From positions 109,131 to 173,130 of the forward strand of contig JAXMHR010000012.1 of assembly GCA_046346705.1 (NCBI GenBank): 64,000 bases of DNA. Reading direction: 5' to 3'. The stretch is from Verrucomicrobiota bacterium. Lineage in GTDB: Bacteria > Verrucomicrobiota > Verrucomicrobiia > Limisphaerales > UBA9464. The notes beneath the pieces were generated by a model. The model ran no database searches, had not been told where the DNA came from, and worked only from the letters and a program-made list of their open reading frames with translations. The translations under genes and the position numbers were made by a program. This document shows, one piece after another, positions 1-64,000 of the stretch. How positions within the stretch are numbered: the stretch's first letter is position 1; the number at the start of each line of letters is the position of its first letter.

Positions 1-1
1 A

Positions 2-3000
2 CTGCTTGCGGATCGGCTGGGCGACCTTCTTGTGACGGTTCCGCGGACGGACGGAATGCCGTTGAAGGTGACCAATGCGCGTGGCAATGCGACGGAGACC
101 CAACATACGGCACTCGGGGAGCTTCAACGAAGGAGGCGGGCGGACGGAATGGAGTTTCGATTTGAGCATGACCCCCGTCGGCAGATTCGCCGGGAAGGAG
201 ACCCGGAAGGCGGTTTCGGCTTTGAATACGACGAGCAATTCCGTATGACGAAACGTACGCTTCGAAATGGAGCGGCAATCGTCTATGGCCAGTTTGACGC
301 CAGAAATCAGCCGAAATCTGTGACGATCCCCGGGGGTAAGCAGGAATACGTTTACGACCTGCAGACGCGTCCGACCTCCATCCGGACCACCTACGAAGGA
401 ACCTCCTATGTCTCCACCTCGGAGTATGACGCGTTGAGCCGAATCCGGCGCCGGACTTACGTCCAGGACGGTGGACCGGAGAATGTCGCCACCGCGAAGT
501 ACGACACGGCAGGGCCGGTTTTGGAGACCCGGTTCGAGGAGGACGGCATGGATTTCAAGGTTCGCTACACCTATGAATCCGACGCGAGACGCCGCACGGT
601 GGAATACCCGTCCGGAGTTGTAGTGACCGAGGATCGGGACGCCACGGGTCGTTTGACCGGGATTTCGGATGCCCGCGGACCGGTCTACCAAGTCTCCAAA
701 TGGAATGGCAGCCGTCAACCGGGTGTCATCCGGATCGGGGGCGTGATGCAGCAGGTACGAACGTACGACAACCGAGGCCGGGCAATTGGTAGTCGCACGA
801 TTCGGTTGTCCGATGGCGTCGTTTTGACCCATCTGCGGTATAAATATGATTCCGCCAATAATATTGAGATTGCCCAGTCCCTCCATCGACTGGGGAAGGC
901 GGAGAATTTCTCCTATGATGCAGGCGAGCGTGTCAGTAGAGCCTCCTTTGGTGTGATCCCGCTCGTTGGGGGCGGCTTCAGCGCGGCGGAATATGCCCGT
1001 ACCTACGGGTATGACGCGATCGGAAGGGATTTCCTGGTGGTCTCCGGGGCCACCGGTCCGGTGGGTGGGAGGGCGCCGCCGTTTTCAAGATCCTGGTCGG
1101 CTCAGGATGCCTTCCTGCAGCCGGGACTTGTGGACGGTTTTGCGCGTGGAGATGCGGATCCCCTGGGGAATGTTCGAAAAGCCCTGTTGTATACCCGGGG
1201 CATCAGTAGTGGGGACCTCGTTCCGGTGGCTGCGGATTTGACCCATAATGGGCTTGGGAACCTGGTGCGGATCAGCCGTGCGGATGGCATCACAGTGGAG
1301 AACCGGTACCAGCCGGGGCTTCTCCGCCACGGGCGCACTGTGCGTCAGGGAGGGACGGTTCTCGACCAGAGATCTTTTGTCTATGACGTGGAGGATCGAC
1401 TCCTGGAGGAATACGACGTTTCCAGTGGCACTGCCGCACTCCTCGCCCGGTATTACTATTTTTCGAGCGATATTCCGGTTGCGGCGGATCTGCGGGACGC
1501 CGATGGCGCTACATTTAATCGCTATTATTACCTCCAGGATCTTGTTGGTTCCGTCATCGCGGTGGCGGACGCTTCCGGACAGGTCATTGAACGGGTTCGT
1601 TACGAGACCTTCGGGCAGCCGCAAATTGAAACGGCGGATTCCCTACCGCCCACAATTCGTTCGATCGTCGCAGGACCGCAGGGGGCATTGATCGTGCAAT
1701 TCTCTGAGGCGGTGGCAGTGCCTCTGGTCGATCCGGGTCCGGGCGGCGGGATTGTTCGGCTGAGTCCCCAGTCTGAAGGACTCGGCCTTGCCCTGACAAT
1801 CACTGCGGGGAGTCCGCCGACCAACTTGGTTGGATCGTTCGAACTTCTTTCCGCGGATTCTAATGCGGGGTTCGACACCCGCCTTCAATTTACCCCGGAG
1901 CAAAATGTTGGGGGAAGGTTTCACCTGTCCGTGGCGAAGGGCGTCCTGGTGGACGAATGGGGCAACAGCAATGCGGCCATTGATCTGATATTTACCAACG
2001 TTGCCTCAGTCGAGGGGACCGTTCTCTTTGCCGGGGGGGCGGCGACGTCAGCAAGGCAGGTGGCTCGCAGCACAGTGGGATCTCCCTTCCTCTTTCAGGG
2101 GCAATACTTCGACTATGAAACGGGCCTGATTTATCTCCGGGCCCGGTACTATGACCCGTTCTCAGGGATGTTTTTGGAGCCGGATCCCAGTGGCTACGAG
2201 GACAGCGTCAATCCCTACGCGGGATTCGGCAACAATCCGGTCACTCTGCGCGATCCGTCAGGAACGTCGTATTTCTGGGAGGACTTCGTCGCGGAGTCCG
2301 CGGGGCCTCCGCTCGCGTTCAAAGCGAACTGGTCCGAGGCGGGGCTCAGACGGCAGAGCAGCACCCAATGGTATCTGGCGCGGCATGTCGCCGCCCGCGC
2401 GCAACCGGTTATCCGGGGTGAAGATCGGGGCCCGGGATTTGCGTCGGTGGTTGACCCGGATCCCGCACCTGTATTCAAACAGACCCGCGAGGAGCGGCTT
2501 GCGAAGTTTGAGCGCGGGACTCACGAGGGCTGGTTGGGGGATTTTGATACCTACGTGGGCGGCAGGTTGGTTCCGGGTGGATACAATGCCGAAGCAAACC
2601 GGATCTACCGAGGCTCGAGAACCATCAACCTGGGGTTGTATGATAAAGTCACCGAGACGACCGCGAAGAGGGGCGGGATGAACTTCCTTTCCCATTATAG
2701 TACGGATGCCGACGCGCGCGTGGACCGTGCAATTGAAATCGCGGCGGGGAGCGAACCAGAGCGTCTCAAACCGAAGTTTGTCGTCAATGTTCAGGGTTGG
2801 AAGGGGGACACCTTGGAGGAGAAGGTCAATTTTGCGATCTTGCGCGGGGCGCGGGGTATTGATGATGGCCAAGGATTGAAGCTTGCCCCGTTGGAGCTTC
2901 AGCATGCTCCAAACTTTGAGTTTCATGCGGGGCGGGAAGGATGGATCCGCCCTGGCTTGGCCCCCGGTGATCTGACTCCGGGTGTCACGGATCGCGAGAT

Positions 3001-3130
3001 GTTCCGGATGTACAAGTCTGGCGTCCTTCACCGCGCCGTATTTGTGGAAGGCGAGGATGGACTGAAAGCGGTTAAGGGACAACGGCAGTTCCGGATGAAG
3101 CTTCAAAAGGTGAAGCCGTTCACTTGGTAG
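2..3130 (+). CDS. RHS/YD-repeat polymorphic-toxin-type protein, 5'-partial (reading frame open to window edge), with an RHS repeat-associated core and a ~287-aa unrecognised C-terminal domain
   Basis: No stop in frame from nt 2. YD-type repeats are present (YDALSRIRRRTY, YTYESDARRR, YKYDSANN, YYYLQDLVGSV). The core-terminating motif FQGQYFDYETGLIYLRARYYDPFSGMFLEPDPSG...NPVTLRDPSGT lies at ~2090-2265. It is followed by ~287 aa without a motif I recognise. Confidence 0.85.
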   Translation: MLADRLGDLLVTVPRTDGMPLKVTNARGNATETQHTALGELQRRRRADGMEFRFEHDPRRQIRREGDPEGGFGFEYDEQFRMTKRTLRNGAAIVYGQFDARNQPKSVTIPGGKQEYVYDLQTRPTSIRTTYEGTSYVSTSEYDALSRIRRRTYVQDGGPENVATAKYDTAGPVLETRFEEDGMDFKVRYTYESDARRRTVEYPSGVVVTEDRDATGRLTGISDARGPVYQVSKWNGSRQPGVIRIGGVMQQVRTYDNRGRAIGSRTIRLSDGVVLTHLRYKYDSANNIEIAQSLHRLGKAENFSYDAGERVSRASFGVIPLVGGGFSAAEYARTYGYDAIGRDFLVVSGATGPVGGRAPPFSRSWSAQDAFLQPGLVDGFARGDADPLGNVRKALLYTRGISSGDLVPVAADLTHNGLGNLVRISRADGITVENRYQPGLLRHGRTVRQGGTVLDQRSFVYDVEDRLLEEYDVSSGTAALLARYYYFSSDIPVAADLRDADGATFNRYYYLQDLVGSVIAVADASGQVIERVRYETFGQPQIETADSLPPTIRSIVAGPQGALIVQFSEAVAVPLVDPGPGGGIVRLSPQSEGLGLALTITAGSPPTNLVGSFELLSADSNAGFDTRLQFTPEQNVGGRFHLSVAKGVLVDEWGNSNAAIDLIFTNVASVEGTVLFAGGAATSARQVARSTVGSPFLFQGQYFDYETGLIYLRARYYDPFSGMFLEPDPSGYEDSVNPYAGFGNNPVTLRDPSGTSYFWEDFVAESAGPPLAFKANWSEAGLRRQSSTQWYLARHVAARAQPVIRGEDRGPGFASVVDPDPAPVFKQTREERLAKFERGTHEGWLGDFDTYVGGRLVPGGYNAEANRIYRGSRTINLGLYDKVTETTAKRGGMNFLSHYSTDADARVDRAIEIAAGSEPERLKPKFVVNVQGWKGDTLEEKVNFAILRGARGIDDGQGLKLAPLELQHAPNFEFHAGREGWIRPGLAPGDLTPGVTDREMFRMYKSGVLHRAVFVEGEDGLKAVKGQRQFRMKLQKVKPFTW

Positions 3131-3140
3131 GAGATCGCGA

Positions 3141-6100
3141 ATGAGTACTCTGATTTCTATCCTACCGGGTCGGACGGTCTGCCGGAGCGGACTTTGGTTC
3201 CGGGTGTTCAGGCTGCTCCGCTGGGTCTTGTTGGCCTTTATTGCCGGAGTGAAAATTTCGATTCCGATGCACGGCTCGGACGTGTTGACGACTCTCGAAT
3301 ATCGCATCGCTGGCACTGGGCTCCAGGTGTCGCCGCCCGCAGTGTCGGTACCCAAGGGGATTGCGGGCTCGGTATTGGTGACCCTGGTCGGCGGAGAGGC
3401 GGCAGGTGGGCAGACCAATGGAACCTATGTGGAGGCTTTTTTGCGCGGCCCGGGCATTCCTGAACCGCGGCGGATTGTCAGTCCGGTAAATCAGCCTCTT
3501 TTGTTTCCTCCGCTTAATCTGGTCGGGGATTATCAGTTGGATTCCATTCGCCTGGTGGACGGCACGACTGGGGACACGCTGATGGAAGGTTCGCCGTCCA
3601 TTGTGCCCGTTCGGGTATTTGATGATATCCTGGTGTCGCGGGTCACTTCGCGTCCGCTGACCTACGAGGAGATCCAGGAGAAGGGTATCTTCATTGATGA
3701 ATCGAACTTCCGAGTCGTTGAGTTTGAGGCGGCCTTTGTCCTCGATGGGAAGACCATTCCGGTGACGTTCCCCGTGGTCTCCCCGAAATTCACCGACTCC
3801 GTCGAACTCATACCCGCAGCGGAACTGGAGGAGAAGCTTGCCCGCGCCGCGGCTCTGAATCAGCAGATCGCGTCCACCACGGCCCTACCGCCGGAATTTG
3901 AAGTCAGTCAGCTCAACATTCAGGTTCAGGGGATCAATTTCCAGGTGGTGGACCCCGGTGAGGACGAGCCACTCGGACTACGCGTGCCTCCGATTCCGGC
4001 GTTGATGGTGATTCCCGGAAACATCGGTTACCTCAACCAGTTCTTCAGCGTTCAAATCTTTACGGAGAATGGGGCTCCGCGGGGATCCGGGCTCTCGGTG
4101 TATAACATCCAGGCCACCCTGAAACTTCCTCCGGGTCCTGACCAGATTCCCGCGGCTGACTACACGCACCCGGGTGATGATCCGCTTCGCTTCGCCCGGG
4201 TGGGACCGGACAAGCTCATCCAGCCTGTCCAGCAGATCGTGCAGCCGGGATCGGATGGAAAGACGGGAACGCCGGACGATTCGCCACGGCTTCAACCGGG
4301 GGAGTCTGGGCAGGCGGAGTTTCTCGTGGAGGGGCTGCAGGAAGGTCTGCATGTCATGGACCTCGATTTGGTTGCGGATATGGACGGGCTCGCTGCGGGC
4401 CCGGTTCAGGTTAGGGGTAAGGCGGCCGGTTCGGTGCTGGTTCGCAATCCCCGATTCTCGATGGCGTTCAGCCATCCGCGCACGGTCCGCGTTGGGGAAC
4501 CGTACGAAGCCAGCGTCACCTTGTTGAACACGGGCATCACGCCGGCGAACCTGGTCCAGATTACGCTTAACAAGAATTCCATCAGCGGGGCTCGGCTGGA
4601 GGATGAAACTCGGCAGACCGTGGAACTGGGGACCCTGCTGCCGGGGGAATCGAAGACGGCAACGTTCCGGATGCGGTCGCTGCGCACGGGAGCCGTCAGT
4701 TTCTCGAATCTCACGACCAGCGACGACAGCGTCGTCGGACGTTTTCGGCTGAGCATGGGGGTCGATGAGCGGGGCGTGGCACTGTCGCCGGATTCCCTGG
4801 CGATGCCGGATCAGGTGAATTCGCTCCCTGAGGGTTTGCTGTTTGCCGCCAATCGGGTGCTCGGACAGGCGTTGAGCGTCGCCACGGCGGGTCAATTACC
4901 GCCAGGAATTCTGCGGGTTGGACGATCGATCATCACGCGCCGGGTTCTCGACCTGGCGGAAGCCGGTCAGCGGCTCAGCTATGGGGATCCTCCGAAGCGG
5001 GTCTTCACCGATTTGTTGCGGGACTGGCAGGGGGGGCGGGAGGCCAGCGCGGGATTCGACCAGATCCTAAGGGAAACGGACGCTGGTCGCGAATGGCGGG
5101 ATGCCCTGTTCGCCGTCATTGAGTCTTCCGACGGTTTTACGGCTTCCGCGCGCCTGGCGGACCGGGCGGCCGATCTGGCTGGTTTGGGTCAGGAGTTTGC
5201 GCTGGCCAGTGCCGACAGCGGTCAATTGCGACTTCAGTTTGGCGAGGATTTGGCCTCGGTGGAACGCAGCACCCGGCCGTTTGCATTGGTGTACTCCGGC
5301 ACAAACGGCAGTTGGGCGAACGGGTTGTTGGAGACCAATGGCGTCGTGATTTGGACCTTCACGAATGCGCCTGCATCCGCCGAGATCGGAGTTCTTCTGG
5401 TGGGAACCAACGGCATTGCCCGTCAGTTCCGGTGGAATCTCAGCCACCCCCCGGGGGATGCGACGTATCGGTTTGCATTCGGGGATCCCGCCAGCGGCTT
5501 GAAGGTGGATCTTGGGTCTGACGGAACCCAGGATTCGTCAATCGCGGCAACAGTATTGGAAGTCCGGGAGCTCCTTCCTTCCGTCCTGGCTGTTGAGCAG
5601 GATCTCTATGTTCTTGCCGGTCGTCCGGGCTCCCCATGCATCGGACCGGAGTATCGCAACTACGGAACCGTGGTCGCGGTGGTATTCAGCAAGCCAATGA
5701 CCCAGCAGATGGCTGGCGATCCCGTTTCCTATTCTGTGGATGGGGACAATGGGGCGAATTCAGTGCAGGTCCAGCCAGGGGGCCGTGTGGCGTACCTGAA
5801 CCTGCGGAAGGGCATCAGCGGGATTCGGCCACGAACCCTGACGCTGTCGGGTGTGGCAGATGTTCGGGGGAACGCACTCCCAACGGCAATCTTGCCCATC
5901 CGATCGGTGGAACGGGGTACTTCGGTTCCCTTTACCGGTGGAGTTGCAATTCGGGGACGTGCACTCAAAGGGGATGGAACACCGGCGGTCGGGATTCCCG
6001 TCACGCTGACCATGTATGACCAAGCCTTTGGTCCGAATTCCTGTGAACCCTGGACGCGAAGAGTCAGCCAGGTCCTCACCGACTCCGGAGGGAATTTCGA

Positions 6101-9100
6101 TTTCGACTTTGTGATGTCCGGGATTCCGTACTCGATCTCCGCCACCGACACGAGCGGGCTCTCCCAGGAGGCGCTGACGCTGATCGCAGGCAACACCGCG
6201 GAGGGACAGGTGGAACGCGAACGCATTCTTCAGCTGGCGACATCAGCCGCGACCCGGGACACGTTGCTGGGTCTGTTTGCATCCGGATCCATTCCGGAGG
6301 CGATCGCCAAGGTGGAGGGATTGGACCGGGCCTTGGTTCGCGACTTCGTTGCGGAGAATTCTCCCCGAGAAGGGCAGACGGTGCCCATGGCATTGCGGTT
6401 CCGCGGCCGGGCGACCGTCGTTGGGCGCGTCGTGGCTGAGGATGGGGTGACCCCGGTGGCTCGACCCGCGGTGAACCTTTTCCCAGATTCCGGATCCCGC
6501 GAATTGGGTCGGGGGATTTTTGCGGATGCCGACGGTCGCTTCGTTTTTTACGGCGTCCCCCTGGGTGTCTATACCGTTTCCGTTGAGACGTCCGACCATC
6601 GGACACGGACGGTGGCGGGGCTCCTTTCCACGCCGGGAGAAGTGGCAACCCTGACTGTGGCGCTCCCCAGCACCATCACTCCCCAGGGGAACCTGCGCGG
6701 AACGGTGTTTGAAGCGGACGGAGTCACACCCCATGCCAACGCCCGGGTATTCATCGGAAGATATGGGGGTAATCAGGTGACGGATGTCGTCCGCATTGTG
6801 GAGGCCGATTCCGACGGAAACTGGCGGGCGGACACTCTCCCTGCGGGTAAGTGGGATATCGTCGCGATCACTTTTGACGGACGGCGCAAGGCTCTTCGCC
6901 TGGGCTATTCCGTGATTGCAGATGCGACACTGGTGGCGAACCTGACACTGGAGTCCACGACGCAATTGTTGGGTCGCGTTCAGTTCGAGGATGGCCGCCC
7001 CGCCGCCAACGCGCTCGTCGCGGGAGGACTGACACTGGTCCGAACCGATGCGACCGGGAATTTCACGCTCGAGGGAGTGCCGGTGGGGAATCGTGTCATC
7101 AGCGCGGGCGTTGAGCGGAACCCTGATGCTGGAATCGATTTCCCGAGACTGGGTTCCGCGGCCGTGCAGGTGGTGCCCGGTGCCAACAACTACGTGGTGG
7201 TGAAGCTGCGCGCCGTAGGGCGGATCTATGGCAAGGTGATCGACCTCAAAGGGGCGGGCATCGGCGGCGTTCGTGTGGCCATCCCGGTCGAAGGTGGCTT
7301 TTTTTGGACCGATGCCGACAGCCAGGGGAACTACGTCTTCGAGGGATTGTCCCTCGGCAATTACACGCTGAGCGCCCCGGCAAACACCACGGCGCCTCAG
7401 TTGGACACTGCGTCATTGAATGAAAGCATCCGCTCCGGAAACGAGGAGGAGATCCTGACGGCATTTGAGGAGGCGGTTCGCGTCTTTGTGGGGGCGGACG
7501 ATCCCTTGATCAACGGCTCCCAGCTCAACTTCCGGCCGATTACCTGGGGCTTCACCGGGGCGAATCTCAAATTCGACGGCGAATCGGTTCAGGCCAACAT
7601 TCGGATGCTCCACGAGGGAACGGTTCGAGGAAAGGTGCTGAATCACCAAGGCGTTCCTATTGGGGCGCGTGTCCGCTTGACGGGACTCGGACCCGCCCGC
7701 AATGGAGATCCGAAGATCACCATCCGCGGGGAACGGGACAGTGATCCTGCCACCGGTGAGTTTATTTTCCCGGGAGAATTGCTGACTGGGCCATGGTCCG
7801 TCCAGGCGGCGTCGCCATTCTATCCTTCGGTCATCCAGGTGAACGGTTTCACCACGGAAATCGACCCCAACGTCAAGGATGTGGTTCTGCAGTTCCCGCC
7901 CATTCGTGACACCAACGGCCGCCTCGCCGGCCGGGTTTTGAAATCGGATGGCACCCCCGCCGGGGAGGGAATCCGGGTCAAAATCAATTTCTCTGCAGAC
8001 TACGAGATCCGAACGGGCACCAATGGATTCTTCGACACCCAGATCGCGGTGCCGGCCGGGGGATATCGCGCGGAGGCGTTGGACGAAGCCACCGGTCTGC
8101 GGGGGGAAGCCTATGTCACCGTGGCAGCGGGACGGACCAATTTGGTGGATGTTCCCCTGTTGACACGCAATTCCTCGGTGTCGGTCACTGTCCTTCGGGG
8201 TAACGGATTACCTGCGTCCGGCGCCCAGGTGGATCTGGAGCAGGGGACGTTCCCGCGCGACGCCCGGGTGACGGTCTTTGCCGATGCGAATGGAAGGGCG
8301 GTGTTCGGGGGCCTGTGGGAAGGGCGTTACGCGGTGAGTGCGCAATATGTGGAGTCGTCCACGAGGGTCTATAGTCGCGGCGGTGCTTCGGTCGGGCCTG
8401 ACGAGACGGCATCCGTTTCCCTCAGGTTGGGAGCCACGGGTTCCATTACGGGCCAGTTTGTGAAATTGGACCGGATCACACCGGTCGAGGCAGCCCAGGT
8501 TTCCATCGGAAACCTCGGATTCGCTTCTACGGATGGACAGGGGCGCTTCCGGTTCGATGGCGTGCCCCTCGGGACTTATTCGTTGATCACCTCCGATCCG
8601 GTGACTGGGGCGTTTGCGCGGGGCATCGCCGCTGTATCCGGCGCCGACCAAGTGGTGGACGTGCTGCTGGTGGAGGGTGCTCGCGGGGAGGTCAACGGGT
8701 ATGTAATCGACAGCTATGGCGCGAAGTTTTCTCCGGGGGCGACGGTTCGAATATCGTACTCGGATGGGCTGACTCCGAGCGTCACCATCACGACGGGACC
8801 GGATGGACGATTCTCATTTCCGGGATCGCCAGTGGGTGGCTTTTCGCTGGTGGCGACCGACCTGCCCAAGAGCCAGGGAGGGCGTGGGACTTCGGGTTCC
8901 GTCTCGGGTGCACTTGATGCCGCGTCCTTGGTGGCGTCGGTGAACATCCAGCTGCAACCCCTCGGTATCCTGGGAGTGAACGTGGTCAGATCCGATGGGA
9001 CGACGCCGGCCACAAATGTGACGGTACGCCTGGATGCGGCACAGCGGGACACGGATGACCGGGGTGGGGTGTCTTTTGAGGACCTGTTCCTGGGGACCCA

Positions 9101-12100
9101 CGGAATTACTGCGGTGTCGCGAGCAGAAGGGGAGCGACGGAATGGGGTGGGTGTCAGCGCATTGATCTCCGTTGCCGGGACGAATCCGCCCGTGACCCTG
9201 AGATTGCCCGGAGTCGGGACCGTGAGTGGCATTGTGGTGGGCAGCGACGGCGTGACTCCGGTAAATGGGGCGGAGGTCGTGATTAGCTTTCAGGATTCCC
9301 TATTCGCCGGGGAAAGCGTGACAGCGGTGACGGGAGGCGACGGCCGATTCTCCTTCGCCGACGTTCCCGTGGGCGGCTACCGACTCGTGGCTTCCAGCAT
9401 TTCGCTTGCGGGTTCCGTCAGCGGAACAATTGCGGGCGCTGGGGAGACGGATTCCACCACCGTCCGACTTGGAGACAGTGGGGTCATCCTGGGTCGCCTA
9501 GTTCGGTCCGACGGCGCGACGGGCGTTGGAGGTGTGGATGTCTTGGTGACGTATGCCTCTCAAAGCGCAAATCCGGGGCGTGCTTTCGTCCGCTCGGATG
9601 GCGATGGACGTTTCCGACTGGACAACATCCCCGTAGGACGTTTTCAGCTCGAAGTCGCTGCGCCTTCGTTCGGTGGATTGATCCGGACGGGAGGACTCCT
9701 CGCCTCCAATCAGCAACAGCTCGACCTGGGCGCACTCCGTTTTGATGAGAACTTCCCGGAAGTGGTTTCGATGACCCCGGCGGATACCTCGTTGGGCGTC
9801 CCGACGACTGCGGAGATCGTCCTCGAGTTCAGCGAGGCGATGGACGCAAGCACGCTGGATCCTCGGGGGATTTTCGTTCGTGTGGCCGCAACCGGGGAAC
9901 GTGTGGCGACGAACCTGGAGTTGGTCGAGACCAACGGGGTAGCGCGGCTGGTGCGCATCGTTCCCGCACGGGCCTTGGTGAGCGAGCAGTTGTATGAGGT
10001 CATTGCTCTTGCTGGGGACCTCTTGAATGCGACCGGTGGCGTGATCGGCTCGGGACCGCGCGACCTGGTGGGGCGGCCTCTCACCGCCTCGTTTGTTGGC
10101 CGCTTTATCACGGCGGACAATGACCCGCCTGTATTGCTGTCCGTCTTTCCCACCCCGGCCATGATCCAGGTTGATCCACGGGCAGTGCCAAGACTGAGCT
10201 TCAACGAGTCATTGCGGCCCACGGGCTTCAGCTTCCACTTGAGTGGACCTGCCGGCGAAGTGGCGGGCAGTGCGGCCGTGGGGGTGGATGGACGAGTCCT
10301 GAGCTTTGTCCCTGCCGATTTGCTGAAGCCCAATGCCATTTACACGCTGACGGTAAGCAACGTCTTCGACCTTGCGGGAAACCGTGCCGCTGCGGAGCCG
10401 TTCATCGTCGCGTTCAGCACCTTGGATACCATCGGGCCGACGCTGGGGGCCCTCAGGATTGCGGATGGACGAGTCCCGGCGGCGGGCGCCACGATCCCGG
10501 TGGAGGCGCTGTTGGCGGTTCAGGAGCCCGGAGTCAGCGTTCGTTTTTCCCAGGATTTCAATGCGCTGGGAACCGACACCAATGCCCCCTTCCGGGCGAA
10601 TGTCGTGCTGCCGCGAACTGGCACTACCACGGTTCGCGCCATCGCGACGGACGTCTTCGGGAACGACGGCCCCCTGGCGGAACTCGTGGTGACCGTGGTC
10701 CCGAATCAGCCTCCCACCCTCCGATTTTCCCGGGTGTCTCCCACGGAGGGGCCCGCACCCAGCGGTTCCTTCATCGCCGTGGACGTGGAGGGTGTCGACG
10801 ACTCGGGGATTTCGGAATTGAAGGCCATCGTGGCGGGCCTCGGCACCGGGGATCTCGCCCGTACAAACGCGACGAAACTTCGTGTTCAGGGATTTGTCAG
10901 TGCTGCCGCGGGACCGGGGACGGAAGTAAAGATATTTGCCGAGGCGAAGGATGAACTGGGGCAGTCGAGCGGCCAGCAGGTGTTCACTCTCCCGATTCGC
11001 GACGGAACCGCACCGTCAGTGGCAATCCTGGGTCCGACGAATAACACGCGCATCAATCCGGCCGAGCCGCTGGAGTTGTTGGTGCAGGTTTCCGATAATT
11101 TTACGAATGCCACGGTCAGGTTGGCTCTGAACGGGGCTTGGACCACCAACCTGAGCCTGTCTTTGCCCTTGATATCAGGTGAGGCGGCGTCCGGACGTTT
11201 CCTGGTGACCCTTGCGGAAGTCGCGCCGGTGGGTGGAATCCTCAATGCACGTGTCACCGCGACGGACGATGCGGGGAATGAGTCCAGCGTCACGGCGGTG
11301 TACCGGGTGTTGGATTCGACCATTCCCGTGGTCCAAAATTTTTTCCCAGCGGCCGGCGAAACAAATGCCGCGCTGTGGCCCCTCGTAGTGGCGACATTTA
11401 GCGAGGAGTTGGACACCAACTCGGTAACGGCTGCGACCTTCACGGTTTCTGATGCTGGCACGCCGGTTCCAGGTCGGTTTAGTTTTCGCCAGACGAACCA
11501 GGTCGTTCAGTGGGAGTCGTTGGCCCCCTTGGTTCCGGGTAGGGAATATGCCGTTTCACTGGGTGCGGGGATCACGGATACCAACGCCAATTCCATCGTC
11601 CCCTATACATCGACATTCACCGTCTCGTCGTTTGGAATCACATCTCCCACGAATGGGGGGCGGGTCGTTGAAGGTCAGCGCTTGATCGTTCGGGCGGGCG
11701 GGGGCAACCCGGCGGCCGTCCGGATGGTGAACTACACCACTCAGTTCGGGAGTGCGGTGGGCACGGATGCTCATTTTACGGCGGAGCTCCTGGTGCCCAG
11801 TTTGTCAGCGATTTCGGGCAGCCAATTCACGGTTTCCGCCACTGCGAAACTTGCCGGGAAGAATCGGGCGAGGGATGCATTTGTGCGGGCCTCGTCGGAA
11901 GGATTTGGGGGTTCGGTTTCCCGAATCATCGACGGGAATCGAAGCGGGAACTGGGCGGATGGTTCGGTGGCGCACACGGGTAACGGGAATGAGTTGCATC
12001 CGTGGTTTGAACTGGACCTGGGACAGGTCACGTCGTTCCAGCAGACAGCGCTCTATTTCCGCACGGATTCCAGTCCGGAACAAAGCTCCGTTGCGATCCT

Positions 12101-15100
12101 GGTTTCGGAGCAGCCGTTTGTTGCCTCGGATTTCTCAGGCGAGGATCTTCCAGCGGTCTACTCCAACGGTGCCGTCGAGTTGTTCCGGGTGACCAACGGA
12201 TTCCTGCAGGGGAGTGTGGTGGAAACGCGGGGTGCGATTTGCCGCTATGTCCGGGTCGTTCATCTCGGGAGGGGTTTTCTGTCGCTGGCGGAAATTGAGC
12301 TTCGCGACGGTCCGCAGATGGCCCTTAAGCCTGCGGCTATTTCCAGTTCTTCCCAATACGCCGGGACTCCGGACCAACGGGCTATCGACGGAAATCCGTC
12401 GACCTTCTCCCACACCGATCTCGATCTGCATGGGTTTTTGGAACTGGATTTGGGAGAGGTGACCCCGGTGAGCAGTGTGGACATCACCTGGCGAAGGGAT
12501 TGCTGCCAGTCGCGAAATCGGGTCGCGGTACTGCTCGCGGACACGCCTTTCGTGGCGACCGACTTCCAATCTGCGGATCTTCCCGCGACCTATTCCAATG
12601 GCGCCGTGGAGATTTATCGCACGTTGGCGCCATATGATCAGGGAACAACGTCGATCCTTCCGACAACTTCAGGTCGATATCTCCGCGTGGTCCAATTGGG
12701 AAGGGACTATCTCTCCATCGCTGAAATCGAAGTGGAAAAGGCGTCAGTCTCGGGGAATCTGCCGCCGGTAACAGTGGAGGTGCTGTCGCGTGCGTTGGAT
12801 TCAGATGGGGACGGCGTGTCCAATGGGGATGAGATCGACCGGGGATCCAATCCGTTCCAGCCTGACCGGATTCCGGTCATTGATGCTCCGGAGGTGATAG
12901 AGTTGGTTCAACGGGTGGTTCGTCGCGTCCCGGTTTCTGCACGGGACGAGGATGGAAACCTGCGGAGCCTTGAAATTGCGGAGTTGACTGGTGACGGGGC
13001 GCCATCGCCCGGCGCAGTGGCGGAATTCTGGAACGTCGGTTCAGGTATCGGATCCCTCTCCGCGGTGCCGTTTCAGAGTCCACCCACTTGGACCACCAAT
13101 CTCACCACCACTGAGTTCCCCTACGGCACCGAGCCGTGGTTCCCTGGAGGGCAGGTGGACCGGTTCGCGGCCCGGATCCGGGGCGATCTTCAAATTTCGC
13201 AGCAGGGTGACTACAACTTCACTCTCAACAGCGATGACGGGTCCCGGTTGAGTCTCGACGGAGCGGTCGTGATTGATTACGACGGCGAGCATGGAGCCTC
13301 GGAACGGTCGGCCACCGTGTCGCTGGCAGCAGGCAGCCATGCGCTGGAATTGCTTTATTTCGAGAACGGGGGAGGTGCCCAGTTTATCGCATCCTGGCAG
13401 GGGCCAGGATTTGCCCGCCGGCCTTTCCAGGCGTCTGACTTCCTGCAGTTCGGCACCCTGCGCTTCGCAGGGACTGACAGCAAGATGCTGAGCAGTGCAA
13501 CCGACGTGGCTCGCCTGGACGGCGAAATGGAGCTTTCAATCTTCACCACCAATTCGGTGAAAATACAGCTGGTCGCCCGTGATCGGGATGGATTGATCGC
13601 GACGCGGCGTGTGGACGTGGTGGTGCTGGGCGACTTGGACGCGGATGGCATCAGCGACCGCGACGATCCTGATGTGGACGGGGACGGGCTCGACTCCGCA
13701 GCGGAAATCGCGGCCGGCACCGACCCTCGAAATCCGGATACGGACGGGGACGGCGCGGTGGATTCTGTCGACCGGAATCCGGTGCGAATGAATCAAATCC
13801 CCATTGCCGGTTCGGGTGGAGCGTTTCGATTTGATGGTGTCGATGATGTGCTCGTCGCCGGGAGCCCGGAGCCTCTCCGGCAAACGGGCGACCAGACGAT
13901 CGAGTTTTGGATCTGGCCTGAGACGACGACACGAGTTCAAACGATCATTGCCAAATCCTACGCGGGCGAGGGTGCAATCGCTTTGCTGGATAATGGACGG
14001 CTGCGGTACCACTACGGAAATTTGGGTTTCGACAGCGGGAGCCTGAATGCGAACTACCAGTTTGCCGACACGGGTGGATCCTTGGTTCGGCGGGTCTGGA
14101 CGCATGTCGCCCTGGTCCGGGACCTCGCAGCGGGTAAATTGCGTTGGTATCTCAATGGAGAGCTGAGCTCCGAAACATCCGTCTCCTTGTCACCCGCCGT
14201 GGCAGGCTCCCAGCGATTGACCCTTGGCAATGGCTGGGCTGGGGGATTTGTAGGGGAAATGGACGAGGTGCGCATTTGGAGCACGGCACGCACCGGGGAC
14301 GAGATCCGATCATTGTGGAAATCACGCGTGACCGGTGGGGAATCCGGTTTGGCAGCCGCATGGAGTTTCGAGGGCGTTTCGGGCGGGGTTTCCCGTGACC
14401 ATTCCCCCAATCATCTGCCCCTGACCATTGGCGATTCTCTTTTTCCCGCGTCGAGGCCGTTGGCGGTGGAATCCGACGTTTTCCCGAGGGACCTGCTCGA
14501 AGTTGATGGTGAGGCGGGTTCGGACCTGACGGTGACCCTTTTGGGACAAGATGCGGATAAGGAGCCGCTAAGGGCCATCATCATTGAATTGCCGGACCGC
14601 GGGACGCTTTACCAGACGACGGACGGGAGTTCGCGGGGTTCGGCCATTACCAGCGTTCCCACGGTGGTCACCGATCCGCAGCGTCGGGTGATTTTTGCCG
14701 CTCCTGCAGGATCCTCCGGGCTCATGTCTTTCCGATATGCCGTGAGTGACACCCAGGACCAGTCCTTCCCGAGTACAGGGAGGATTTTGGTGCGTCCGCT
14801 CAATGGAGCTCCCGAAGCGGTGGCGGACAAAGTGGCCGTTTTTCAGGATACCCCTGCAGTGTTAGGACAACTGCTGGCAAATGACCGGGATCCCGACGGG
14901 GACACACTGCGGATTCATCCGTTGACCCAGCCGTCTCATGGAAGTTTGAGCCAAAACGGGCTGGGGCAGTGGGTCTACACTCCGAATGCCGGTTACACGG
15001 GTACTGATTCATTCCTTTATGAGATCGCAGACGCATTAAGTTGGAATCGCGAACGGGATTACCGTCCGGGAACAGTCAACCTTTCGACCGTCGGAAATCC

Positions 15101-18100
15101 CGGGTTGGACCAATTTGGATTCCCCTCCTGGCGGTTGGAGTATCTTCAGGGCGGTGGTTTCGGCGATCCGGCGCCCTGGTATCGACAGAATGGTGGACTG
15201 TTGTTGTGGGATAGTGATTGGTATGGCGGTGGGGGGTATTGGGCGATGCAGGACAACCTCGGAGCGATCGTCTGGGGGCAGGGCTTGTCCCACAACCTTA
15301 CTGGCGGATCGTGGTTCGAATCCATCCCGGCGGTGTCGTGGATTTCGCCCGTCTCAGGGAATGTCGATGTCCTGGGTGAGTTGGAGCTGTTGTGGTCGAG
15401 TGGCGGAAACTCGGCGGAGACGTATCCAGTCGACATCGCGTTGGTCGTCCGGCGTCGTTCCGACGGTGAGTTTATCCCCATTCTTACCAACACGGTTGTC
15501 AAGCCGACCCCATCATTGAACACCCAGGAGTCGGTTCGACTCCCGGTTGGGATCACAAACCTCAGCCTTACGGTTGGGGACGAAGTCCGGGTCACACTGC
15601 GTGGTCGAGCGCCGTTCGCCCCGATGTCTCTGAATCTGAATGATCGCCTTGAGTTCGTTCTTTCCGCTCCCAAGAGGTCCGCGGTGGTGACGCTGGACGT
15701 TGGTGCGAATGCCGTCCCGGTCGCCCAGGCGCATACCCCGACTTCGGCCCTGCGCTTCGCGGGTAACAGGGACTATTTGATGTTAGGTGGACCTGCCGCC
15801 CAGTTCCCTCCCGGAGACTTTACAGTGGAATTCTGGATGCGCTCCACCAACGGCGTGAACCGTGGGACGGTATTTTCTTACGCCGTCCCGGGTCAGGACA
15901 ACGAATTCATGATCTATGACTGCCGGAGTATTAACCTCTTTCTGAGGGGCACGGGAGTGGAAACCGGAGTCGGAGCGGTGAGCGGTACTTGGCGGCACGT
16001 TGCGGTTTCCCGCTCCGTATCCGATGGGCTGACGCGGGTTTATTTGGACGGGGTTCTCGCTTCCGAGGTCATTCTGCGTGCCGGGGATGGGGTCCGGGAG
16101 GGGGGATATTGGATTGCCGGGCAGGACCAGGACAATCTTGCGGGAGGATTTGATGAACGGGAGGCTTTTGATGGAGAACTGGATGATCTCCGCGTCTGGG
16201 GCGTCGTCCGGTCATCCGGGGAAATTGCAGAAGGTCGTTTTGTTCGGTTGGCGGGCAATGAACCCGGATTGATTGCCTCATGGAACTTCGATCAGGTGAA
16301 CAACGGGGAATCACCGAATCAGGTGGCGGGCGGATTCCCCGCGGTGTTGGGAAGCGCCGATCAGGCGCCGTCCCCGGTTCCCGGCTTTGCGCCGTTTGAC
16401 GTGGCCTTTGCAACCGACGAGGAAACCCCGGTCGCAGTGACCCTGGCTGGGACTGACGCCGATGGAGATCCGCTAACTCGGATCGTGACGTCCCTTCCGG
16501 AACACGGGACCTTGTTTCAGACCTCGGATGGTTCGAATCCGACAACGCCCTTGGGTGGGAACAGGTCTCGCCGATTCGACGGGGTTAATGATATCATCAC
16601 CATTGCCGAAAACCCCTCCGGGGACTTGTCGGCTAGCCCTGCGTGGACTGTTTCTGCTTGGATCCGTCCGCGATCTGCGGGCAACACGTATCCGGTCATT
16701 TATTCCGAGGGTCACTGGGCTCTTTCCCTGGGATTGCAGCAGGGAACCGGCCGGCTGGATTCCTGGGTGAATAACAACAATCAGGCCGTCAGCGACCGGG
16801 CAGTCACCTTTGGCGAATGGCAGCACGTGGCATTAACCTCGGATGGTACGTCCCGGGTCTTCTATATCAATGGGCAGCCTGCCGGTTCCGGGAATGCAGC
16901 TGCGGTCGTCCCCAATGCCTCGGGCGCCGCCATTGGTGGCACCATCTCGGAGTTGACGGGCACGCGGAATCGCTTCGATGGAGACATTGACGATGTCGCG
17001 TTGTGGAACCGGGCGTTGACCCCTGCCGAATTGGCGGTTCTTGCTGTTGCCCCTTTGAAGGGCTCGGAGTCCGGCTTGATTGCGTGGTGGCCGCTGGACG
17101 AGATTTCCGGGAATGCGGTTGCGGATGCCACGGGGCGGGGTTCGGATGGCGTGGCTGGTGGAGGAAATCCTGCTTCGGACGGCGCCTGGCTTCCCGAATT
17201 CTCCCTGAATACCTCCCCGGCGTTTGCGGCTACCTTGCCGAGGGCAACGCATCCCGGAGGAAAACTCATCTATGTTCCGGATCAGGAATGGTCCGGGCTG
17301 GACGTGTTCGAGTATCGCGTCAATGACGGGAAGGTCGATTCCACGATCGCTTCGTTGTTTGTGCGGACACGCACCGTGAATGACCCCCCGACTGCGGTGG
17401 CGGATGTTGTGTCTGCGATTTCGGGTCTGCCCGAGTATATGTCCGGGATTTTGTCCAATGACTTCGATGTCGAGGGCGCCAAGGTGTCCCTCCTGGACTA
17501 TACGAATCCATCCCACGGTGCTCTTGCCAAGGGAGAGGGCGGCGTCCTGATCTACACTGCGGAGGTCGGATTTGCCGGTACGGATTCGTTTACCTACCGA
17601 ATTTCGGATGGTGTCGGGGCGAGCGTCCCCGCGACTGTGACGATTCATGTGGCGACGCCGGGGCAGTTCCGGTGGATCAACGTCGCGGGTGGAGATTGGA
17701 GCGTTGCCTCCAATTGGAGCGGCAACCGAGTTCCTTCGGCGGATGACGATGTTTTCATCACTGAGCCGGGGACCTATACCGTCAATCTGGATGTCGATGC
17801 CACCGTGCGACGACTTATCTTGGGTGGTGGTGGAACCGGCCAGCAGACTTTGTCCATTGGCAGCCGAACGCTAACCGTTCTCGGCGACAGTTTTGTTCAG
17901 GACCGGGGAGAGCTGGTGCAATCGGGCGGTCAAATCATCACTGACGGAGCCCACTGGAGCGTATCGGGGAAGCTTCGATGGACGGGGGGTACGATTGCGG
18001 GTTTGGGGACAACCGAGTTTTTGCCGGGCACCGATGTCCAGGTAGGGGCGCCGGGGATTGATGTTACGGCAACCACGGGTCGCCAGTTTCTCAATCGCGG

Positions 18101-19568
18101 GCGAATGACTGTTTCGGCTCGAACCCTGTTCCTGAGAAATCAGGCAGGAGGGGGGACGTCACTTGTGAACCGGGGAGTCCTCGTGTTTGAGGGGGACTCC
18201 GCGATTGAAGTGAGTTTTCCTCCGTCGGGTGTGACACCGCCCCTGATCAACGAGGGAACGCTTCAGAAGACCGGTGCCGGGACATCCGTGCTGGACACTC
18301 CGCTTTCGGGGCCGGGGGACATCATTGTCTCATCAGGTTCACTTCGATTCAACGGTGGCGCGGAGATTGTGGGGGCTGTCACGCTGGAGGCGGAGACCGC
18401 GATGCAATTGGGGCGCGGCACATTGGTCGTGAATTCCGGAAGTGTTATTTCCGGAGACGGGGTGCTCCAGGTTGACTCCGGGAATATGATTTTTTCCGGC
18501 AACCAGACCGTTTCTCGATTTACCCAGAATGGGGGCGATGTGACCGGTTCAGGAAATTTGGTGGTGACTCGGGGGTTAAGGTGGGCGAATGGTCGTCAGA
18601 TGGGTGCCTTTGTCACAGAGTTGGCGGAAACGGCGGCCTCAAGCATCGAAGGCGGAGGCATAAAGCAGTTGGTTTCCGGCCGAAGGTTGATCAATCGCGG
18701 AACTCTCGGCATTAGCGGAAACTGGGTTTATCTGGATAACGACTCCGCCGGGGGGGCGGGCATTGAAAACTTCGGAACCATCCGTTTCGATCAGGCCGCA
18801 GGAATACATCAAACCTCATCCAACGCGGGGAATCCCGTTGTATTCAACAATCAGGGCACCATCGAAGTGATGGGAACTTCGAGCGATGGAACGCGTTGGC
18901 GCCCGCCGTTCAACAGCTCCGGCACCGTTCGAGTTCATGGGGGTCAGGTCATTCTGGAGCGCGATTCCGTACAATCCGGCGCCCTCTCCGTCACAAACGG
19001 GGCCGCCTATGTGTTTTTCACGGGAAATCACTCATTCCCAGCAGGCAGTTCCCTCAGTGGCAGTGGGGATTTTGTCACCTACTACGGGAACGTGACTGTG
19101 GAGCCGCGCATGAACTGGACGGGGCGGATTCGCACCTTTGGAGGGACGACGAGCTTTGCCACCGATCAGACGTTTTCAGAGTTCATTCAGGGACAGGAGG
19201 TCGGGCTCAGCGTGGTCCGGTGTGCTGGAACCATCCTGATCACCAATTCGTACGCGTGGAACGGGGGTATTCTGTCGGGTCCCGGCCGGTTCGAGATTGG
19301 CGAGAAGGTCCCAGTGGTCTGGGGTGGGGGAAATAAGACACTTACTGGAGACGTTACTCTGGTGAATCGTTCCACTCTGACGCTCGGGGGGGCACCGGGA
19401 CCTGGCGGGAGACGGGAATGGGAGTTCGGGGTTCGAGAATCGAGGCACCGTGATCATGCCCGCAGGAGAGTCGATTCCGTACGCCGATCGCTACGGTGCG
19501 CAACCCATGGTCATTTCCAATTTGGGCCGTTGGGTGAAACAGGGAACGGGTGCGGATTCCTACGTTGA
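3141..19568 (+). CDS. Giant mosaic cell-surface/adhesin-like protein (5,475-codon ORF). The true gene probably continues in the +1 frame to 20355 after a G7 run at 19386-19392
   Basis: Uninterrupted ORF with GGAG 7 nt upstream of ATG 3141 and an N-terminal hydrophobic anchor (LLRWVLLAFIAGV). Recognisable modules: at least 13 CarboxypepD_reg-like units and SbsA-type Ig units (~9.7-11.6 kb). Two discoidin/F5-8-type-C-like units follow (IDGNRSGNWADGS, IDGNPSTFSHTD; ~11.9-12.7 kb). Next come a PA14-like unit (GDYNFTLNSDDGSRLSLDG; ~13.0-13.4 kb) and thrombospondin-type-3-like Asp repeats (DADGISDRDDPDVDGDGLD..DTDGDGAVD; ~13.62-13.79 kb). There are three LamG-like units (MDEVRIWS, LDDLRVWG, IDDVALWN) and cadherin/VCBS-like units (NDRDPDGDTL). 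Beta-helix passenger-type repeats run from ~17.67 kb. The last ~60 codons look like out-of-frame read-through. Confidence 0.9.
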   Translation: MSTLISILPGRTVCRSGLWFRVFRLLRWVLLAFIAGVKISIPMHGSDVLTTLEYRIAGTGLQVSPPAVSVPKGIAGSVLVTLVGGEAAGGQTNGTYVEAFLRGPGIPEPRRIVSPVNQPLLFPPLNLVGDYQLDSIRLVDGTTGDTLMEGSPSIVPVRVFDDILVSRVTSRPLTYEEIQEKGIFIDESNFRVVEFEAAFVLDGKTIPVTFPVVSPKFTDSVELIPAAELEEKLARAAALNQQIASTTALPPEFEVSQLNIQVQGINFQVVDPGEDEPLGLRVPPIPALMVIPGNIGYLNQFFSVQIFTENGAPRGSGLSVYNIQATLKLPPGPDQIPAADYTHPGDDPLRFARVGPDKLIQPVQQIVQPGSDGKTGTPDDSPRLQPGESGQAEFLVEGLQEGLHVMDLDLVADMDGLAAGPVQVRGKAAGSVLVRNPRFSMAFSHPRTVRVGEPYEASVTLLNTGITPANLVQITLNKNSISGARLEDETRQTVELGTLLPGESKTATFRMRSLRTGAVSFSNLTTSDDSVVGRFRLSMGVDERGVALSPDSLAMPDQVNSLPEGLLFAANRVLGQALSVATAGQLPPGILRVGRSIITRRVLDLAEAGQRLSYGDPPKRVFTDLLRDWQGGREASAGFDQILRETDAGREWRDALFAVIESSDGFTASARLADRAADLAGLGQEFALASADSGQLRLQFGEDLASVERSTRPFALVYSGTNGSWANGLLETNGVVIWTFTNAPASAEIGVLLVGTNGIARQFRWNLSHPPGDATYRFAFGDPASGLKVDLGSDGTQDSSIAATVLEVRELLPSVLAVEQDLYVLAGRPGSPCIGPEYRNYGTVVAVVFSKPMTQQMAGDPVSYSVDGDNGANSVQVQPGGRVAYLNLRKGISGIRPRTLTLSGVADVRGNALPTAILPIRSVERGTSVPFTGGVAIRGRALKGDGTPAVGIPVTLTMYDQAFGPNSCEPWTRRVSQVLTDSGGNFDFDFVMSGIPYSISATDTSGLSQEALTLIAGNTAEGQVERERILQLATSAATRDTLLGLFASGSIPEAIAKVEGLDRALVRDFVAENSPREGQTVPMALRFRGRATVVGRVVAEDGVTPVARPAVNLFPDSGSRELGRGIFADADGRFVFYGVPLGVYTVSVETSDHRTRTVAGLLSTPGEVATLTVALPSTITPQGNLRGTVFEADGVTPHANARVFIGRYGGNQVTDVVRIVEADSDGNWRADTLPAGKWDIVAITFDGRRKALRLGYSVIADATLVANLTLESTTQLLGRVQFEDGRPAANALVAGGLTLVRTDATGNFTLEGVPVGNRVISAGVERNPDAGIDFPRLGSAAVQVVPGANNYVVVKLRAVGRIYGKVIDLKGAGIGGVRVAIPVEGGFFWTDADSQGNYVFEGLSLGNYTLSAPANTTAPQLDTASLNESIRSGNEEEILTAFEEAVRVFVGADDPLINGSQLNFRPITWGFTGANLKFDGESVQANIRMLHEGTVRGKVLNHQGVPIGARVRLTGLGPARNGDPKITIRGERDSDPATGEFIFPGELLTGPWSVQAASPFYPSVIQVNGFTTEIDPNVKDVVLQFPPIRDTNGRLAGRVLKSDGTPAGEGIRVKINFSADYEIRTGTNGFFDTQIAVPAGGYRAEALDEATGLRGEAYVTVAAGRTNLVDVPLLTRNSSVSVTVLRGNGLPASGAQVDLEQGTFPRDARVTVFADANGRAVFGGLWEGRYAVSAQYVESSTRVYSRGGASVGPDETASVSLRLGATGSITGQFVKLDRITPVEAAQVSIGNLGFASTDGQGRFRFDGVPLGTYSLITSDPVTGAFARGIAAVSGADQVVDVLLVEGARGEVNGYVIDSYGAKFSPGATVRISYSDGLTPSVTITTGPDGRFSFPGSPVGGFSLVATDLPKSQGGRGTSGSVSGALDAASLVASVNIQLQPLGILGVNVVRSDGTTPATNVTVRLDAAQRDTDDRGGVSFEDLFLGTHGITAVSRAEGERRNGVGVSALISVAGTNPPVTLRLPGVGTVSGIVVGSDGVTPVNGAEVVISFQDSLFAGESVTAVTGGDGRFSFADVPVGGYRLVASSISLAGSVSGTIAGAGETDSTTVRLGDSGVILGRLVRSDGATGVGGVDVLVTYASQSANPGRAFVRSDGDGRFRLDNIPVGRFQLEVAAPSFGGLIRTGGLLASNQQQLDLGALRFDENFPEVVSMTPADTSLGVPTTAEIVLEFSEAMDASTLDPRGIFVRVAATGERVATNLELVETNGVARLVRIVPARALVSEQLYEVIALAGDLLNATGGVIGSGPRDLVGRPLTASFVGRFITADNDPPVLLSVFPTPAMIQVDPRAVPRLSFNESLRPTGFSFHLSGPAGEVAGSAAVGVDGRVLSFVPADLLKPNAIYTLTVSNVFDLAGNRAAAEPFIVAFSTLDTIGPTLGALRIADGRVPAAGATIPVEALLAVQEPGVSVRFSQDFNALGTDTNAPFRANVVLPRTGTTTVRAIATDVFGNDGPLAELVVTVVPNQPPTLRFSRVSPTEGPAPSGSFIAVDVEGVDDSGISELKAIVAGLGTGDLARTNATKLRVQGFVSAAAGPGTEVKIFAEAKDELGQSSGQQVFTLPIRDGTAPSVAILGPTNNTRINPAEPLELLVQVSDNFTNATVRLALNGAWTTNLSLSLPLISGEAASGRFLVTLAEVAPVGGILNARVTATDDAGNESSVTAVYRVLDSTIPVVQNFFPAAGETNAALWPLVVATFSEELDTNSVTAATFTVSDAGTPVPGRFSFRQTNQVVQWESLAPLVPGREYAVSLGAGITDTNANSIVPYTSTFTVSSFGITSPTNGGRVVEGQRLIVRAGGGNPAAVRMVNYTTQFGSAVGTDAHFTAELLVPSLSAISGSQFTVSATAKLAGKNRARDAFVRASSEGFGGSVSRIIDGNRSGNWADGSVAHTGNGNELHPWFELDLGQVTSFQQTALYFRTDSSPEQSSVAILVSEQPFVASDFSGEDLPAVYSNGAVELFRVTNGFLQGSVVETRGAICRYVRVVHLGRGFLSLAEIELRDGPQMALKPAAISSSSQYAGTPDQRAIDGNPSTFSHTDLDLHGFLELDLGEVTPVSSVDITWRRDCCQSRNRVAVLLADTPFVATDFQSADLPATYSNGAVEIYRTLAPYDQGTTSILPTTSGRYLRVVQLGRDYLSIAEIEVEKASVSGNLPPVTVEVLSRALDSDGDGVSNGDEIDRGSNPFQPDRIPVIDAPEVIELVQRVVRRVPVSARDEDGNLRSLEIAELTGDGAPSPGAVAEFWNVGSGIGSLSAVPFQSPPTWTTNLTTTEFPYGTEPWFPGGQVDRFAARIRGDLQISQQGDYNFTLNSDDGSRLSLDGAVVIDYDGEHGASERSATVSLAAGSHALELLYFENGGGAQFIASWQGPGFARRPFQASDFLQFGTLRFAGTDSKMLSSATDVARLDGEMELSIFTTNSVKIQLVARDRDGLIATRRVDVVVLGDLDADGISDRDDPDVDGDGLDSAAEIAAGTDPRNPDTDGDGAVDSVDRNPVRMNQIPIAGSGGAFRFDGVDDVLVAGSPEPLRQTGDQTIEFWIWPETTTRVQTIIAKSYAGEGAIALLDNGRLRYHYGNLGFDSGSLNANYQFADTGGSLVRRVWTHVALVRDLAAGKLRWYLNGELSSETSVSLSPAVAGSQRLTLGNGWAGGFVGEMDEVRIWSTARTGDEIRSLWKSRVTGGESGLAAAWSFEGVSGGVSRDHSPNHLPLTIGDSLFPASRPLAVESDVFPRDLLEVDGEAGSDLTVTLLGQDADKEPLRAIIIELPDRGTLYQTTDGSSRGSAITSVPTVVTDPQRRVIFAAPAGSSGLMSFRYAVSDTQDQSFPSTGRILVRPLNGAPEAVADKVAVFQDTPAVLGQLLANDRDPDGDTLRIHPLTQPSHGSLSQNGLGQWVYTPNAGYTGTDSFLYEIADALSWNRERDYRPGTVNLSTVGNPGLDQFGFPSWRLEYLQGGGFGDPAPWYRQNGGLLLWDSDWYGGGGYWAMQDNLGAIVWGQGLSHNLTGGSWFESIPAVSWISPVSGNVDVLGELELLWSSGGNSAETYPVDIALVVRRRSDGEFIPILTNTVVKPTPSLNTQESVRLPVGITNLSLTVGDEVRVTLRGRAPFAPMSLNLNDRLEFVLSAPKRSAVVTLDVGANAVPVAQAHTPTSALRFAGNRDYLMLGGPAAQFPPGDFTVEFWMRSTNGVNRGTVFSYAVPGQDNEFMIYDCRSINLFLRGTGVETGVGAVSGTWRHVAVSRSVSDGLTRVYLDGVLASEVILRAGDGVREGGYWIAGQDQDNLAGGFDEREAFDGELDDLRVWGVVRSSGEIAEGRFVRLAGNEPGLIASWNFDQVNNGESPNQVAGGFPAVLGSADQAPSPVPGFAPFDVAFATDEETPVAVTLAGTDADGDPLTRIVTSLPEHGTLFQTSDGSNPTTPLGGNRSRRFDGVNDIITIAENPSGDLSASPAWTVSAWIRPRSAGNTYPVIYSEGHWALSLGLQQGTGRLDSWVNNNNQAVSDRAVTFGEWQHVALTSDGTSRVFYINGQPAGSGNAAAVVPNASGAAIGGTISELTGTRNRFDGDIDDVALWNRALTPAELAVLAVAPLKGSESGLIAWWPLDEISGNAVADATGRGSDGVAGGGNPASDGAWLPEFSLNTSPAFAATLPRATHPGGKLIYVPDQEWSGLDVFEYRVNDGKVDSTIASLFVRTRTVNDPPTAVADVVSAISGLPEYMSGILSNDFDVEGAKVSLLDYTNPSHGALAKGEGGVLIYTAEVGFAGTDSFTYRISDGVGASVPATVTIHVATPGQFRWINVAGGDWSVASNWSGNRVPSADDDVFITEPGTYTVNLDVDATVRRLILGGGGTGQQTLSIGSRTLTVLGDSFVQDRGELVQSGGQIITDGAHWSVSGKLRWTGGTIAGLGTTEFLPGTDVQVGAPGIDVTATTGRQFLNRGRMTVSARTLFLRNQAGGGTSLVNRGVLVFEGDSAIEVSFPPSGVTPPLINEGTLQKTGAGTSVLDTPLSGPGDIIVSSGSLRFNGGAEIVGAVTLEAETAMQLGRGTLVVNSGSVISGDGVLQVDSGNMIFSGNQTVSRFTQNGGDVTGSGNLVVTRGLRWANGRQMGAFVTELAETAASSIEGGGIKQLVSGRRLINRGTLGISGNWVYLDNDSAGGAGIENFGTIRFDQAAGIHQTSSNAGNPVVFNNQGTIEVMGTSSDGTRWRPPFNSSGTVRVHGGQVILERDSVQSGALSVTNGAAYVFFTGNHSFPAGSSLSGSGDFVTYYGNVTVEPRMNWTGRIRTFGGTTSFATDQTFSEFIQGQEVGLSVVRCAGTILITNSYAWNGGILSGPGRFEIGEKVPVVWGGGNKTLTGDVTLVNRSTLTLGGAPGPGGRREWEFGVRESRHRDHARRRVDSVRRSLRCATHGHFQFGPLGETGNGCGFLR
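5940..9690 (+). repeat. Tandem array of at least 13 carboxypeptidase-regulatory-like beta-sandwich modules inside the giant CDS (protein-level repeats)
   Basis: Recurring ~90-aa pattern G(R/K)V...DG.P...A.V......(D/T).(D/N)G.F.F..(V/L)P.G.Y.(L/V). Examples: GRVVAEDGVTPV..ADADGRFVFYGVPLGVYTVSV; GIVVGSDGVTPV..GGDGRFSFADVPVGGYRLVA; GRLVRSDGATGV..DGDGRFRLDNIPVGRFQLEV. Confidence 0.7.
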
Positions 19569-20355
19569 CGTGCCGTTCGAGAACTTGGGGGTTCTCGAAG
19601 TGAAGGAAGGCATGATGCGACTGAATCGGAGCGGGGAGCATTCCGGTGCCGAAGTGATTTCCGGTGGTGCACGGCTTGAGTTCACCGGGGGGCGCCATCG
19701 CCTGATGGGGGGAGTCCTTCTGAGCGGGACGGGTGCGCTGGTCCTGGACGGCATCGAATTGGAATTGCAGTCCGCTGTGGACTTTGGGGTTCTCTCGGTG
19801 ACGTTCCGCGGGGCGAGTTCGGTGACTGGCAATTTCCCGATCAGCAATTCCCCAGGTGGCGAATTGGTGCTGGAGCGGGATTTGACCATTCCCGGAGATC
19901 TCAACATTGGAGGAATCCTGCGTCTCGTGGGGACAGATCGGCAGGGAGTCGTCGGTGGGACGCTCACGCTCGCAGCGACCGGCACCATTGAGAACCCCGG
20001 GGTCCTGAGGGTCGGTGCATTTGTCGACCAGGGCGGAACCGTGAATGGAAATGCGCCGTTGGTGACGGGCCTTATTGCCCACAACACCGCGGTGATTACC
20101 AGTATCCGAAGGGAGCGGGCTCCGGCAGGCGTTGGCCCCAGCACCGAGACCGCCCTGATCATCGGTTGGAAGGCTATTTCGATGGTGAATTTTGTCGCAG
20201 AATCGAGTGATGACCTCGTCCACTGGAAGATTGTTTCTGGGGAGCCTTCTGTTGTGGGACCGGCAAGTTTCGAGACTCGGGTGGCGGTTCCGGCCGGTTC
20301 TCAACGATTCATCCGTATTCGGTGGCTGGATCCACAAGGGCAGAGCGGGAAATAG
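19450..20355 (+). CDS. C-terminal continuation of the giant surface protein (beta-helix repeats plus terminal beta-sandwich-like module), separated from it by a frameshift
   Basis: Upstream of the listed GTG this frame reads ..GFENRGTVIMPAGESIPY... That repeats the earlier in-gene pattern GIENFGTIRFDQAAGI / LVNRGVLVFEGDSAIE. There is no independent signal peptide or convincing RBS. The product ends with ..ESSDDLVHWKIV...QRFIRIRW. Confidence 0.8.
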   Translation: MIMPAGESIPYADRYGAQPMVISNLGRWVKQGTGADSYVDVPFENLGVLEVKEGMMRLNRSGEHSGAEVISGGARLEFTGGRHRLMGGVLLSGTGALVLDGIELELQSAVDFGVLSVTFRGASSVTGNFPISNSPGGELVLERDLTIPGDLNIGGILRLVGTDRQGVVGGTLTLAATGTIENPGVLRVGAFVDQGGTVNGNAPLVTGLIAHNTAVITSIRRERAPAGVGPSTETALIIGWKAISMVNFVAESSDDLVHWKIVSGEPSVVGPASFETRVAVPAGSQRFIRIRWLDPQGQSGK

Positions 20356-20744
20356 TGAGACCACGGGAACAAGGGAGTCCTCCAAGGGGCCAGGAGGCGC
20401 TCGAACAGGGAGGGGTCGAATCCCCATTTCGTGAATCTCAACCTCCGCCCGGACGACGGCGGCACGGAAATGGATTCGAAGGGATCGAGACCCGTTGACC
20501 CGGGCGGACCCGGTTCCGCGATTCGGGAACGCGACGCAGCGGAGGCCCTGGTGAGCGGTTGATAGAGGCCTGCCCATTCTGGATCTCCTTAAGGACCGGC
20601 GTGGTTGCTTGCAAGTCGTCCCGTCGGGACCTCCCGGGATTCGCCTTTGCGTTGCGAACGTCCAGAGAGTAGAGAACTCAGGGCTTGGTGCTTTTGTGGC
20701 GGCCTGTGAGCCCCCACGACCAAGGTCCAAGTCCTGACTTTCGC

Positions 20745-21848
20745 ATGAGATCCGCTCTGTCGACTCCCTTCCATAAGCTCGTTCCTCGAATTGCAACAGC
20801 AGTTCTCGGGACTTGGGTGTTCGGGATGTCCGCGGCCAGCATCGGACTCAATTTTCAAGACGACTGGGTAGATGATGGCGGCGCCCTGGTGACGCGAGAA
20901 GCCTTTGGGGTTCCGGCGGCGCGATGGTTCAATATGCCCCGGGTATTGGGCTCGGCCATTGCGTCCGGGGTGTCCACCAATGCAGTGATCACTCTTCCTG
21001 AGGGTGGAGATCTTCGGATTGAATGGGCTTGTACGATCACTCGAAGCCTGACGGGGGATATCCCGACGGAGGTGGGGAGGGACGAAGTTATTTACGGGTA
21101 CCTCGACGACGCCAATACTGGATATAGGGTCCGCATGAGCGGGTTTAGGAATGTGGCCGCTCAATACTCTCTTCAGCTGATTGCGTCTACGGACGATGGG
21201 CAGGGTTTCGCGGATGCCCGACTGGAGTACGGGAGCGGGGAGGAACTGCTTTCCTATGGAGAGGCGCAGGATTCGGGGTTCGCCAGCGGCGTCTTCAGCA
21301 CGTCTATGGTGAGTGCCCCGATTTCCACGCTGGCCACAAACAATTCACTCGTCATCGATGGTGGTGCCAGAAGTGGAGCCCTTCGGGCCACCCTGGCGGG
21401 GATCATCATTGAGTACACCCCCGGGGGCGCAAATCCTCCAGTCGTCGAAATGCAATCGGTGTCCCCTTCCGAGACCGTCTACGAAGGGGCCACCCTGACG
21501 TTTCGATCCGCCGCATCGGGAAGCCCGCCGTTGCGCTATCAGTGGATGCTGGGGGGCAAGGCGATCGACGGTGCCACGGGGAGTTCGTTCACGAAGGAGA
21601 ATGTAAAAGCCGGGGATGGGGGGCTCTATTCAGTCGTGGTCTCGAATGGCTTTGGATCCGTCCCGAGTCAGGCGATGGAAGTTTCTGTGCTCCCTGTGGA
21701 ACCCCCTCAAATCGTCCAACCGCCCCGGTCGGAAGACGTCTACCTGGGATTCCCTGTTTCCTTCGAAGTCGTCGCGACCGGAGGAAGGCTTGATTACCAA
21801 TGGAAGCACCGGGGGCAGGAGTTGAAGGGGAGACAAACACCGTGTTGA
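20745..21848 (+). CDS. Secreted Ig-like (I-set type) domain protein, N-terminal part of a gene interrupted by a frameshift near 21827-21830
   Basis: Signal-like N-terminus MRSALSTPFHKLVPRIATAVLGTWVFGMSAASIG (ATG 20745 within ORF 20685..21848). Ig-type strands are present (YQWMLGGKAIDGATGSSF..GDGGLYSVVVSN). A second unit starts YQWKHRGQELKG and is then cut by an out-of-frame stop. Confidence 0.75.
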   Translation: MRSALSTPFHKLVPRIATAVLGTWVFGMSAASIGLNFQDDWVDDGGALVTREAFGVPAARWFNMPRVLGSAIASGVSTNAVITLPEGGDLRIEWACTITRSLTGDIPTEVGRDEVIYGYLDDANTGYRVRMSGFRNVAAQYSLQLIASTDDGQGFADARLEYGSGEELLSYGEAQDSGFASGVFSTSMVSAPISTLATNNSLVIDGGARSGALRATLAGIIIEYTPGGANPPVVEMQSVSPSETVYEGATLTFRSAASGSPPLRYQWMLGGKAIDGATGSSFTKENVKAGDGGLYSVVVSNGFGSVPSQAMEVSVLPVEPPQIVQPPRSEDVYLGFPVSFEVVATGGRLDYQWKHRGQELKGRQTPC

Positions 21849-23602
21849 AACTGCCTTCGGTTGGCATGGAGGACCGGGGCGTCTATTCGGTGGTGGTCCG
21901 CAATCCGCGTGGGACCGCAGAAGCGTCCGCCACGTTGGGAGTGCGAACGCCGCGATCTCACTACGAGGCTGCCGTGGCGTCCTCAAAGCCGCTCGTATAC
22001 TTTCGAATGTCGGAGCCCGGCCCGGTTGTTCAGGACATTGCGGCCAACGAAGGAATTCTCGGTGCGACGGGCACCGGGGTTTATGTGGGTGCCGTTCGTC
22101 ATGGCGTTCCGGGGGCTCTCGTGGGCAATGAAGATGCCGCCATCTCTTTGGAAGGGGGACGTCTGACCGTGGGATTCAATTCCATCCTCAATCCTCCGGG
22201 TTCATTTACGGTGGAATGTTGGGCGAACCCTTTGGACGTCGATTCGGGTCCCCGGGTCCTGGTGCAATCGATGATCAACGGTGAAAATCCTGAGAATTCC
22301 AGTGATCGGTCAGGTTGGTCGTTGCGGCAGAACGGAGCCAGCCTTGAGTTTTTGATTGGGGGAACCACCGGGAATCCGGGATATACGACCGTTGCCACGG
22401 CCCGGGAGGCCGTGAAAGCAGGAGAGTGGAGGCAATACTCGGCGATCTACGATAGTGTAACTCTGCAAGTCTCCCTGCTGGTTAACGGAATCGTGGTCAC
22501 GAACGTTGAGGCCGCGGAGGCCTTGATTCCAAACTACGCCGCGCCGCTTCTGATCGGAAATCGCGGATACGGCGGGTGGATCTTCCGCGGCCATGTGGAT
22601 GAAGTGGCCCTGTATCCGGCTGCATTGCCTCCAGCAAGGCTTGCCTCCCACTATCGCACAGCGACCAATGCAGCGACGTCCGCGACCTATCGGGCACAAG
22701 TGCGAGGAGACGGTGCCGTGGAATATCTTCGACTCGATGACGCGGGACTGCCTCCACAGGCCAATGCCACTGCGAACCAGGGTGTCCTGGGACAAATATG
22801 GACGGGCACCTATGTCGGGGCGGGGCCGAACCTGGGAAACCCACTGGCGTTGCCGGGAATCGCCGGACCCCGACCCTCCGAACTGCCGGGACTGGATGCC
22901 ACCAATGCCTCCCTATCGTTGACGAACGGTTGGGTGACGTCGCCCCCGCTTCCCTTGTCGGATCATGTGACGGCGGTTTGCTGGCTGAACCGTGCCGAGG
23001 TTTCCACGACCGGTGATCTCAGTTGGCCGGCATGGCTCGGGGGTGGGGGACTTCATTTGGACGGCGGTACCGCATCGAATCCAGATGCGGAACTGCGGTA
23101 TCACTGGAACGGATTGCAGTGGGATTGGGGATCCGGACTCAAGGTGCCAGCCAATGTTTGGACCTGGGTTGCCCTGGTGGTGGAACCCGATCAGGCGACG
23201 ATCTACATGTCCGACTCGGGCGTTCTTACGTCCTCCGCGCACACCGAGGTGATGCACGCACCCATGATCGTGTCCTCGCCGCCGGGATTTGGCGGCAACC
23301 AACCGGATCGCAGTGATCGGAATTACATCGGCTTGATCGACGAGGTCGCAGTTTATGATCGTGCCCTAGCGAAGAGTGAGATCGAAACCTTGTATGCGAG
23401 CGCGCTGTCGGCGGTACCCGGTTCCCCGAGCCCATTGGAAATCTCCGAGGAGGATGGACGCCATGTTCTCACATGGACCTCGGGGGCACTTCAATCTTCT
23501 TCGTCCCTGAGCGATGCCTTTCGCGATGTTGATGGTGCCACATCGCCGTATCCGGTGAATTCGTTCGGGGCGAACATTTACTACCGGTTGCGACCGAATT
23601 GA
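21800..23602 (+). CDS. Continuation of the Ig-like protein: rest of the second Ig unit, two LamG (Laminin_G_3)-like domains and a terminal beta-sandwich-like module
   Basis: The frame begins mid-domain (..ETNTVLKLPSVGMEDRGVYSVVVRN), completing the Ig unit begun in the previous ORF. LamG-type motifs are present (HVDEVALYPAAL, LIDEVAVYDRAL). The tail reads ..LQSSSSLSDAF....NIYYRLRPN. Confidence 0.8.
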   Translation: MEAPGAGVEGETNTVLKLPSVGMEDRGVYSVVVRNPRGTAEASATLGVRTPRSHYEAAVASSKPLVYFRMSEPGPVVQDIAANEGILGATGTGVYVGAVRHGVPGALVGNEDAAISLEGGRLTVGFNSILNPPGSFTVECWANPLDVDSGPRVLVQSMINGENPENSSDRSGWSLRQNGASLEFLIGGTTGNPGYTTVATAREAVKAGEWRQYSAIYDSVTLQVSLLVNGIVVTNVEAAEALIPNYAAPLLIGNRGYGGWIFRGHVDEVALYPAALPPARLASHYRTATNAATSATYRAQVRGDGAVEYLRLDDAGLPPQANATANQGVLGQIWTGTYVGAGPNLGNPLALPGIAGPRPSELPGLDATNASLSLTNGWVTSPPLPLSDHVTAVCWLNRAEVSTTGDLSWPAWLGGGGLHLDGGTASNPDAELRYHWNGLQWDWGSGLKVPANVWTWVALVVEPDQATIYMSDSGVLTSSAHTEVMHAPMIVSSPPGFGGNQPDRSDRNYIGLIDEVAVYDRALAKSEIETLYASALSAVPGSPSPLEISEEDGRHVLTWTSGALQSSSSLSDAFRDVDGATSPYPVNSFGANIYYRLRPN

Positions 23603-23670
23603 TGGTCGGGGCGGATGTGGAAACGATTCCCGAGGCCGAACCCCGCGGCCAGGGAGTGCCTGCCCCAGCC

Positions 23671-24441
23671 TCAACGTGCCCGGACGGGCGCTACATTGAG
23701 ATCCCAGTCGTAGTTCGTGTATTCAATCCGTACGGTTTTGGCGCCGTCCAATTCGGAGCGCATTGAAGCGGAAAGATAGGGGCGCAAATAGATGGCAAGA
23801 CCGCTCTCGGCGGGGGCGAAATCCTTCCCGTACCACTTGAATATCGGAGAAAGCCAGAGGGTTCCCGATTTCGCGTCGAATCGATTCTTGTCGGATTGCG
23901 CGAGAAATGTTCTAGCCTGATCGTCGAGTTGATCGTCCAGTTCCTTCCCTAGATAGGGTTCCAAACGAAGGGGTGGGCATCCTCGAGCGGCACAGACGAG
24001 CGCGAAATGAATCCGCGGGTCCCCATAGTCCGGCCGAAGTATTTTATGTTCGAGGTGATCCAGGGACATGGATTGTCCTGCCAGCAAAACTTCCGTTTCG
24101 CGCCACGCAGCCCCAGGAAGCACGCCGATGCTGCGGATGCTGCGGACGGGATAGTGATCGCGGACGACTCGGAGAGTGGTCGCATTGTACAGATTGATCA
24201 GCAGAGCCAGTCGGTCCTTGCGGTCCCAGTTGGAGAATGCAGTGGCATCCAGGTGCGCAATCTCCCCGAGATAGGTGTTCAGGGTTTCCGGCGCCCGTGT
24301 TAAGCGGACGTAGTCCACCCCTTCAGGATTTGCGACCTCGCTCAGTACCCGTTGGTATTTGGAATGGGTTCGATCGAAGGGCTCCTCTCCATAGCTCTCA
24401 AACGCGCTGATGAGGTCCCCGAAACTCAGGAGGATCAGCAT
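23671..24441 (-). CDS. DUF547 domain-containing protein
   Basis: Motifs LLINLYNATTL, HLEHKILRP, DPRIHFALVCAARGCPPL and SPIFKWYGKDF are typical of DUF547. The start is set at ATG 24441 (MLILLSFGDLISA) because the long upstream extension of ORF 23671..24855 overlaps the preceding gene. A TTG a few codons upstream is also possible. Confidence 0.8.
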   Translation of the reverse strand: MLILLSFGDLISAFESYGEEPFDRTHSKYQRVLSEVANPEGVDYVRLTRAPETLNTYLGEIAHLDATAFSNWDRKDRLALLINLYNATTLRVVRDHYPVRSIRSIGVLPGAAWRETEVLLAGQSMSLDHLEHKILRPDYGDPRIHFALVCAARGCPPLRLEPYLGKELDDQLDDQARTFLAQSDKNRFDAKSGTLWLSPIFKWYGKDFAPAESGLAIYLRPYLSASMRSELDGAKTVRIEYTNYDWDLNVAPVRAR

Positions 24442-24680
24442 GGGGAACAGCAAAACTCGGAACTCGGGTGCTTGTCCGACTTCGTGGGAGCCTTCAGGCG
24501 GGTGCACGCGACCAGCGTGGAACAGAATCCCGGGAGACGCACCTGGGAAATCAGGACGCCGGATTCCGTTCCTTCTGGGCCTCAAATCCGGAGTATATTT
24601 CCGGAATGAGGGATTCAAACGAGTGGCGGTGGCCGATGAATTCGAGTTTACGTCCAGCGACGAACCGCGGGAGCCGGGTT

Positions 24681-25802
24681 CTATTCCCCGGAGAAGAGCA
24701 ATGGAGCGACTTCGACCAGATGGCGTCGCCAGAGAGAGAAATTGTGGAGACCGTCGGATTCCCGGAAGGAGACTCGGATCTGATGTGCGGACAGGAGTTC
24801 CACTAGTTGTTGATTGCGTGGAAATGCTGCGTCTTGGCGTCCACATCCGACCCATAGGAGTCTTAGTTTTTGGTTGGTTCCCGCAGGGTCTGAAAGGATC
24901 GACTGAAATCGCGAGGAAAAGTCAGCAGGCACCGCGGTGCTGAAGGCGGCGATCGCGCTAAAATTATCCAGATGACCCAGGCCTATCTGCAGCGCCTGCC
25001 CGCCGCCCATGGAGAGCCCTACGATGGCCCTGTGATTGCGTCCCGGGAATGTTCGGTAGCGATGGTCGACCTCCGGCAGTACTTCGTTCAGGAGATGTTG
25101 TTCGAAGAGTTCCGAGTTTCGGTCCTGCGGGCCGTCAAACGGAACCGCGTGGCCCCAGGGCATGACGAGGATCATGGGCACCGCGCGGTGTGCTGCGATG
25201 AGGTTGTCGAGGATGACCTGGGCTCGTCCCACGTCCGTCCAGCCGGCGGCGGTGTCGTTGCTTCCGTGGAGGAGGCAGACCACGGGAAAGCGGCGGGTCG
25301 AATCCGTGTCATATCCGGGGGGGATATAGACCCGGTAAGCTCTGGTTTCACCGAGCACTTCGGATAGAATCCAGTGGATGGCGACGGTTCCATGGGGGAC
25401 ATTGCGAATCTGCCACCAGTCCGAAGGATCTCCGGGAATGTCCACGAGGCTTGCCGAGGTGCGGGCACGAAGTTTGACCTGGGGATTGACAGGGTCGGGA
25501 GTGGTGACGCCGTCCACAGTGACGGTGTAAATGGCAGGACCTGGTTCCAAGGGACCCTGGGTCAGGCTCCAGACCCCCTGGTCATCCCGCACCATGGGCA
25601 TCGGTGCGTTGGTGGGCATCCAGTCGCCCCAGAGACCGACATCCGCGGCCCTGGGCGCTTCGACCCGGAATACAACCCGTCGGTCGGGAAGAATTTCCGG
25701 TGAAGTGACGAGGGGTTTGGTCCGAGGTCCAGGACTGGCGTCAGTCGTGAACCCGAGGAAGGCTGCAGCCCCGAGGAGGACGAGAATGCGACAATGTACC
25801 AT
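24681..25802 (-). CDS. Secreted esterase (Esterase/PF00756-type, CE1-like) with an N-terminal Ig-like/CBM48-like domain
   Basis: Signal peptide MVHCRILVLLGAAAFLGF (ATG 25802). The N-terminal beta domain reads VVFRVEAPRAADVGLWGDW..DDQGVWSL. The esterase core shows YRVYIPPGYD, VVCLLHGSNDT, GLSMGGGQAL (GxSxG) and a late His region. The 200-codon upstream ORF extension was rejected. Confidence 0.85.
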   Translation of the reverse strand: MVHCRILVLLGAAAFLGFTTDASPGPRTKPLVTSPEILPDRRVVFRVEAPRAADVGLWGDWMPTNAPMPMVRDDQGVWSLTQGPLEPGPAIYTVTVDGVTTPDPVNPQVKLRARTSASLVDIPGDPSDWWQIRNVPHGTVAIHWILSEVLGETRAYRVYIPPGYDTDSTRRFPVVCLLHGSNDTAAGWTDVGRAQVILDNLIAAHRAVPMILVMPWGHAVPFDGPQDRNSELFEQHLLNEVLPEVDHRYRTFPGRNHRAIVGLSMGGGQALQIGLGHLDNFSAIAAFSTAVPADFSSRFQSILSDPAGTNQKLRLLWVGCGRQDAAFPRNQQLVELLSAHQIRVSFRESDGLHNFSLWRRHLVEVAPLLFSGE

Positions 25803-26077
25803 GGGAATCCCTTGGAACGCCAGATCCTCTCCAGAATCGAGGGGATCCATCCAGATGTTTTCCATTCGATGGCCATGCGCTGTAAGCGTGGAAGAATTCG
25901 TATCGATCGTCGAACGTCGATCAGACCTTGCGTTTGCATTGCACCGTGGGATGCGATGAGGGCGAGCTCGACAGGTCTTACAAAATAGGTAAGTATTTTT
26001 GCGTTGAACCCGTAGTGTCTGCAGGAATCGCCCATGGCCCTGTGTCGATTGGCATGCGGACTGCAACCGGATCATGT

Positions 26078-27226
26078 ATGTCATATGGAATTCTTCGCTG
26101 GAGCATGGTGTTGATCCGGACCGGGCTGGTCGCGATGGCCGTATTCGGGTTTGCGAATGTCGGTGCCGTTGAAACCGAATTCCGGTCTGAAGGAGGGAGG
26201 CTTTGGCTGGAAGTCCGGGGTACTCCGAATGCACGGGTTGACGTACTGACCCAGGGGCAGGTGGATGGAGGTCCTTGGCAGCCGGCAGGTCAGATGTATC
26301 TCCATCAGGGAACCGCGGAAGTGGAATTGTCAGTCGGACAAGAGACGGGGTTCTTTCAAGTGGTGGAAGATCCGGAGGATTTGAAGCCGGCGGCCGATCC
26401 ACTCCGTCTTGTTTGGTGTCGCGCCGGCACCTTCACCATGGGGAGCCAGGAGGATGAGGTGAGGCCAAACCGCAACTGGCACATGGTTTCGGAAGTGCCC
26501 GCGACGGTGGTGACGCTGACCCAGGGTTTCTGGATTGGAGCCTACGAATTGACGCAGCGGGAATACCTGGACGTGGTGGGGAACAATCCCAGTTATTTTA
26601 CGAACGCCCCCAATCATCTTGACCTGCCCAGTGACCGGCTCACTTGGAATCAGGCCAGCAACTATTGCGCATTGCTATCCCGTCGGGAACGGCAGGCCGG
26701 GCGGCTCCCCGAAGGATATACCTATCGGTTGCCCACCGAAGCGGAATGGGAGTACGCCTGCCGGGCCGGGACTACCAACCGGTTCTACTTCGGAGACTAT
26801 CCGGATTATTGGAATCGCCCGAGCACCACCCCCCTTGGGGAGCATTCCTGGTACTACCAAAACAGCAAAAAGACGGTGCATCCTCCGGGGGAGAAGCTTC
26901 CAAACCCCTGGGGGATCTACGACCTCTACGGCAATGTCTGCGAATGGGTGATCGATCATGCCGCACCGTATCCAGGTGGACACGTGACCAATTACGTGGC
27001 GACCAGTGCGATCAACATCCGGGGCGAGACTTTTACCAACGCGGCTCCGGCTCCGTGGTCCACGATGTCGATTTATCGGTCCGGCAACTGGAACGATACC
27101 GACCTTCGGGGCCAGGGATCGTCGGCGCGGATCGCGGGGTGGCGAACCACGTTCTGGCAAAATCTCGGATTGAGGATCGTCCTGGGGCCCGTCCTTCCCG
27201 GGGTTTGGACCTACCGCGGAGAGTGA
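26078..27226 (+). CDS. Formylglycine-generating-enzyme family (SUMF1/FGE-sulfatase domain) protein with an N-terminal beta-sandwich-like module
   Basis: Signal-like MSYGILRWSMVLIRTGLVAMAVFGFANVGA (ATG 26078). FGE-family motifs are present: WCRAGTFTMGS, LTQGFWIGAYELTQREY, RLPTEAEWEYACRAGT, NPWGIYDLYGNVCEWV, RSGNW. Confidence 0.85.
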   Translation: MSYGILRWSMVLIRTGLVAMAVFGFANVGAVETEFRSEGGRLWLEVRGTPNARVDVLTQGQVDGGPWQPAGQMYLHQGTAEVELSVGQETGFFQVVEDPEDLKPAADPLRLVWCRAGTFTMGSQEDEVRPNRNWHMVSEVPATVVTLTQGFWIGAYELTQREYLDVVGNNPSYFTNAPNHLDLPSDRLTWNQASNYCALLSRRERQAGRLPEGYTYRLPTEAEWEYACRAGTTNRFYFGDYPDYWNRPSTTPLGEHSWYYQNSKKTVHPPGEKLPNPWGIYDLYGNVCEWVIDHAAPYPGGHVTNYVATSAINIRGETFTNAAPAPWSTMSIYRSGNWNDTDLRGQGSSARIAGWRTTFWQNLGLRIVLGPVLPGVWTYRGE

Positions 27227-27233
27227 CTCAGCG

Positions 27234-27250
27234 TTGAGGGGGCCGCCTCA
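27234..27250. terminator. Candidate bidirectional hairpin between convergent genes (FGE-family + strand, GH32 - strand)
   Basis: TTGAGG-ggccg-CCTCAA (6-bp stem, 5-nt loop) lies in the 21-nt gap between the stop at 27226 and the minus-strand stop at 27248-27250. It has no clear U-tract, so support is weak. Confidence 0.3.
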
Positions 27251-29551
27251 AGGCGTAGGCCACGCCGATCCGAGCTCATACACATCGAGGGAACGGAATT
27301 CCGAGGTTCCGCCACGACTTTCGACCGACAGGGAACGATTTGCTGAGGCGGGTTGGAAGGGGACCGGAACGTAGGTGAGTCCATCGCTCGCGAAGATTTC
27401 GAGTCCGGTCCGATCACAATACACGGTCAGGCGCTGGCGACCGTTCCTGAGCGGCGCGGGTACCCTGAGTCCCTGTACCTCGAGTTCCTGAGTCCTGGCG
27501 TTGTACGTGATCTGGACGCCGCGAATGGAGAACCTTGTTTCGGCGCTCGCGCCGGGCTCTAAGTCCGCCCGAAGTTCCACCAATTCCCCGGAAACGCCAG
27601 CGAGGGGATTCGCGGTGCCGGGGTCCAGACGGATCGGGCCAAAAGATCTGGAGGTTCTGCGGAGCGACTCGAGTTCCCGCACCGGTGTCCAGGTGAGCCG
27701 CGGTCCCTCCGGGGTGGCAGTCAGACGTAGTTCAAGGGGGATGGTCATGGACTGGTTGAACGGCATGCCCTTGGTCTCGGTTTGAAACCATCCGATCTGG
27801 ATGCGCCGGCCGTCCGATGGAGGAAGATCGCTGAACGTTTGTGCGGCGTAGAATCCGCGACCGCGGTGGCCGGGAAGTTTGGGCGTTTCCGGATTGAATC
27901 GAATCCCATCAAACGTCCCGACCTGATACTCGCTGCTGGCGGCGGTCAGGACCCATTTTTTTGTTCCCGCGGAACCGTTCACGGGCAGTTCAAAGAAGTC
28001 CGGGCATTCATAGTATCCGTCGCTGCGGCTGAGAAAGGTCCAGTCCTTTAGGTTTGGGGATCCGAAGAAATGGATGGTGTGGACCTTGTTGGTTTCGACA
28101 TAGAGCGGCATGACCCATCGTTTTGACGGGACGTGCCAGAACACTTTGGGGTCCCGGTTGCCGCCTGTGACCTGGCGCAGGACGGGGTTTCCAGGATACT
28201 TGGTGAACCGGCGGCCATCGGTGCTGGACGCGATGCACTGAACCGTCGGATCTCCCGCCGCGGTATAGATGAGCACCAGGGGCGGATGATCCGCGGAACC
28301 CAGTCCGCTGGTATTCTGTGAATCCACAACGGCGCTGCCGCTGAACATGGGGCCCAGGGAATCGGGGGCGAGAACGTCCCCCAACTCCTCCCAGTGGACG
28401 AGGTCGCGACTGACGGCGTGGCCCCAGTGCATGTTTCCCCAGCCCCATCCATAGGGATTGTGTTGGAAGAAGAGGTGGTATTCGCCGTTGAAATAGACCA
28501 GCCCATTCGGGTCATTGTTCCAGCCCCTGCGCGGCGAGAAATGGAACTGGCCGCGCAGTGGTTCGCGGTAGAGTCCCCCGGCATCCGGATAGGCTTCGCT
28601 CGATTGGACACTGCTCAGTGCAACGGAGCCAGGCGGCAGCCGATCCACCTGCAGCGTGACGGTCTGATTCCTGAACGTGCCGACGTCCATCGGAGCCCAC
28701 CAGTCCGGGGTCCCGTCCGCCAACTCGATGTCGTTCCTTACGACCTGCGCACCGTTCGCGAGCAGGGTGACGACACGCTTCGGCGCTCCATTTCGGATGG
28801 GGAGGAGAAGGTAGCGATCCTTGACTGGAAACTCCCGAGAGGCATTGAGGGTGGGACCCGCGGGCTTTCGATCCGTCTGGAGGATCTGGTCCACGTTGAT
28901 ATGTCCCCAGCCTCCGGTCGCTTGATCCACAATCTGGAGTCGCGCCGTCTTTCCCTGGAGGCTGGAGACGTCCCAGAAGTCAGGGCTGAGGGTTTCGGTT
29001 CCGCCCGGCTGGGTATTGGATCCCGAGGCTTCCCTTACCATCAAGTCGTCCACCAGCAGACGGAGGGCGGTCTTGCCAGGAATTCGACCTCCACCGATCA
29101 GGAACGCGATATAGGGGCGCTCGATCCGGAACTCAGGCGAGGTTAATGTACCCGTGGATCCATCCCCATTCAGGAAGGAGTTGACGAGTCCGTTCCCCTG
29201 GAATCCGTCCACGGCCATTTGCCCGGGCAGCGCGCCGTGGGCAGGACCTTTGCCAAAGGCTTCGCCGGTGGCGGTCCAACCTCCGTAGTCGGAACCTTCA
29301 AAATCGGCAATGACCAGATCTTCGGCCGCCTGGAGATAAAAAGCCGAGGTCGCGAAGGCAATTGTCAGAAGAAGTGCGGCGAGCCGGCAACGCCGTTGGC
29401 GACGGCCTTGGGCCCGATGCTGAAATGGATTGGGAGTGGTCACTGGAGGTAAGGAGTCAGGAAGGCGACGGGGAGAGTTGTTCGAAGCCAAGGGCGTGTC
29501 GGGCAAAAAGGCGGAGAACTGATCCGGAACGGGTGGGTTCCCCGCGCGCAC
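27248..29551 (-). CDS. Glycoside hydrolase family 32 (fructan beta-fructosidase/levanase-like) with a ~300-aa N-terminal accessory domain
   Basis: GH32 catalytic motifs are present: WNNDPNG (WMNDPNG type), FSGSAVVD, RDPKVFWH, YECPDFFEL. The signal-like segment is RRCRLAALLLTIAFATSAFYLQA. The true start may be GTG 29443 rather than ATG 29551. Confidence 0.9.
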   Translation of the reverse strand: MRAGNPPVPDQFSAFLPDTPLASNNSPRRLPDSLPPVTTPNPFQHRAQGRRQRRCRLAALLLTIAFATSAFYLQAAEDLVIADFEGSDYGGWTATGEAFGKGPAHGALPGQMAVDGFQGNGLVNSFLNGDGSTGTLTSPEFRIERPYIAFLIGGGRIPGKTALRLLVDDLMVREASGSNTQPGGTETLSPDFWDVSSLQGKTARLQIVDQATGGWGHINVDQILQTDRKPAGPTLNASREFPVKDRYLLLPIRNGAPKRVVTLLANGAQVVRNDIELADGTPDWWAPMDVGTFRNQTVTLQVDRLPPGSVALSSVQSSEAYPDAGGLYREPLRGQFHFSPRRGWNNDPNGLVYFNGEYHLFFQHNPYGWGWGNMHWGHAVSRDLVHWEELGDVLAPDSLGPMFSGSAVVDSQNTSGLGSADHPPLVLIYTAAGDPTVQCIASSTDGRRFTKYPGNPVLRQVTGGNRDPKVFWHVPSKRWVMPLYVETNKVHTIHFFGSPNLKDWTFLSRSDGYYECPDFFELPVNGSAGTKKWVLTAASSEYQVGTFDGIRFNPETPKLPGHRGRGFYAAQTFSDLPPSDGRRIQIGWFQTETKGMPFNQSMTIPLELRLTATPEGPRLTWTPVRELESLRRTSRSFGPIRLDPGTANPLAGVSGELVELRADLEPGASAETRFSIRGVQITYNARTQELEVQGLRVPAPLRNGRQRLTVYCDRTGLEIFASDGLTYVPVPFQPASANRSLSVESRGGTSEFRSLDVYELGSAWPTP

Positions 29552-29563
29552 GGGTTTCGACGT

Positions 29564-30604
29564 TCAGGGTGACGTCAGCCAGCACAACATCGTCCGGGTC
29601 ACCCGGTCGGGGGCATCCAGATGGACCCAGTGGGACGCGTTTGGAATCGTTACCAAAGTGAGGTCCTGATCCACCCAGTTCCAGGTGTCATTGAGGGCAT
29701 CCGCGAGAAGCGCGGTGTCTTTGAGGCCATGGAAAAGGAGCACCGGGCACCGGACTTTGGGGAAGGGTTGCGTTGGGAGTGTGTAAGGCTCCCTGGGATA
29801 GTTCGCCTTGTAAAAATTAAGCATTCCCTCGAAGGAGGACCGTTGAAAGGCGGCCACGTAATTGGAGCGCGATCCCGTGTCCGGCAGCCAGGACGCCATT
29901 TGTTCGGCCTTCAGGGTGGCCGCGGCTCCGGGTTCCTGGAAGTGGCGCGCATAGGCGCTGTTGCTTTGTTGGCGGGGGTTGGTCGCCAGTTCCCTGAGGA
30001 AACCCGCGGGGTGGGGCAGGTTTAGGACCACCAGCCGTTCCGTCTTTTCCGGGTGCCGCATGGCAAATTGCCAGGCCACCGCGCCGCCCCAGTCGTGTCC
30101 AATCACAATGGCCTTCTCACGACCGAAGTGCCGGATCACTGCGCCGACGTCTTCGACCAACAGATCCATGGAGTATTGGGAGACACCCGTCGGCTGGCTG
30201 CTGAGGTTGAACCCCCGTTGATCCATGGCCACGACCTGAAATTGGCGCGCGAGCGCCGGCATCTGATAACGCCAGGAGTACCAGTAGTCCGGGAACCCAT
30301 GGATCATCACCACGAGGGGACCGGAGCCCTTCGTGACGTAGTGGATCCTGACGTCACCGGAGTTTGCAAATCCGTGGGTTCCAAGTTCGGACTCTGCGGG
30401 AGCCGCATCAGGGACTTGTGCCTGGATTCCGAGCAAAACCGCGGATGCAAGTCCCAAACCGATGAGCGCCCGACGCAAAGGACCCGGATGGGCGGAAGCA
30501 GGAGTTCCCGTGCAGGAAGAGCATTGACGGAGGGAGGGCATGGCGACGTAGGGATATTTCGGGACCGGCCGTTGATCCTCCACGAAATGCCTCCGAAGGA
30601 CCAT
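29564..30604 (-). CDS. Alpha/beta hydrolase, epoxide-hydrolase-like subfamily
   Basis: Motifs: [16 protein letters not shown] (HGxP oxyanion motif plus WYSWR), [12 protein letters not shown] (nucleophile elbow with Asp), LVVLNLPHP, and C-terminal ..[11 protein letters not shown] (His). The start is ATG 30604 or ATG 30541 (MPSLRQ.., followed by [16 protein letters not shown]). Confidence 0.85.
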
Positions 30605-30640
30605 TCCGCTTTTGAGTTTCAGCCAGGGCGCTTCCCCGGA

Positions 30641-32833
30641 TCAATAAAGGCCCGCGTCCTTTAATTGCCGAATAACGACTCCGGTCCGAGCTGGAAAGTA
30701 TTGTTCGAGGAGTCGCTTGACCTCGGGCTGCCAGTGGTCGTCCACGGTGTACAATTCGTAAGGTCCCTCCCGGTACGGATGGACGTCCCGGCGGTAATCC
30801 CCCCAGCGAGCGGACTCAGCCACCATGGCTGGTTTGAGCATCCCGGCGAGTCGGGCATACCGTTGGCCCGTCGACTCCGGGGAGAGTGCGCCGCCGCTGG
30901 AAAGCTGCCGACGAGCGATTTCGCTGAACGCGGCCCGAAATCGTGGGTTCCTTCGAAGCGCCTGGAACAATCGGGTGGGGGACTGGTCGTCATCGGCGGC
31001 GAGGATGTTAGCATCCACCGCCTCCAGGCTGCGTTCGGAGTCCCACAGGTAAAATTCGTACTTCCCCTGCGGACGAATGCGCCGGCCGGCGTACCAATTG
31101 GAGGCAGCGTCCCAGTCCGAGGTTCCGCCGTAAATCTGGACCAGCATGTAACGGCAAAACCCGTCGATGTCGACCAGTCGGGAAATTTCGTCGTAACGCT
31201 GAGGGTCCTCCAGTCCGGAGTTGGCGAGTTCGAAAATCCGGTTCCAAGTTTTTTCAGTCCCGGAGAGAACCTTGCCTGCATTGCGGCTTTCGTAGTCCTC
31301 GGGCGATCCACCGAGGTGTTGGGCGAGAAAATCAGCGTCCGGGCGTTCGCAGAGATTGTAAATTCCCCAGTAGAGTCCATCGAGATAGAGATGCGCGAAG
31401 CGGCCCCGGGCGGTGAGGTGCCCCAGTTCCCGCAGGGATTCGCGCATAAACTCGTCCCGCAGCAATTCCCCCCGGCGACGCTCCTCGGAACTCCAATGGA
31501 GCCAGCTGTTGTTGCAGCCGGCACGCAGCACGAGGGATTTCAAGCGCGGAGGACCGGTCGGGCCAAACAGGGATTGATTGAGGTAGGCCGCGCCATACCG
31601 CTCGCGAAATTCCAGGCGGAAGGAATGCTTGGGGCTCTCCTCAGGGCGGCGGCTCCAGCCGCCTTGGATCCGGACTCCACACCGGGCGTGGAATTCATCG
31701 GTGCCGTCCGCAGGGATCCATTCAACGGAGGCGGAGCGTTCCCAGGCGGATCCGGTCTCCAGGGGATTTGAATAGATTCCCGTCTCTGGAGCAAAGAGAT
31801 CCTTCCGGTCGAGGACGAGGGACAGCGTTGGCAGCCTTTCCAGGCTCTCGTCGAGTCGACGTCGGTAACGGATGTCGCCGGCAATTTCCGGATCCATTTC
31901 GTAGTCGGCGACGACAGGCACGTCGTTCCGGCTGCCCCAAAACTTGGGGAAACCCTCGCCGGTCTGGTTCGGCACCTGAGCCAGAAACAGGTAGGTCTGG
32001 GTGTCTATGTCGGAGGGCTTGTAGTTCTCCCGGAAGGCTGCGGCGCGAAGGATGGTGGTGGTCCGGATCGGGATGGGCGCCGTGTAGCGGCTTCCGTGGT
32101 TGGGAAGGGGCCGGGAACCGTCCGTGGTGTAATAGATCTCCGCTTCCGGTGTGGCGGTGGAAATGGCCACCTCAAAGGGATGCGAATAGAAACCCCGGGT
32201 GTGACTGAATCGAGTGTCCGCGACCCGCCCAATCATCTCCTGGGCATTGGTGCGACCGGGAGTCGAGGCGATGAAGAAGGCATGACGACGCAGGCCGCGG
32301 GTCATCGCAGCGGCTCCACCCGCTCCAAATTGCGCGCTGCGAAGCCCGAAGGACACGTCGGCGTCCATGGCGGGATACTTGGGGAGATATTCGTGCGCCA
32401 CCGTCAATCCGTCGGGTTCAATCAGGGCGAGGTATTCTCCCTTGGGACTCAACCGGAAATTGGTGTGCAGATCGGTGGTGCGGTTGGTGCGGTTTTTTCC
32501 CGAAGCAAACACGATCGCGAAACCGCCGGGTTCCAGTTCCATGGGCGGAAACGTCCACTTCCGCGGAGCGCGAAAATCATCCGTCAAATGCCAGCCACCG
32601 AGCTTCTGGGGGTGGTCTCCCGGGTTGTGGATTTCAATCCATCCCGAAAACTCGCCATCGGAATCGGGAAGGGTCGAGTGATTCACGGCCATGATCTCCG
32701 AAATGAGCAGGGCCGGTTCGCGGATGGAGCGGTAAAGATCGCGGTTAAACAGCACCAGCAGCAGGCTCAGGGCCCCGGCTAGAATCAGGCCGAATCCGGC
32801 CGGCGTGAGTGTGCGGGAAGGGGATGGCTTCAT
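30641..32833 (-). CDS. Secreted CotH-family atypical kinase-fold protein with an N-terminal lamin-tail domain (LTD) and a chitobiase/beta-hexosaminidase-C-like Ig module
   Basis: Signal anchor: FGLILAGALSLLLVLF. LTD motifs: LLISEIMAVNHSTLPDSDGEFSGWIEIHN..GGWHLTDD..GGFAIVFASGK..FRLSPKGEYLALIEPDG. Ig module: IYYTTDGSRP..YTAPIPI..TTILRAAAF. CotH core: CGVRIQGGWSRR..PKHSFRLEFR, LVLRAGCNNSW, RGRFAHLYLDGLYWGIYNLCERPD. Confidence 0.85.
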   Translation of the reverse strand: MKPSPSRTLTPAGFGLILAGALSLLLVLFNRDLYRSIREPALLISEIMAVNHSTLPDSDGEFSGWIEIHNPGDHPQKLGGWHLTDDFRAPRKWTFPPMELEPGGFAIVFASGKNRTNRTTDLHTNFRLSPKGEYLALIEPDGLTVAHEYLPKYPAMDADVSFGLRSAQFGAGGAAAMTRGLRRHAFFIASTPGRTNAQEMIGRVADTRFSHTRGFYSHPFEVAISTATPEAEIYYTTDGSRPLPNHGSRYTAPIPIRTTTILRAAAFRENYKPSDIDTQTYLFLAQVPNQTGEGFPKFWGSRNDVPVVADYEMDPEIAGDIRYRRRLDESLERLPTLSLVLDRKDLFAPETGIYSNPLETGSAWERSASVEWIPADGTDEFHARCGVRIQGGWSRRPEESPKHSFRLEFRERYGAAYLNQSLFGPTGPPRLKSLVLRAGCNNSWLHWSSEERRRGELLRDEFMRESLRELGHLTARGRFAHLYLDGLYWGIYNLCERPDADFLAQHLGGSPEDYESRNAGKVLSGTEKTWNRIFELANSGLEDPQRYDEISRLVDIDGFCRYMLVQIYGGTSDWDAASNWYAGRRIRPQGKYEFYLWDSERSLEAVDANILAADDDQSPTRLFQALRRNPRFRAAFSEIARRQLSSGGALSPESTGQRYARLAGMLKPAMVAESARWGDYRRDVHPYREGPYELYTVDDHWQPEVKRLLEQYFPARTGVVIRQLKDAGLY

Positions 32834-32848
32834 GCGGCGCCGGCGATG

Positions 32849-33538
32849 CTACCCCTCGACTCCGTCCATGCCGGTCACGTACTTGGACATCCGGGTGACG
32901 CGGAACGGAAAATAGTTGGTGATGCGATCATCGATGTCCGCGATGTCTCCCGAGTACTTCAGTTCCATCACCGTGCTGTCGGAAAGTTCCATCCGGCTGA
33001 GGAACTGGTTGTCATGGCGATGGACCCGGTAGAACTCCAGATGATCATCGATTGTGATTCGGTAATGGCCGTCCGCCGACAGGAAATATTTCCGGTGATA
33101 GCGGTTGATCAGGGCGGGTTCGAGTCCGTCGAGATGATATCGAACCGCGTCGGGAAGTTTGGATGCCTCTAGGGCCTTGCGAAGGATGTTCACTCCGAAG
33201 CCCCGGCCGATGGAAATGGGGCTGAGGGGATGGGACGCCTTGGTTCCCACCATGCCGCGCTTGATCTTGAATTCCAGCACCGGTCGTGCGGCGGTGCCGA
33301 GCAGGGGTCCGTACCACCGGATCCGCATTTTCGTCCGGTCGGCCATGCCGTCCACGTTCTCGAAGTAGGAGCCGAGTCCCGGGTCGTCGAGGTAGATGTT
33401 GTTGATGGAACGCGGGGCGTAGACCTCGTAAAACAGGGCGGGACATCGCCGCACCCAGTGTTCCACCTCCCAGGTTGGGACCTCGCGGATATGGTACTTC
33501 CGCTCAAACCGGTATTCGCTGTCCCCGCCTTCGCTCAT
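32849..33538 (-). CDS. VTC domain (polyphosphate-polymerase-type CYTH-like tunnel domain) protein
   Basis: Motifs: YRFERKYHI, INNIYLDD, KMRIRWYG, VLEFKIKRG, NRYHRKYF, YRITIDDHLEFYRV, VMELKY..MSKYV. The start is ATG 33538 (MSEGGDSEYRF), 16 nt after the stop of the DUF4956 gene. Confidence 0.8.
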   Translation of the reverse strand: MSEGGDSEYRFERKYHIREVPTWEVEHWVRRCPALFYEVYAPRSINNIYLDDPGLGSYFENVDGMADRTKMRIRWYGPLLGTAARPVLEFKIKRGMVGTKASHPLSPISIGRGFGVNILRKALEASKLPDAVRYHLDGLEPALINRYHRKYFLSADGHYRITIDDHLEFYRVHRHDNQFLSRMELSDSTVMELKYSGDIADIDDRITNYFPFRVTRMSKYVTGMDGVEG

Positions 33539-33554
33539 GCCGGACTCCGGGATC

Positions 33555-34241
33555 TCAGTTCCCGATCCCGCGTTCGTCAACAAACCGGACCCGGGTGTCT
33601 CCCAGACTCGTGCGGAAATCCTGGAGGCACGATTCGACCCGGGTGACATCCGCGAATGCGACCTGGAACGAGGCCTCCAGATGATCGTCCGTCTCATCAA
33701 ACCGGCGCAGTTTCACCTCGCGGGCATGCTTCTGAAGCCCGGCCAACAATTCCGGGAGTCCCGTGCCGGCCTTGCGGGGACTGGATAACGTGACGTAGAG
33801 ATTGGGGCCGGGTTCCCGCTGCTGGACAACGTGGCTGAGCGCGATAATGGCGATCAAGACCGCGAAGGCGATCAGGGTGATCACCGTCTGCTGCGCTCCG
33901 AGACCCAGGCCGATGGCGATGCAGATGAAAAGATAGCTCAGTTCCTCAGGCTCCTTGATCGCCGCGCGAAACCGGATGATCGACAGGGCTCCAACCAGTC
34001 CCAGGGACAGGGCCAGGGAGGATTTCACGATGGTGATGATCAGCATCGTGGTCATGGTCAGGACGACAAAGTTTCGACCAAAGATGTCCCGGTTGGAGAG
34101 CGCGCGTCCAAACCGCGCATAGGCGCGGCCGAGCAAGTGGGCCAGCAGCGCCGCGAGGAGGAAATTGATGAGGAACAGTCCGTAGTGGATCTCGGCGCTT
34201 TGTGCGGAGAAAAACTGGAGCAGGGATTCGTTCTTGTTCAT
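33555..34241 (-). CDS. DUF4956 domain-containing multi-pass membrane protein
   Basis: Starts MNKNESLLQFFS. Hydrophobic helices (LFLINFLLAALLAHLL, VVLTMTTMLIITIV, LSYLFICIAIGLGLG, ITLIAFAVLIAIIAL) surround the conserved GALSIIRFRAAIKEPEE motif. The tail is soluble. Confidence 0.8.
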   Translation of the reverse strand: MNKNESLLQFFSAQSAEIHYGLFLINFLLAALLAHLLGRAYARFGRALSNRDIFGRNFVVLTMTTMLIITIVKSSLALSLGLVGALSIIRFRAAIKEPEELSYLFICIAIGLGLGAQQTVITLIAFAVLIAIIALSHVVQQREPGPNLYVTLSSPRKAGTGLPELLAGLQKHAREVKLRRFDETDDHLEASFQVAFADVTRVESCLQDFRTSLGDTRVRFVDERGIGN

Positions 34242-34357
34242 GCGGGGAACAGTGCGCCGGGGAACGCTCGGGCGCCGCGGACGTCCTGAAAGGATACTGG
34301 AAGTGACGAAAAGGTTACAGGGAACTTTGGGAAGCGGATTGGCGCGACGGGAAGGCC

Positions 34358-36943
34358 TCAATTCCCGGGCGGGAGCGCCGAGGCTGGGGTTCCGGGCGGC
34401 CCCGTTTGCGAGAGGGCGCTCCAGTCGCCGTCCTTCAGGGCCCGGGCCGTGACTTTGCCTCCCGGTGGAACGAACACCGGATCGCCGGACTTCCGGGCCA
34501 TTGGGGAGGGAGTTCCGCCGACCCGCCGCGGATCGGTTCCATCCGTGGTGTAATAGATGTCTCCCGCCGGCGCGGAGATTCGGATCCGAACGGGTTGGGA
34601 ACCGTCTCCCGATACGGGGCTGAATTCCGGGGCGGCGATGTCGGGAAGAAGTCCCTGCGAATAAAGCTGGGCGAGGACAATGTCACCCCGGTGCGGGATA
34701 TAGTCGTCCAGGATCCGTGTGATTTCCGGACGCCAATCCTCCTCTCGATTCAAGGGGCTGGTTTTGGGTTTTCCGTCGGGTCCCAATCGCGGGGGAGCCC
34801 CCATGGGGATGGTTTGCTTTACGTCGCCCCAGCGGGCGGACTCGGCGAGTACCGCTGATTCGATCTGGCGGGCCCGGCGTTGAAACCGCTCGCGGAGAGA
34901 CTGGGCATTCAAGGCGCCTCCCGAGGAGAAGTGGCGCTGGACCCGGTCGGCCACGCGGAGCCGGAACTCGGGATTCTCGACGCACTGTTGCCAAAGCCAC
35001 TGGGGACTGCTGGTCTCGAGCCGGTCTCCAGTCTTGAAGGGGCCTGTGCGGTCCTCCTCCACCTTGAGCATGGTGTGTTCCGCATCCCAGACGAAGAACT
35101 GGAAGCCCCGGTCACCCTTCCGCTTTCGGAGCGCGTGGAAGTTGTTCGGGTTCCGGTTGTCCCCAAACGCGGATATCGGGGCGTCCAGATTGCCGCCCCA
35201 GAAAATGACCAGCATGTAGTCGATAAGATTGTCCACGTCGAGCAGGGCTTCCTGACCGGGGTTGACGGAGCCGTCCGGATTTCGCCCCTGGAGCGCGAAG
35301 TAGTTCGTGACATTTCCAAGGCGGTTGGAGGCTCCCAAATACAGCCGGGTCCATGCCTCCAGGTTTCCGTCGGTGGCCATGACCGTGTAGGTGCTTTCCC
35401 GGGTGGTGAATCCGGAGTCCACCTTGACGGCGTCGAAATCCGATTTCCGGCCGCCGAGGTAGGTGGCGCCGAAGGAGGCTTCCGGACGCTCACAGGTATC
35501 GTAAAGGCCCCAGTATTGACCATTGATGTAGAGGTGGCAGAAGTCGCCGCGGGCCGCCGGCTGTCCCATGGCCCGTTGCAGGTCGCGGTTGAACTGGTCC
35601 CGGAGAAAGGTCGCCCGCGGATCCCCGCAGAGGCTCCACGAATAGTTATGCGAAGTGCGAAGATCGAGGGCCTCAAACGACTGCGCGCCCTCTTTACCGA
35701 ACAACGGATACTTCAGAGGGCCGTCCCCATACTCCTCCCGGAAGAAAAGGCGGAATGCGTGTTTCGGATTCACCGGCATTCGGCTGAAGCCTCCGCGGAT
35801 CCGGACGCCACAATGTATCTGGAAGCCCGGCGCACCGTGGGGATCCAGGAACTCAATCGAACAGGGACGCTCGGACTCGCGTCCCTGCTCGCCCGCATGG
35901 GAATAGACCCCGCGGACGGGGCCAAACAAGTCATCCATGTCGGCGACGAGGGACACGCTGGGGATGGCCTTCAATCCGGCGATCAGCTCCTCCCGGAATT
36001 TCGGGTCCCTGGTGATGCGCGGATCCATTCCGTAATCGACCTGGTTTTTATCCCAAAGATAGGGAAACCCAATGGGAGGGAGGCCGTCGGAAGACTGTTG
36101 GATCACGTCGTGAACAAAGAGAAAGGTGTGCGTCTTGACCTTGGATGGGCGGTATCCGGGTTTGAACGCCGCCACCCGGAGGACGGTGGTCCCGTCGATA
36201 GGGATGGGTGCCGCGTACGTCATCCCGCGTTCAGGCGTGGGAAGGGAACCATTGGTGGTATAGCGGATCGTCGCACCGTCGGTGCGCGTTGTCAGGACGA
36301 GACTAAACGGCTCCTCATAGAACCCCCGCTTGCTCCCGAGTTTGACTTCCGCCACCTCACCCAGAAGTCCACCGGAATTGGGGGCACCCGGCGTGGGGCG
36401 GTCGAGGATCCGGGCGTAATCCGCCGGATTCAGTCCCGGATGCCATTCTGACGAGACGCCAAAACTGACGTCCCGGTCGAGACTGGGGTACTTCGGGTCG
36501 TAGTCGTGGACCACCGTTTTCCCGTTCCGGGCCAGAAGGGCGAGGTATTCGCCCTTCGATTCGAGCTTGAAGGCCGCGTGGAGCGGTTTGTCGCCATCGC
36601 CGCGGTCCTTTCCGGAAGCGAAGACGACGCGGAATCCTCCCGGCGAAATCGTGCCCGAGGGGAGGATCCAGCGGGACGGCTTCTTCCTTCCCACGGAGAG
36701 GATCAGACCCCTCAGTTCGACCGGTGTGTCGCCATAGTTGTACAGTTCGATCCAGTCTGGAGTGTCGCCGTCCTCGTCCTTGAGTGTGGAGCCATTGGAC
36801 GGCATGACCTCGCTGATCAGCAGTTTCGGGGGTGTCGTGTCCTGTCCGTGACCCGGCGAAAGCAGTCCCATGGCGAGGTGGATTGCCAGGACGAGTGCCC
36901 AGACCGGCCGCAAGCGGGATAGGAGTGGAGACGGGGGAGTCAT
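34358..36943 (-). CDS. Second secreted LTD-CotH family protein (paralog of 30641..32833) with an extra C-terminal Ig-like module
   Basis: Signal peptide: MTPPSPLLSRLRPVWALVLAIHLAMGLL. LTD motifs: LLISEVMPSNGSTLKDEDGDTPDWIELYN..GGFRVVFASGK..FKLESKGEYLALLARNG. CotH core: CGVRIRGGFSR..PKHAFRLFFR, RGDFCHLYINGQYWGLYDTCERPE. C-terminal module: IYYTTDGTDP. The ATG at 36943 overlaps the upstream stop (ATGA). Confidence 0.85.
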   Translation of the reverse strand: MTPPSPLLSRLRPVWALVLAIHLAMGLLSPGHGQDTTPPKLLISEVMPSNGSTLKDEDGDTPDWIELYNYGDTPVELRGLILSVGRKKPSRWILPSGTISPGGFRVVFASGKDRGDGDKPLHAAFKLESKGEYLALLARNGKTVVHDYDPKYPSLDRDVSFGVSSEWHPGLNPADYARILDRPTPGAPNSGGLLGEVAEVKLGSKRGFYEEPFSLVLTTRTDGATIRYTTNGSLPTPERGMTYAAPIPIDGTTVLRVAAFKPGYRPSKVKTHTFLFVHDVIQQSSDGLPPIGFPYLWDKNQVDYGMDPRITRDPKFREELIAGLKAIPSVSLVADMDDLFGPVRGVYSHAGEQGRESERPCSIEFLDPHGAPGFQIHCGVRIRGGFSRMPVNPKHAFRLFFREEYGDGPLKYPLFGKEGAQSFEALDLRTSHNYSWSLCGDPRATFLRDQFNRDLQRAMGQPAARGDFCHLYINGQYWGLYDTCERPEASFGATYLGGRKSDFDAVKVDSGFTTRESTYTVMATDGNLEAWTRLYLGASNRLGNVTNYFALQGRNPDGSVNPGQEALLDVDNLIDYMLVIFWGGNLDAPISAFGDNRNPNNFHALRKRKGDRGFQFFVWDAEHTMLKVEEDRTGPFKTGDRLETSSPQWLWQQCVENPEFRLRVADRVQRHFSSGGALNAQSLRERFQRRARQIESAVLAESARWGDVKQTIPMGAPPRLGPDGKPKTSPLNREEDWRPEITRILDDYIPHRGDIVLAQLYSQGLLPDIAAPEFSPVSGDGSQPVRIRISAPAGDIYYTTDGTDPRRVGGTPSPMARKSGDPVFVPPGGKVTARALKDGDWSALSQTGPPGTPASALPPGN

Positions 36944-37602
36944 TGGGACTTCTGCCGCGAGTTGCGGATTTGGAGCAGTTCGTCGGCGTCGGCCAGTCCG
37001 TTGCCATTCGTATCGAAATGTAGGAGTGCCTTTTGTTCCTCCAGATACCCAGGAGTCGGAGAAGCCGGATCGTTGGCCATGCGGCCGGCGAAGTAAGCGG
37101 GGATGCCGGTGATCTTTCCTGCGGCGACATCCTTCATCATGACCTTGGTCTCCTCCTTGCTCAGTTTGCCGTCCTTGTCTGCGTCGTACGTTTCCCGAAG
37201 AATCCTGGTTTCCGCCTCCCACGCCACACGCCATTCATCGCCGGCCATCTCCCCGTCCTTGTAGCGATCATACTTGGCGAGGAAGTCCGCGGGGATCTGG
37301 AATTCCGCACGCTTGGACAACCGCTCTGCCTTCAGGTCCAGTCGCATGCTTTCCCGCTCCGAAGGATCCAGTCGCCCGTCGCCATTCTTGTCGTACTTCA
37401 CGAGCAGATCGGCCCGCACCTTCTTTGGGTCCGGAGGTGGATCATCCGCCAGGATGCTGGACGCCAAGGCGAGGAACAGGAATGCCTGGAGCCCGGTGGC
37501 CGGGTTCCTCCTTGCCCAAGGAAGGGAGTGGGAATGGGGATGGAAAATCATGGCGTGGCACGCGTGAGTCTGAAGGAAACTCAACAGGGATCCCAGAGAC
37601 AA
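36940..37602 (-). CDS. Secreted EF-hand calcium-binding protein
   Basis: Three canonical 12-residue EF loops are present: DKNGDGRLDPSE, DADKDGKLSKEE, DTNGNGLADADE. A degenerate loop DRYKDGEMAGDE is also present. The signal-like segment is GLQAFLFLALASSILA. The start is ATG 37602 or ATG 37551. Confidence 0.8.
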   Translation of the reverse strand: MSLGSLLSFLQTHACHAMIFHPHSHSLPWARRNPATGLQAFLFLALASSILADDPPPDPKKVRADLLVKYDKNGDGRLDPSERESMRLDLKAERLSKRAEFQIPADFLAKYDRYKDGEMAGDEWRVAWEAETRILRETYDADKDGKLSKEETKVMMKDVAAGKITGIPAYFAGRMANDPASPTPGYLEEQKALLHFDTNGNGLADADELLQIRNSRQKSQ

Positions 37603-37683
37603 CGAGCGTTGGGAGGAATTCCTGACCTGGGCCTAGCGGATGAGGATTCCTAGGGTCGACTGCGGAGGGTTGGGAGTTCGGCG

Positions 37684-39066
37684 TCAGGGGTTTCGAGATT
37701 CCAGAGCGCTGGCAGACGGCTGGATGCAATACAGTCGGGACGCGGACCGGATCAGGAGTCGGTTTCCGGAGATGGCGGGCGTGGCCATGCACATGTCGTC
37801 GTCGGACAGCCGGTTGATGCGCAGCAACTCGAATCGGTCTCCGGCCCGAACCACGTAGCAGGCGCCGTCTTCGTTCAGGCAGTAGATTCGTCCGTCGACA
37901 GCCCACGGGGAGGCGGTGAAGGCGAAGCCGTCGGGAAGGCGCTCGCGGTCGTAGAGGACTTTTCCCGTCTTGGCGTTCACGGCACTCAGAAGTCCGCGGT
38001 CGAACAACACGTAAAGCCTTCCCTCATAGTACAGCGGGGACGGATTGTAGGGGCCCCCGGTCGGATCCGACCAGGCCACGAAGGCATTGTTGGTTTCTCC
38101 CGGCTTCAGGGAAATGTCGCCTTGGGCACCCGGCCGCAGGGCGTAGAGCGGACGGAATTTGTCCCCGACATAGCCGGACGAGACAAAGAGCAGGTCATCG
38201 CCGGCGCAGGGCGTTGGAATGGCAATGCTCGACATGCCCCGCAGCGACCAGAGTTCCTGTCCGTCGAGGGTGTAGCTGCGGACCGCCCGGGTTCCGGTCG
38301 TCACCAATTCGGTGCGGCCGGAATGTTCCCAAACGAACGGAGTGGACCAGTTGCTCTTTTCGTCCCGGTTCACGCGCCAGAGTTCGCGCCCGGTTGCGGC
38401 GTCGAGGGCGAGGAGTTCGGCTTGGTCTTCATTGTCGTTGAGGAGAAAGAGTCTCCCCTGATGCAGGACTGGTGAAGCGGCGGTTCCCCATCCGTACCGG
38501 GTTAAACGGGGGTCAAGTGGGCGTGACCAGACGGGCTCGCCGGCGGTGGTCAGGGCGAACACACCAACGCCTCCGAAGAGGGCGTAGATGCGTTCGCCGT
38601 CTGTCACCGGCGTCTCCGCGCCATAGCTGCTCTTGAGGTGAATGGACGTTTTCGGGACACCGCGATGGACGGTCCGGTCCCACGCTATGGAACCCGTCGC
38701 GAGATCGAGACCGATGACTCTCCATTGGTGCTCCGATTTGGGCGGCTCGGGACGATCACCACCAAAGTAGAGCCCTTTTCGAGGCGGTTCCGAATCCCCG
38801 GAATTGACCACGGTGGAAACAAAGACGAGGGGACCCCAGGTCACCGGCGACGACCAGCTGCGACCGGGGATCGCGGTCTTCCACGCCACCGAATTCGTCG
38901 CCGACCAGTCGTCCGGGAGCTTCGCGGTCGTGGCAACTCCGGCGCTGTGGGGTCCTCGGAACTGGGGCCAGTTTTCCTGGGCCTCTACTTCGGAGTGGCG
39001 AGACCACGCGAGACAGGCTGCGGACATCCAGAGAACGCGAAGCAGTCGGGCCTGGGGGGTGAACAC
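37684..39066 (-). CDS. PQQ-like (BamB/YVTN-type) beta-propeller repeat protein, secreted
   Basis: The N-terminal motif NWPQFRGP.. is followed by repeated propeller blades (..VYALFGG.., ..LLALDAATGRELWR.., ..LSAVNAKTGKVLY.., ..IYCLNEDGACYVV). The start is uncertain: GTG 39066 (signal-like FTPQARLLRVLWMSAACLAWS), ATG 39027 or ATG 39189. Confidence 0.75.
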   Translation of the reverse strand: MFTPQARLLRVLWMSAACLAWSRHSEVEAQENWPQFRGPHSAGVATTAKLPDDWSATNSVAWKTAIPGRSWSSPVTWGPLVFVSTVVNSGDSEPPRKGLYFGGDRPEPPKSEHQWRVIGLDLATGSIAWDRTVHRGVPKTSIHLKSSYGAETPVTDGERIYALFGGVGVFALTTAGEPVWSRPLDPRLTRYGWGTAASPVLHQGRLFLLNDNEDQAELLALDAATGRELWRVNRDEKSNWSTPFVWEHSGRTELVTTGTRAVRSYTLDGQELWSLRGMSSIAIPTPCAGDDLLFVSSGYVGDKFRPLYALRPGAQGDISLKPGETNNAFVAWSDPTGGPYNPSPLYYEGRLYVLFDRGLLSAVNAKTGKVLYDRERLPDGFAFTASPWAVDGRIYCLNEDGACYVVRAGDRFELLRINRLSDDDMCMATPAISGNRLLIRSASRLYCIQPSASALESRNP

Positions 39067-39200
39067 TTCGAAACCAAGGCACACGGATCCCGGGCTCGGA
39101 AGGGAAAAATGGCGGTTCCGACTCGGTCCGTGTTCGTTGGGGAACCGGGCGGGGTCAGCAAAGGATTGATGATGTCGCGGACTTGGCAAACGCTGCGCGC

Positions 39201-40010
39201 ATGCTTCGTCCGAGAAAAAAATACACGGTGTACGACCTTCAGCAGCTCAAGGGGCGGCGTGTCCTGACCCATGTCCATGTGAAGTCGCCGGAGGAGGCTG
39301 CCGCGGCGGAGTCGGCCGGGGTGGACCTGATGAGCTGCAGCTTTGATTCCCCGGAGGCACAGGCGCGCCTTCCGAAGCTCGTGTCCGCGGCGCCCAACAG
39401 CTTTCTTTCCGCCGCGACTCCCCACGGGATGGCGTCGCCCGAGGAGGCGATCCGGACCGGATTCCGTGCGATCGAACTGGGCGCCAGCTCGGTTTATTGC
39501 TCGGCGAGTCCGCGGATGATCGAGGCGATGGCGCGCGAGGGATTGCCGGTGGTGGGGCATCTCGGACTGGTGCCGCGGCATGTCACCTGGACAGGATACC
39601 GCGCCATCGGAAAGACGGAGGCCGAGGCGCGACAATTGTTCGACCGGATGAAAGCCCTGGAGAGTGCAGGGGCGTATGCCGCGGAACTGGAATGCGTCCC
39701 GCACAACCTGGCGCGATTCCTGAGTTCCCGGACGCGAATGCTGTTGATGTCCCTGGGTTCCGGAAGCGGGTGTGACACCCAGTTCCTGTTTTCGGACGAC
39801 ATCCTCGGAGACTACGAGGAGCGCCCGCCGCGCCATGCGAAGGCCTATCGAAATTTTTTGGAGGAACACCGCCGCCTGCAGCGGGAGCGCATCTCCGCGT
39901 TTGGGGAGTACGTGGCGGATGTCCGGGAAGGACGGTTTCCGGAGCGTTCCCACCTGATCGAGATGGATTCCGACGTGCTCCAGAAGGTGATCGATTCCCT
40001 CGGGACGTGA
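39201..40010 (+). CDS. panB: 3-methyl-2-oxobutanoate hydroxymethyltransferase (PanB) family protein, divergent
   Basis: The C-terminal two-thirds align by eye with E. coli PanB: VVGHLGLVPRHV (GHLGLTPQ), ELECVP (LECVP), MSLGSGSGCDTQFLFSDDILG (IGIGAG..DGQILV.HD.LG), and the VREGRFPE tail. The N-terminal half is much less canonical. Confidence 0.6.
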   Translation: MLRPRKKYTVYDLQQLKGRRVLTHVHVKSPEEAAAAESAGVDLMSCSFDSPEAQARLPKLVSAAPNSFLSAATPHGMASPEEAIRTGFRAIELGASSVYCSASPRMIEAMAREGLPVVGHLGLVPRHVTWTGYRAIGKTEAEARQLFDRMKALESAGAYAAELECVPHNLARFLSSRTRMLLMSLGSGSGCDTQFLFSDDILGDYEERPPRHAKAYRNFLEEHRRLQRERISAFGEYVADVREGRFPERSHLIEMDSDVLQKVIDSLGT

Positions 40011-40014
40011 AGCA

Positions 40015-41532
40015 CTACGGCACCGTCGCGAGTTCGTAGCAAACCGCCTCCTGATCATTACGCACCAGGAGATACGGTCCTGCGACGGCCGGGTTGTTCC
40101 AGGTCTTGCTGCTGAGGGCGGGGATGCGTCCCAATTCGCGATAGGTGTCCGGGCGGGCTTCAACGAGGGCGACAAAGCCTGGTTCGGATTGAACCAGGAT
40201 CAGGTCGTCAACCAGCAGGGTCTGGCCGGATCCGTAGCGGCCGTCCTTCCAGAGACGCTTCCCGGTCGCCACTTCACACGAGCCGGCGCGATGTCAATGT
40301 CGAGCCCCGCGAGCGCTCGAAGCGCATGCCGGCCATTGATGAACTGATCGCTTCATCGACTTGCCGCGCCGGTGTTCGGTGGCGGCGGCCTATCAGCAAC
40401 GAAGAGCTTCACCTGATCAGGACACAGCCGGCTCCATACCCGCGGAAAGAAGGCCGATCCTCGTCCAGGACGACCGGGTTGGGAACACTTGGGATTCTTT
40501 TTCGTTTCCCCACGCAAAACGCCACCAGGAGCGGCCACGCTGTCCGGGGTCAATCCGGCAACGCCCTGGCGACCCGATCACGAGAATCTGCCGGCGTCCG
40601 CCGAGTGGCCTCGGACGCCAAGCACGCCGTAGCCGTCTCGCTGTTCCCGGACCAGAGCAGCTGTCCAGTCCAGCAGCATAGGCCCAGCCGGCGCCGCCTC
40701 GAGGAGTTCGTTCCTCCACTGACGATAAGCTTTCCGCCGGTCACCAGCGGGGCGGAACTCTTGCCCCAGGTGTCGTTGTTTAGGTGGTTGGTCTTGAGGA
40801 CATCCACGGTCCAGATCCGGCGACCCGTGGTGAGATCCGAACAATCGAGGATTCCCGTGGCTCCGAAGGCGTACACGCGTTGCTGGCGATGGTGGGGGTC
40901 GCTCGCGGACCATCGCCGCCGAGGAACTCGGTGAAGCGGGCGAGGTTGGTGTGGGACCAGACGAGGGTGCCGGTGCGCAGGACCCGCGCCGTGACGAGTT
41001 CATCCCCGGCGGCCTGCTCCTGGGTGATGGCGGGCGGAGGCCACGAACCCGGACCATCAATCCGACCGGAATCACCAAAGTTCACGGGGAGGCGAGGCGC
41101 TCCGGAAATCCCGGGCCAGACGGGCCCCTTCCGGCCGTTGCGCTGGGGACCGAGGAATTGGGGGAACTGATATTGGAGGTCGGGAACTGGCGGCCGGGGG
41201 CGCGGGCGGTGGGGTGGGTTCTGGAGGCGGGCTCGCGCGAAGGGTTGCCATCCTTGAATTACGGTGCCCAGCGCCAAACCAGTTTCGGGATTCCCGTCCC
41301 GCTCCCGGCGTTCTCGGGGCGGGTTGTCCGATCTGACGGCAAGCACGGCGGCCGCGACCGCACCCAACCACGCGAGACGCTTCCACCGCAGTCCGCTGCC
41401 GAGGGCATGTCCAGGCGGCATCAGGATGGCCCCGAGCAGGACCGCGGCGAGGTTCAGCCAGGCGCGGGGGAAATTTGCGGTCCAGATCCCCGGGAACCTG
41501 CAGCAGGACCGAAGCAGAATCGTGAACCCCAC
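40015..41532 (-). pseudogene. PQQ-like beta-propeller gene broken into at least 3-4 reading frames (possible 5' extension to ~41794)
   Basis: Collinear fragments lie in different minus-strand frames. ORF 40780..41532 carries TM helices plus FPQFLGPQRNG..ELVTARVLRTGTLVW. ORF 40550..40876 carries YAFGATGILDCSDLTTGRRIWTV..APLVTGGKLIVSGG. ORF 40417..40719 carries ..GGRRQILVIGSPG... ORF 40015..40272 carries the C-terminal blade ..LILVQSEPGFVALVEA..PAVAGPYLLVRNDQEAVCYEL. Confidence 0.7.
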
Positions 41533-42027
41533 GATGATCCAGGGACCTCGCCGGCGGGGCGGGAACTGTTGGGAGAGGGGACGTCGTTCAAGCCGGCTGC
41601 TGTTGAAGTGGAGGGGACCGTTGTCAATGGATTTCCGGGGGAAGGGGTGGCCGGGCGCAGCCGTTCGTGGTCCGGCCTTCAGGCTGCTCCCCCGCCCAAT
41701 GGGCGACGCTGATTACCAGGGAACAGGCTAAAGCCTGCACTACCAACACTCGCGGCGCCCGGGGGGAATTTTCACCGCCCGGATCCTTCCTCATCTCGAC
41801 AGCCCGTGCCGGGATTTCGTTGGCTCGGTGAAAAAAGAGCGTCTCATCTTCGAAAGGCTGCGCGGACTGCGCGCCAGCGACGAGGAGCGTCTCAGTTGGC
41901 GAGAAGCCTCGCCGCCAGCCCCGCCGAGCAGGTGGGCGCGCCACAGAGACTTCCTCCGCTCGGCTTGTCTCGGCGCTCGAAGGGGAAGGGATTCGTTAAC
42001 TCGTAATGCCTTGAAGTTAGCTCCGGC

Positions 42028-43278
42028 TTACTTCCGCCTCAGGTGGAATTCGGCGAATTCCAGAAACTTGATCCAGTCGAACATCTCGATGGAATGGCCA
42101 CCGGGACGATTGTGGTAACCGACATCGGATTGGACGATGGCTTCGCCGACTGCCGGAGAGGCTTCCATGGTGAGCCCCTTCTTCCCCAGCAACCGATACA
42201 CGGCGCTGGCGTAATAGGCGGAAAGGTACTCGCCGCGGGGATCCGCCCATGTGTCGTCCACACCGCTGTGGACATAGACCGGACGTGGTGCGATGCACGC
42301 GAGCAACATGTGCTGATCGACTGGCAGGTCGTCCTCGTTGCGGACAAACTTCCACGCATTCCGGCAGAGCCAGTACGGAAAGCGGGTGACCATCTTCTCC
42401 ATGTTCTCCCCGAAGTTTCGTTTCCATAGCGCCGCACCTGCGCAGCCGGATTCGGCGGAAATCACGAGGGCAAACCGCGTGTCCTGGGCGGCGGTCCAGA
42501 GCGTCGCCTTGCCCATTTTGGAGTGGCCCATGATCGCCACGCGTCGGGCGTCGATATCCCGGTCGGTCTCCAGGTAGTCCATCGACCGGGACGCACCCCA
42601 GGCGGCCATGGAAATGCAGCCCCATTCGTAGGCTTTCGGGAAGCTTTGTCCGGTGTGATAGAACAATGGCGCAATCCCCGAAAGAAACTCGACCTCGTTG
42701 TGGCGCACGAGATCGCCGTTCGGAACTACGACGAAGCCGAATCCCCGCTGGAGGAATTCGCCGAGTGGAATTCCGTTCCGCAGAAACCCGGGGCGATCCG
42801 GATTCGCGTCATGTCCCGTGTCCTTGGTGTTGGCGAAGCTGTGGAGCAGGAATGCGGGTGCCGGTCCCGAAACACCGTTGGGAGTGAAGACCAGAATCTG
42901 CATCTCCACCTTGCCTCTCGCGTTTTCGAAGCGGAGACGGACGTCCTTCCGGGTGGCTTTCCCTCCCATGAACTCACGGTCGATCTTTACCACTTCGAAT
43001 GTGGTTCGGATCGGGGATTCCGGCTCCGGGACCACGCCGTAAACGAGGTTTCCAAACAGCGCCAGGATTTGGGGGCGGCGAATTTGGAACCACTCCTCGG
43101 GCGAGGTGATGGGTTTGCCCTCGGTGGAGACGAGCAGCGGAGGCAGATCGTAGGGAGGGACTTTGGCCTCGTCGTAAACAACATCCCGGTCGTGGTTCTT
43201 GGGTTCGTCGGACTGGAGTAAGGGCGCAACCAACAGGAGGCCCATAATCAAGGTCAGGTGTTTCAAGGAGAGATTCAT
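42028..43278 (-). CDS. Carbohydrate esterase family 15 (glucuronoyl esterase-like) alpha/beta hydrolase
   Basis: Signal peptide: MNLSLKHLTLIMGLLLVAPLL. The CE15-type nucleophile context is VAIMGHSKMGKATLWTAAQDTRFALVIS (GHS(R/K)xGK). The C-terminal motif is ..GYHNRPGGH... Confidence 0.75.
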   Translation of the reverse strand: MNLSLKHLTLIMGLLLVAPLLQSDEPKNHDRDVVYDEAKVPPYDLPPLLVSTEGKPITSPEEWFQIRRPQILALFGNLVYGVVPEPESPIRTTFEVVKIDREFMGGKATRKDVRLRFENARGKVEMQILVFTPNGVSGPAPAFLLHSFANTKDTGHDANPDRPGFLRNGIPLGEFLQRGFGFVVVPNGDLVRHNEVEFLSGIAPLFYHTGQSFPKAYEWGCISMAAWGASRSMDYLETDRDIDARRVAIMGHSKMGKATLWTAAQDTRFALVISAESGCAGAALWKRNFGENMEKMVTRFPYWLCRNAWKFVRNEDDLPVDQHMLLACIAPRPVYVHSGVDDTWADPRGEYLSAYYASAVYRLLGKKGLTMEASPAVGEAIVQSDVGYHNRPGGHSIEMFDWIKFLEFAEFHLRRK

Positions 43279-43298
43279 GGTGGGAGAAGGTAGGTGAG

Positions 43299-43883
43299 TT
43301 AGGACCCAGTTTTGCGGGAGTGGCTCCAGTCACATTCGTTTTGGCCAACGGCCTTCGCGAACTCCAGAAGGGACGCGGCGACTTCCGGCGTCCAGTTCAG
43401 CTGTCTGCGAAAGAGCCGCCGGGGCGCGCGAATCGTGAACTGGAGGCGAGGCCGGGAGTCATGGCCCACGACGAGGGCCCATTCGACGGTCGATCCAAGG
43501 TGTCGGTCGGGCAGCGGGTCCATGGCGACGAGCATGCGCGAAGGGCGGAACAACCCCAGAAACCGAGGCCAAAATCCGGGAGGATGGGCATCCGGCACCG
43601 GATCCGTCCCCACGTCCCCACTCTGTTGAAGGAATCGCTGCAGGCAGTCCCGGTTTCCCGGGGTACAGGGAAAAAATCCGATCCAGTGGTCTCCCGCCGA
43701 CACCGTCTTGAAGACGATCTGGGTCCTTCCGTCGGGAAGCTGACACAGGGTCGGGGACAGTTCGCCGTGGCCATTTGAAAACGCCAGGGGCGGGAACTCC
43801 CGGAGCGGGACGCCGAGGAGACGGTCGTTGCGGATGGAATCCAGCCCCAAACCGGTCAGCAATCGGTCATACCAGTCGGGCAC
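43299..43883 (-). CDS. Hypothetical protein (no recognisable domain)
   Basis: 194-codon ORF packed between the PEP-CTERM gene (30-nt gap) and the CE15 gene (20-nt gap) on the same strand. Composition is coding-like, but I recognise no motif. Confidence 0.5.
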   Translation of the reverse strand: MPDWYDRLLTGLGLDSIRNDRLLGVPLREFPPLAFSNGHGELSPTLCQLPDGRTQIVFKTVSAGDHWIGFFPCTPGNRDCLQRFLQQSGDVGTDPVPDAHPPGFWPRFLGLFRPSRMLVAMDPLPDRHLGSTVEWALVVGHDSRPRLQFTIRAPRRLFRRQLNWTPEVAASLLEFAKAVGQNECDWSHSRKTGS

Positions 43884-43913
43884 AACGTGGGGATCGTGCT
43901 CAGGAAATGCGGT

Positions 43914-44627
43914 TCAGCGGGCGCAGTTCGTCCTGCGCGACCGTCGCACTGCGGCTCCAAAGAGGAGAAGTCCTCCCGCAATCCAACCCGTTGTAAAGGG
44001 CTCGGGAATCGCACTGAGCATTTCGTCGGACGACGCGAAGGAGATTCCGTTGAGCTTCAGGAAGAAGGGGGAGGAGTCGGTTCCCTGAAGGGCAAAGATG
44101 AAGGTGTTGGCGCCGGATAGGATGCCGGGTTGGTAGCCGGCGAAGGTCCGGACGTCGAAAAACAGGGTTGAAGGCGTCGAGGAGTTTACCGTGATCGCCG
44201 TGTTTCCGAGGGTGTACGGACTGACGGAACTCTGGATCTCGAGGGCGACGGTTCCATTGCCATTGACCTCCGGGATATCGAGGCGAAGGAAGGGCGTCGC
44301 GGTGAGGTCCACGGTGAAGCCATCGTAGGATAGGTTGGCGAGTCCAGCCTTGCCGGGATCGCAAACGTATCCGAAGGCATGGTTGAGGATCTGACCTTGG
44401 AACAGTCCCCCGGTGGCGCCCGCCATGAAGGTGCGGGTGGCGGATTGGCCGTCGATCTGCACAGTCTGGGCGGTGGAAACCGGAATGGGGCTGCCTCCCG
44501 AATTGATGACGACCGGACTATCCACGGAGAAATCGTCAATCAGGACCGAGGCTTCCAGGGTTGGGACGGAAAGCAGCAGCGTCGCAAAAAGGGATGGGAA
44601 GTGGGACAGGGTGGGGTTCGTGTTCAC
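43914..44627 (-). CDS. PEP-CTERM sorting-domain protein
   Basis: The C-terminus is IPEPFTTGWIAGGLLLFGAAVRRSRR (PEP motif, TM helix, Arg cluster). The signal-like N-terminus from GTG 44627 is (M)NTNPTLSHFPSLFATLLLSVPTLEA. ATG 44723 is a possible alternative start. Confidence 0.8.
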   Translation of the reverse strand: MNTNPTLSHFPSLFATLLLSVPTLEASVLIDDFSVDSPVVINSGGSPIPVSTAQTVQIDGQSATRTFMAGATGGLFQGQILNHAFGYVCDPGKAGLANLSYDGFTVDLTATPFLRLDIPEVNGNGTVALEIQSSVSPYTLGNTAITVNSSTPSTLFFDVRTFAGYQPGILSGANTFIFALQGTDSSPFFLKLNGISFASSDEMLSAIPEPFTTGWIAGGLLLFGAAVRRSRRTNCAR

Positions 44628-44822
44628 GGAAAGCCGGATGGGAGGTATTGTTGAAGCGCCTAAATCGGAAACCATCGAAGAAATTGGGTAAACCCTGACC
44701 CGCCGCCCGAAAGCGTCAAGCAACCGTGTCAGGTTGGACGTCTACACAGTCGGAACCGGGTGCGACAAGGTGTCATTCCAATTGTCCGGTTCGCGAATCG
44801 GCGGCCATATATCCCATAAACC

Positions 44823-46004
44823 GTGACATCGGATGCTCAGCTGCTGCGGGAATTCGCGGCTACGGGATCGGAGGCAGCCTTCACTGAACTGGTGGGGCGG
44901 CACGGTCCGGTGGTTTTCGCGGCCGCCCTGCGGCAGACGGGCAATCCCCATCTTGCCGAGGAGGTGACCCAGGCGGTCTTTCTCCTCCTCGCCCGAAAGG
45001 CGGCTTCGCTGTCCGGCGAGGCGGTCCTGATCGGATGGCTGATGAAGGCCACCCGGTTTGCCGCCCGGGACCTGCTTCGGAGCGAGCGCCGACGGCTGGA
45101 ACGGGAAACGACCGCCTATCACATGAATGAATCCCATTCCTCTTCGATTCCTGACGCCGATGGCGGACGCCTGTGGGACCGCATTGCGCCCGTTCTGGAC
45201 GGCTGTCTTGCCCGCCTGCGGGAGGCGGACCGCAACGCGATCCTTCTGCGCTTCTTTCAAAACAGGCCGCTGGCGGAAGTGGGCAGTGCGCTGGGGATCG
45301 CGGAGGAAGCCGCCCGAAAACGCGTGACCCGGGCGCTCGAACGTCTTCGTGAGGAACTCCGGCGGGACGGTGCCGTGGCCTCCCTGGCGGTCCTTCCAGA
45401 CTTGTTGTCCCGCCAGGCGGTCCCTGTTGGCCCGGTGGAATTGGTGGGCACGACGGTGTCAACGGTCCTGGGGACCAATGGAGGAGCACCTGTCCGGGCG
45501 ACGATTTTGTCCAAGGTCCTCGCCCGGGACCTCGCATGGTCGGGACTCCGGATCTGGTTTGCCACCGCGGCGACCGCGGTCGCGCTCGTAGGCGGGGCGC
45601 TCTGGGTCCGTGAGACCGTCGGTTCCCGGGATCTGGCGCCGAAGGTGACGGCGGAAGGGGATTACCGGGTCGCCGGATTTCCGGATCCGTTGGTGGTGCA
45701 CCGCTTCATCCGCAACCTCCAACGGGAGTTGCGGGCGGGCGAGCGTGAGACCGTGGCTTCCTGGGTTCGGTACCCCCTGCGGGTGCAGGGCGCGGCTTTG
45801 GAGTCCCGGGTGGAAAGTCCCGCAGCCGTCCTCGCCATGTTCGAGCGGGTGTTCACAGAATCCGTGGCGGGGGAGATTCTCAAATGTCCCGCCCAGCGGC
45901 TGCATTGTACGGCCGAGGGGGTCATGATTGGAGGAGGCTCGGTCTGGATTGCGCCCGAGCCCAAAACGGGTGAGCCTCGGATCACGCTGGTGAATCTCCC
46001 ATGA
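44823..46004 (+). CDS. ECF-type sigma-70 family factor fused to a transmembrane helix and a ~130-aa C-terminal domain
   Basis: Region 2 reads FTELVGRHGPVVFAAALRQTGNPHLAEEVTQAVFLLLARK. Region 4 reads LREADRNAILLRFFQNRPLAEVGSALGIAEEAARKRVTRALERLR. A TM helix (LRIWFATAATAVALVGGALWV) and a further soluble domain follow in the same ORF. Confidence 0.85.
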   Translation: MTSDAQLLREFAATGSEAAFTELVGRHGPVVFAAALRQTGNPHLAEEVTQAVFLLLARKAASLSGEAVLIGWLMKATRFAARDLLRSERRRLERETTAYHMNESHSSSIPDADGGRLWDRIAPVLDGCLARLREADRNAILLRFFQNRPLAEVGSALGIAEEAARKRVTRALERLREELRRDGAVASLAVLPDLLSRQAVPVGPVELVGTTVSTVLGTNGGAPVRATILSKVLARDLAWSGLRIWFATAATAVALVGGALWVRETVGSRDLAPKVTAEGDYRVAGFPDPLVVHRFIRNLQRELRAGERETVASWVRYPLRVQGAALESRVESPAAVLAMFERVFTESVAGEILKCPAQRLHCTAEGVMIGGGSVWIAPEPKTGEPRITLVNLP

Positions 46005-46037
46005 GCTGAACCCTCATCGTCTCCTCCAAGGTCTCCC

Positions 46038-46832
46038 GTGCAAATGTTGCGTTCTCAATCTGAACCCCGCCGCGGCGACAGGCTCCGCCGGTCGGGGTTT
46101 TCGATGGTGGAGATGCTGATCGTCACCGCCGTGGTTGCGACGCTGGCGGCGATGCTGCTGCCGGCGGTTTCCAAGGCGCGGGGTCGGGCGAAGGCCGTGA
46201 ACTGCGTGTCGAACCTGCGCCAGCTGGGACTCGGGTTGCGCATGTATGCGGAGACGGATCCCCTGGGTCGCCTGCCGGTGGATCCCGTCGGCGACCAGGA
46301 ACCGGCCTGGGTCTATTCCCTGACGTCCCATCTCGGCTCCGTGGAAGGCGTTCGGATTTGTCCGTCGGATGCCTTCGGGGCGGCCCGGAAAAAATGGAAC
46401 CGCACGAGTTATGTCCGGAACCAATACACTTCCCGGGATCTGGGGGTGACCGCGGACAGCACAGGGTTGACTCCGGGCGACGTGGGGACCATGGGCCCCG
46501 ATGGACAACCCCTCGTCCTGCATCCGTCGAGCCTCCGCCTGGCTTCGTATCGGCAGCCGTCCGAAACATTCCTGGCGTTCGAAGGCTCAAACGTCGGGGT
46601 CCTGTTTCCTCCGGCCTTGGACGATCGGGCGCCCGTCCCAGCGTTTGACGACCATACCCATCCCGACACGTGGATCTTCGGCTGGGCGCATGTCGTTGCC
46701 GATATTGATCCGGAACGGCATGGCCGTTCCTCCAATTACCTCTTTGCCGATGGCCATGTGGCTCCCATCCCCTCCGTTGTCCTCAGAAAGCGTCTTGAGG
46801 CGGGTGAAAACTTTGCCGTGATTCCCGAATAA
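46038..46832 (+). CDS. Prepilin-type N-terminal cleavage/methylation domain protein with DUF1559 / H-X9-DG C-terminus (pseudopilin-like)
   Basis: The N-terminus is GFSMVEMLIVTAVVATLAAMLLPAVSKAR, followed by NCVSNLRQLGLGLRMY. The C-terminus HGRSSNYLFADGHVAPI is the H-X9-DG motif. The start is GTG 46038 or ATG 46044. Confidence 0.9.
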   Translation: MQMLRSQSEPRRGDRLRRSGFSMVEMLIVTAVVATLAAMLLPAVSKARGRAKAVNCVSNLRQLGLGLRMYAETDPLGRLPVDPVGDQEPAWVYSLTSHLGSVEGVRICPSDAFGAARKKWNRTSYVRNQYTSRDLGVTADSTGLTPGDVGTMGPDGQPLVLHPSSLRLASYRQPSETFLAFEGSNVGVLFPPALDDRAPVPAFDDHTHPDTWIFGWAHVVADIDPERHGRSSNYLFADGHVAPIPSVVLRKRLEAGENFAVIPE

Positions 46833-46849
46833 GTTCGAAGTGATCGACC

Positions 46850-49800
46850 ATGAAATCCGCACGTTGGCTTTTGTCGGTACTCCTGGCCCTGACGATTCCC
46901 GTCGGCGCCTGGGGCGAGGATGTCGAGTTGGATCCCGTGGACGACTTCTACTTGTGGAGCGTGTCGAATGCGGAAGGCGCTCCGCTGCTGACGCCTTCGA
47001 GCGCAGATCCCGCCGGGCCTTCGGTCTCCTGGGTGAAACCTTCGCACGGAGACCATTTTCAGTTGCCCGATTCGGTATCACTCGTCGCCGTCGCCATGGA
47101 TCCCAACGGCCTGTTGGACGTTGTCGAGTTCCTGGCCAACGGGGAGTTGGTGGGCACGTCCCGGGTGGATTTTTGTCCGCCCTGTCCGAACCCGCCCATT
47201 TGTCCCATGGGCCCCTGCATCCTTCCCCCGGTGGGAACCCCCTTGAAGCATCAGGTCGAATGGGTGCGTCCGAAGCCGGGCTTCTATGAACTGGTGGCCC
47301 GGGCGGTTCGTGCGGACGGGTCCGTGGCGACGTCGCCTGCCATTGGCATCACGGTTGGGGCGGTCGATCCCACGTCGCTGGTCTGGGTCGAGACCGTCCA
47401 GGGCCGCGCGGTTGAGGGTCGGGTGCGGGATGATGGCACACGGGACTTCATTTCCTTCCGGGTCCATCGGCAGGGCAACACCCAACGAAACCTGCAGGTG
47501 TTTTATCATTTGAAGGGCGAGGCCATTCCCGGTGCCGACTACCTGGCGTTTCCCGGCCCAATTTCCTTTCTTCCGGGAGTGGAGGCTCAGGAAGTACGGT
47601 ATGAGGTTTTGGAGGATTTTCTGCTCGAGGGAGAGGAATCCCTGGTTTTCGTGCTCGACCCATCCCCCACGATGGGGCCGGCGTCTCCCTACGAAGTGGA
47701 TCCCAATCGCGCGTCCGCCACGGGTTTCATTGAGGATTCAGGATCCGAGATTCCGGTGGTGACGGTCCAAACGCGACTGCCCTATGCGCTGGAAGGGGAC
47801 CGCCTCAATCGCGGGGAATTTCTCCTGAACCGGACGGGAGATCTCTCCCAGGCATTGTCGGTTAATTTTGAGGTTTCGGGGACTGCGAACCGCGGCTCCG
47901 ACTACCGACTGGTGCTGAACCCGTGTGATGACTGCGCGGCTCCGGACCAGGAGGTGAGTGGAAACACCCTGGTCTTCCCCGAAGGACAGGGAAGCCTGGT
48001 GATTGGAGTTTTCGCAAACTTTGACGGTTTGCCCCCGCACGCGGAGGCGTTTGTCGAGGATCTCCAGTTCCAGATCTCCTCACCGATGATTCCCGCGGTC
48101 CTCGGTGCACGCCCGCCGTACCTCGTGGGAAATCCCGACCGGGCTTCCGTCTCCGTGATTGAGCGGAGGAATCCCGGGGGCCCGGAGGTGATCCTGATTC
48201 AGCCCTCCGAAGGAGAGATATTGCCGCTCGGTGTTCCCAATGGGCTCCGGGCGTTGGCGGTGGATCCGAAGGGCTCGATCCGCCGGGTGGAATTTCTCGC
48301 CAACGGCGCGCTGGTGGGCGTTTCCGAGATCACGACCGAGGAGGTCGATGTTCCCGGCCGGATTCGGGTTCATTCCGCATCGTGGACGGTGGCGGACGTC
48401 GCGCAGTCCGGACAGTACGTCCTGAGCGCACAGGCCGGGTCCGTGGTTTCGGGGTTGGTTCCGGTGACCGTGGAGGGCGGAAGCTCCCTGTTGCCAACGG
48501 TGACCCTCGCCACCCGCAGGACTCCTGTGCAGGAATCGGGGGATGCCCAGAGCCGCACGGGAGGATTCGTCCTTCATCGCTCGGGAGGCGGGGGACTGGA
48601 CGGGGCTCTGACGGTCTTCGTGCTCGCCTCCGGTTCCGCCATTCCGGGTCTCGACTATCAGTGGAATGGCGGGCCACGGGTCGATTTCCCGGGAAGCCTT
48701 CCCTATTTTGGCGCGTTCCAACCCGTCGTTTTCAAACCGGGCGAGACTGAAGCCACCCTTGAATTCACGGCGCTCCAGGACGGCCTCGTCGAGGGGCGCG
48801 AGACGGTGGAGGTGCAGGTGGTCGAGCCTCCCGTGCTGGCGCTGGATGCCGCGGGACTCCCCGGAATCCTGCCGATGTACCTGATTGGAGTGCCCGACAA
48901 GGCCCAGGCCGATATTGAAGATGCGGATTTGAAGGGCGCCCTCGTCGTTGTCTCGGAACCCGGGGCAGGTTCCCGCTTCCATCCGGGGGATGTGATTCCA
49001 ATCACGGCAACCGCGATCCGGCCCGACGCCGGGATTGAGTCCATCCAGTTTCTCGCCGACGGCCAGGTGATTGGGACGGTGAATTACTGCTGCGAGGTGT
49101 GTGACTGCGCGCCGGCGCCGGTGGGACGGGCGTTCACCGCCCGGTTCGCCTGGTCGTCCGCGCCCGCAGGGACGCATGTCCTGACCGCGCGGACCGTGGC
49201 CGGGCCGAACGAATTCGCGGAATCGGCGCCCGTGACGATTACCGTGGAGGCCGGGGAAGGGGCGAATTTGGTCATCGTATCGCCTACCGAGGGAGCGGTT
49301 CTCCCGGCGGGAGTGCCGGTCACGGTGGATACCGTGGGAGTGGATCCCTCCTCGCTGGTGACAACGGTGGAGTTTTTCGCCAATGGGGAGAAGATCGGGG
49401 AGAGCTGCTTCCTGTGCGTGGTGGATGGGATCTTCCCGCCCGGCACCCCGATTCACAATCACCTGGATTGGACCCCCAAGGCGCCGGGCTCCTACGTGTT
49501 GACGGCGTTGGGGTGGTTCTCGGATGCCGCGGGAAATTTGCGCAAGGTGCCGTCGTCACCGGTGACGCTCCGGGTGAAAGAGAATTCCCAGGGGGCTCGG
49601 CTGACTCTCCTGGAACCCGTAAATGGGGCTCAGGTCACTTCGGGCGAAGACGTGTCGGTGACCTGCGTGGGCGTGGGCCGCGAAGGTGGAATCACCGACG
49701 TGGCACTGCGCGTGGATGGGGTATCCGTCGCCGAGTCGCACCTGTCGTTTTTCCGTCCCCCGGGGGCCGACGAGGAGGTGCGTCATTCCTTTGTGATCCG

Positions 49801-51400
49801 TCTCGCGCCGGGAACCCATCGATTGGACGTTCAGGATCTGAAGGACCCTGCAATCCAATCCCCCCCGGTGACTGTGGTGGCCGTGGCCTCGGGCGCGCGG
49901 ATCACCTGGGTCCAGCCGGTGGAAGGTGCGGAGTTCGCGTTCGGAAAGCCCATCGAACTGGAGGTTCAGACGGTGGATCCCGCGGGACTCCTGTTCCTCG
50001 TCGAATACCTCGCGGACGGCATCAAGATCGGGGAGTCCACCTACGACTGCATCACCTGTCGTCCCGCCCCCGGCGCAACCCTCGTGCAACGGTTCACCTG
50101 GGTCGGGGCTCCCGTGGGGCTTCATACGTTGGTGGCGCGGTCGCAGAAGGCGGATGGCACCTGGGTCGAATCCGAACCCCGGGTGATCTCGGTTCGGGAG
50201 ATCGGGGAAACACCGTCGTTTGTCCGGCGGGTGCTCCCGACCACGTATGCCGCCGACAGCCCTTTCACCGTGACCTTGATTGTGTCGCCGGCGGATTCGG
50301 TGGCTGCGTATGTGGTGGAGGAGGTGCCTCCGTTTGCCCGGCCGACCTTTGGGATTCCCGAAAACCTGCCGCCGTTTTGGCGGGTGGTGGCGATCAGCGA
50401 TGGCGGGGTGTTCGATTCGGTCACGGGCAGGATCAAGTATGGTCCGTTCCTGGATTCGGCACCCAGGACGTTGTCGTATCAGGTGCTCCCGGACCGCGTT
50501 GTGGACGTCGCCCCGTTTGAGGGCGTTGGAGTTGCCGATGGGGTCCGTTCTTCCATCACGGGCGACCGTGAGCTCCGCGGTGCCGTGCAGCATCCGGCGG
50601 ACCGGGATCCGGCCGACAATGCGTTGGGGGCCGGAGAACTCACCCGATACGCCGCCGCCTGGAAGCGGGAAGAGCTCTGGCCCGGCGGTCCTAATCCCAT
50701 CCCCCTCGATTACGTGACCCGGGCCGCCGCCTTGTGGAAGGGGGGCGAACGCTACTCGTATGATCCGACCGCGGGTGCTCCTCCCTTCTGCTGGGTGTAC
50801 GGGCCGTTCCCGGTTCCGGGGGCGGCATCCGCAGCCTTGAGTCCAACGTTCGCCGGCATGGCGGTGCGCACCGTGGAGACCCGGGCCGACGGGACCCGCC
50901 ATGTCACGGTCCGCTTGACGCCGGCGCCGGGCATCCGGGCGTTTGCCCTGGAGGAATCCCTTGCGGTCACCGGCGCGGTCCTGGGCATGACGCCCGAAGG
51001 GGCGCTGGCGCCCTCCGGACGCGTGATTCGTTGGGGGCCGTTCTATGGTCCGGACCGCGTGGAGGTTTCCTATGACGTCGCGGCCGGGATTCCCGGGTTC
51101 GTGGTCTCGGGGCGGGCGTCGTTCGACGGACAATCCGTCGCCGTACATGAACGTACCGAGTCGGGGGATGGGGAAAGCAGCCCCCGGATCGGCATGGATG
51201 TCCTACACGACGGGGCTCATCAATTCTCGATGGACCTCAGCGGGATGCCGCCAGGGAAGGGACTGGTCCTCGAGATGAGCACGGACCTTCAGCACTGGAC
51301 TCTCGTGGACACCTTCACCCAAGGAGCCGGTGCGGCATTCGCACGGGATGTCCTCGTTCTGGGGGACGCCGTACGCTTCTACCGGGCCGTGTCCCGCTGA
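46850..51400 (+). CDS. Large secreted Ig-like/Calx-beta repeat protein (1,516 aa) with a terminal beta-sandwich-like module
   Basis: Signal peptide: [22 protein letters not shown]. Six Ig-like units are marked by (V/I)EF(L/F)A(N/D)G..(V/I)G(T/V/E)S. Calx-beta-like units are present ([31 protein letters not shown]; [27 protein letters not shown]). The tail reads ..[12 protein letters not shown]...[10 protein letters not shown]. Confidence 0.85.
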
Positions 51401-51456
51401 ATTGGAATCACCGCCTGGGCTCGACGCCGGGCCTGGGGAACCGGCAGTCTTGGCGG

Positions 51457-52473
51457 GTGAACTCCCTCGATCTGAAGTGCGTCCGGACGTTCGCGTCCCG
51501 GGCCTTGGCGTCCCTCGTGTTCCTGGCGGTCTGCCTCTCCGGTTCGACGTGGGCGGGGCCTCTGGATGACGTGTATCGGTTGGGTCCGGATTCCCTGCCG
51601 CAGGAAGGCGTGCCGAAGGGCAGGGTGATCGGGCCGCTCACGCTGCCGAGCCAGGTATTCACCAACACGACGCGGAACTACTGGATCTATGTGCCGGCGC
51701 AATACGATCCGAAGAAGCCCGCGGCGCTGATGATTTTTCAGGACGGGCATGCCTTTGTCGGGCCCGAGGGCGAATACCGGATTCCCAACGTCTTCGACAA
51801 CCTGATCTACCGGCGCGAGATGCCGGTGACGATCGGCGTCTTTGTGAATCCGGGCCGCACGCCGGACCAGAAGGAGGCCTCGTCGTCCGACTGGGGCGAC
51901 CGGGTGAACAACCGGGCGACGGAGTATAATGAGCTTAACGACCGTTACGCGCGCATGATTGTTGAGGAGTTGATCCCCACCCTGAAGAAGGACTACGCGA
52001 TCTCGGACAACCCGGATGACCGCGCCATTGCCGGGGCCAGTTCCGGGGCGATCTGTGCGTTCACCGTCGCGTGGCAGCGTCCGGACCAGTTTCACAAGGT
52101 CATCAGCACCATCGGGAGTTTCACCAACATCCGCGGCGGACATGTCTATCCCGACCTGGTGAAATCCTCGGATCGGAAGCCCATTCGCATCTTCCTCCAG
52201 GACGGCTTGAACGACAACCGGGGAAGCCGTCGCGACGGCGGCTACGACGCGACCTGGGACTGGCACACGCAGAACCGGAAGATGGTGGAGGCGCTGACGG
52301 CCAAAGGCTACGACGTGAACTATTGCTGGGGCATTGGAACCCACTCCAACAAACAGGGCGGCGCGATGATGCCCGAAATGCTCCGCTGGCTCTGGCGGGA
52401 CTATCCCCGTCCCGACGACCCCGCGGACGATTCCAACCGGAAGCTCCTGCCCGCCGTGTCCCCGGCGCCCTGA
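51457..52473 (+). CDS. Secreted esterase (Esterase/PF00756, enterochelin-esterase-like alpha/beta hydrolase)
   Basis: Signal peptide: [18 protein letters not shown]. Motifs: [41 protein letters not shown] (GxSxG), ISTIGSF. Confidence 0.8.
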
Positions 52474-52699
52474 GGCGGTTCGATAAGATGGGAGGGATGG
52501 CATGTTGCCGTCCGAAAACAGATCCGCGGTTGGGCGCGAGGATGGAATTGCGTGTGAATCCCCGTACGAAGGGCGTGACTTGAATGGGGCTCGCAGCATG
52601 CAAGCCCTCCCGTGGGAAGGAGGGGAGGGGCGGCGTCCCGCCGTCCGTAAACAATTCCGGGACCTCGCGGCTAAGAGCAAAGCGGAGCGGGGGCAACTC

Positions 52700-53325
52700 G
52701 AAGAAACGCATGAACCTTGAAGAGGAAATTCAGCGACCCCAGACCGCAGGGAGATGATCCGCGCCCGTGTCATAGCAATACCTTCCATCGCGAAGCGTCT
52801 TGGACTGCGGTAGTCCCCGCTTTCCGACGTGACGGGACGCGCTCCGGAGTCACTGGACCCTATTCCCACGGACGCCACCCGAGTCCCTCGTGGAAGGACG
52901 GTGGAACCTGGGGGGAAGGTCAGTGGGCCTGGCACCTTCTCCATTGCACCTCGCGACTCAAGGGCGGCCGGAACCCGAGTCGGGCGCTTGGACCAACTCA
53001 AGCCTTCGTCCTCAATGGTCCATGAAGGACGTCCCTGGTAGAGGAAGATAAGCGCACACAAAGGCCTGGTTCTGGGTGGACGGCCCCACTCGCTCCGCCG
53101 CGAGATGGGAGTCGAGGCCTTGCACCTCATCCGCACCCCCATCTCGCGGGGATGCCGGCGGCCATTCCAGACGATGAACCGCCGGATCCAATCCACATAA
53201 GCCTCCTCGGTGCGCAGGGAAAGCTGCCGGAAGCGGATCACTTCCCGACATTGATCCAGGAACCGGAGCTTCGGATTGGGGATGTAGCGTTCCAACGGTC
53301 TCTGGGGTGCGGAGCGCCGCTCCAT
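52700..53325 (-). pseudogene. Decayed, truncated integron-type tyrosine recombinase (IntI-like N-terminal SAM-like domain plus start of catalytic domain)
   Basis: MERRSAPQRPLERYIPNPKLRFLDQCREVIRFRQLSLRTEEAYVDWIRRFIVWNGRRHPREMG matches by eye the IntI1 N-terminus ([42 protein letters not shown]). The next segment (EVQGLDSHLAAERVGPSTQNQA) lies in another frame. The frame then returns (LCALIFLYQG..WSKRPTRVPAAL). Similarity fades after ~200 aa and the catalytic RHRY core is not recoverable. Confidence 0.65.
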
Positions 53326-53769
53326 CCGACCCCGGCCGGACCTGGGTGGGATCCTGCCCACCAGCGACGACCGACCTTCCCCATCCGCTTCGGCATTCAT
53401 CCCCGAACTCTATCCCGACCTTGGTCTCCACCGGCCATCCGAAACGCCTCCCGAGAAATGAGGAGCGGAGGCGGATTCGCGACGCGCAGCGTCGAGTTGG
53501 GCGGAACTTCTTCGATCTCAAATCGGTGAAAACCGTTCTCTTGCAGCGAATGGGAGATCCTGTTGGACGGCGGGGTTCCGAGTTGGACCGAAGAAGGCGC
53601 TTCCCGTCAGACCCGCCCACCCCTCCGGACTCAAGTTAGGTGGATGATGCGTCGCTCAAGTGCCCAATAATCCCCTCTTTCGCATAGACATAGCGAGCGT
53701 ATTAGGCTTCGCTCTACTGAGTTAGGCGGATCCTGCTTCCGTCCAATAATAGTTCGCCAGAAGGATGCC

Positions 53770-54561
53770 ATGCCACGTAGAAGTCGATGGAGTCAAAAAT
53801 CGTTTGAGAAGGGAGTTCAAGAGATTGAGCTCTTCTCATGGGACTATTTCGGTGACTACATCTACGACAGGTTGCTGGACTTCAAGACCTACGTCTTTCG
53901 AGGCCATCGACGGTCCGATTGGAAGCTTGAGTCGACGCTAGACAGGGAACTTAGGGGGACGCTTCCAAATTTGCGCCAATCGCGCATGCAGGCCCACCTT
54001 GAAACCTTCAAGCACGCCGCGCGGGGCAGGCGCGGTCAGAACCCACCACGGCTGGACACCGAGAATGATTGGTGGGCACTTGGTCAGCATTACGGTCTTT
54101 ACACCCCACTCCTGGACTGGACCACGTCGCCATACGTTGCCGCCTTCTTTGCATTTGAAAAGACCAAGCACGACGATTCCCACCGCCGCGCGATCTGGTG
54201 CCTCGCGCAGAAGAGCATCGCAGATCGTTCCACCGAAATCGCGTCCCAGCACAGCGGGAATGATCGCCCCCCGATCGTAGAGTTCATCCGTCCGTTCTCA
54301 GATGAAAACTCACGCCTCGTCAATCAGGGCGGTCTGTTTACTCGTAGTCCATTGGGCGTCGATCTTGAGACGTGGGTAAAGCAGCAGTTTCCAAATGAGA
54401 CCAAGAGTTGCCTCCTGATCAAGATCACTGCTCCATCTCATAGTCGTCACAAATGCCTTCAAGAGCTGAATCGCATGAATATTAACTACCTGACTTTGTT
54501 CCCAGACCTTTACGGAGCTTCGTTGCACTGTAATACAGCTCACAAGATCCAAAACTACTAA
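53770..54561 (+). CDS. FRG domain-containing protein
   Basis: Motifs: YVFRGHRRSDWKLESTLDR (FRG motif), WWALGQHYGLYTPLLDWTTSPYVAAFFAF, NSRLVNQGGLFT. AGGA lies 4 nt upstream of the ATG. GC is visibly lower than in flanking genes. Confidence 0.85.
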   Translation: MPRRSRWSQKSFEKGVQEIELFSWDYFGDYIYDRLLDFKTYVFRGHRRSDWKLESTLDRELRGTLPNLRQSRMQAHLETFKHAARGRRGQNPPRLDTENDWWALGQHYGLYTPLLDWTTSPYVAAFFAFEKTKHDDSHRRAIWCLAQKSIADRSTEIASQHSGNDRPPIVEFIRPFSDENSRLVNQGGLFTRSPLGVDLETWVKQQFPNETKSCLLIKITAPSHSRHKCLQELNRMNINYLTLFPDLYGASLHCNTAHKIQNY

Positions 54562-54563
54562 CT

Positions 54564-54665
54564 GTGCGAACCAGACGGTGCAGCGAACGGGAGCCAGCCG
54601 ATTCGCTTGGAGACAAATCCAACGTCATCGGCGGCTGGCTTCCGTCGCTGACCTTTTCGTTGGGC
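54564..54665 (+). other. attC-like imperfect palindrome 5 nt after the FRG stop, ending in a perfect GTTRRRY core (GTTGGGC 54659-54665)
   Basis: The left arm is TGCAGCGAACGGGAGCCAGCCGAT (54581-54602). The right arm is ATCGGCGGCTGGCTTCCGTCGCTGA (54627-54651). They pair with bulged G and A on the left arm and a 3-nt bulge on the right. The outer boxes are tGCGAAC (54565-71) and GTTGGGC. It could alternatively act as a terminator (TTTT follows the stem). Confidence 0.5.
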
Positions 54666-54681
54666 ATCAACACACAGGCCA

Positions 54682-54954
54682 ATGAATCACTTGCCCGCAA
54701 ACCAAGGCGACATCGGTTGGCGAAGGTTCTTCATCTGCGTGGAGGTGGGGTTGGCCTTGTCGTGGTTCGGGGCCGAGGGTTGCAAGGGGAGGATCTCGGA
54801 CATGTGCTTCGCTGTTATGGGGATGACCACGGTTGTCCTTCTATTCGTGCTCCCCTGGTTCTGGGCCAGACTTCGCCACGTGGCGCTATTGGGCTGGCTC
54901 ATGGGCGTTGGCTCAGTCTTCCTCTTGGCACTTCGGTCCCCTGGTCACCGATGA
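54682..54954 (+). CDS. Small (90-aa) predicted three-helix membrane protein
   Basis: Three hydrophobic stretches are present: FFICVEVGLALSWFGA, MGMTTVVLLFVLPWFWA, VALLGWLMGVGSVFLLAL. Its stop overlaps the ATG of the next gene (ATGA at 54951-54954). It starts 23 nt after the GTTGGGC core. I recognise no homology. Confidence 0.45.
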   Translation: MNHLPANQGDIGWRRFFICVEVGLALSWFGAEGCKGRISDMCFAVMGMTTVVLLFVLPWFWARLRHVALLGWLMGVGSVFLLALRSPGHR

Positions 54955-55607
54955 ATACGAATTTGCCCAACAAAGCGGCTGCACTCGAACGCCTCGATGC
55001 ACCCTGGTTCCAGTCGAGTATCATGGGCGCGGCGTCGGTGAGCCGAGACGTTGGGCAAATTATGAATGTCCCCGAATTTATCATCGCATTCCTTCAAGCT
55101 GTAGCATGGCCCGCAGTTGTGGTGACACTCGCCCTAACTTTCCGCAGCGACTTGGCGGCGCTGCTCGGCCGAATCAGCACGTTCAAACACAAAGAGACGG
55201 AACTTCAGTTCGGGCGCGAACTCGCAGAGGCAGCCGATGAGGTGAGGAGAGAGTCGAGCGCTGGAGCCGAGTATCTATCAACTCCGGAAGCCAGGAAGAT
55301 TCTCGCGGTCCTAGAGATTGATCCTAAGGCCGCGATTATCGCCGCGTGGGTTGAGTTCGAATCCGCTGCCCGCGCTGCTTTGCCGCAGAAGCTAGGTTCG
55401 GAGAGACCGTCTCCGATTCCGCATGTTATCGACGCACTCTTGGCGAGCGGACGATTGCACAAATCCGACGCTGAGTTTCTGGGTGTATTGCGCAGGCTTC
55501 GGAATGCCGTTCTGCACTCCGCTGAGGCACCTGTAGATCAAGAAATGGGTTACAAGGCGGTGACCGCGTTACTAGTGATGGCGTGGGAACTGCGTCATCC
55601 GGAATGA
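54951..55607 (+). CDS. Membrane-anchored protein with a C-terminal HEPN-like (DUF4145-like, R-N-x3-H) motif
   Basis: The N-terminal TM helix is FIIAFLQAVAWPAVVVTLALTF. The C-terminal helical domain carries LGVLRRLRNAVLHS (Rx4H with Asn after Arg, the HEPN signature). ATG 54951 was chosen over the long ORF start at 54564, which would read through the hairpin. Confidence 0.55.
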   Translation: MNTNLPNKAAALERLDAPWFQSSIMGAASVSRDVGQIMNVPEFIIAFLQAVAWPAVVVTLALTFRSDLAALLGRISTFKHKETELQFGRELAEAADEVRRESSAGAEYLSTPEARKILAVLEIDPKAAIIAAWVEFESAARAALPQKLGSERPSPIPHVIDALLASGRLHKSDAEFLGVLRRLRNAVLHSAEAPVDQEMGYKAVTALLVMAWELRHPE

Positions 55608-55613
55608 CAAACG

Positions 55614-55705
55614 GCCCAACATGCACTGCAGCGAACCCGGCGGGGGCTTCGTGGTTGCAATCGTTGTGTCTCGTGCGCCGGGTCGCTGAGCTTGGGTCGT
55701 TCGGC
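55614..55705 (+). other. Second attC-like imperfect palindrome 7 nt after the HEPN-gene stop, starting with a perfect RYYYAAC inverse core (GCCCAAC 55614-55620)
   Basis: The arms are TGCAGCGAACCCGGCG (55628-55642) and CGCCGGGTCGCTGA (55676-55689). They have the same bulged G and A as the first site. GCCCAAC is the exact reverse complement of GTTGGGC at 54659-54665. The candidate 3' core is GTTCGGC (55699-55705). Confidence 0.5.
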
Positions 55706-55830
55706 GTGTTGACCATGAGCACCCAACCTCGATCACACCTCAGCAAAAGACAACGTGAGCGTTGCATGATCGAAGCAGCATGGGCGGCTTTTGCTCACGC
55801 GTATCCGGCACGTAGTGGAAAGGCAATGGG

Positions 55831-56090
55831 GTCAGATCTGTATCTTTTACAATTGACTGCTTTTTGCGACGGACTCGAGCGGGGAATGCATGGACTGCGG
55901 GCCTTGGTGCACCGGCGTTCCGGAACCTTGGATCCCGCGATTCGGAAAGGCTCGCGCCAGCCGTGTTCGGCCCTTCTGAAGTCGTCTGCGGTGACAAAAG
56001 TTTCCGGTCATTCGCTGGATTCAGGATTGTTCATCGCGTTTGAAGGATGCCGTGACTGTTGACTTCGTATGTCGCCGGAATCGAAGGCAG
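55831..56090 (+). repeat. Direct repeat copy 1 (260 bp), ~97% identical to 61397..61655
   Basis: Manual alignment to copy 2 gives about 6 substitutions and one 1-nt indel (CTTTTTGCG vs CTTTTGCG). The indel breaks any shared reading frame, so the repeat is most likely non-coding. Confidence 0.9.
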
Positions 56091-56093
56091 GAG

Positions 56094-56149
56094 CAACGGG
56101 GTCGGATCTGTATCTTTGGGGGGGGCAACGGGGTCTGATCTGTATCTTT
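56094..56149 (+). repeat. Two tandem partial copies of the repeat 5' end (CAACGGGGTCNGATCTGTATCTTT) separated by a G8 run
   Basis: The copies are CAACGGGGTCGGATCTGTATCTTT (56094-56117), GGGGGGGG (56118-56125) and CAACGGGGTCTGATCTGTATCTTT (56126-56149). Compare CAATGGGGTCAGATCTGTATCTTT at 55824-55847 and ..ACAGATCTGTATCTTT at 61398-61413. Confidence 0.85.
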
Positions 56150-56412
56150 GACTTTCTGGAGGGACAACTGTGATAGCGAGTAAGAGTTCGCGTGCGCCAT
56201 GGGTCCGGATGGATCGCGTTCTTAGGACGCTTGTACTCCTGGGGTTCGGTGCTCAAAGAGCCCCTTGGATCAGTTCGGGAATCTCGGTGGCCACCGGTAG
56301 GAGTTTCTGGACTGCAGCCTGTCGCCGGGGGGGGCTTTGCATTAAACTTTAGTCGCGTTTCGGTTGAGGTCCGGAGTCCACGAAAGCCCTGAACGATGCC
56401 GCTGCAAACCGG

Positions 56413-57957
56413 TTATGCGGTCAATCGCTCGCGGAGTGGCGCCCGATTGAGGTCGCGCTTCACGCTCTCGTCGTTCACCACCGCTTCAAGCTGGGCGAAG
56501 GTGTCCGCGGCCTGGGTCGATTCGGTTTTCAACCGGTCGCGCATCTTGGACCAGTAATTGTTCAGCGCCTTGGTGACGCTGTCCTGCATGTCCTGCGGCA
56601 GATAGCGAATCCTCTCGAACACCTGACTCGAAGCCGTGGAGAAGATATCATTGACCTCGATGGTTCCCTTTCGCCACTCGCGCAATCGGTCGTCCATGCC
56701 GATGTCCATCAAACCCTGCGTCCTATCCACCCAGACGTCAGTGAAGATGAGCTCATTTTCGACGGACTTGCTTACCGAGCCGATGAAGCGTCCCTGGTTC
56801 GCTTGGACAAACATTCCAAACGTGTTGGCCATCCGCTCGTAGCGGGCCTTGAACGCCTCCTTCACGGCTTCTGCCCACTCGCGGGCATCGGCCTTTTGCC
56901 CATCCGTGGGCAGATCATTGGCCCAGCGATCCAGTGAAGCCTCCGCCTTTTCGTACATCTCGCGGGCACGGTCGAGTCCGTTGACCTTGAGAAAGTCGTC
57001 GACGTCGCGCCGGGTCTGCGACACGGAAACGAGGATTGCTCCCTGGTTTGGCACCAGGCGTTGCAGGTCGTCCAGCTGGGCGCGGTATTCGGAGCTCAGA
57101 TTGGTCAAATCCTTGTAGAGCGCGTTGACCGCGGTGATGAAGCCCTCGAATTCCGGTCCGATGGCTTTCTGGATGGTTTCGGAGACGGCCATGCCTGGAT
57201 CGCGGCAGAGTTCGGGATTATATGCAGCGAGGTCCTTTGCGGAGACTCCGAGCTCCTTGCCCTTGGCGAAGTAATCCTTGCCCAGCAGCGAGATCTTCGG
57301 GACCAGCTTCGCCAGCTGCTCGGGAAGGCCGGCCTCGATGAGCAGGTAGACCACGGCATCGTTTGCCAGGTCGGGCACTTTCATAAAGTAGTCGAGAAGA
57401 CGCTTCAGGCTGTCCGAGTACCGCAGGTAGGCGTCAGTGCCCCTGGAAAGCCCCTTTTTCATGATGTCCGACATCTTCCGGCAGGCTTCGGCCTCGAGGC
57501 CCTCGATGCGTTTCGACTCCTCGCTCATCGTGCCCCATTTCTTCGTCAGGTCCGCGACGAGCTGATTCAGTTTCACCTCGAGAGCCGCAAAATCGTCGCG
57601 CATTCCCTCAATATTGAGGTTCACAAGTCCCTGCAGGAACTTCATCTCCTGGGTGACCTCATGCTCGCGCCACCAGTTGACCTCATCACCAGGATAGACC
57701 AGGCCGGTGGTTACTTTTGAGAACGGCAGGACCCAACGATCAAGGACCAGTTGCATTTTGTCTTCGACCGCCCGCGCCTTGGGTTCCAGGCCCTGATCGA
57801 TCAGCGGTGGAAGGATGTCCGCAAGTGCGGAGGCGCGCGCCTGATAGAGGGGGCTCATGCGAAGCGGCACCTCGACGCGCTCGCCCGGCTTGAACGTCTC
57901 CTTGTCCTTTTCGAAACTGGCACGCAGTTCCTTTTCGCGATGGCTTAGATCGGGCAT
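56413..57957 (-). CDS. Hypothetical all-alpha protein (514 aa), third gene of an unknown three-gene module
   Basis: Start ATG 57957 (MPDLSHREKELRAS) lies 10 nt after the upstream stop. Composition is helical and charged throughout. I recognise no TM segment, signal peptide, Walker A motif or nuclease motif. Confidence 0.7.
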   Translation of the reverse strand: MPDLSHREKELRASFEKDKETFKPGERVEVPLRMSPLYQARASALADILPPLIDQGLEPKARAVEDKMQLVLDRWVLPFSKVTTGLVYPGDEVNWWREHEVTQEMKFLQGLVNLNIEGMRDDFAALEVKLNQLVADLTKKWGTMSEESKRIEGLEAEACRKMSDIMKKGLSRGTDAYLRYSDSLKRLLDYFMKVPDLANDAVVYLLIEAGLPEQLAKLVPKISLLGKDYFAKGKELGVSAKDLAAYNPELCRDPGMAVSETIQKAIGPEFEGFITAVNALYKDLTNLSSEYRAQLDDLQRLVPNQGAILVSVSQTRRDVDDFLKVNGLDRAREMYEKAEASLDRWANDLPTDGQKADAREWAEAVKEAFKARYERMANTFGMFVQANQGRFIGSVSKSVENELIFTDVWVDRTQGLMDIGMDDRLREWRKGTIEVNDIFSTASSQVFERIRYLPQDMQDSVTKALNNYWSKMRDRLKTESTQAADTFAQLEAVVNDESVKRDLNRAPLRERLTA

Positions 57958-57967
57958 GGGATTCGCC

Positions 57968-59599
57968 TTAGATTGGCTGGACCGTGGCGATCCGCCAGGG
58001 ACCTCCGTTGATGCGCTGCAGAGTCCACTTCGGGCGGACGGTGGTGTCGCAAAAGGTCCGTCGTTCCCCCTCAAATTCGCCGACGTGTTCGAGCCAGACC
58101 TCCACCTCCTCGATCACGCTCGCTCCTTTGAACCGCGTGGCATCCACGAGCGTCTTGGGATCGTCCACCCAGGCGACCTGGGCGTCGAGGACGCGGCCCA
58201 TGATGGATCGTCGTGCCTCCTCAAACATCGATTCATCCGGCGAGGGCGCGCACGGATGCACCACGAGTTTTTCCGTTCCATCCTCCGCACTGAGACGTTC
58301 GACCTCCCACGAAACGTGGAGCGCCCGCCATAGTGCGAGATCGTCGTTCTTCACCGCGCCGACCAATGCCAACATGACCTCGGCGGGAGATGCATCCGGC
58401 GGCGGCAGCTTTGGGGATTCATCGACGAGGCCCTCCTCGCCGGCGAAGGGCACCGTGGCATCCGATGGTTGCGTCAAGTCGACGTACAGGGCGCCGCCGA
58501 CCAGTGCCGCCACTGGCTCCGCAACCAGGCCGTACTCGGCGCGTTCCCCCACGACAATAAGCCGCGATTCCCCAGTGATGCGGGCGACGAATTCCCACTG
58601 AGGCTGGAGATTGGGGTCGACCAGCTTGGCGTATCGACGTTGAGCCTTGAGCATCGCCCTCGCTCGCGCGGATTCCGCATCGAGGAAATACCAACCGCTG
58701 CCGCCCGCGGCAAACCAGCCGTGGCCGGCATCCGAGATCCAATCGCTGTTTCTGAGCGGCGGCAACACGACGAGTTTTCCGGTGACTGTTCGGACGTCGT
58801 CGCGCACCGGATTGACCGCGGGAAAAGCGGGAACGATTTCGCTTCGGCGACTTTCCTGAAACGCCGACCACGCGGTTTGCGCCTTGGTGCGGACCTCGGC
58901 GGCCAATTCTTCGCCTCGTCTTCGGAAATCGAGCGCGTTTGGGGGAAGCAACACCCGGCGCCCGTCACACACGGCCACCGCGGCATCGAAGTCGGCACCC
59001 AGCGCGCTCGCCCAAGCGCCTGGATACGCTTTTCGCGCGAAGGCGACCTGGGCGCCGTGGGTCTCGCGGAGATTCCGTGCCTCGAAGCGGCTCACGAATG
59101 AGGAGGTCTGGCGCCGGTCGGCGTCCAGAATCCGCGAAAGCGCCGCCACCATGGTTTCGTCATACCATCCCCCCCAACACGCGGAGAAGCCGTCGGAAGT
59201 CATCGTATTCGGCCCGCCCTCCCCAAACACGACGGCGTTGTTTTCGTCGCGGTAGTAACGCTTCTCCGCAAGCCGGGCCGAAATGGTCAACTCGATCCAT
59301 CCATTCAAGGGCGCCCGTCGGCGGACTTTCAGGGTGATGGGGGATCCTGCAGTCAATCCCAGCCGCGCGAATCCCTGGGATTCCGAGTACAGGCCAATCG
59401 AATCCGCTTCCCGACGCTTCGCGGCCTCGAGGTCCCCGGGTGGCACGATCGGCGCACCATTTACCATCAAGATGCGATCACCGATCTCGAGTCCACTTCC
59501 GCGAAATGGGCTATCCCAGGCGATCCATGTGACCCGAACGCAAGGCGGCGACTGGCCAAGAGCCGAAGCCGTAACGAGCCCGCTGGTCAGATCGGCCAT
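57968..59599 (-). CDS. Hypothetical protein with an N-terminal PDZ-like domain (543 aa), second gene of the module
   Basis: The PDZ-like segment is FRGSGLEIGDRILMVNGAPIVPPGD..GSPITLKVRR. The remainder is unrecognised; the C-terminal ~120 aa are alpha+beta-like (..WTLQRINGGPWRIATVQPI). The start is ATG 59599 (MADLTSG) or ATG 59665. Confidence 0.65.
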   Translation of the reverse strand: MADLTSGLVTASALGQSPPCVRVTWIAWDSPFRGSGLEIGDRILMVNGAPIVPPGDLEAAKRREADSIGLYSESQGFARLGLTAGSPITLKVRRRAPLNGWIELTISARLAEKRYYRDENNAVVFGEGGPNTMTSDGFSACWGGWYDETMVAALSRILDADRRQTSSFVSRFEARNLRETHGAQVAFARKAYPGAWASALGADFDAAVAVCDGRRVLLPPNALDFRRRGEELAAEVRTKAQTAWSAFQESRRSEIVPAFPAVNPVRDDVRTVTGKLVVLPPLRNSDWISDAGHGWFAAGGSGWYFLDAESARARAMLKAQRRYAKLVDPNLQPQWEFVARITGESRLIVVGERAEYGLVAEPVAALVGGALYVDLTQPSDATVPFAGEEGLVDESPKLPPPDASPAEVMLALVGAVKNDDLALWRALHVSWEVERLSAEDGTEKLVVHPCAPSPDESMFEEARRSIMGRVLDAQVAWVDDPKTLVDATRFKGASVIEEVEVWLEHVGEFEGERRTFCDTTVRPKWTLQRINGGPWRIATVQPI

Positions 59600-59908
59600 A
59601 AACTTCGGGCAACGATTGAATTGTTCACGGCGTCCAATCAACAGGAGTTGTCCCGATAATTTCAATCGCAGAGGTTACAGGCCGGACGACTGAGGCTGTG
59701 GCAAGAATCGGGGTTTCGAATGGGAGGCTTCCGACGTCCGAGGCTCGCCACGGGCACCCGGTACGGTCAAGCGGTTGGGCTCGACTCGAACGGATTGCAC
59801 TCGGTGGGACCCACGGGGGCCGACCTTTACGTCTGGAAACTGGAGCTTGCCTTCGTTTTTCGACGCGGACACCGCTGCTTTTGAGAATCGACTCCGGAAT
59901 TGAAGGTC

Positions 59909-61318
59909 TTACCCCGGGCCGATCCCGGGAGCGTCCGTCTGCGTTGAAGTCTCTTTCAATCGAAGGGAAGCAGTCTCTCGAACCTCGGAGTCCACCCAGG
60001 GAGCCGCGGATAGCTCCTTGAGTCGCGGGGGAACGCCCAAGGCGCCGAGGGACACCACTTCCGCTCCCGCGAGTTGCACGTCGTCCTCGCAGTCCCAAAG
60101 ACATTCCTCGGAGAACCGATCTTGAAAGCTCTCCGGGTGGGTGCTCCGCATGGCCGGAACGAGATACCAGCGGGCGCAGGAATGTAGGGCCGTCTCGAAG
60201 GCGAGGCCCAATTCAGGGACGGGACCGACGCCTTCGAGTCGCTCCATCGCCGTTGCGAGATCGCAAATCCGGTAGGACGTCTCAGGTTCATTTCCGAGGG
60301 AATTCTGGAGCGCAGATCGAAGAAGTGAAAGGTCCTCCGGAGCCGCATGGACCTTCATGAGGGCATCCGCCATGTCGCTGAGGTTGCTGTCGTCGTGATC
60401 AAACCATTCCCGGGCGAGAGGCAGGACTGTCTGAGCGGGGAGGGCGACCATCGCGTCCTGCAACGCGCATCGGAGAGGGCGCCAAAGGTCGGCGTTGGCG
60501 CGGTAGATGTCGCGCAACCAGCCAAACAGGGAAGGGTCGGCAATTTTGGCCAACGCCCAGAGCGCGCCCACGGCTCTTTCCCGGTGTTCCAGGACGACCT
60601 GGCTTTGCAGGAATCCCAGATCGTCCGGACTAACCGCCGCCTCAATAAAGCGCCGGAGTCCAAAGATCCGTTTCCAATTGTCTGCGAAGTCCAATAGTCC
60701 AGGAAGATCGAGGGAGGTGAACTGGAACCGAAACGCATCCGCCTGTTCCCGGCGAGTAGCCCTGTGATTCGGACTGCTTACAATCTCGCGAATCCTCGCG
60801 CTGTGGTTGCCCAGGACCTGCCATTCCGGTTTGTCGAGAAATGCGTACTGTAAAGCCTCCTGGAGAGCGATGGCGGTTGGGAATCGGGATTCGATAATTC
60901 CGGCCAGTCGTACCGTCACCTCCGGGTCGGGAAACGACACGAGGGACTCCACGTGGTGCGTCCAGTCCTGATACGTGCGGCAATCTTCGAGGAGAATCTC
61001 GGCAGCCTCCCTGGATCCCCGGCGGCTGAGCGCCCGCAACGTCTTCCAAGTCAGTCCATGTTCCTCGCAGCCGTCGTCCTCCCGAATCCGGTTCGCGAGC
61101 GGTTCGAGGGGAAGCCCGACCCGGAGGGCCAGTTCCGCGTAATAGTCGCTGCGATTCTCGCACTGGTAGTCTATGCGAGGGTCCTGAAGGATGCAGTGGG
61201 TCAGTAGCCGATGCGCCACCGGTTGTGGTTCCCGGATGAGCCGGAGAAATCCGAGTCCGCGGCCGCGCTGGAGTTGTCCCAGCAGGGAGTCCGGTGGTGC
61301 ATGAATTGTATCGGACAT
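59909..61318 (-). CDS. Hypothetical helical-repeat (HEAT/ARM-like) protein (469 aa), first gene of the module
   Basis: The sequence has helix-turn-helix repeat character throughout (e.g. AAEILLEDCRTYQDW, RAVGALWALAKIADPSLFGWLRDIY, LSLLRSALQNSLGNE). I recognise no catalytic motif. Confidence 0.65.
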   Translation of the reverse strand: MSDTIHAPPDSLLGQLQRGRGLGFLRLIREPQPVAHRLLTHCILQDPRIDYQCENRSDYYAELALRVGLPLEPLANRIREDDGCEEHGLTWKTLRALSRRGSREAAEILLEDCRTYQDWTHHVESLVSFPDPEVTVRLAGIIESRFPTAIALQEALQYAFLDKPEWQVLGNHSARIREIVSSPNHRATRREQADAFRFQFTSLDLPGLLDFADNWKRIFGLRRFIEAAVSPDDLGFLQSQVVLEHRERAVGALWALAKIADPSLFGWLRDIYRANADLWRPLRCALQDAMVALPAQTVLPLAREWFDHDDSNLSDMADALMKVHAAPEDLSLLRSALQNSLGNEPETSYRICDLATAMERLEGVGPVPELGLAFETALHSCARWYLVPAMRSTHPESFQDRFSEECLWDCEDDVQLAGAEVVSLGALGVPPRLKELSAAPWVDSEVRETASLRLKETSTQTDAPGIGPG

Positions 61319-61396
61319 GGCAGCGTTGCGGATCCGTGCTGATCGCGGCGGATTCGCCTTGGCGGGTCAAGCAGACAAGCCGGGGGGCAACTTCAT

Positions 61397-61655
61397 GACA
61401 GATCTGTATCTTTTACAATTGACTGCTTTTGCGACGGTCTCGAGCGGGGAATGCGTGGACTGCGGGCCTTGGTGCACCGGCGTTCCGGAACCTTGGATCC
61501 CGCGATTCGGAAAGGCTCGCGTCAGCCTTGTTCGGCCCTTCTGAAGTCGTCTGCGGTGACAAGAGTTTCCGGTCATTCGCTGGATTCAGGATTGTTCATC
61601 GCGTTTGAAGGATGCCGTGACTGTTGACTTCGTATGTCGCCGGAATCGAAGGCAG
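61397..61655 (+). repeat. Direct repeat copy 2 (259 bp), directly upstream of the Phd/VapC pair
   Basis: See copy 1. It is preceded by GGGGGGCAAC (61382-61391), the same G-run+CAAC prefix seen at 56118-56129. Confidence 0.9.
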
Positions 61656-61722
61656 CCGGCGCTGTCCTGTTCGACCCTTGGGTGCTATTGACCTCGTGCG
61701 GAAAGTGACCATTATTCTGGTC

Positions 61723-61965
61723 ATGCAAGCTTCCGTTGCGCAGGCGAAAAGCCAATTGGCCGATTTGCTTCGGCGGGCCGAACGTGGCGAGGAGGTTGTG
61801 ATCGCCCGGCATGGATTACCCGTAGCGCGCTTGGTGGCCATTCGATCCTCTGGCCCGCCGCCTGTTTCTGCGACGCCCTTGGATCCAAAAGATTATGCGG
61901 GAATTGACCTGGATGAACCGGCATTCCCCTCATGGGAGAAAGGTGGCAATGCGAGCCTTGATTGA
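61723..61965 (+). CDS. Type II antitoxin, Phd/YefM family
   Basis: MQASVAQAKSQLADLLRRAERGEEVVIARHGLPVARLVAI is the canonical Phd/YefM N-terminal fold signature. The gene overlaps the toxin gene by 17 nt. Confidence 0.85.
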   Translation: MQASVAQAKSQLADLLRRAERGEEVVIARHGLPVARLVAIRSSGPPPVSATPLDPKDYAGIDLDEPAFPSWEKGGNASLD

Positions 61966-62347
61966 TTCCGGATTGTGGTGGCGGCGTTACCACGGATTGC
62001 CAATGGGCCGGCGGCTCGCCCGTTTCCTGGAACAGGAGGTCAGCGAGTTCTGGCTTTGTCCGGTCTCGGTTCAGGAGATGCTCTACAAGTGGCGGCATCG
62101 GAAGTTGCCGGCACCGGATCCTGCCGAATGGCTCGCGGAGGCCACGGAAGGTTATCGGGCGGCACCGGTCACCCTTGAAGCTGCCCGGGTGGCCGGGCTT
62201 TGGGAATGGGCGCATGGGGATCCCGTGGACCGCTTGCTCGCCGCGGTGGCGAACACCGAGGGTTTGACGCTGGTGCATACGGATCAGAGGCTTCGGTCAT
62301 TGTCTGGATTTCCCCAGCGATACTTTCCGAATATTGGAATGGTGTAG
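61949..62347 (+). CDS. vapC: Type II toxin, PIN-domain VapC family
   Basis: The N-terminal acidic motif is MRALIDSG. The C-terminal motif GDPVDRLLAAVANTEGLTLVHTDQRL is the DP.DR..IA.A....L.L.T.D PIN signature. Its position immediately after the Phd antitoxin also fits. Confidence 0.85.
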   Translation: MRALIDSGLWWRRYHGLPMGRRLARFLEQEVSEFWLCPVSVQEMLYKWRHRKLPAPDPAEWLAEATEGYRAAPVTLEAARVAGLWEWAHGDPVDRLLAAVANTEGLTLVHTDQRLRSLSGFPQRYFPNIGMV

Positions 62348-62495
62348 GACGAATATTCCAGGAACTTCAACCAATGGGTCGGGCTCGGCCTCCGTGAAGG
62401 GCGATCTCCTCCCAGGGTGAATTTCGGACGCGGAGGACCCGGAATCGCCGCTGAGGGCTTGCGTTGCGGACCGGGTCCGGGCTACTCGCAGGGCT

Positions 62496-63761
62496 GTGAG
62501 TTCCCCCACCCCTCCCGGCGTGACTTCGGCCGAGACCGTTGCCGGCACTGCGTCCGTGCGCTGGCCGTCGCAGATCAAGTTCATCATCGGCAACGAAGCC
62601 TGCGAACGGTTCAGCTTTTACGGGATGAAGGGCATCCTGGCGGGCTACATCACCGGGGAGGTGGCCCGCGGGGCTCTGGGACAGTCCAAGGACCGGGCCA
62701 CGGAGTGGATCCACCTGTTCATCATGGTGAGCTACTTCACGCCGCTCCTGGGGGGCTACCTCGCGGATCGGGTGTGGGGACGCTATCGCACCATTCTTTG
62801 GATTTCGCTCCTGTACTGCGTCGGACACGGGGTGCTGGCGCTGAGTGAGTTCACCGCCAGCGTGGATGCCAAAATCGGGATGTTGGGGACGGGCATGGCG
62901 CTCATCGCCCTGGGTGCGGGCGGCATCAAGCCGTGCGTGTCGGCGTTCATGGGCGACCAGTTTCTGGCGGGGCAGACGCGGCTGTATCAAAAGGCGTTCG
63001 GGGCGTTTTATTTCTCGGTCAACTTCGGGTCCTTCTTCGCCTTCCTGACCATTCCGTATCTCGCCCGCACGGTGGGATATGGCTGGGCCTTCGGGGTTCC
63101 CGGCATCCTCATGGGGATTGCCACCTTGATTTTCTGGCTGGGAACGCCGCGGTATGTCCGGGTGCCTCCCGCGCGGGAGACGCGCACGGCTGGACTACTT
63201 TCGGTTTTCATGGAGGCGTGGAAGAACCGTCTTCCCGGGCAGGATTTCTGGGGAGGCGCGTCTCCCAGGTATTCGGAGGAGGAGATTTCCGCCGCGCGTT
63301 CGATCCTGCCAGTGCTGAGCATTTTCATCCTCATCCCGCCCTTCTGGGCCATGTTCGACCAGCACGCGTCCACCTGGGTGCTCCAGGCCCGGCAGATGGT
63401 GCCGCTGCGCGTGACCGAGTCCTACTCAATTGGGGGAGAGGAGATGCAGTCCTTGAATCCTCTTCTCGTGATGATCCTGGTCCCGCTCCTGACGGGCGTG
63501 GTGTATCCGCTGGGCGGGCGGCACGTCACCCTTCTCCGGAGGATCGGGGTGGGGATGTTCATTGCGGGGGCCTCGTATGTGATCGTGGCCTGGATCCAAC
63601 AGCGGCTCGATTCCGGAGTGACAATGAGCGTGCTGTGGCAGGCCCTGCCGTATCTGGTCCTGACCACCGCCGAGGTGTTGGTGTCCACGGCCGGACTCGA
63701 ATTCGCCTACACCCAGGCGTCGAAGAGCATGAAGAGTACGATCATGAGTTTCAGTACCTGA
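62496..63761 (+). CDS. POT/PTR2-family proton-dependent oligopeptide transporter (MFS). The 3' end is disrupted by at least 3 frame changes between ~63745 and ~63900
   Basis: Motifs: GNEACERFSFYGMKGIL, YFTPLLGGYLADRVWGRYRTI, LIALGAGGIKPCVSAFMGDQF, FYFSVNFGSF, GLEFAYTQASKSMKSTIMSF. The expected continuation (LTVAAGMVCGLVTRF; FLGYAVLTFLVSVIFV; VAMRYRYRE) appears successively in other frames. Confidence 0.85.
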   Translation: MSSPTPPGVTSAETVAGTASVRWPSQIKFIIGNEACERFSFYGMKGILAGYITGEVARGALGQSKDRATEWIHLFIMVSYFTPLLGGYLADRVWGRYRTILWISLLYCVGHGVLALSEFTASVDAKIGMLGTGMALIALGAGGIKPCVSAFMGDQFLAGQTRLYQKAFGAFYFSVNFGSFFAFLTIPYLARTVGYGWAFGVPGILMGIATLIFWLGTPRYVRVPPARETRTAGLLSVFMEAWKNRLPGQDFWGGASPRYSEEEISAARSILPVLSIFILIPPFWAMFDQHASTWVLQARQMVPLRVTESYSIGGEEMQSLNPLLVMILVPLLTGVVYPLGGRHVTLLRRIGVGMFIAGASYVIVAWIQQRLDSGVTMSVLWQALPYLVLTTAEVLVSTAGLEFAYTQASKSMKSTIMSFST

Positions 63762-64000
63762 CGGTGGCGGCGGGAATGGTATGTGGCCTGGTCACCCGAT
63801 TTGGCGGGGCGGGAGCCACGATGCATCGGTGACGCCGGGGAGGTTTCTGGGTTATGCGGTGCTGACGTTTCTCGTGTCGGTGATCTTTGTCGGGGGTCGC
63901 GATGCGGTATCGCTACCGGGAGATTCCGGCCGTGCCACGGCCGGATAATTCCTTCCACTCGGGTTCACCACTGAGGCCTCGACTCCATCGACACGAAACC

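Follow-up and report, generated by a model that had tools for sequence, protein, structure and literature searches.

Five minus-strand genes of a Verrucomicrobiota bacterium code for an EF-hand protein, a first CotH protein (CotH-A), a DUF4956 protein, a VTC protein and a second CotH protein (CotH-B). They are read here, tentatively, as two independent extracytoplasmic CotH modules that are neighbours in the source lineage, of which the DUF4956-VTC-CotH trio would act as a polyphosphate or phosphoryl-transfer device. Module 1 (30641-34241) consists of DUF4956, VTC and CotH-B, and the spacer 5' of DUF4956 probably provides it with a promoter of its own. Module 2 (34358-37551) is, judged from gene neighbourhoods, the ATGA-coupled pair of the EF-hand protein and the secreted CotH-A, independent of VTC and DUF4956. 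If the proposed mechanism is true, a phosphoryl donor would be supplied where ATP is absent.

The window, that is, the whole stretch of 64,000 nucleotides that was analysed, carries these genes in a close string (Table 1). Such a string had been described in the initial annotation, and a check of the open reading frames bore out all of its coordinates. The stop codon of the EF-hand gene overlaps the CotH-A start in an ATGA at 36940-36943; 116 nt lie between the CotH-A stop and the DUF4956 ATG (34241), 16 nt between the DUF4956 stop and the VTC ATG (33538), and 15 nt between the VTC stop and the CotH-B ATG (32833). Further on, towards the hydrolase and GH32 genes, the gaps of 36 and 12 nt were confirmed when the longest open reading frames were taken. 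The publicly annotated gene models of identical contigs agree (203, 861, 228, 229 and 730 aa), and the EF-hand start is most likely at 37551 (203 aa), not at 37602. The five-gene order recurs unchanged in several metagenome contigs from the source lineage. By Pfam, the domain calls of the initial annotation were all correct. The signal peptides it had assigned to three of the proteins are of two kinds: those of CotH-A and the EF-hand protein are ordinary, whereas that of CotH-B looks like an uncleaved membrane anchor.

Table 1. Features of the locus, in window coordinates
Feature	Coordinates	Strand	Basis
EF-hand Ca2+-binding protein, predicted secreted, 4 loops, 203 aa	36940..37551	-	Pfam, signal peptide, public gene call
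CotH-A, predicted secreted; LTD, Ig-like (CHB_HEX_C_1/Fn3_assoc), CotH, C-terminal CHB_HEX_C_1; 861 aa	34358..36943	-	Pfam
TGTAACC-N15-AGTAT element in the 116-nt spacer 5' of DUF4956	34294..34319	-	conserved in relatives
DUF4956 membrane protein, 228 aa	33555..34241	-	Pfam, hydropathy
VTC, stand-alone, predicted cytoplasmic (Vtc4-like triphosphate tunnel), 229 aa	32849..33538	-	Pfam, profile, model
CotH-B, predicted N-terminal membrane anchor; LTD, Ig-like, CotH; 730 aa	30641..32833	-	Pfam, hydropathy
Alpha/beta-hydrolase (haloalkane-dehalogenase/epoxide-hydrolase-like), predicted secreted	29564..30604	-	Pfam Abhydrolase_1 4.5e-35
GH32 beta-fructosidase-like glycoside hydrolase	27248..29551	-	Pfam Glyco_hydro_32N 2e-67

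The DUF4956-VTC-CotH trio across genomes

At least 579 relatives of the VTC protein emerged when one genome per species was scanned, and the best 80 loci come from Verrucomicrobiota, Planctomycetota, Anaerolineales, Bacteroidota, Acidimicrobiia, KSB1, Methanosarcina, Methanogenium and DPANN archaea. Neighbourhood statistics, which the initial annotation had suggested, cover 43 complete loci, each of another species of bacteria or archaea. On the same strand as VTC and within 5 kb of it, 42 of the 43 have DUF4956 and 36 have a CotH gene. DUF4956 and VTC are separated by a median of 11 nt, and by no more than 20 nt in 43 of 51 loci; a DUF4956-VTC fusion occurs neither among the 120 listed VTC homologues nor in the 80 loci examined. 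The gene order of the trio varies (DVC, DCV, CDV), with CotH placed after VTC in loci of the DVC type (L004-L018, L029-L044) and in the closest relative (L087/L088). Because the arrangement recurs across phyla, the three-gene core is far beyond chance. Such neighbourhoods support VTC, DUF4956 and one CotH as a co-conserved, tightly coupled unit, and a published remark that the synteny is absent outside pel loci (PMC7112168) fails for the genomes scanned here. The initial annotation had named losses that would overturn it, namely of tunnel residues, kinase residues or co-conservation; as far as they can be looked for in silico, none was found for the three-gene core. Several verrucomicrobial species have DUF4956-VTC with just an anchored LTD protein that bears no kinase domain, so that whatever DUF4956 and VTC do can dispense with the kinase.

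Predicted architecture of the three proteins

For Pfam PF09359, where the cut-off is 23, the VTC protein scores 100.2 bits (E 1.7e-28), and a profile search matched Vtc4 structures with an E value of 7e-7. The tunnel Lys/Arg residues, whose presence the initial annotation had left to be checked, are kept, with equivalents of Vtc4 R196, K200, R264, R266, K281, K294, Y359, R361, R373, E426, K428, S457 and K458. Residues of the window protein aligned to Vtc4 are R10, K14, R72, R74, K91, K100, Y147, R149, R160, E192, S218 and K219, the last being the equivalent of the catalytic Lys458, and the tunnel/catalytic set is invariant across 30 homologues. With the AF2 model (pLDDT 87.6, pTM 0.85), Foldseek ranks 1-13 are all tunnel domains of Vtc4, Vtc2 or Vtc3 (E about 1e-10, TM 0.58-0.70), and other triphosphate tunnel enzymes (TTMs) follow with E 3e-7 or weaker. 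As modelled, the protein is closer to Vtc4/2/3 than to CYTH hydrolases or cyclases. The protein has no hydrophobic segment, in line with the initially stated lack of a signal peptide, and a TM-like segment is seen in none of 86 homologues. The tunnel fold and the complete residue set for substrate, polyphosphate path and catalysis are common to the window protein and the yeast VTC complex (Vtc4 tunnel with Vtc1/2/3 channel; 3G3Q, 7YTJ, 8I6V), and in both a cytoplasmic catalytic domain is genetically coupled to a membrane protein. In contrast to yeast, the 229 aa are the VTC domain alone, with neither SPX nor the C-terminal DUF202 membrane helices, the membrane partner is of another, MgtC-like family, and E12 replaces T198.

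The DUF4956 protein reaches 58.2-58.7 bits for PF16316 (cut-off 30.6; 1e-15). Its multi-pass nature, correctly anticipated, follows from hydropathy, where the scan gives four segments and the fifth TM helix is a manual split of a ~35-residue hydrophobic stretch. Across 78 homologues there is a near-invariant core, LSNR..F.RNF...IVKSSLALSLGLVGALSIxRFRAAIKEPEEL. Members from Anaerolineales and Acidimicrobiia have a signal peptide and an N-terminal ectodomain of ~170 aa, and such natural fusions fix the N-out orientation. A single-sequence AF2 model of low confidence (pLDDT 66) ends in a beta-alpha-beta-beta-alpha-beta arrangement. The protein reads as five TM helices, N-out/C-in, with a predicted cytoplasmic C-terminal ACT-like domain, and it is proposed as the membrane partner or conduit of VTC. 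The ~5 TM helices and a small cytoplasmic ACT-like domain are also the plan of MgtC/SapB, and it is this TM region that the weak matches cover. However, MgtC (PF02308) scored only 11-14 bits (E 0.07-0.5) against three distant DUF4956 members, where the gathering score is 31.4, and DUF4956 has its own near-invariant RFRAAIKEPEE motif, so that it resembles MgtC rather than belongs to that family. Similarity to the Vtc1/DUF202 channel helices was undetectable, and the search for a solved structural relative of DUF4956 found none.

Both CotH paralogs pass PF08757, whose cut-off is 23.8, with 99.2 and 95.6 bits. Pfam reads CotH-B as LTD, CHB_HEX_C_1/Fn3_assoc and CotH (4e-28), and CotH-A as LTD, two CHB_HEX_C_1 and CotH (5e-27). 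The N-terminal hydrophobic segment of CotH-B scores 2.25 on the Kyte-Doolittle scale and precedes NRDLYR; of the 70 CotH proteins linked to a trio, 67 have an N-terminal membrane anchor of this kind. A check of the catalytic residues, by profile and family alignments, found the kinase motifs kept in both paralogs. In CotH-B these are the PKHSFR Lys, TSD-W-D...SNW and LWDSE, with D-W-D in 108/108 motif-matched B-type members; the CotH-A family has GGN-x-D587, N600/N601 and W619-D620-A-E-H in 121/121 sequences. The N/T-x-D, the Asn and the W-D are invariant in both types (121/121 and 108/108), together with the PKHxFR Lys. In Bacillus subtilis CotH, the catalytic D228 and the metal-binding D251 are essential (PMC7821199). 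In a profile alignment to 5JD9, the W-D lines up with the equivalent of D251 and the DWD region with that of D228, the catalytic-loop Asp being matched by motif alignment only. Thus the N-x-D Asp, the downstream Asn, the W-D Asp and the N-lobe Lys of the Bacillus spore-coat Ser kinase (5JD9/5JDA) are retained, yet the relation is very remote: a single-sequence search gave nothing, and the profile search gave E 0.005. The window proteins further differ in their exported or anchored form and their additional LTD and Ig-like modules, and a spore-coat role is not expected because of the non-spore-former context and the export.

Possible roles of the trio

The predicted topology, with VTC in the cytoplasm, DUF4956 spanning the membrane several times and CotH on its outer face, fits a Vtc-like synthase/translocase that feeds an extracytoplasmic kinase. 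The extracytoplasmic compartment contains no ATP. In the preferred reading, VTC would dock onto DUF4956 and polymerise phosphate out of ATP, and the chain or its phosphoanhydride energy would pass outside through or along DUF4956. The anchored CotH would then use it to phosphorylate a target outside the cytoplasm, most likely a polymer of the surface or matrix, be it polysaccharide or protein. Synthesis and export of polyphosphate that feeds an outward-facing CotH is a plausible hypothesis. A polyphosphate role of VTC and DUF4956 had been put forward in the initial annotation, and this part agrees with the predicted topology and the conserved unit; its extension to five genes as one system does not stand. 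To our knowledge, none of the prokaryotic VTC and DUF4956 proteins or of the trio-linked CotH proteins has a biochemical activity on record, and polyphosphate as a donor is unprecedented for protein-kinase-fold enzymes.

A somewhat unlikely alternative is that the trio modifies or regulates an exopolysaccharide or the cell surface. Instead of exporting polyphosphate, VTC and DUF4956 would be cytoplasmic sensors or regulators of phosphate or energy in the manner of MgtC, the donor would come from elsewhere, and CotH would phosphorylate glycans or matrix proteins or else regulate the polymer machinery. This alternative, like the surface-polymer acceptor of the preferred reading, draws on the Gram-positive pel operons, which are adjoined by cotH, a "poly-phosphate polymerase" (VTC) and DUF4956 as an accessory set (Whitfield et al. 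2020, PMC7112168). In Streptococcus intermedius the set (SIR_1592-1594) was knocked out, with mild phenotypes (PMC12345266), so the initial statement that no experimental characterisation was known does not extend to the set as such, which has been described and deleted. Pel amount was altered, and Pel-dependent aggregation in artificial sputum medium fell by >50%, after deletion of the DUF4956 and CotH genes; for the VTC knockout (SIR_1593) neither a change in Pel amount nor an aggregation phenotype was reported (PMC12345266), which argues against an obligatory VTC-to-CotH supply under those conditions.

Like the Pel accessory set, the window has the three Pfam families contiguous on one strand, CotH outside by prediction, a predicted multi-pass DUF4956 with a cytoplasmic ACT-like C-domain, and a cytoplasmic VTC. 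The differences are the Gram-negative Verrucomicrobiota host, the second CotH and EF-hand partner next door, and the build of CotH, which has an N-terminal anchor, LTD and CHB_HEX Ig-like domains here and a C-terminal FN3 in the Pel set. Up to a distance of 10 kb in both directions, no called gene belongs to pelDEADAFG or DUF4832, and neither does any of the larger open reading frames scanned in the window. A glycosyltransferase (GT) family is the most recurrent other neighbour in the clustering of 80 VTC loci (12 loci), a Saprospiraceae locus (L058) has the trio inside a Wzx/Wzy/Wzz and GT1 locus, and the weak MgtC matches and the external ectodomain of some DUF4956 proteins would also suit sensors. 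Nevertheless, polysaccharide genes lie nowhere within 10 kb of most VTC loci, that of the window included. The strict DUF4956-VTC coupling and the full Vtc4 residue set favour an enzymatic over a purely sensory VTC, and a surface-modifying role leaves the outward-facing kinase with no source of ATP.

In a further reading, considered unlikely, VTC would be no polymerase but a hydrolase or cyclase of the triphosphate-tunnel type, with PPPi, NTP or polyphosphate as its substrate. The trio would then degrade or sense polyphosphate, extracellular or cytoplasmic. Among the prokaryotic TTM/CYTH proteins that have been characterised, hydrolases and cyclases form the majority (PMC4641920, PMC8233210). 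E12, which is invariant, occupies the third ExExK position as in TTM hydrolases, where Vtc4 has Thr, and hydrolase or other chemistry is therefore possible. On the other side, three of the four positions of the acidic patch that marks TTM hydrolases could be mapped, and two of them carry a basic residue, as they do in Vtc4 (reference PMC4641920), namely R10 at the first ExExK position and K194 as the ExE partner. K219 is invariant, whereas its counterpart is dispensable in a TTM phosphatase (PMC4641920), and the structural neighbours are Vtc tunnel domains.

The EF-hand/CotH-A pair and the module boundary

The EF-hand protein has Pfam EF-hand_1/5/6/7 matches of about 1e-11, with three significant stretches for EF-hand_1/5/6, and four canonical 12-residue Dx[DN]xDG...E loops are readable: DKNGDGRLDPSE, DRYKDGEMAGDE, DADKDGKLSKEE and DTNGNGLADADE. 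Its signal peptide ends in ...SSILA before DD; that of CotH-A, cleavable-looking, ends in ...GHG before QD. Homologues of the window EF-hand protein were confirmed at L084/85 and L086, solely adjoining A-type CotH genes, and precomputed Pfam data place an EF-hand gene directly 5' of an A-type CotH also at L093 and L094. Of five further independent contexts that were examined, four have an EF-hand gene directly upstream of an A-type CotH; these four are verrucomicrobial and all without VTC and DUF4956. The genome with the L086 pair has its DUF4956-VTC-CotH trio at a separate site (L001/L018). By gene order, the two genes are a separate, independently conserved pair outside the VTC module. The EF-hand protein may be the Ca2+-binding partner or substrate, and CotH-A its kinase.

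The initial annotation had combined all five genes into one Ca2+-regulated extracytoplasmic phosphorylation/polyphosphate system. Closeness on one strand, the ATGA overlap, short gaps, extracytoplasmic parts compatible with a single compartment and the stability of the arrangement in the lineage all speak for it. It is nonetheless improbable and largely refuted by the comparative data. The closest syntenic relative (L087/L088), whose VTC is 89% identical, has the order PQQ-DUF4956-VTC-CotH-hydrolase-GH32, without the EF-hand and CotH-A genes, and EF-hand homologues occur in 0/80 VTC loci (the best 80 of at least 579 relatives). Comparative support for a Ca2+-sensing role of the EF-hand protein in the VTC system is therefore nil, since the pair is absent from this relative and occurs elsewhere without VTC and DUF4956, even where the genome has the trio at another site.

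The largest gap of the string, 116 nt, coincides exactly with the module boundary and is highly similar to the spacer between the PQQ gene and DUF4956 at L087; module 2 would have been inserted between the PQQ-propeller gene and DUF4956. The TGTAACC-N15-AGTAT motif of the spacer is also found 5' of DUF4956 at L004, L005 and L088. A generic sigma-70 scan gave nothing on the minus strand at the spacer; the element is probably the own promoter of DUF4956-VTC-CotH, a candidate that is ECF-sigma-like by resemblance.

That VTC, DUF4956 and CotH are adjacent by accident is extremely improbable, being already refuted by the conservation of their same-strand adjacency, in shuffled order, in distant bacterial and archaeal phyla.

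Downstream of CotH-B, every NCBIfam match of the alpha/beta-hydrolase is under its cut-off. The hydrolase and GH32 genes show no recurrence in the clustering of 80 VTC loci and, by gene order, are neighbours outside the conserved module; they are syntenic in the nearest relative found (L087/88), and there only.

Gene models in the window

The five minus-strand genes of the initial annotation were recovered by sequence reading, by Pfam and by public gene calls, which on contigs with an identical VTC protein gave the same models (203, 861, 228, 229, 730, 346 and 767 aa). The junctions described there were borne out by the sequence: the ATGA at 36940-36943 is common to the EF-hand stop and the CotH-A start, and gaps of 116, 16 and 15 nt separate the CotH-A stop (34358-34360) from the DUF4956 ATG (34241), the DUF4956 stop from the VTC ATG (33538), and the VTC stop from the CotH-B ATG (32833), respectively. 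Pfam assigned a lamin-tail domain (LTD), CHB_HEX_C_1/Fn3_assoc and CotH to both CotH proteins, and identified VTC (1.7e-28), DUF4956 (1e-15), EF-hand families in the EF-hand protein, and the downstream alpha/beta hydrolase and GH32 genes. The top homologues are found in Verrucomicrobiota MAGs.

Signal peptides had been proposed for the EF-hand protein and both CotH proteins. Hydropathy gave ordinary ones for the EF-hand protein, whose true start is most likely M18 at 37551, and for CotH-A; the N-terminus of CotH-B is a stronger hydrophobic anchor that looks uncleaved. The VTC protein, described as lacking a signal peptide, contained no hydrophobic segment by the same analysis.

Features of the window and of comparison loci from other genomes (L handles)
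Locus	Coordinates	Strand	Feature	Occurrence
Window	36940-37551	-	EF-hand protein	
Window	34358-36943	-	CotH-A	
Window	33555-34241	-	DUF4956	
Window	32849-33538	-	VTC	
Window	30641-32833	-	CotH-B	
Window	29564-30604	-	Alpha/beta hydrolase	
Window	27248-29551	-	GH32	
Window	32-3130	+	RHS-repeat protein, 1032 aa	
Window	3141-19568	+	Giant ORF, 5475 aa	
Window	44823-46004		Sigma-70 r2/r4 protein, long C-terminal extension	
Window	51379-53400	-	ORF, 673 aa	
Window	54000-58000		Low-G+C stretch	
L020	10683-11345		~200-230-aa protein replacing full LTD-CotH after DUF4956-VTC	L014, L016, L019, L020, L023-L028
L052	8528-9958		DUF4956 of ~460-500 aa with ectodomain	L045, L052, L053, L067, L069, L073, L077; Anaerolineales and one Acidimicrobiia
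L058	1308-20130		Run of DUF4956, VTC and four CotH paralogs	L058, L076; Saprospiraceae
L046	6643-16597		Two DUF4956/VTC(/CotH) sets, opposite orientation	Nanoarchaeota SAG
L084	5058-6947		ECF sigma/FecR pair	
L093	1524-3352		ECF sigma/FecR pair	
L086	440-5452		LTD - CHB_HEX - CotH - CHB_HEX - LTD protein, 1670 aa	

A three-gene unit of bacteria and archaea

A pattern scan with one genome per species returned at least 579 VTC relatives, including those of methanogens and DPANN archaea. The best 80 loci of this set came from Verrucomicrobiota, Planctomycetota, Anaerolineales and other Chloroflexota, Bacteroidota, Acidimicrobiia, KSB1, Methanosarcina, Methanogenium, Woesearchaeota and Nanoarchaeota, and their six-frame ORFs were searched with HMMs built for this analysis. 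Among the 43 complete loci, which extend 4.5 kb or more to either side of VTC, DUF4956 lies within 5 kb of VTC in 42 and CotH in 36. The three genes are always co-oriented, in the order DUF4956-VTC-CotH, DUF4956-CotH-VTC or CotH-DUF4956-VTC, and where DUF4956 directly precedes VTC the median gap is 11 nt (at most 20 nt in 43/51 loci). The association of the three families suggested in the initial annotation is thus a co-conserved trio, a three-gene unit kept across bacteria and archaea. Neither the 80 loci nor the 120 VTC homologues listed included a DUF4956-VTC fusion protein. Two sets of these genes occur in tandem in locus L054, and in opposite orientation in a Nanoarchaeota SAG (table). 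The locus labelled uncultured Bifidobacterium sp. (L040, CAZLOH010000004.1) encodes a CotH of the Verrucomicrobial anchor and LTD type that nearly matches those of L035 and L044; the taxonomic label of the bin looks wrong, and the locus was left out as evidence for Actinobacteria.

Six complete loci with DUF4956 and VTC, all from one Verrucomicrobial subclade, gave no CotH match. In this subclade VTC is typically followed by an anchored LTD-only protein of ~220 aa, which matches the N-terminal region of CotH-B minus the kinase; in the L020 product, for example, the lamin-tail domain is the only one besides the N-terminal membrane anchor. Loss of the kinase with retention of the anchored LTD suggests that the LTD itself contacts the DUF4956-VTC product or complex.

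The trio is recurrently linked to surface-polysaccharide loci. The GT1/GT4 glycosyltransferase family is its only other recurrent neighbour (12 loci), and in the Saprospiraceae locus L058 the trio, with its four CotH paralogs, lies among Wzz/GNVR, Wzy, Wzx-type flippase and GT1 genes. In four loci (L001, L013, L015 and L018), the trio has within 10 kb a member of the ORF cluster to which the sigma-70 r2/r4 protein of the window belongs.

The statement that this neighbourhood lacks experimental characterisation did not fully hold. For streptococci, clostridia and bifidobacteria, Whitfield et al. reported a set of accessory genes that is contiguous with pelDEADAFG and comprises cotH, a 'poly-phosphate polymerase', DUF4956 and DUF4832 (PMC7112168). 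In C. perfringens, NELoc-2 includes both VTC and CotH genes, and 'tubulin/FtsZ'-annotated genes adjoin the VTC genes (PMC2879425). In S. intermedius, loss of SIR_1592 (DUF4956) or SIR_1594 (CotH) altered Pel levels and, in artificial sputum medium, lowered aggregation by over 50%, and no change was reported for deletion of SIR_1593 (VTC); the authors could not find synteny of the trio outside pel loci (PMC12345266). The trio is widespread without pel genes, and the window carries a Pel-independent, LTD-anchored Verrucomicrobial variant of it, adjoining an unrelated EF-hand/CotH pair. With the trio no longer confined to Pel biosynthesis, the mild streptococcal knockout phenotypes gain wider relevance.

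Predicted membrane arrangement and possible function

The DUF4956 core, LSNR..F.RNF...IVKSSLALSLGLVGALSIxRFRAAIKEPEEL, is nearly invariant from Verrucomicrobia to archaea. Hydropathy called four hydrophobic segments, the last of which (~35 residues) is taken as two, so that the protein is read as having five transmembrane helices. Positive-inside reasoning and natural versions with an N-terminal ectodomain point to an N-out/C-in topology. These versions, from Anaerolineales and Acidimicrobiia, carry a signal peptide and a ~170-aa ectodomain with no Pfam match, whose motifs (FTETFDE..L.GWE, GGGIGF.V.GE) look jelly-roll/lectin-like by eye. The C-terminal 90 residues model with low confidence as beta-alpha-beta-beta-alpha-beta, and the single-sequence AF2 model of the whole protein (pLDDT 66, pTM 0.33) was too poor for a fold search. 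Weak matches to MgtC were obtained for three distant members of the family, in agreement with the published description 'MgtC + ACT' (PMC12345266), and the family profile returned only noise from the PDB (cholera-toxin B, E > 0.1).

With CotH-B as a single query sequence the PDB yielded no match; B. cereus CotH was reached by the family profile only (E 0.005). Family alignments of both the A-type and B-type proteins display an invariant N/T-x-D, a downstream Asn, a W-D-x-E motif and the Lys of PKHxFR. The N/T-x-D and W-D motifs appear to correspond to D228 and D251 of B. subtilis CotH, which are essential for activity (PMC7821199), and the kinase motifs are kept in both types. The HMMER alignment from the profile search had placed Arg at the catalytic Asp of CotH-A; its reading as a pseudokinase was rejected, the family alignments giving an invariant N-x-D with D587 and, after it, an insertion of 8 residues. 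For divergent subfamilies, neither an hmmalign of the CotH ORFs from all loci nor a regex motif scan gave useful information. Basic residues followed by a strong hydrophobic anchor mark the N-terminus of 67 of 70 full-length trio-linked CotH proteins; such an anchor is absent from all 86 VTC proteins. The predicted sites at the cytoplasmic membrane are VTC inside, DUF4956 within and CotH outside.

In the tentative model that we favour, which is possible rather than probable, VTC docked on DUF4956 would polymerise phosphate from ATP, the polymer or its energy would reach the outer face of the cytoplasmic membrane, and the anchored CotH would there phosphorylate a surface or matrix acceptor. Several observations weigh against it: deleting VTC has no reported effect in S. 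intermedius, DUF4956 lacks similarity to the Vtc1 channel, we know of no kinase-fold enzyme that uses polyphosphate, and one clade combines DUF4956-VTC with the LTD protein only. The trio might instead modify or regulate polysaccharides without polyphosphate export; the altered Pel levels and the polysaccharide neighbourhoods are consistent with this, the Vtc4-like features of VTC speak for an enzymatic role of this protein, and we consider the polysaccharide reading rather unlikely.

An alignment of 30 VTC sequences contains 36 invariant columns, which a profile search of the PDB aligned to Vtc4 (E 7e-7). The residues of the window protein match those of Vtc4 as follows: R10=R196, K14=K200, R72/R74=R264/R266, E89/K91=E279/K281, K100=K294, Y147/R149=Y359/R361, R160=R373, E192/K194=E426/K428 and S218/K219=S457/K458. 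The tunnel Lys/Arg residues expected of a polymerase are thus retained, and the catalytic motifs of VTC, like those of CotH, appear intact by alignment. According to Martinez et al., the basic residues with which Vtc4 guides the polyphosphate chain are replaced by an acidic patch in triphosphate tunnel metalloenzyme (TTM) hydrolases, and the equivalent of Lys458, catalytic in Vtc4, is dispensable in a phosphatase (PMC4641920). R10 and K194 are Vtc4-like and K219 is invariant; E12 is hydrolase-like, which weighs against the polyphosphate model. That VTC is a hydrolase or cyclase, as E12 might suggest, is improbable: the AF2 model is confident (pLDDT 87.6), and the 13 PDB structures that rank closest to it are without exception tunnel domains of Vtc4/2/3, with ygiF, SaTTM and CyaB-type cyclases ranking lower. 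A literature search found neither a biochemical study of a bacterial VTC-domain protein nor a paper linking CotH with Vtc4/TTM chemistry.

The split VTC analogue feeding CotH kinases, as first proposed, keeps the co-conserved trio, the motifs and the predicted membrane arrangement, and loses the five-gene system. Its strongest form is doubtful: in prokaryotes, DUF4956-VTC would be the equivalent of the VTC polyphosphate synthase/translocase of eukaryotes, with an unrelated MgtC-like membrane partner, and would extrude polyphosphate across the cytoplasmic membrane to energise the outward-facing, membrane-anchored CotH kinase. If true, it would provide a dedicated bacterial and archaeal route to phosphorylate surface polymers or proteins in an ATP-free compartment. 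Bacterial polyphosphate synthesis is attributed to PPK1/PPK2. The trio bears on how prokaryotes power phosphorylation beyond the cytoplasmic membrane and on whether they have any VTC-type polymerase/exporter, and its predicted architecture across the membrane makes both directly testable.

The EF-hand/CotH-A pair and other features

In the nearest relative (L087/L088), whose VTC is 89% identical, the order is pantoate transferase (-), PQQ-propeller, DUF4956, VTC, LTD-CotH (730 aa), alpha/beta hydrolase, GH32 and FGE-sulfatase (-), which is the window order minus the EF-hand and CotH-A genes. The syntenic hydrolase and GH32 genes did not recur in the 80-locus clustering. The 116-nt spacer 5' of DUF4956 closely resembles the PQQ-to-DUF4956 spacer of this relative and contains a TGTAACC-N15-AGTAT element, present also in L004, L005 and L088; it is probably the trio's own promoter, its conservation among the closest relatives only being weak evidence. 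A generic sigma-70 and terminator scan stayed at background level.

The 80 VTC loci contain no homologue of the EF-hand protein; homologues were found only adjoining A-type CotH genes. An EF-hand gene lies immediately upstream of an A-type CotH gene in 4 of 5 further independent contexts examined, in which VTC or DUF4956 was never present. In two of these, from other Verrucomicrobia, an ECF sigma factor and its FecR anti-sigma partner immediately precede the EF-hand/CotH-A pair, and the L086 site shares a 10.5-Mb genome with a trio ~2 Mb apart. Missing from the syntenic relative and found elsewhere without VTC or DUF4956, the pair is an independent one inserted in the window. That all five genes form a single system, as their close spacing had suggested, is therefore very improbable; splitting off this second, Verrucomicrobia-specific Ca2+-protein/kinase pair avoids a misleading five-gene model.

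In NCBIfam the EF-hand protein matches XopAW, a family of type III-secreted calcium-binding effectors, below threshold (36.6 bits, cut-off 120); most likely the match reflects only the EF-hand loops that the two share. The 1670-aa protein of L086, encoded 2 kb upstream of the pair, shows heavy CotH expansion in this group (a Limisphaerales genome).

Elsewhere in the window, the 673-aa ORF has a phage-integrase SAM-like N-terminal domain and lies beside a stretch with a G+C content of 0.57-0.59 (against ~0.61-0.65) and reversed GC skew, and beside two large ORFs with no Pfam match; together they may be a mobile element. The RHS-repeat protein lies ahead of the giant ORF, which contains CarboxypepD_reg, Big_5 and SdrD_B-type repeats.

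Follow-up and report, generated by a model that had tools for sequence, protein, structure and literature searches.

The locus described here lies in a window of 64,000 nt (the whole stretch of DNA that was analysed) from an uncultured Verrucomicrobiota bacterium (GCA_046346705.1, contig JAXMHR010000012.1, positions 109,131-173,130 of the forward strand). It is flanked by an esterase gene and a POT transporter gene, both identified in profile searches, in agreement with a preliminary description of this DNA. Next to the esterase gene, an intI pseudogene (52918-53325) occupies the minus strand, and beyond its 5′ end an attI site (53719-53758) is followed on the plus strand by three gene cassettes. 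Cassette 1 (53753-54659, 907 nt) carries an FRG-domain ORF (53770-54561) and the site attC_a; cassette 2 (54660-55050, 391 nt) carries the ORF of a 90-aa hydrophobic membrane protein (54682-54954) and attC_b; and cassette 3 (55051-55699, 649 nt) carries the ORF of a 181-aa TM-HEPN protein (55062-55607) and attC_c. The cassettes are thus 391-907 nt long, with 11-22 nt between the cassette start and the ATG and 3-10 nt between the stop codon and the attC site.

The integrase gene is reduced to an N-terminal stub

The intI pseudogene retains only the N-terminal SAM-like, core-binding domain, which is frameshifted over all three frames. It matches PF13495 (Phage_int_SAM_4, E 2.9e-16) and scores 61.6 bits on the integron-integrase model TIGR02249. 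When 50 full-length IntI proteins were compared with the window by tblastn, the part that aligned, to positions 53307-52918, was their N-terminal domain (in L007, the closest relative found, residues 12-141). The remnant had been placed at 52700-53325 on the minus strand and likened to IntI at its N-terminus; the resemblance holds, but significant homology spans 53307-52918 only. In the space where the catalytic half would be expected (52474-52917, minus strand), homology is undetectable and hmmscan of three frames returned nothing at E≤10. Catalytic-domain homology was found neither in any frame of 52000-53700 nor in a sister allele, and the C-terminal part of the 50 IntI proteins gave no significant tblastn match to either the window or sister allele L003. 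Moreover, only 852 nt separate the ATG at 53325 from the esterase stop codon at 52473; since the intact relatives are 302-408 aa long and need at least 906 nt, the room left at the locus is too short for a full intI gene.

The type of recombinase can be read from a less decayed sister allele (P0001), which scores 118.8 bits (E 3e-34) on TIGR02249, compared with 11.7 bits for XerC and 16.8 bits for XerA. Its closest relatives, L007 (420.9 bits on TIGR02249) and L008 (333.4 bits), both exceed the 265 bits set as the curated cut-off for IntI; over the N-terminal domain, amino acid identity is 69% for L007 and 66% for L008, the second-closest found. The L007 sequence also contains a stretch that we take to be the IntI-specific insertion. 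By profile comparison of the N-terminal half and of its relatives, rather than by a tree, the remnant belongs to the IntI clade and not to the Xer or phage integrases; a placement with XerC/D or phage integrases had been named beforehand as a possible refutation.

A 465-nt tract that diverges by 6-8% between strains is confined to the intI stub, and the neighbouring segments compared are free of substitutions. Instead of simple decay, this divergent tract might record several rounds of recombination with other copies of intI.

At the attI site, the crossover falls at G53752|T53753, and a GTTAGGC-type direct repeat occupies 53720-53731 and recurs at 53635-53646. The site lies by the 5′ end of intI and has a GTT crossover, as seen in the single comparator L008, the cassette array of an uncultured Pedosphaera MAG (contig CAIXFN010000093). 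There, at the equivalent place 5′ of the first cassette, 36 nt match the window at 78% identity, and in this one comparison the similarity ends exactly at GTT 53752-53754. A scan of 53000-56400 for sigma-70 consensus sites, which omits promoter types that Verrucomicrobiota may use, identified none.

Covariance models identify three attC sites

In order to detect attC sites, we built two covariance models from the arrays of other genomes, in place of IntegronFinder's own: R1, from the nine sites of the L008 array alone and thus independent of the genome studied, and R2, from 62 sites across many phyla. In the R1 alignment, 92.8% of cells pair and four pairs covary, compared with 18-38% paired in slid controls. 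Over the 64 kb, R1 gives exactly three matches, all on the plus strand (E 1e-13 to 3e-6), and the next has 10.6 bits; the background maximum of R1 and R2 is 10.6-15.7 bits. The three sites are attC_a (54565-54665, matched by R1 over the 100 nt 54566-54665; R1 48.1 bits, R2 46.5 bits), attC_b (54965-55056, 92 nt; R1 33.2 bits, E 2.8e-6; R2 47.2 bits, E 4.6e-10) and attC_c (55614-55705, 92 nt; R1 62.1 bits, R2 59.2 bits), the last with the R′ box GTTCGGC. Because models from other genomes score them far above background, these palindromes are beyond chance. Both palindromes noticed previously (attC_a and attC_c) are matched by R1 and R2 when checked in this way. The two cassette units built on them are real; the site at 54965-55056 had been missed, and the second unit therefore consists of two cassettes.

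All three sites share one strand and lie at a distance of 1.2-2.4 kb from where intI starts, inside the 4 kb within which attC sites are expected. Of the 21 other integron loci matched, 10 have their R1-type sites on the strand that does not carry intI, and in L008 all 11 are opposite to and upstream of intI.

An attC site is defined by R″/R′ boxes of the form RYYYAAC/GTTRRRY, L boxes, an unpaired spacer, two to three extrahelical bases and a length of 57-141 nt. The R and L boxes, the GTT crossover and two bottom-strand bulges are all present here. The R boxes of attC_b pair perfectly (GCCCAAC/GTTGGGC), those of attC_c pair at 6/7 positions, and those of attC_a pair at 4/7 positions at present and at 6/7 against the start of its own cassette. 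The first six nucleotides of cassettes 1, 2 and 3 are complementary to their own R″ box at 5/6, 6/6 and 6/6 positions, respectively. All of the junction motifs reported earlier were found, namely GTTCGCC at 53752, GTTGGGC at 54659, GCCCAAC at 55614 and TGCGAAC at 54565. When the bottom strands are folded, two single-base bulges (T and C) appear on the arm that faces AAC, spaced by 6 bp, in agreement with the rule that two to three bases on one bottom-strand arm are unpaired with a 6-bp spacing (PMC5027507). The near bulge is C in the window sites, the usual base being G, which is also seen in some L008 sites. As had been proposed, imperfect palindromes follow the genes, and they fold better than shuffled sequences (z of -3.3/-3.8 in the first palindrome and of -1.5/-1.95 in the second); for the bottom strand, z is -3.97 for attC_a and -3.02 for attC_b, and 0 of 200 shuffles fold as well as attC_b. 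The window sites are mutually only 60-67% identical, whereas attC_a shares 89% identity with an attC located behind an unrelated ORF in L008, which speaks for a shared pool.

GC-rich hairpins placed directly after stop codons could also be ordinary terminators, or REP/MITE-like repeats of genome-wide occurrence, beside a decayed recombinase of the phage or Xer type, and a simple terminator scan does match 54628-54651. However, exact copies of the motif TGCAGCGAAC are confined within the 64 kb to attC_a and attC_c, the sites match from end to end models derived from IntI-adjacent arrays in other phyla, the junctions obey the R-box/GTT logic with bulges on one arm only, and the IntI score exceeds that of XerC by about 100 bits. 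The attC models, the junction logic, the one-arm bulges and the IntI scores effectively refute this reading.

Candidate defence proteins among the cassette products

The FRG protein of cassette 1 matches PF08867 (E 1.6e-26) and, over its full length (residues 4-261 on positions 4-251 of 254), the PADLOC profile PDLC04937 (PDC-S15, E 6.5e-96). It thus belongs to PDC-S15, a family that is itself only a defence candidate, and is a putative single-gene phage defence; a literature search found no experimental paper on PDC-S15. The 90-aa protein of cassette 2 has no family match in profile searches, PADLOC included.

The 181-aa protein of cassette 3 combines a hydrophobic N-terminal segment, presumed to be transmembrane, with a HEPN domain. 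Its family comprises 1987 representatives, whose alignments begin at the first residue of this 181-aa form; the gene starts at ATG 55062, and a 218-aa gene call that overlaps attC_b is an over-extension. R147, N148 and H152 (the Rx4H motif) do not vary among 40 members, of which 26 match DUF4145, 10 HEPN_RiboL-PSP and 8 HepT-like; the window protein itself falls below the Pfam cut-off (17.5 vs. 23.1 bits). Its AlphaFold model is all-helical at low confidence (pLDDT 56). The protein thus has both the Rx4-6H motif and the all-helical domain that mark the HEPN superfamily.

The array ends at 55.7 kb

The segment from 55.7 to 62.4 kb is adjacent accessory or backbone DNA and not a cassette array. 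It had been noted to lack clean cassette structure, and neither R1 nor R2 finds an attC on the cassette strand of 55706-62400 at E≤10. Its outer parts carry a 258-nt direct repeat on the plus strand, outside the integron (55833-56090 and 61399-61655), with copies 98% identical and no RNA structure signal in the left copy (z 0.10). Between the copies, three unrelated genes that are not cassettes lie on the minus strand (56413-61318) and encode proteins of 514, 543 and 469 aa; the second matches PDZ weakly (E 2e-4), and the third is a HEAT-repeat protein with homologues in unrelated gene neighbourhoods. The segment ends with a Phd antitoxin gene (61723-61965; PF02604 E 2.8e-8, TIGR01552 E 8.7e-9) and a PIN/VapC toxin gene ending at 62347 (PF01850 E 8.2e-10), both on the plus strand; the most probable start of vapC is at 61949, so that the gene overlaps the 3′ end of phd. 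The profiles bear out these genes, which the preliminary description had regarded as typical of cassettes, but flanking attC sites are absent, no covariance-model match is found in 59840-63815 at E≤10, and the pair cannot be called a cassette.

The island had been drawn at about 10 kb; because 55.7-62.4 kb is free of attC sites, the integron part comes to only about 3.2 kb. The whole 10 kb could once have been a single cassette array in which the attC sites of the right-hand genes and of phd/vapC have decayed beyond recognition. Toxin-antitoxin pairs of the Phd/VapC type are common in chromosomal integron arrays, a 115-aa ORF begins 16 nt past the last crossover, and GC is slightly lower on the right side (60.4%). 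This is nevertheless very improbable, as neither model matches the cassette strand there, the three genes of 469-543 aa on the opposite strand are atypical for cassettes, the 115-aa ORF lacks a family match and loses its frame in the second repeat copy, and the segment has no similarity to any of 80 integron loci.

Origin and state of the element

Taken together, we conclude with a probability of about 90% that 52.5-55.7 kb of the window is a degenerate chromosomal integron, of which a broken intI stub, attI and three intact gene cassettes survive. The attC models and the IntI profile scores thereby uphold the initial view of a chromosomal integron or CALIN remnant with an inactivated integrase. 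At least two attC sites without a functional intI nearby constitute a CALIN; here there are three, and the sole integrase-like region in the 64 kb is the stub. In a functional integron, intI encodes a tyrosine recombinase that has both a catalytic domain and the additional domain specific to IntI; here the N-terminal domain alone is detectable. A sedentary chromosomal integron is inherited vertically at a fixed locus, and its large array holds attC sites of high mutual similarity; here there are three cassettes with sites of the low pairwise identity given above.

The cassettes have a GC content of 53.8-59.3%, compared with about 63-64% in the flanks, in line with the lower GC of the FRG region estimated previously by eye, and this speaks for a foreign origin. 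In the comparison within the species, the array is common to the contigs. Outside it, we found no relative with an empty site or an intact intI at the locus, and thus the accessory status of the element is argued from GC content and element type. Among 80 loci with 70-80% esterase homologues none shares common neighbours, and the element has no plasmid match.

On this reading, an ancestral IntI-type tyrosine recombinase gene lay on the minus strand, divergent from attI, and IntI inserted three promoterless cassettes by recombining attI with the folded bottom strand of each attC, with the crossover between G and TT. The integrase has since lost its catalytic half and gained frameshifts, leaving the N-terminal stub, attI and the FRG/PDC-S15, 90-aa membrane protein and TM-HEPN cassettes. 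Such an array would be unable to rearrange alone and would presumably move only through an IntI encoded elsewhere, acting in trans. The cassettes may be read from a putative promoter in the intI/attI region, in which case FRG, being first, would be best expressed. As judged from annotation, the FRG and HEPN genes may act in phage defence or abortive infection.

It is also conceivable that the array is not frozen, and that an intact IntI from another part of the genome, or from the community, keeps excising and inserting cassettes at these attC sites, which would make the locus a live CALIN. Two independent assemblies break at the attC_c crossover: Logan contig L002 stops precisely at ...GGGTCGTT, position 55701 of the window, and ENA contig L088, which is 99.88% identical over 2470 nt, ends in ...GTTAGG where the window has GTTCGG. 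In addition, attC types are common to another species' array, and cassettes of CALINs may be mobilised in trans (PMC4889954). Continuing exchange is nonetheless rather unlikely: the L088 difference is a single base at a coverage of about 2x, the order FRG-TM90-HEPN is the same in every read-through contig, L091 (100% identical over 7353 nt) and L001 continue into the same right-hand genes, and a second integrase-like region is absent from the 64-kb window. A more specific version, built on the two contigs that end at G|TT, the one GTTAGG variant and the resemblance of attC_a to its L008 counterpart, makes attC_c a live exchange point, beyond which cassettes vary between cells through an IntI in trans and the attC pool of Pedosphaera-like Verrucomicrobiota; we consider it quite doubtful.

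Relation to known systems

It is already known that integrons occur in Verrucomicrobia and that attC clusters lie beside intI pseudogenes. CALIN denotes, in the IntegronFinder definition, an attC cluster without a nearby integron integrase; 15 of 279 CALINs have intI pseudogenes, and Verrucomicrobia are among the phyla with integrons (Cury et al. 2016, PMC4889954). The degenerate integron resembles these CALINs in having two or more attC sites that share a strand, no functional intI nearby and an adjoining intI remnant. Unlike the published cases, its pseudogene keeps the N-terminal domain only and its attI is still recognisable. Since pseudogenes were detected in that study with a C-terminal IntI-specific profile (PMC4889954), the screen would probably have missed the present one.

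The window and L008 share an attC family (GCCTAAC, 7 nt, CTGCAGCGAAC ... GTCGCTGAGCTTnnnTC, GTTAGGC), a similar attI and the divergent intI/cassette layout. However, L008 has at least 11 cassettes, none of whose proteins is related to those of the window, an intI of 333 bits that is above the curated threshold though its ORF has only 274 aa, and another chromosomal neighbourhood. Like the superintegron type of Vibrio cholerae, the window element is chromosomal, with cassettes of unknown or defence type and a toxin-antitoxin pair nearby, but it has only three cassettes, a dead integrase and a toxin-antitoxin pair without attC, and its attC sites are 60-67% identical, whereas those of sedentary integrons such as this superintegron are highly homogeneous. 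Small single-gene cassettes of previously unknown function have also been described as phage-defence cassettes ('Mobile Integrons Encode Phage Defense Systems', bioRxiv 10.1101/2024.07.02.601719). The likeness, at the level of annotation, lies in the first cassette, a PADLOC candidate (PDC-S15), and the third, a HEPN protein; unlike the mobile defence integrons, the window element resides in an environmental Verrucomicrobiota bacterium and is not plasmid-borne.

The integron mechanism as understood is unchanged by this element, which adds a cleanly resolved integron remnant of an uncultured Verrucomicrobiota lineage. An attC family and an attI common to the window and a Pedosphaera MAG are now defined, and screens that use C-terminal IntI profiles would miss pseudogenes of this kind. 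With a PDC-S15 FRG protein, a TM-HEPN protein and a small membrane protein, the cargo comprises three compact candidates and agrees with a view now taking shape, in which the cassettes of environmental integrons stockpile phage-defence genes.

Three attC Sites in a Short Plus-strand Array

The preliminary description placed an accessory island at 52689-62390, resembling a sedentary integron and containing plus-strand units followed by imperfect palindromes. The window gave no match over its full length at Rfam gathering thresholds, and no tRNA was found in it. Because Rfam returned no attC-type family, covariance models were purpose-built. The Pedosphaera MAG contig L008 (CAIXFN010000093) carries a textbook array upstream of its intI, in which short ORFs lie on the opposite strand with one attC after each. 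These sites follow the pattern GCCTAAC, 7 nt, CTGCAGC(G/C)AAC ... GT(C/G)GCT(G/C)AGCTTnnnTC, GTTAGGC. Nine L008 sites alone were used to build model R1, whose structure consists of a 7-bp R helix and a 10-bp L helix with two bulges. In the R1 alignment, 92.8% of cells are paired and four pairs are changed on both sides; pairing falls to 18-38% in a control in which the partner is slid.

R1 was searched against the whole window with filters off and recovered both palindromes on the plus strand, namely: attC_c (55614-55705; 62.1 bits, E 1.2e-13) and attC_a (54566-54665; 48.1 bits, E 4.4e-10). It also recovered a third plus-strand site, attC_b (54965-55056; 33.2 bits, E 2.8e-6), which had been overlooked. 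The next-best match in the window scores 10.6 bits (E 1.7). R1 also matches sites beside IntI genes at 21 further loci spanning many phyla. Those 62 sites were used to build a broader model, R2, which gives 59.2 bits for attC_c, 47.2 for attC_b, 46.5 for attC_a, and 15.7 bits or below for everything else. The motif TGCAGCGAAC ... GTCGCTGA is common to attC_a and attC_c, and its 10-mer has exact copies nowhere else in the 64 kb.

The bottom strands, folded as single-stranded DNA, give z-scores of -3.97 (attC_a), -3.02 (attC_b) and -1.66 (attC_c), and each has two single-base bulges, T and C, 6 bp apart in the arm opposite the AAC triplet. This is the arrangement described by Nivina et al., in which the first extrahelical base lies near position 16 and a conserved T at 23/24 with 6-bp spacing, in sites with 5-6-nt spacers and a total length of 57-141 bp (PMC5027507). 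However, the near bulge is a C in the window sites instead of the usual G, which is present in some L008 sites. Covariance scores and folds thus bear out the attC identity suggested for both palindromes. CTTGGGT at 55689 was considered as the attC_c crossover and rejected, since GAGCTTnnnTC-GTT is the conserved spacer and R′ box in the L008 family.

Cassette Architecture and attI

The sites delimit three plus-strand cassettes. Cassette 1 (53753-54659) contains an FRG-domain ORF (53770-54561), cassette 2 (54660-55050) an ORF for a 90-aa hydrophobic protein (54682-54954), and cassette 3 (55051-55699) a gene that starts at ATG 55062 and encodes 181 aa. The cassette logic proposed for these units stands, and all of the junction strings quoted for them are present, but what had been taken as a single second unit is two cassettes, given the attC at 54965-55056. 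The first six bases of cassettes 1, 2 and 3 (TTCGCC, TTGGGC and TTGGGC) are complementary to their own R″ boxes ((T)GCGAAC, GCCCAAC and GCCCAAC) at 5/6, 6/6 and 6/6 positions, respectively. The stop codons lie 3-10 nt ahead of the attC, and the start codons 11-22 nt downstream of the cassette start. The lower GC content noticed by eye in the FRG region is real: 52-58% across 53.5-55.7 kb, compared with a window average of 61% and with 63-64% around the locus.

The 36-nt stretch that closes with GTT 53752-53754 matches the corresponding position in L008 at 78% identity. The similarity goes no further than this GTT, where the two genomes diverge into their respective first cassettes; this supports the crossover postulated at 53752|53753. 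GTTAGGC-type direct repeats are found upstream of attI in both the window and L008.

The Integrase Remnant

On the minus strand, from 53400 to ~52900, an integrase N-terminus broken by frameshifts can be pieced together across the three reading frames. The stitched translation matches Phage_int_SAM_4 in Pfam (E 2.9e-16) and, in NCBIfam, two models for integron integrases, TIGR02249 at 61.6 bits and NF011946 at 59.8 bits. In most other public assemblies of the locus, the stub is open for 160 aa. The product of this less-decayed sister allele, P0001, reaches 118.8 bits (E 3e-34) with the integron-integrase model, compared with 16.8 bits for XerA and 11.7 bits for XerC. A single scan with the integrase as query, covering one genome per species, gave as best relatives the proteins of L007, a MAG labelled Akkermansia (69%), and of L008 (66%), and no same-species or same-genus genome. 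On TIGR02249 the L007 and L008 integrases score 420.9 and 333.4 bits, both clearing the curated 265-bit cut-off for IntI, the latter from an ORF truncated at 274 aa. The L007 sequence contains a stretch that we take to be the IntI-specific insertion. These scores uphold the earlier assignment of the gene beside the array to the intI type and not to Xer.

When 50 full-length IntI proteins were used as tblastn queries, the N-terminal domain (residues 12-141 in L007) aligned to 53307-52918; the catalytic half gave no significant match in the window or in the less-decayed allele, and hmmscan of all three frames is likewise empty for it. Only 852 nt separate ATG 53325 from the esterase stop, so a full intI cannot fit. 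The inactivation proposed earlier is therefore well founded: the window gene is dead, and its IntI assignment derives from the N-terminal part that is left, the IntI-defining feature having lain in the missing half.

The 120 relatives listed in a database search with the integrase N-terminus are all short (73-231 aa, many ~100 aa) and contain SAM_4, and 18 include part of the catalytic domain; the word-based search may favour short proteins. Several of them lie on long contigs (37-438 kb), which suggests that truncated intI stubs may be common in environmental genomes.

Cargo Proteins

The FRG-domain protein (PF08867, E 1.6e-26) is a full-length match to PDC-S15, a PADLOC candidate phage-defence system (E 6.5e-96), for which no experimental paper was found in the literature. 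Phage-defence cassettes are now a recognised theme in integrons (bioRxiv 10.1101/2024.07.02.601719). The 90-aa hydrophobic protein belongs to no family found.

The third protein has a weak DUF4145 match, and an exhaustive profile search yielded a family of 1987 representatives, typically ~185 aa long. In public annotation the gene spans 54951-55607 and encodes 218 aa, its first 37 codons running across attC_b. Since family members align with the 181-aa form from its first residue onwards, this call is an over-extension of a 181-aa protein starting at 55062, and automatic annotation thereby conceals attC_b inside a CDS. R147, N148 and H152 (the Rx4H motif) are invariant in 40 family members, and members match DUF4145, HEPN_RiboL-PSP and HepT-like. 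At the level of family matches, the HEPN half of the initial ‘TM-HEPN’ label is confirmed, while the membrane half is putative and comes from a hydrophobic N-terminus alone. A single-sequence structure model (pLDDT 56) was too poor for fold comparison.

The Region from 55.7 to 62.4 kb

Neither R1 nor R2 finds an attC in 55706-62400, even at E 10, in keeping with the original remark that the right-hand part has no clean cassette structure. A 258-nt direct repeat (55833-56090 and 61399-61655, 98% identical) flanks three minus-strand genes, whose products are 514, 543 and 469 aa long; the second matches PDZ weakly and the third is a HEAT-repeat protein. The repeat was rejected as a structured RNA (no structure signal, z 0.10; no Rfam match) and as a gene (its ORF has no family match and its frame differs between copies). 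A 29-nt motif, GGGGCAAC-N7-GATCTGTATCTTT, occurs in four same-strand copies (55820, 56090, 56122 and 61386), two of them in tandem directly after the first repeat copy.

A PDB sequence search with the three proteins gave nothing significant: two have no match, and the 543-aa protein matches PDZ entries weakly, at E 0.04 or above. PADLOC gave no match above noise for the right-hand genes. Homologues of the HEAT-repeat protein occur in unrelated gene contexts, so the three genes were rejected as a conserved module. The Phd/VapC pair said to end the island is present (Phd, PF02604 and TIGR01552; PIN protein, PF01850; no record of the VapC product in an exact-protein look-up), but no attC accompanies it. 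On these results we treat 55.7-62.4 kb as neighbouring DNA and not as part of the array.

The Locus in Other Assemblies

The 114-kb ENA contig L001 aligns collinearly with 20 kb of the window at ~96% identity, the entire island included; L091 matches 54169-61521 at 100%, and several short public contigs are 96-99.9% identical. All contigs that cover the cassettes have the same cassette order, and exact-protein look-ups with FRG, TM90 and HEPN218 revealed no other gene order.

Two independent metagenome contigs break off at GTT, the crossover of attC_c. L002 ends ...GTCGTT, equivalent to window 55701, and L088, 99.88% identical over 2470 nt, ends ...GTTAGG (window 55704) where the window has GTTCGG. 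These ends are suggestive of junction variation, as would be expected if the array were still active through an IntI acting in trans. However, the signal amounts to one base and contig ends, and the cassette order never varies among the covering contigs; we thus consider such activity unlikely. At their other end, L002, L004, L005 and L006 (four Logan contigs from different runs) all terminate at 52801, within the intI stub.

Between the window and the contigs L002/L003 there are 42 substitutions and ~29 gap columns, all in 52669-53133, inside the intI stub, and zero substitutions in the covered esterase, attI-region and cassette stretches (~3.4 kb in total). L001, L002, L003 and L090 have one stub allele in common, and the window has a different, more broken one. 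Divergence confined to the stub would be accounted for by a tract imported through recombination or by a chimeric assembly, and gene conversion from another intI copy is a further possible cause.

Relation to Other Integrons

As described, the locus lies between an esterase gene (left) and a gene for a POT-family transporter (right). Upstream are an ORF of 5475 aa (3141-19568) and one of 1516 aa (46850-51400) with a signal-peptide-like start. One metagenome scan yielded 80 loci with esterase homologues (70-80% amino acid identity), none of which contains the 1516-aa protein, POT, the integrase or any gene of the island, and so none provides an empty site or an intact intI for comparison. Elsewhere, L052 (12328-20253), L048 and L020 (Acidobacteriota MAG and others) have attC downstream of intI on the same strand, an inverted-integrase layout as opposed to the divergent one.

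Integrons have been reported in Verrucomicrobia, and 15 of 279 CALINs have adjacent intI pseudogenes (PMC4889954). By definition the locus is a CALIN, i.e. an attC cluster without a nearby integron integrase. It has most of the structural features of an integron but not a functional intI, and it does not fit the large, homogeneous type of sedentary integron. The proposal of an integron or CALIN remnant thus stands. A plasmid origin was rejected, as blastn against PLSDB gave no match.

The attC sites of the window are only 60-67% identical to each other. attC_a (54565-54665) is 89% identical over 101 nt to L008 8044-8144 (minus strand), a site that follows an unrelated small membrane-protein ORF in a contig whose integrase is only ~66% identical, and three L008 sites share 75-79% identity with attC_c. 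No relatives of the island proteins occur in the 80 integron loci. The window and L008 lineages therefore take their attC sites from a shared pool, while their cargo differs.

Follow-up and report, generated by a model that had tools for sequence, protein, structure and literature searches.

Two nearly identical noncoding direct repeats, here termed U1 and U2, bracket a block of three genes (A-B-C) in the 64-kb stretch of DNA analyzed (the window), which probably belongs to a Verrucomicrobiota genome, and their junctions recur with a motif of approximately 30 nt, M (GGCAAnGGGGTCnGATCTGTATCTTTGAC), that the initial annotation had missed. The pair resembles the scar of an ordinary rearrangement, built on a small motif repeated at dispersed sites, and not an integration site.

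Extent of the repeat pair and the genes between

The upstream copy, U1 (positions 55833 to 56090, plus strand; 258 nt), and the downstream copy, U2 (61399 to 61655, plus strand; 257 nt), share 97.7% identity by MAFFT, a repeat search, and blastn, differing by five substitutions and one 1-nt indel in a run of T. They are in direct orientation and contain identical runs of 66 and 92 nt, the longest of which comprises the final 92 nt, and blastn identified no third copy within the 64-kb window. All three methods confirmed, as a single pair, the approximately 97% direct repeats that the initial annotation had placed around a three-gene module; its count of about six substitutions and one indel is correct for its start point 2 nt earlier, which adds a sixth mismatch (T at 55832 versus A at 61398). 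Its statements that copy 2 lies directly upstream of a Phd/VapC pair and that copy 1 has no downstream gene on the plus strand also held, with U2 ending 67 nt before the Phd ATG at 61723.

The duplication is not an assembly artifact, a possibility raised earlier that is contradicted by independent metagenome contigs supporting both copies. An ENA k141 contig (L001), 100% identical to window positions 54169 to 61521, spans the left flank, U1 (phased and at full length), two copies of M beside it (M2 and M3), the entire gene block, and the first 123 nt of U2, with the copy-specific variants present, and further contigs link U2 to the downstream antitoxin and toxin (TA) genes. In Logan, the k31 contigs end precisely 30 nt inward from the edges of the repeat, the pattern that a genuine two-copy repeat would produce.

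The block between the copies is encoded on the minus strand and consists of gene C (56413 to 57957; 514 aa), which was called as a gene in L001 and has no Pfam, NCBIfam, or PDB match; gene B (57968 to 59599; 543 aa), whose N terminus shows a weak PDZ-like match that does not reach the Pfam cutoff; and gene A (59909 to 61318; 469 aa), named in the sources as a member of a HEAT-repeat-like family and divergent from the Phd/VapC pair, with U2 lying between them. The closest homologues of gene A (identities of 66%, 62%, and 50%) are not accompanied by gene B, gene C, M, or U, and their solitary presence in other contexts indicates that A-B-C is not a conserved unit. Searches with Pfam, NCBIfam, and PADLOC revealed no integrase or recombinase domain in or beside the block, and no transposase is encoded in U or nearby in the window.

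Segments flanked by direct repeats can be lost via RecA-dependent recombination. The U copies resemble the repeats of such segments (258 bp, 97.7% identity, identical runs of 92 and 66 nt), and by analogy deletion of the block by RecA-type homologous recombination between them is plausible; unlike in those cases, no deletion product or circle was observed at U1/U2, nor was any empty-site, circular-junction, or intermediate form of the block seen.

Motif M at the repeat edges and in other Verrucomicrobiota

Four copies of M, with the consensus GGCAAnGGGGTCnGATCTGTAWCWTTGACATT, were identified in the window, all on the plus strand, in direct orientation, and within 55.8 to 61.4 kb; a profile search of the window found none on the minus strand. 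The chance expectation for the pattern in the window is 0.06 matches, and the profile E values range from 2e-11 to 2e-4. M1 (55819 to 55855; nhmmer E value, 2.3e-11) is a canonical copy (GGCAATGGGGTCAGATCTGTATCTTT...), the inner half of which forms the first bases of U1. M2 (56089 to 56118; 1.3e-8) directly follows the end of U1 and is truncated on its inner side by M3 (56122 to 56159; 2.8e-11), which is in tandem with it at a 32-nt period and faces the 3' end of gene C. The variant M4 (61386 to 61421; 2e-4, inner part), located where U2 begins, shares its outer GGGGGGCAAC with M3 and its inner CAGATCTGTATCTTTT with M1, and TTCATGA replaces the central GGGGT. M is found at three of the four U edges: both edges of U1, with a tandem pair at the downstream one, and the left edge of U2, whose right edge lacks it. 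M1 is closer to the canonical sequence than M4. U1 is flanked by GCAATGGGGT and GCAACGGGGT, both parts of M copies, and U2 has no flanking duplication. A weak dyad, GTCAnA-N8-TnTGAC, surrounds TCTGTATC in M, and the base preceding GATCTG is A in M1, G in M2, and T in M3.

In other Verrucomicrobiota sequences M is a conserved dispersed repeat that occurs singly, in inverted pairs, or as a partial tandem, in many cases where synteny breaks. Inverted pairs 75 to 210 nt apart were found in three Verrucomicrobiota MAG contigs (L016, L022, and L023), sharing a terminal inverted repeat of approximately 33 nt and enclosing unrelated interiors of 75 to 210 nt, and no clear target-site duplications were detected around them. 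Five metagenome contigs contained M as a solo copy, and L027 carried it as a partial tandem copy. Homology between L022 and L023 ends at the outer edge of M; L016 and L027 share an rluE-side flank and M and carry different sequence on the inner side of M; and in L029, a gene segment has a duplicate of 961 nt with 97% identity that begins exactly at M. Fragments of IS4- and IS701-family transposases lie near M in L016, L030, and L042 with inconsistent geometry, and among the sequences recovered no transposase could be linked to M and no intact IS had M ends. M appears to be a dispersed repeat similar in type to those found at the ends of MITEs or ISs. Mobile insertion cassettes and IS-end-derived MITEs likewise have the same terminal repeats and variable interiors (PMC10969869), a likeness that extends to the M pairs of L016, L022, and L023 with their unrelated interiors and to the transposase fragments near some loci; unlike in those elements, neither an intact IS with M ends nor target duplications were seen, and the window's four M copies are direct.

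In another reading, U, with M as one end, would itself be a small nonautonomous mobile element for which two separate insertions occurred, and the three genes would lie between the copies only incidentally. U is short and noncoding, its initial motif behaves elsewhere as the terminal repeat of a transposon would, a U-like counterpart exists in a second organism (L058), and GCAA(T/C)GGGGT, present on both sides of U1, looks similar to a 10-nt M target duplicated in direct orientation. We nevertheless consider two insertions unlikely, as no inverted M is present at the other end of U, consistent with the absence of minus-strand copies from the window, and U2 has no flanking duplication. Neither the viral, plasmid, and phage collections nor approximately 40 fetched loci contained the U body; M-anchored genome and metagenome scans, which would match M1 at the start of U, returned no match with a U-like interior, and M-bounded elements elsewhere have unrelated interiors. 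When U was considered as a MITE by its terminal inverted repeats, M was found at the left end only.

Gene blocks or integrons can be flanked by two copies of one MITE, an example being the Tn402-like integron of Acinetobacter johnsonii, which has a 439-bp MITE on either side (PMC3934969). The resemblance to such MITE-flanked blocks lies in the nearly identical short noncoding repeats bracketing accessory genes in an integron context, in the transposon-end-like terminal motif carried by U, and in a block that is potentially movable or deletable. On the same comparison, U differs in several respects: only one of its ends carries the terminal motif, target-site duplications were not found, no cognate transposase was identified, extra M copies stand in tandem, and the interior was found nowhere else except in the partial homologue in L058.

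Coding potential, folding, and the adjacent decayed integron

U is a discrete, noncoding, unstructured segment of approximately 258 nt. The earlier claim that the indel shifts the only long ORF across the repeat applies to a 159-aa ORF but not to a 59-aa ORF with a TTG start (55864 to 56043 and 61429 to 61608), which is intact in U1 and U2 and differs between them by two synonymous and three nonsynonymous changes. Its integrity in both copies is what could be expected if U encoded a small protein or a structured RNA selected in both, yet this seems highly improbable. The GC1/GC2/GC3 values of the 59-aa ORF (0.63/0.62/0.53) are unlike those of neighboring real genes, in which GC2 is 0.37 to 0.52 and GC3 always exceeds GC2, and the pattern of those genes is absent from all U ORFs. 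None of these ORFs has a Pfam match, and gene calling in the source assemblies yielded no complete gene within U, the one call being a fragment at a contig edge in L010. There was likewise no Rfam match within U at the gathering score or up to an E value of 5, and U folds no better than shuffled sequence (z = +0.24 and +0.54), with values near zero on both strands.

The locus adjoins a decayed integron array, lying just past its last attC-like site. A degraded integron integrase (53012 to 53330, minus strand; approximately 100 aa), frameshifted near 53140, retains only the N-terminal SAM-like domain and matches IntI4 (PDB 2A3V; E value, 8.5e-6) and the NCBIfam integron integrase (E value, 2.9e-15, far below the full-length cutoff). 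No catalytic domain was found in this remnant, which is the only integrase sequence identified and lies approximately 2.4 kb away, outside the flanked segment. An integron attC site is an imperfect palindrome of approximately 55 to 140 nt with a hairpin fold and R''/R' boxes (RYYYAAC ... GTTRRRY); the attC-like sites described here were recognized manually and from DNA folding instead of the IntegronFinder covariance model. The first (54560 to 54672, plus strand; DNA fold z = -4.0) follows an FRG-domain cassette and ends with GTTGGGC (54659 to 54665); the second (54955 to 55062, plus strand; z = -3.6), between ORFs of 90 and 181 aa, has GCCCAAC (54965) and GTTGGGC (55050); and the third, weaker site (55606 to 55712, plus strand) has GCCCAAC at 55614 and GTTCGGC at 55699 to 55705. 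CALINs are defined in IntegronFinder as attC clusters lacking an integrase, and decayed integrons have been described (PMC4889954, PMC9024848). The array resembles them in its integrase remnant, its three or more attC-like palindromes that bear GCCCAAC and GTTGGGC boxes, its short cassettes, one of them a candidate defense gene, and its junction GTT (55699 to 55701 in the third site), at which contigs from two other samples end. Unlike the sites of such arrays, the U repeats are not attC and lie beyond the last recognizable attC-like site.

With an integron integrase remnant and attC-like sites directly upstream, and GTTCGGC common to U and the third site, the repeats might be read as attL/attR of an integrase-mediated insertion or as attC-type integron sites, but we judge this very unlikely. 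A sliding DNA fold detected no strong hairpin in the noncoding parts of 55.7 to 62.5 kb, and no attC-like hairpin was found in U, where M on the minus strand remains unpaired. As a candidate attC, U was rejected for its size of 258 nt, roughly double that of a long attC, and for the near-zero fold scores given above. The heptamer GTTCGGC is indeed present at all three positions named in the initial annotation; however, it departs from GTTRRRY and was counted 16 times across the window (11 on the plus strand and 5 on the minus strand), and the match between U and the attC-like site is thus attributable to chance. ARAGORN identified no tRNA or tmRNA in the window. The suggestion of an attL/attR-like duplication is contradicted by the lack of an integrase or recombinase in or beside the block and of a tRNA, the only integrase being the frameshifted remnant, and that of a conserved cassette-boundary element survives only in that the locus adjoins a decayed integron, as U lacks an attC-like hairpin and contains GTTCGGC at chance frequency.

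Relative age of the copies and origin of the arrangement

Downstream of U2 are genes for a Phd/YefM-family antitoxin (61723 to 61965, plus strand; 80 aa) and a PIN-domain (VapC-type) toxin (61949 to 62347, plus strand; 132 aa), preceded by a promoter-like site, TTGACC-16 nt-CATTAT, with a TGACCA..TGGTCA palindrome as a putative operator (61688 to 61715, plus strand); the site and palindrome are conserved in TA relatives and lie outside U. One relative (L058; 85% nucleotide identity) is homologous through the last approximately 70 nt of U2, up to the L058 contig end, with 67% identity over these approximately 70 nt, the sole part of U covered. Six of the seven related TA contexts (L050, L052, L053-56, L057, and L059) carry neither U nor M, with homology lost at approximately 61659 to 61710, and the right edge of U is sharp in the comparison of L057 and L058. 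As U-like sequence lies directly upstream of the TA genes in L058, the U2-TA adjacency appears to predate the U1/U2 split, and we infer that, of the two copies, U2 is probably the older, U1 having arisen by a recent duplication. The earlier suggestion of a duplicated TA leader agrees with this adjacency but not with the six contexts without U or with a promoter-like site outside it.

An ancestral U2-TA adjacency would also suit integration of a circle carrying A-B-C and one U into a resident U upstream of the TA genes by Campbell-type homologous recombination. The geometry fits, with direct repeats flanking the insert and nearly identical copies that share a 92-nt identical tail, and the block lies in a variable island, the closest homologues of gene A standing alone elsewhere. 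Such an event is nonetheless improbable: the donor must already have carried U beside the block, so a repeated U is still presupposed; the tandem M2-M3 is left unexplained; contigs in several samples run unbroken through M2, M3, and M4; and no circular junction or module-less haplotype was seen.

The explanation that we favor, tentatively, is that U1, U2, and the placement of the block arose through recombination seeded at M, with U2 older and U1 derived. U would have undergone a recent direct duplication (2.3% divergence) from U2 to U1, with A-B-C placed between the copies via recombination seeded at M copies, most likely by an ectopic homologous or template-copying route. Recombination may have started in the common inner half of M (CAGATCTGTATCTTT...) and ended at an arbitrary point (GGCAG), in the variable DNA immediately beyond the decayed integron's last attC-like site. 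The direction of copying and the mechanism are those that we infer from junction anatomy alone; the presence of M at the junctions here and at rearrangement junctions elsewhere, and the combination in M4 of the M3 outer and M1 inner sequences, are in line with recombination seeded at M. That M1 is more canonical than M4 is awkward for U2-to-U1 copying, which would need a preexisting M at the U1 site or a later change in M4.

The hybrid appearance of M4 could also be read in another way, with M as the target of a site-specific recombinase and the segments between direct M copies (U1, the 32-nt empty M2 unit, and the A-B-C block) as cassettes inserted at M, which would be analogous to integron cassettes yet distinct from them, beside a classical decayed integron. 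All M copies are direct and at segment boundaries, the base before GATCTG differs among M1, M2, and M3, M contains a dyad, and in other genomes M marks synteny breaks on either side. We regard this reading as improbable, since the locus has no recombinase gene, the breakpoint position relative to M is not constant, U2 lacks M at its right edge, the dyad is weak, no variation within the population was observed at M3 or M4, and M occurs elsewhere as inverted pairs, as at transposon ends. If it were true, M would be the recombination site of a Verrucomicrobiota system that inserts, duplicates, and swaps DNA segments.

A direct repeat on either side of genes A, B and C

Alignment, a repeat search and blastn agreed on a direct repeat at 55833-56090 (U1, 258 nt) and 61399-61655 (U2, 257 nt), with a block of three genes (A, B and C) between its copies. 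U1 and U2 share 97.7% identity: five positions are substituted, and a T-run contains a 1-nt indel. In the 64-kb window, blastn found no third copy. The initial annotation, which had begun the repeat 2 nt further left, described it accurately, since that start takes in a sixth mismatch. An assembly artefact, raised there as a possibility, was ruled out by independent contigs. One of these (L001, a k141 contig from ENA) is 100% identical to window positions 54169-61521 and therefore spans the left flank, the whole of U1 with the variants particular to that copy, genes A to C, and U2 as far as its nt 123; in other contigs U2 is joined to the toxin-antitoxin genes (TA, the Phd/VapC pair 3' of U2). 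The strain is carried by samples SRR14234082-88, SRR12908308, ERZ27248705 and ERZ773281. The Logan k31 contigs stop 30 nt in from either edge of the repeat, which is what a real two-copy repeat should produce. Positions 1-258 of three Logan k31 contigs in which U is joined to the TA genes (L006, L008 and L010) are mosaics of U1 and U2 variants, which may have arisen during assembly or by gene conversion between U1 and U2. As over 31 nt separates the variant groups and a k31 assembly cannot phase them, these mosaics are uninterpretable and were not counted as evidence of gene conversion or of a deletion. That the block could be deleted by homologous recombination, as originally proposed, is plausible because the copies share identical runs of 92 and 66 nt, but the deletion itself was not observed.

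U is not coding. The 159-aa ORF noted previously is indeed broken in U2, and a 59-aa ORF is intact in both copies. All ORFs in U have a GC2 of at least 0.55 and a GC3 of at most 0.62; in the genuine neighbouring genes GC2 ranges from 0.37 to 0.52 and is exceeded by GC3 in every case. No U ORF matched Pfam, the translated frame of U gave no match in a protein search, and the gene callers of the source assemblies placed no complete gene inside U, calling only a contig-edge fragment in L010. The suggestion of a structured RNA fared no better: U had no Rfam match, either at the gathering score or at E values up to 5, folded no better than shuffled sequence on both strands, and gave no signal when it and the M-containing flanks (see below) were folded as RNA and as DNA. 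With the RNA test failed and no coding signal in its ORFs, a coding or RNA function for U is highly improbable.

The same low probability is given to U1 and U2 being att or attC sites, as U fails the tests for both. The attL/attR reading was not upheld, as there is no tRNA, and no recombinase was found in or beside the A-B-C block. As an integron site, U contains no hairpin and is too long, and the GTTCGGC heptamer that had been taken as an attC link has 16 occurrences in the window and departs from GTTRRRY. U had no blastn match among plasmids and phages, three of its segments gave no hit when viral contigs were scanned for exact patterns, and sensitive blastn with the U body and its flanking sequence returned nothing for U from the loci fetched.

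Motif M in the window and in other genomes

U1 starts within a copy (M1, GGCAATGGGGTCAGATCTGTATCTTT) of a motif of approximately 30 nt, M, and past the end of U1 come two further copies, M2 and M3, arranged in tandem at a period of 32 nt. At the start of U2 lies a variant copy, M4, in which the outer part (GGGGGGCAAC) is as in M3 and the inner part (CAGATCTGTATCTTTT) as in M1, with TTCATGA at the centre where GGGGT is expected. All four copies are on the + strand, and by chance the pattern would be expected 0.06 times per window. In the window, a profile made from 15 M sequences matched M1 to M4 alone; a fifth candidate at 59807-59835 (69% match) was dropped because this profile does not detect it. 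A string search of the literature for M matched only an unrelated virus paper. Two models for M, the Tn3-type inverted repeat and dif (XerC/D), were dropped, the likeness being, we presume, limited to GGGGTCTGA in the former and TGTAT in the latter.

M was scanned over 185,579 species genomes and over metagenomes, the window's own genome not being among the returns of either. The species genomes yielded M in two contigs of one Verrucomicrobiota MAG (L016 and L022) and in L023, from a MAG labelled Akkermansia sp., as an inverted pair (GGGGTCAGATCTGTATCTTTGACATTT ... AAATGTCAATGTTACAGATCTGACCCC) enclosing 75-210 nt. L022 and L023 are orthologous, with a common interior to which neither the L016 interior nor the U body is related, and their homology ends where M does on its outer side. 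In the metagenomes M turned up five times as a solo copy and once as a partial tandem copy. At 1480-1545 of L027 the outer part of M (24 nt, GATCGGCAAAGGGGTCAGATCTGG) is present twice in tandem upstream of an rluE-like gene; the inverted pair of L016 occupies the orthologous site, and the two loci have the rluE-side flank and M in common but not the inner side of M. In the metagenome contig L029, a segment internal to a 1812-aa RHS/YD-like gene is duplicated over 961 nt at 97% identity (12298-13289 versus 9725-10684), and M coincides exactly with the point where the duplicate begins, a layout like that of orphan toxin modules. M was seen often at synteny breaks and duplication junctions. It is a conserved dispersed repeat that looks like the end of a transposon.

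Fragments of IS4- and IS701-family transposases occur near M in L016, L030 and L042, but M could not be tied to an intact element, and no target-site duplications were evident at M. No attC-like sites were found near M in the M-bearing loci elsewhere. Site-specific cassette recombination at M is considered improbable. In L039, an RHS-type C-terminal region and a small gene downstream of it are closely followed by M. A viral contig (L024 from IMG/VR, identical to L044) was rejected as a carrier of M: at 9460-9560, in AT-rich DNA, it holds four GATCTGTATCAA repeats with a spacing of approximately 22 nt where a winged-helix rep-like ORF ends. These repeats look like iterons, and the likeness to M appears coincidental.

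A decayed integron and a toxin-antitoxin pair beside the repeats

The integron suspected in the initial annotation was borne out by an integrase remnant and by attC-like palindromes between short cassettes. The remnant, a frameshifted N-terminal fragment at approximately 53012-53330 on the - strand, matched only integron integrases (PDB 2A3V, IntI4; NCBIfam integron integrase models; Pfam Phage_int_SAM_4). Downstream of it, at least three attC-like palindromes separate short cassettes on the + strand, at 54560-54672 (+; fold z of -4.0, ending in GTTGGGC), 54955-55062 (+; fold z of -3.6, GCCCAAC ... GTTGGGC) and, as a weak site, 55606-55712 (+; fold z of -1.2 on the + strand and -1.7 on the - strand, GCCCAAC ... 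GTTCGGC). The first cassette (53770-54561, +) encodes an FRG-domain protein with a match to PDC-S15, a candidate defence family in PADLOC (E = 6.5e-96), the third (55062-55607, +) a 181-aa protein with a weak DUF4145 match, and the one between them, also on the + strand, a 90-aa protein. Contigs from two other samples (L013 and L014) both end at window position 55701, in the GTT (55699-55701) of the third attC-like site, L014 having AGG in place of CGG past this point; this thinly suggests that other strains carry different DNA or cassettes after the junction. From 55.7 to 62.5 kb no additional attC-like structure was found; therefore, the repeats lie just past the recognisable array. The island that holds them has an esterase gene at one end and a POT-family transporter gene at the other, and its contents are of defence type (the FRG/PDC-S15 cassette, the DUF4145-like cassette and the Phd/VapC pair). 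Upstream in the window, 3141-19568 (+) is a single ORF of 5475 aa.

The three genes had been called a module, yet they are not conserved as a unit: homologues of gene A (469 aa; HEAT-repeat family by source names) at 66%, 62% and 50% identity stand alone, without B, C, M or U nearby. Gene B (543 aa) has a weak PDZ-like match, and the searches assigned no family to it or to gene C (514 aa). It is unlikely that a circle bearing this gene block and a U copy integrated by Campbell-type homologous recombination.

The Phd/VapC pair is a two-gene unit that has been shuffled. Across six related TA contexts, nucleotide homology runs only from approximately 61659-61710 to the VapC stop, and the neighbours differ each time; a promoter-like site and operator palindrome lie at 61688-61715, downstream of U2. 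One relative, L058 (JGI 3300006417, contig Ga0069787_10333451), which has 85% nucleotide identity over the TA genes, matches across the final ~70 nt of U2 as well, at 67% identity, until its contig ends. Homology between L057 and L058 starts exactly at the right edge of U. It follows that the right edge of U is a real junction and that the adjacency of U2 and TA far predates the 2.3% divergence of U1 and U2. In L057 a small ORF (78-353) directly before Phd/VapC looks antitoxin-like by eye only (MRTTLDLPDPLF...), suggesting TA-rich arrays in such genomes.

Origin of the duplication and its significance

Every scenario that we constructed needed M-U in more than one context and placed M at the joints. 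Our leading, still tentative, explanation is that a recombination seeded at M recently copied U from its place near TA to a second site. Copying would have begun in the inner half of M common to both sites and ended at an arbitrary point, with the A-B-C block left between the copies. The closest precedents are integrons and gene blocks with the same MITE at either end (PMC3934969) and decayed integrons or CALINs (PMC4889954, PMC9024848). Unlike a MITE as defined, U has no second terminal repeat, and target duplications are not evident; two independent insertions of a mobile U are doubtful, if a little more probable than integration of a circle.

The locus is classed as an accessory block that is flanked by repeats and rests on a dispersed repeat, and its annotation moves from a suspected integration site to a more ordinary repeat-flanked variable block by a decayed integron in a defence-type island. 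M is a useful by-product and the part of the result that merits following. Were it only a dead MITE end, the finding would be routine; should it turn out to be a recombinase site or the terminus of a transposon family that is active, it would contribute to explaining the shuffling of accessory genes in the poorly studied Verrucomicrobiota.
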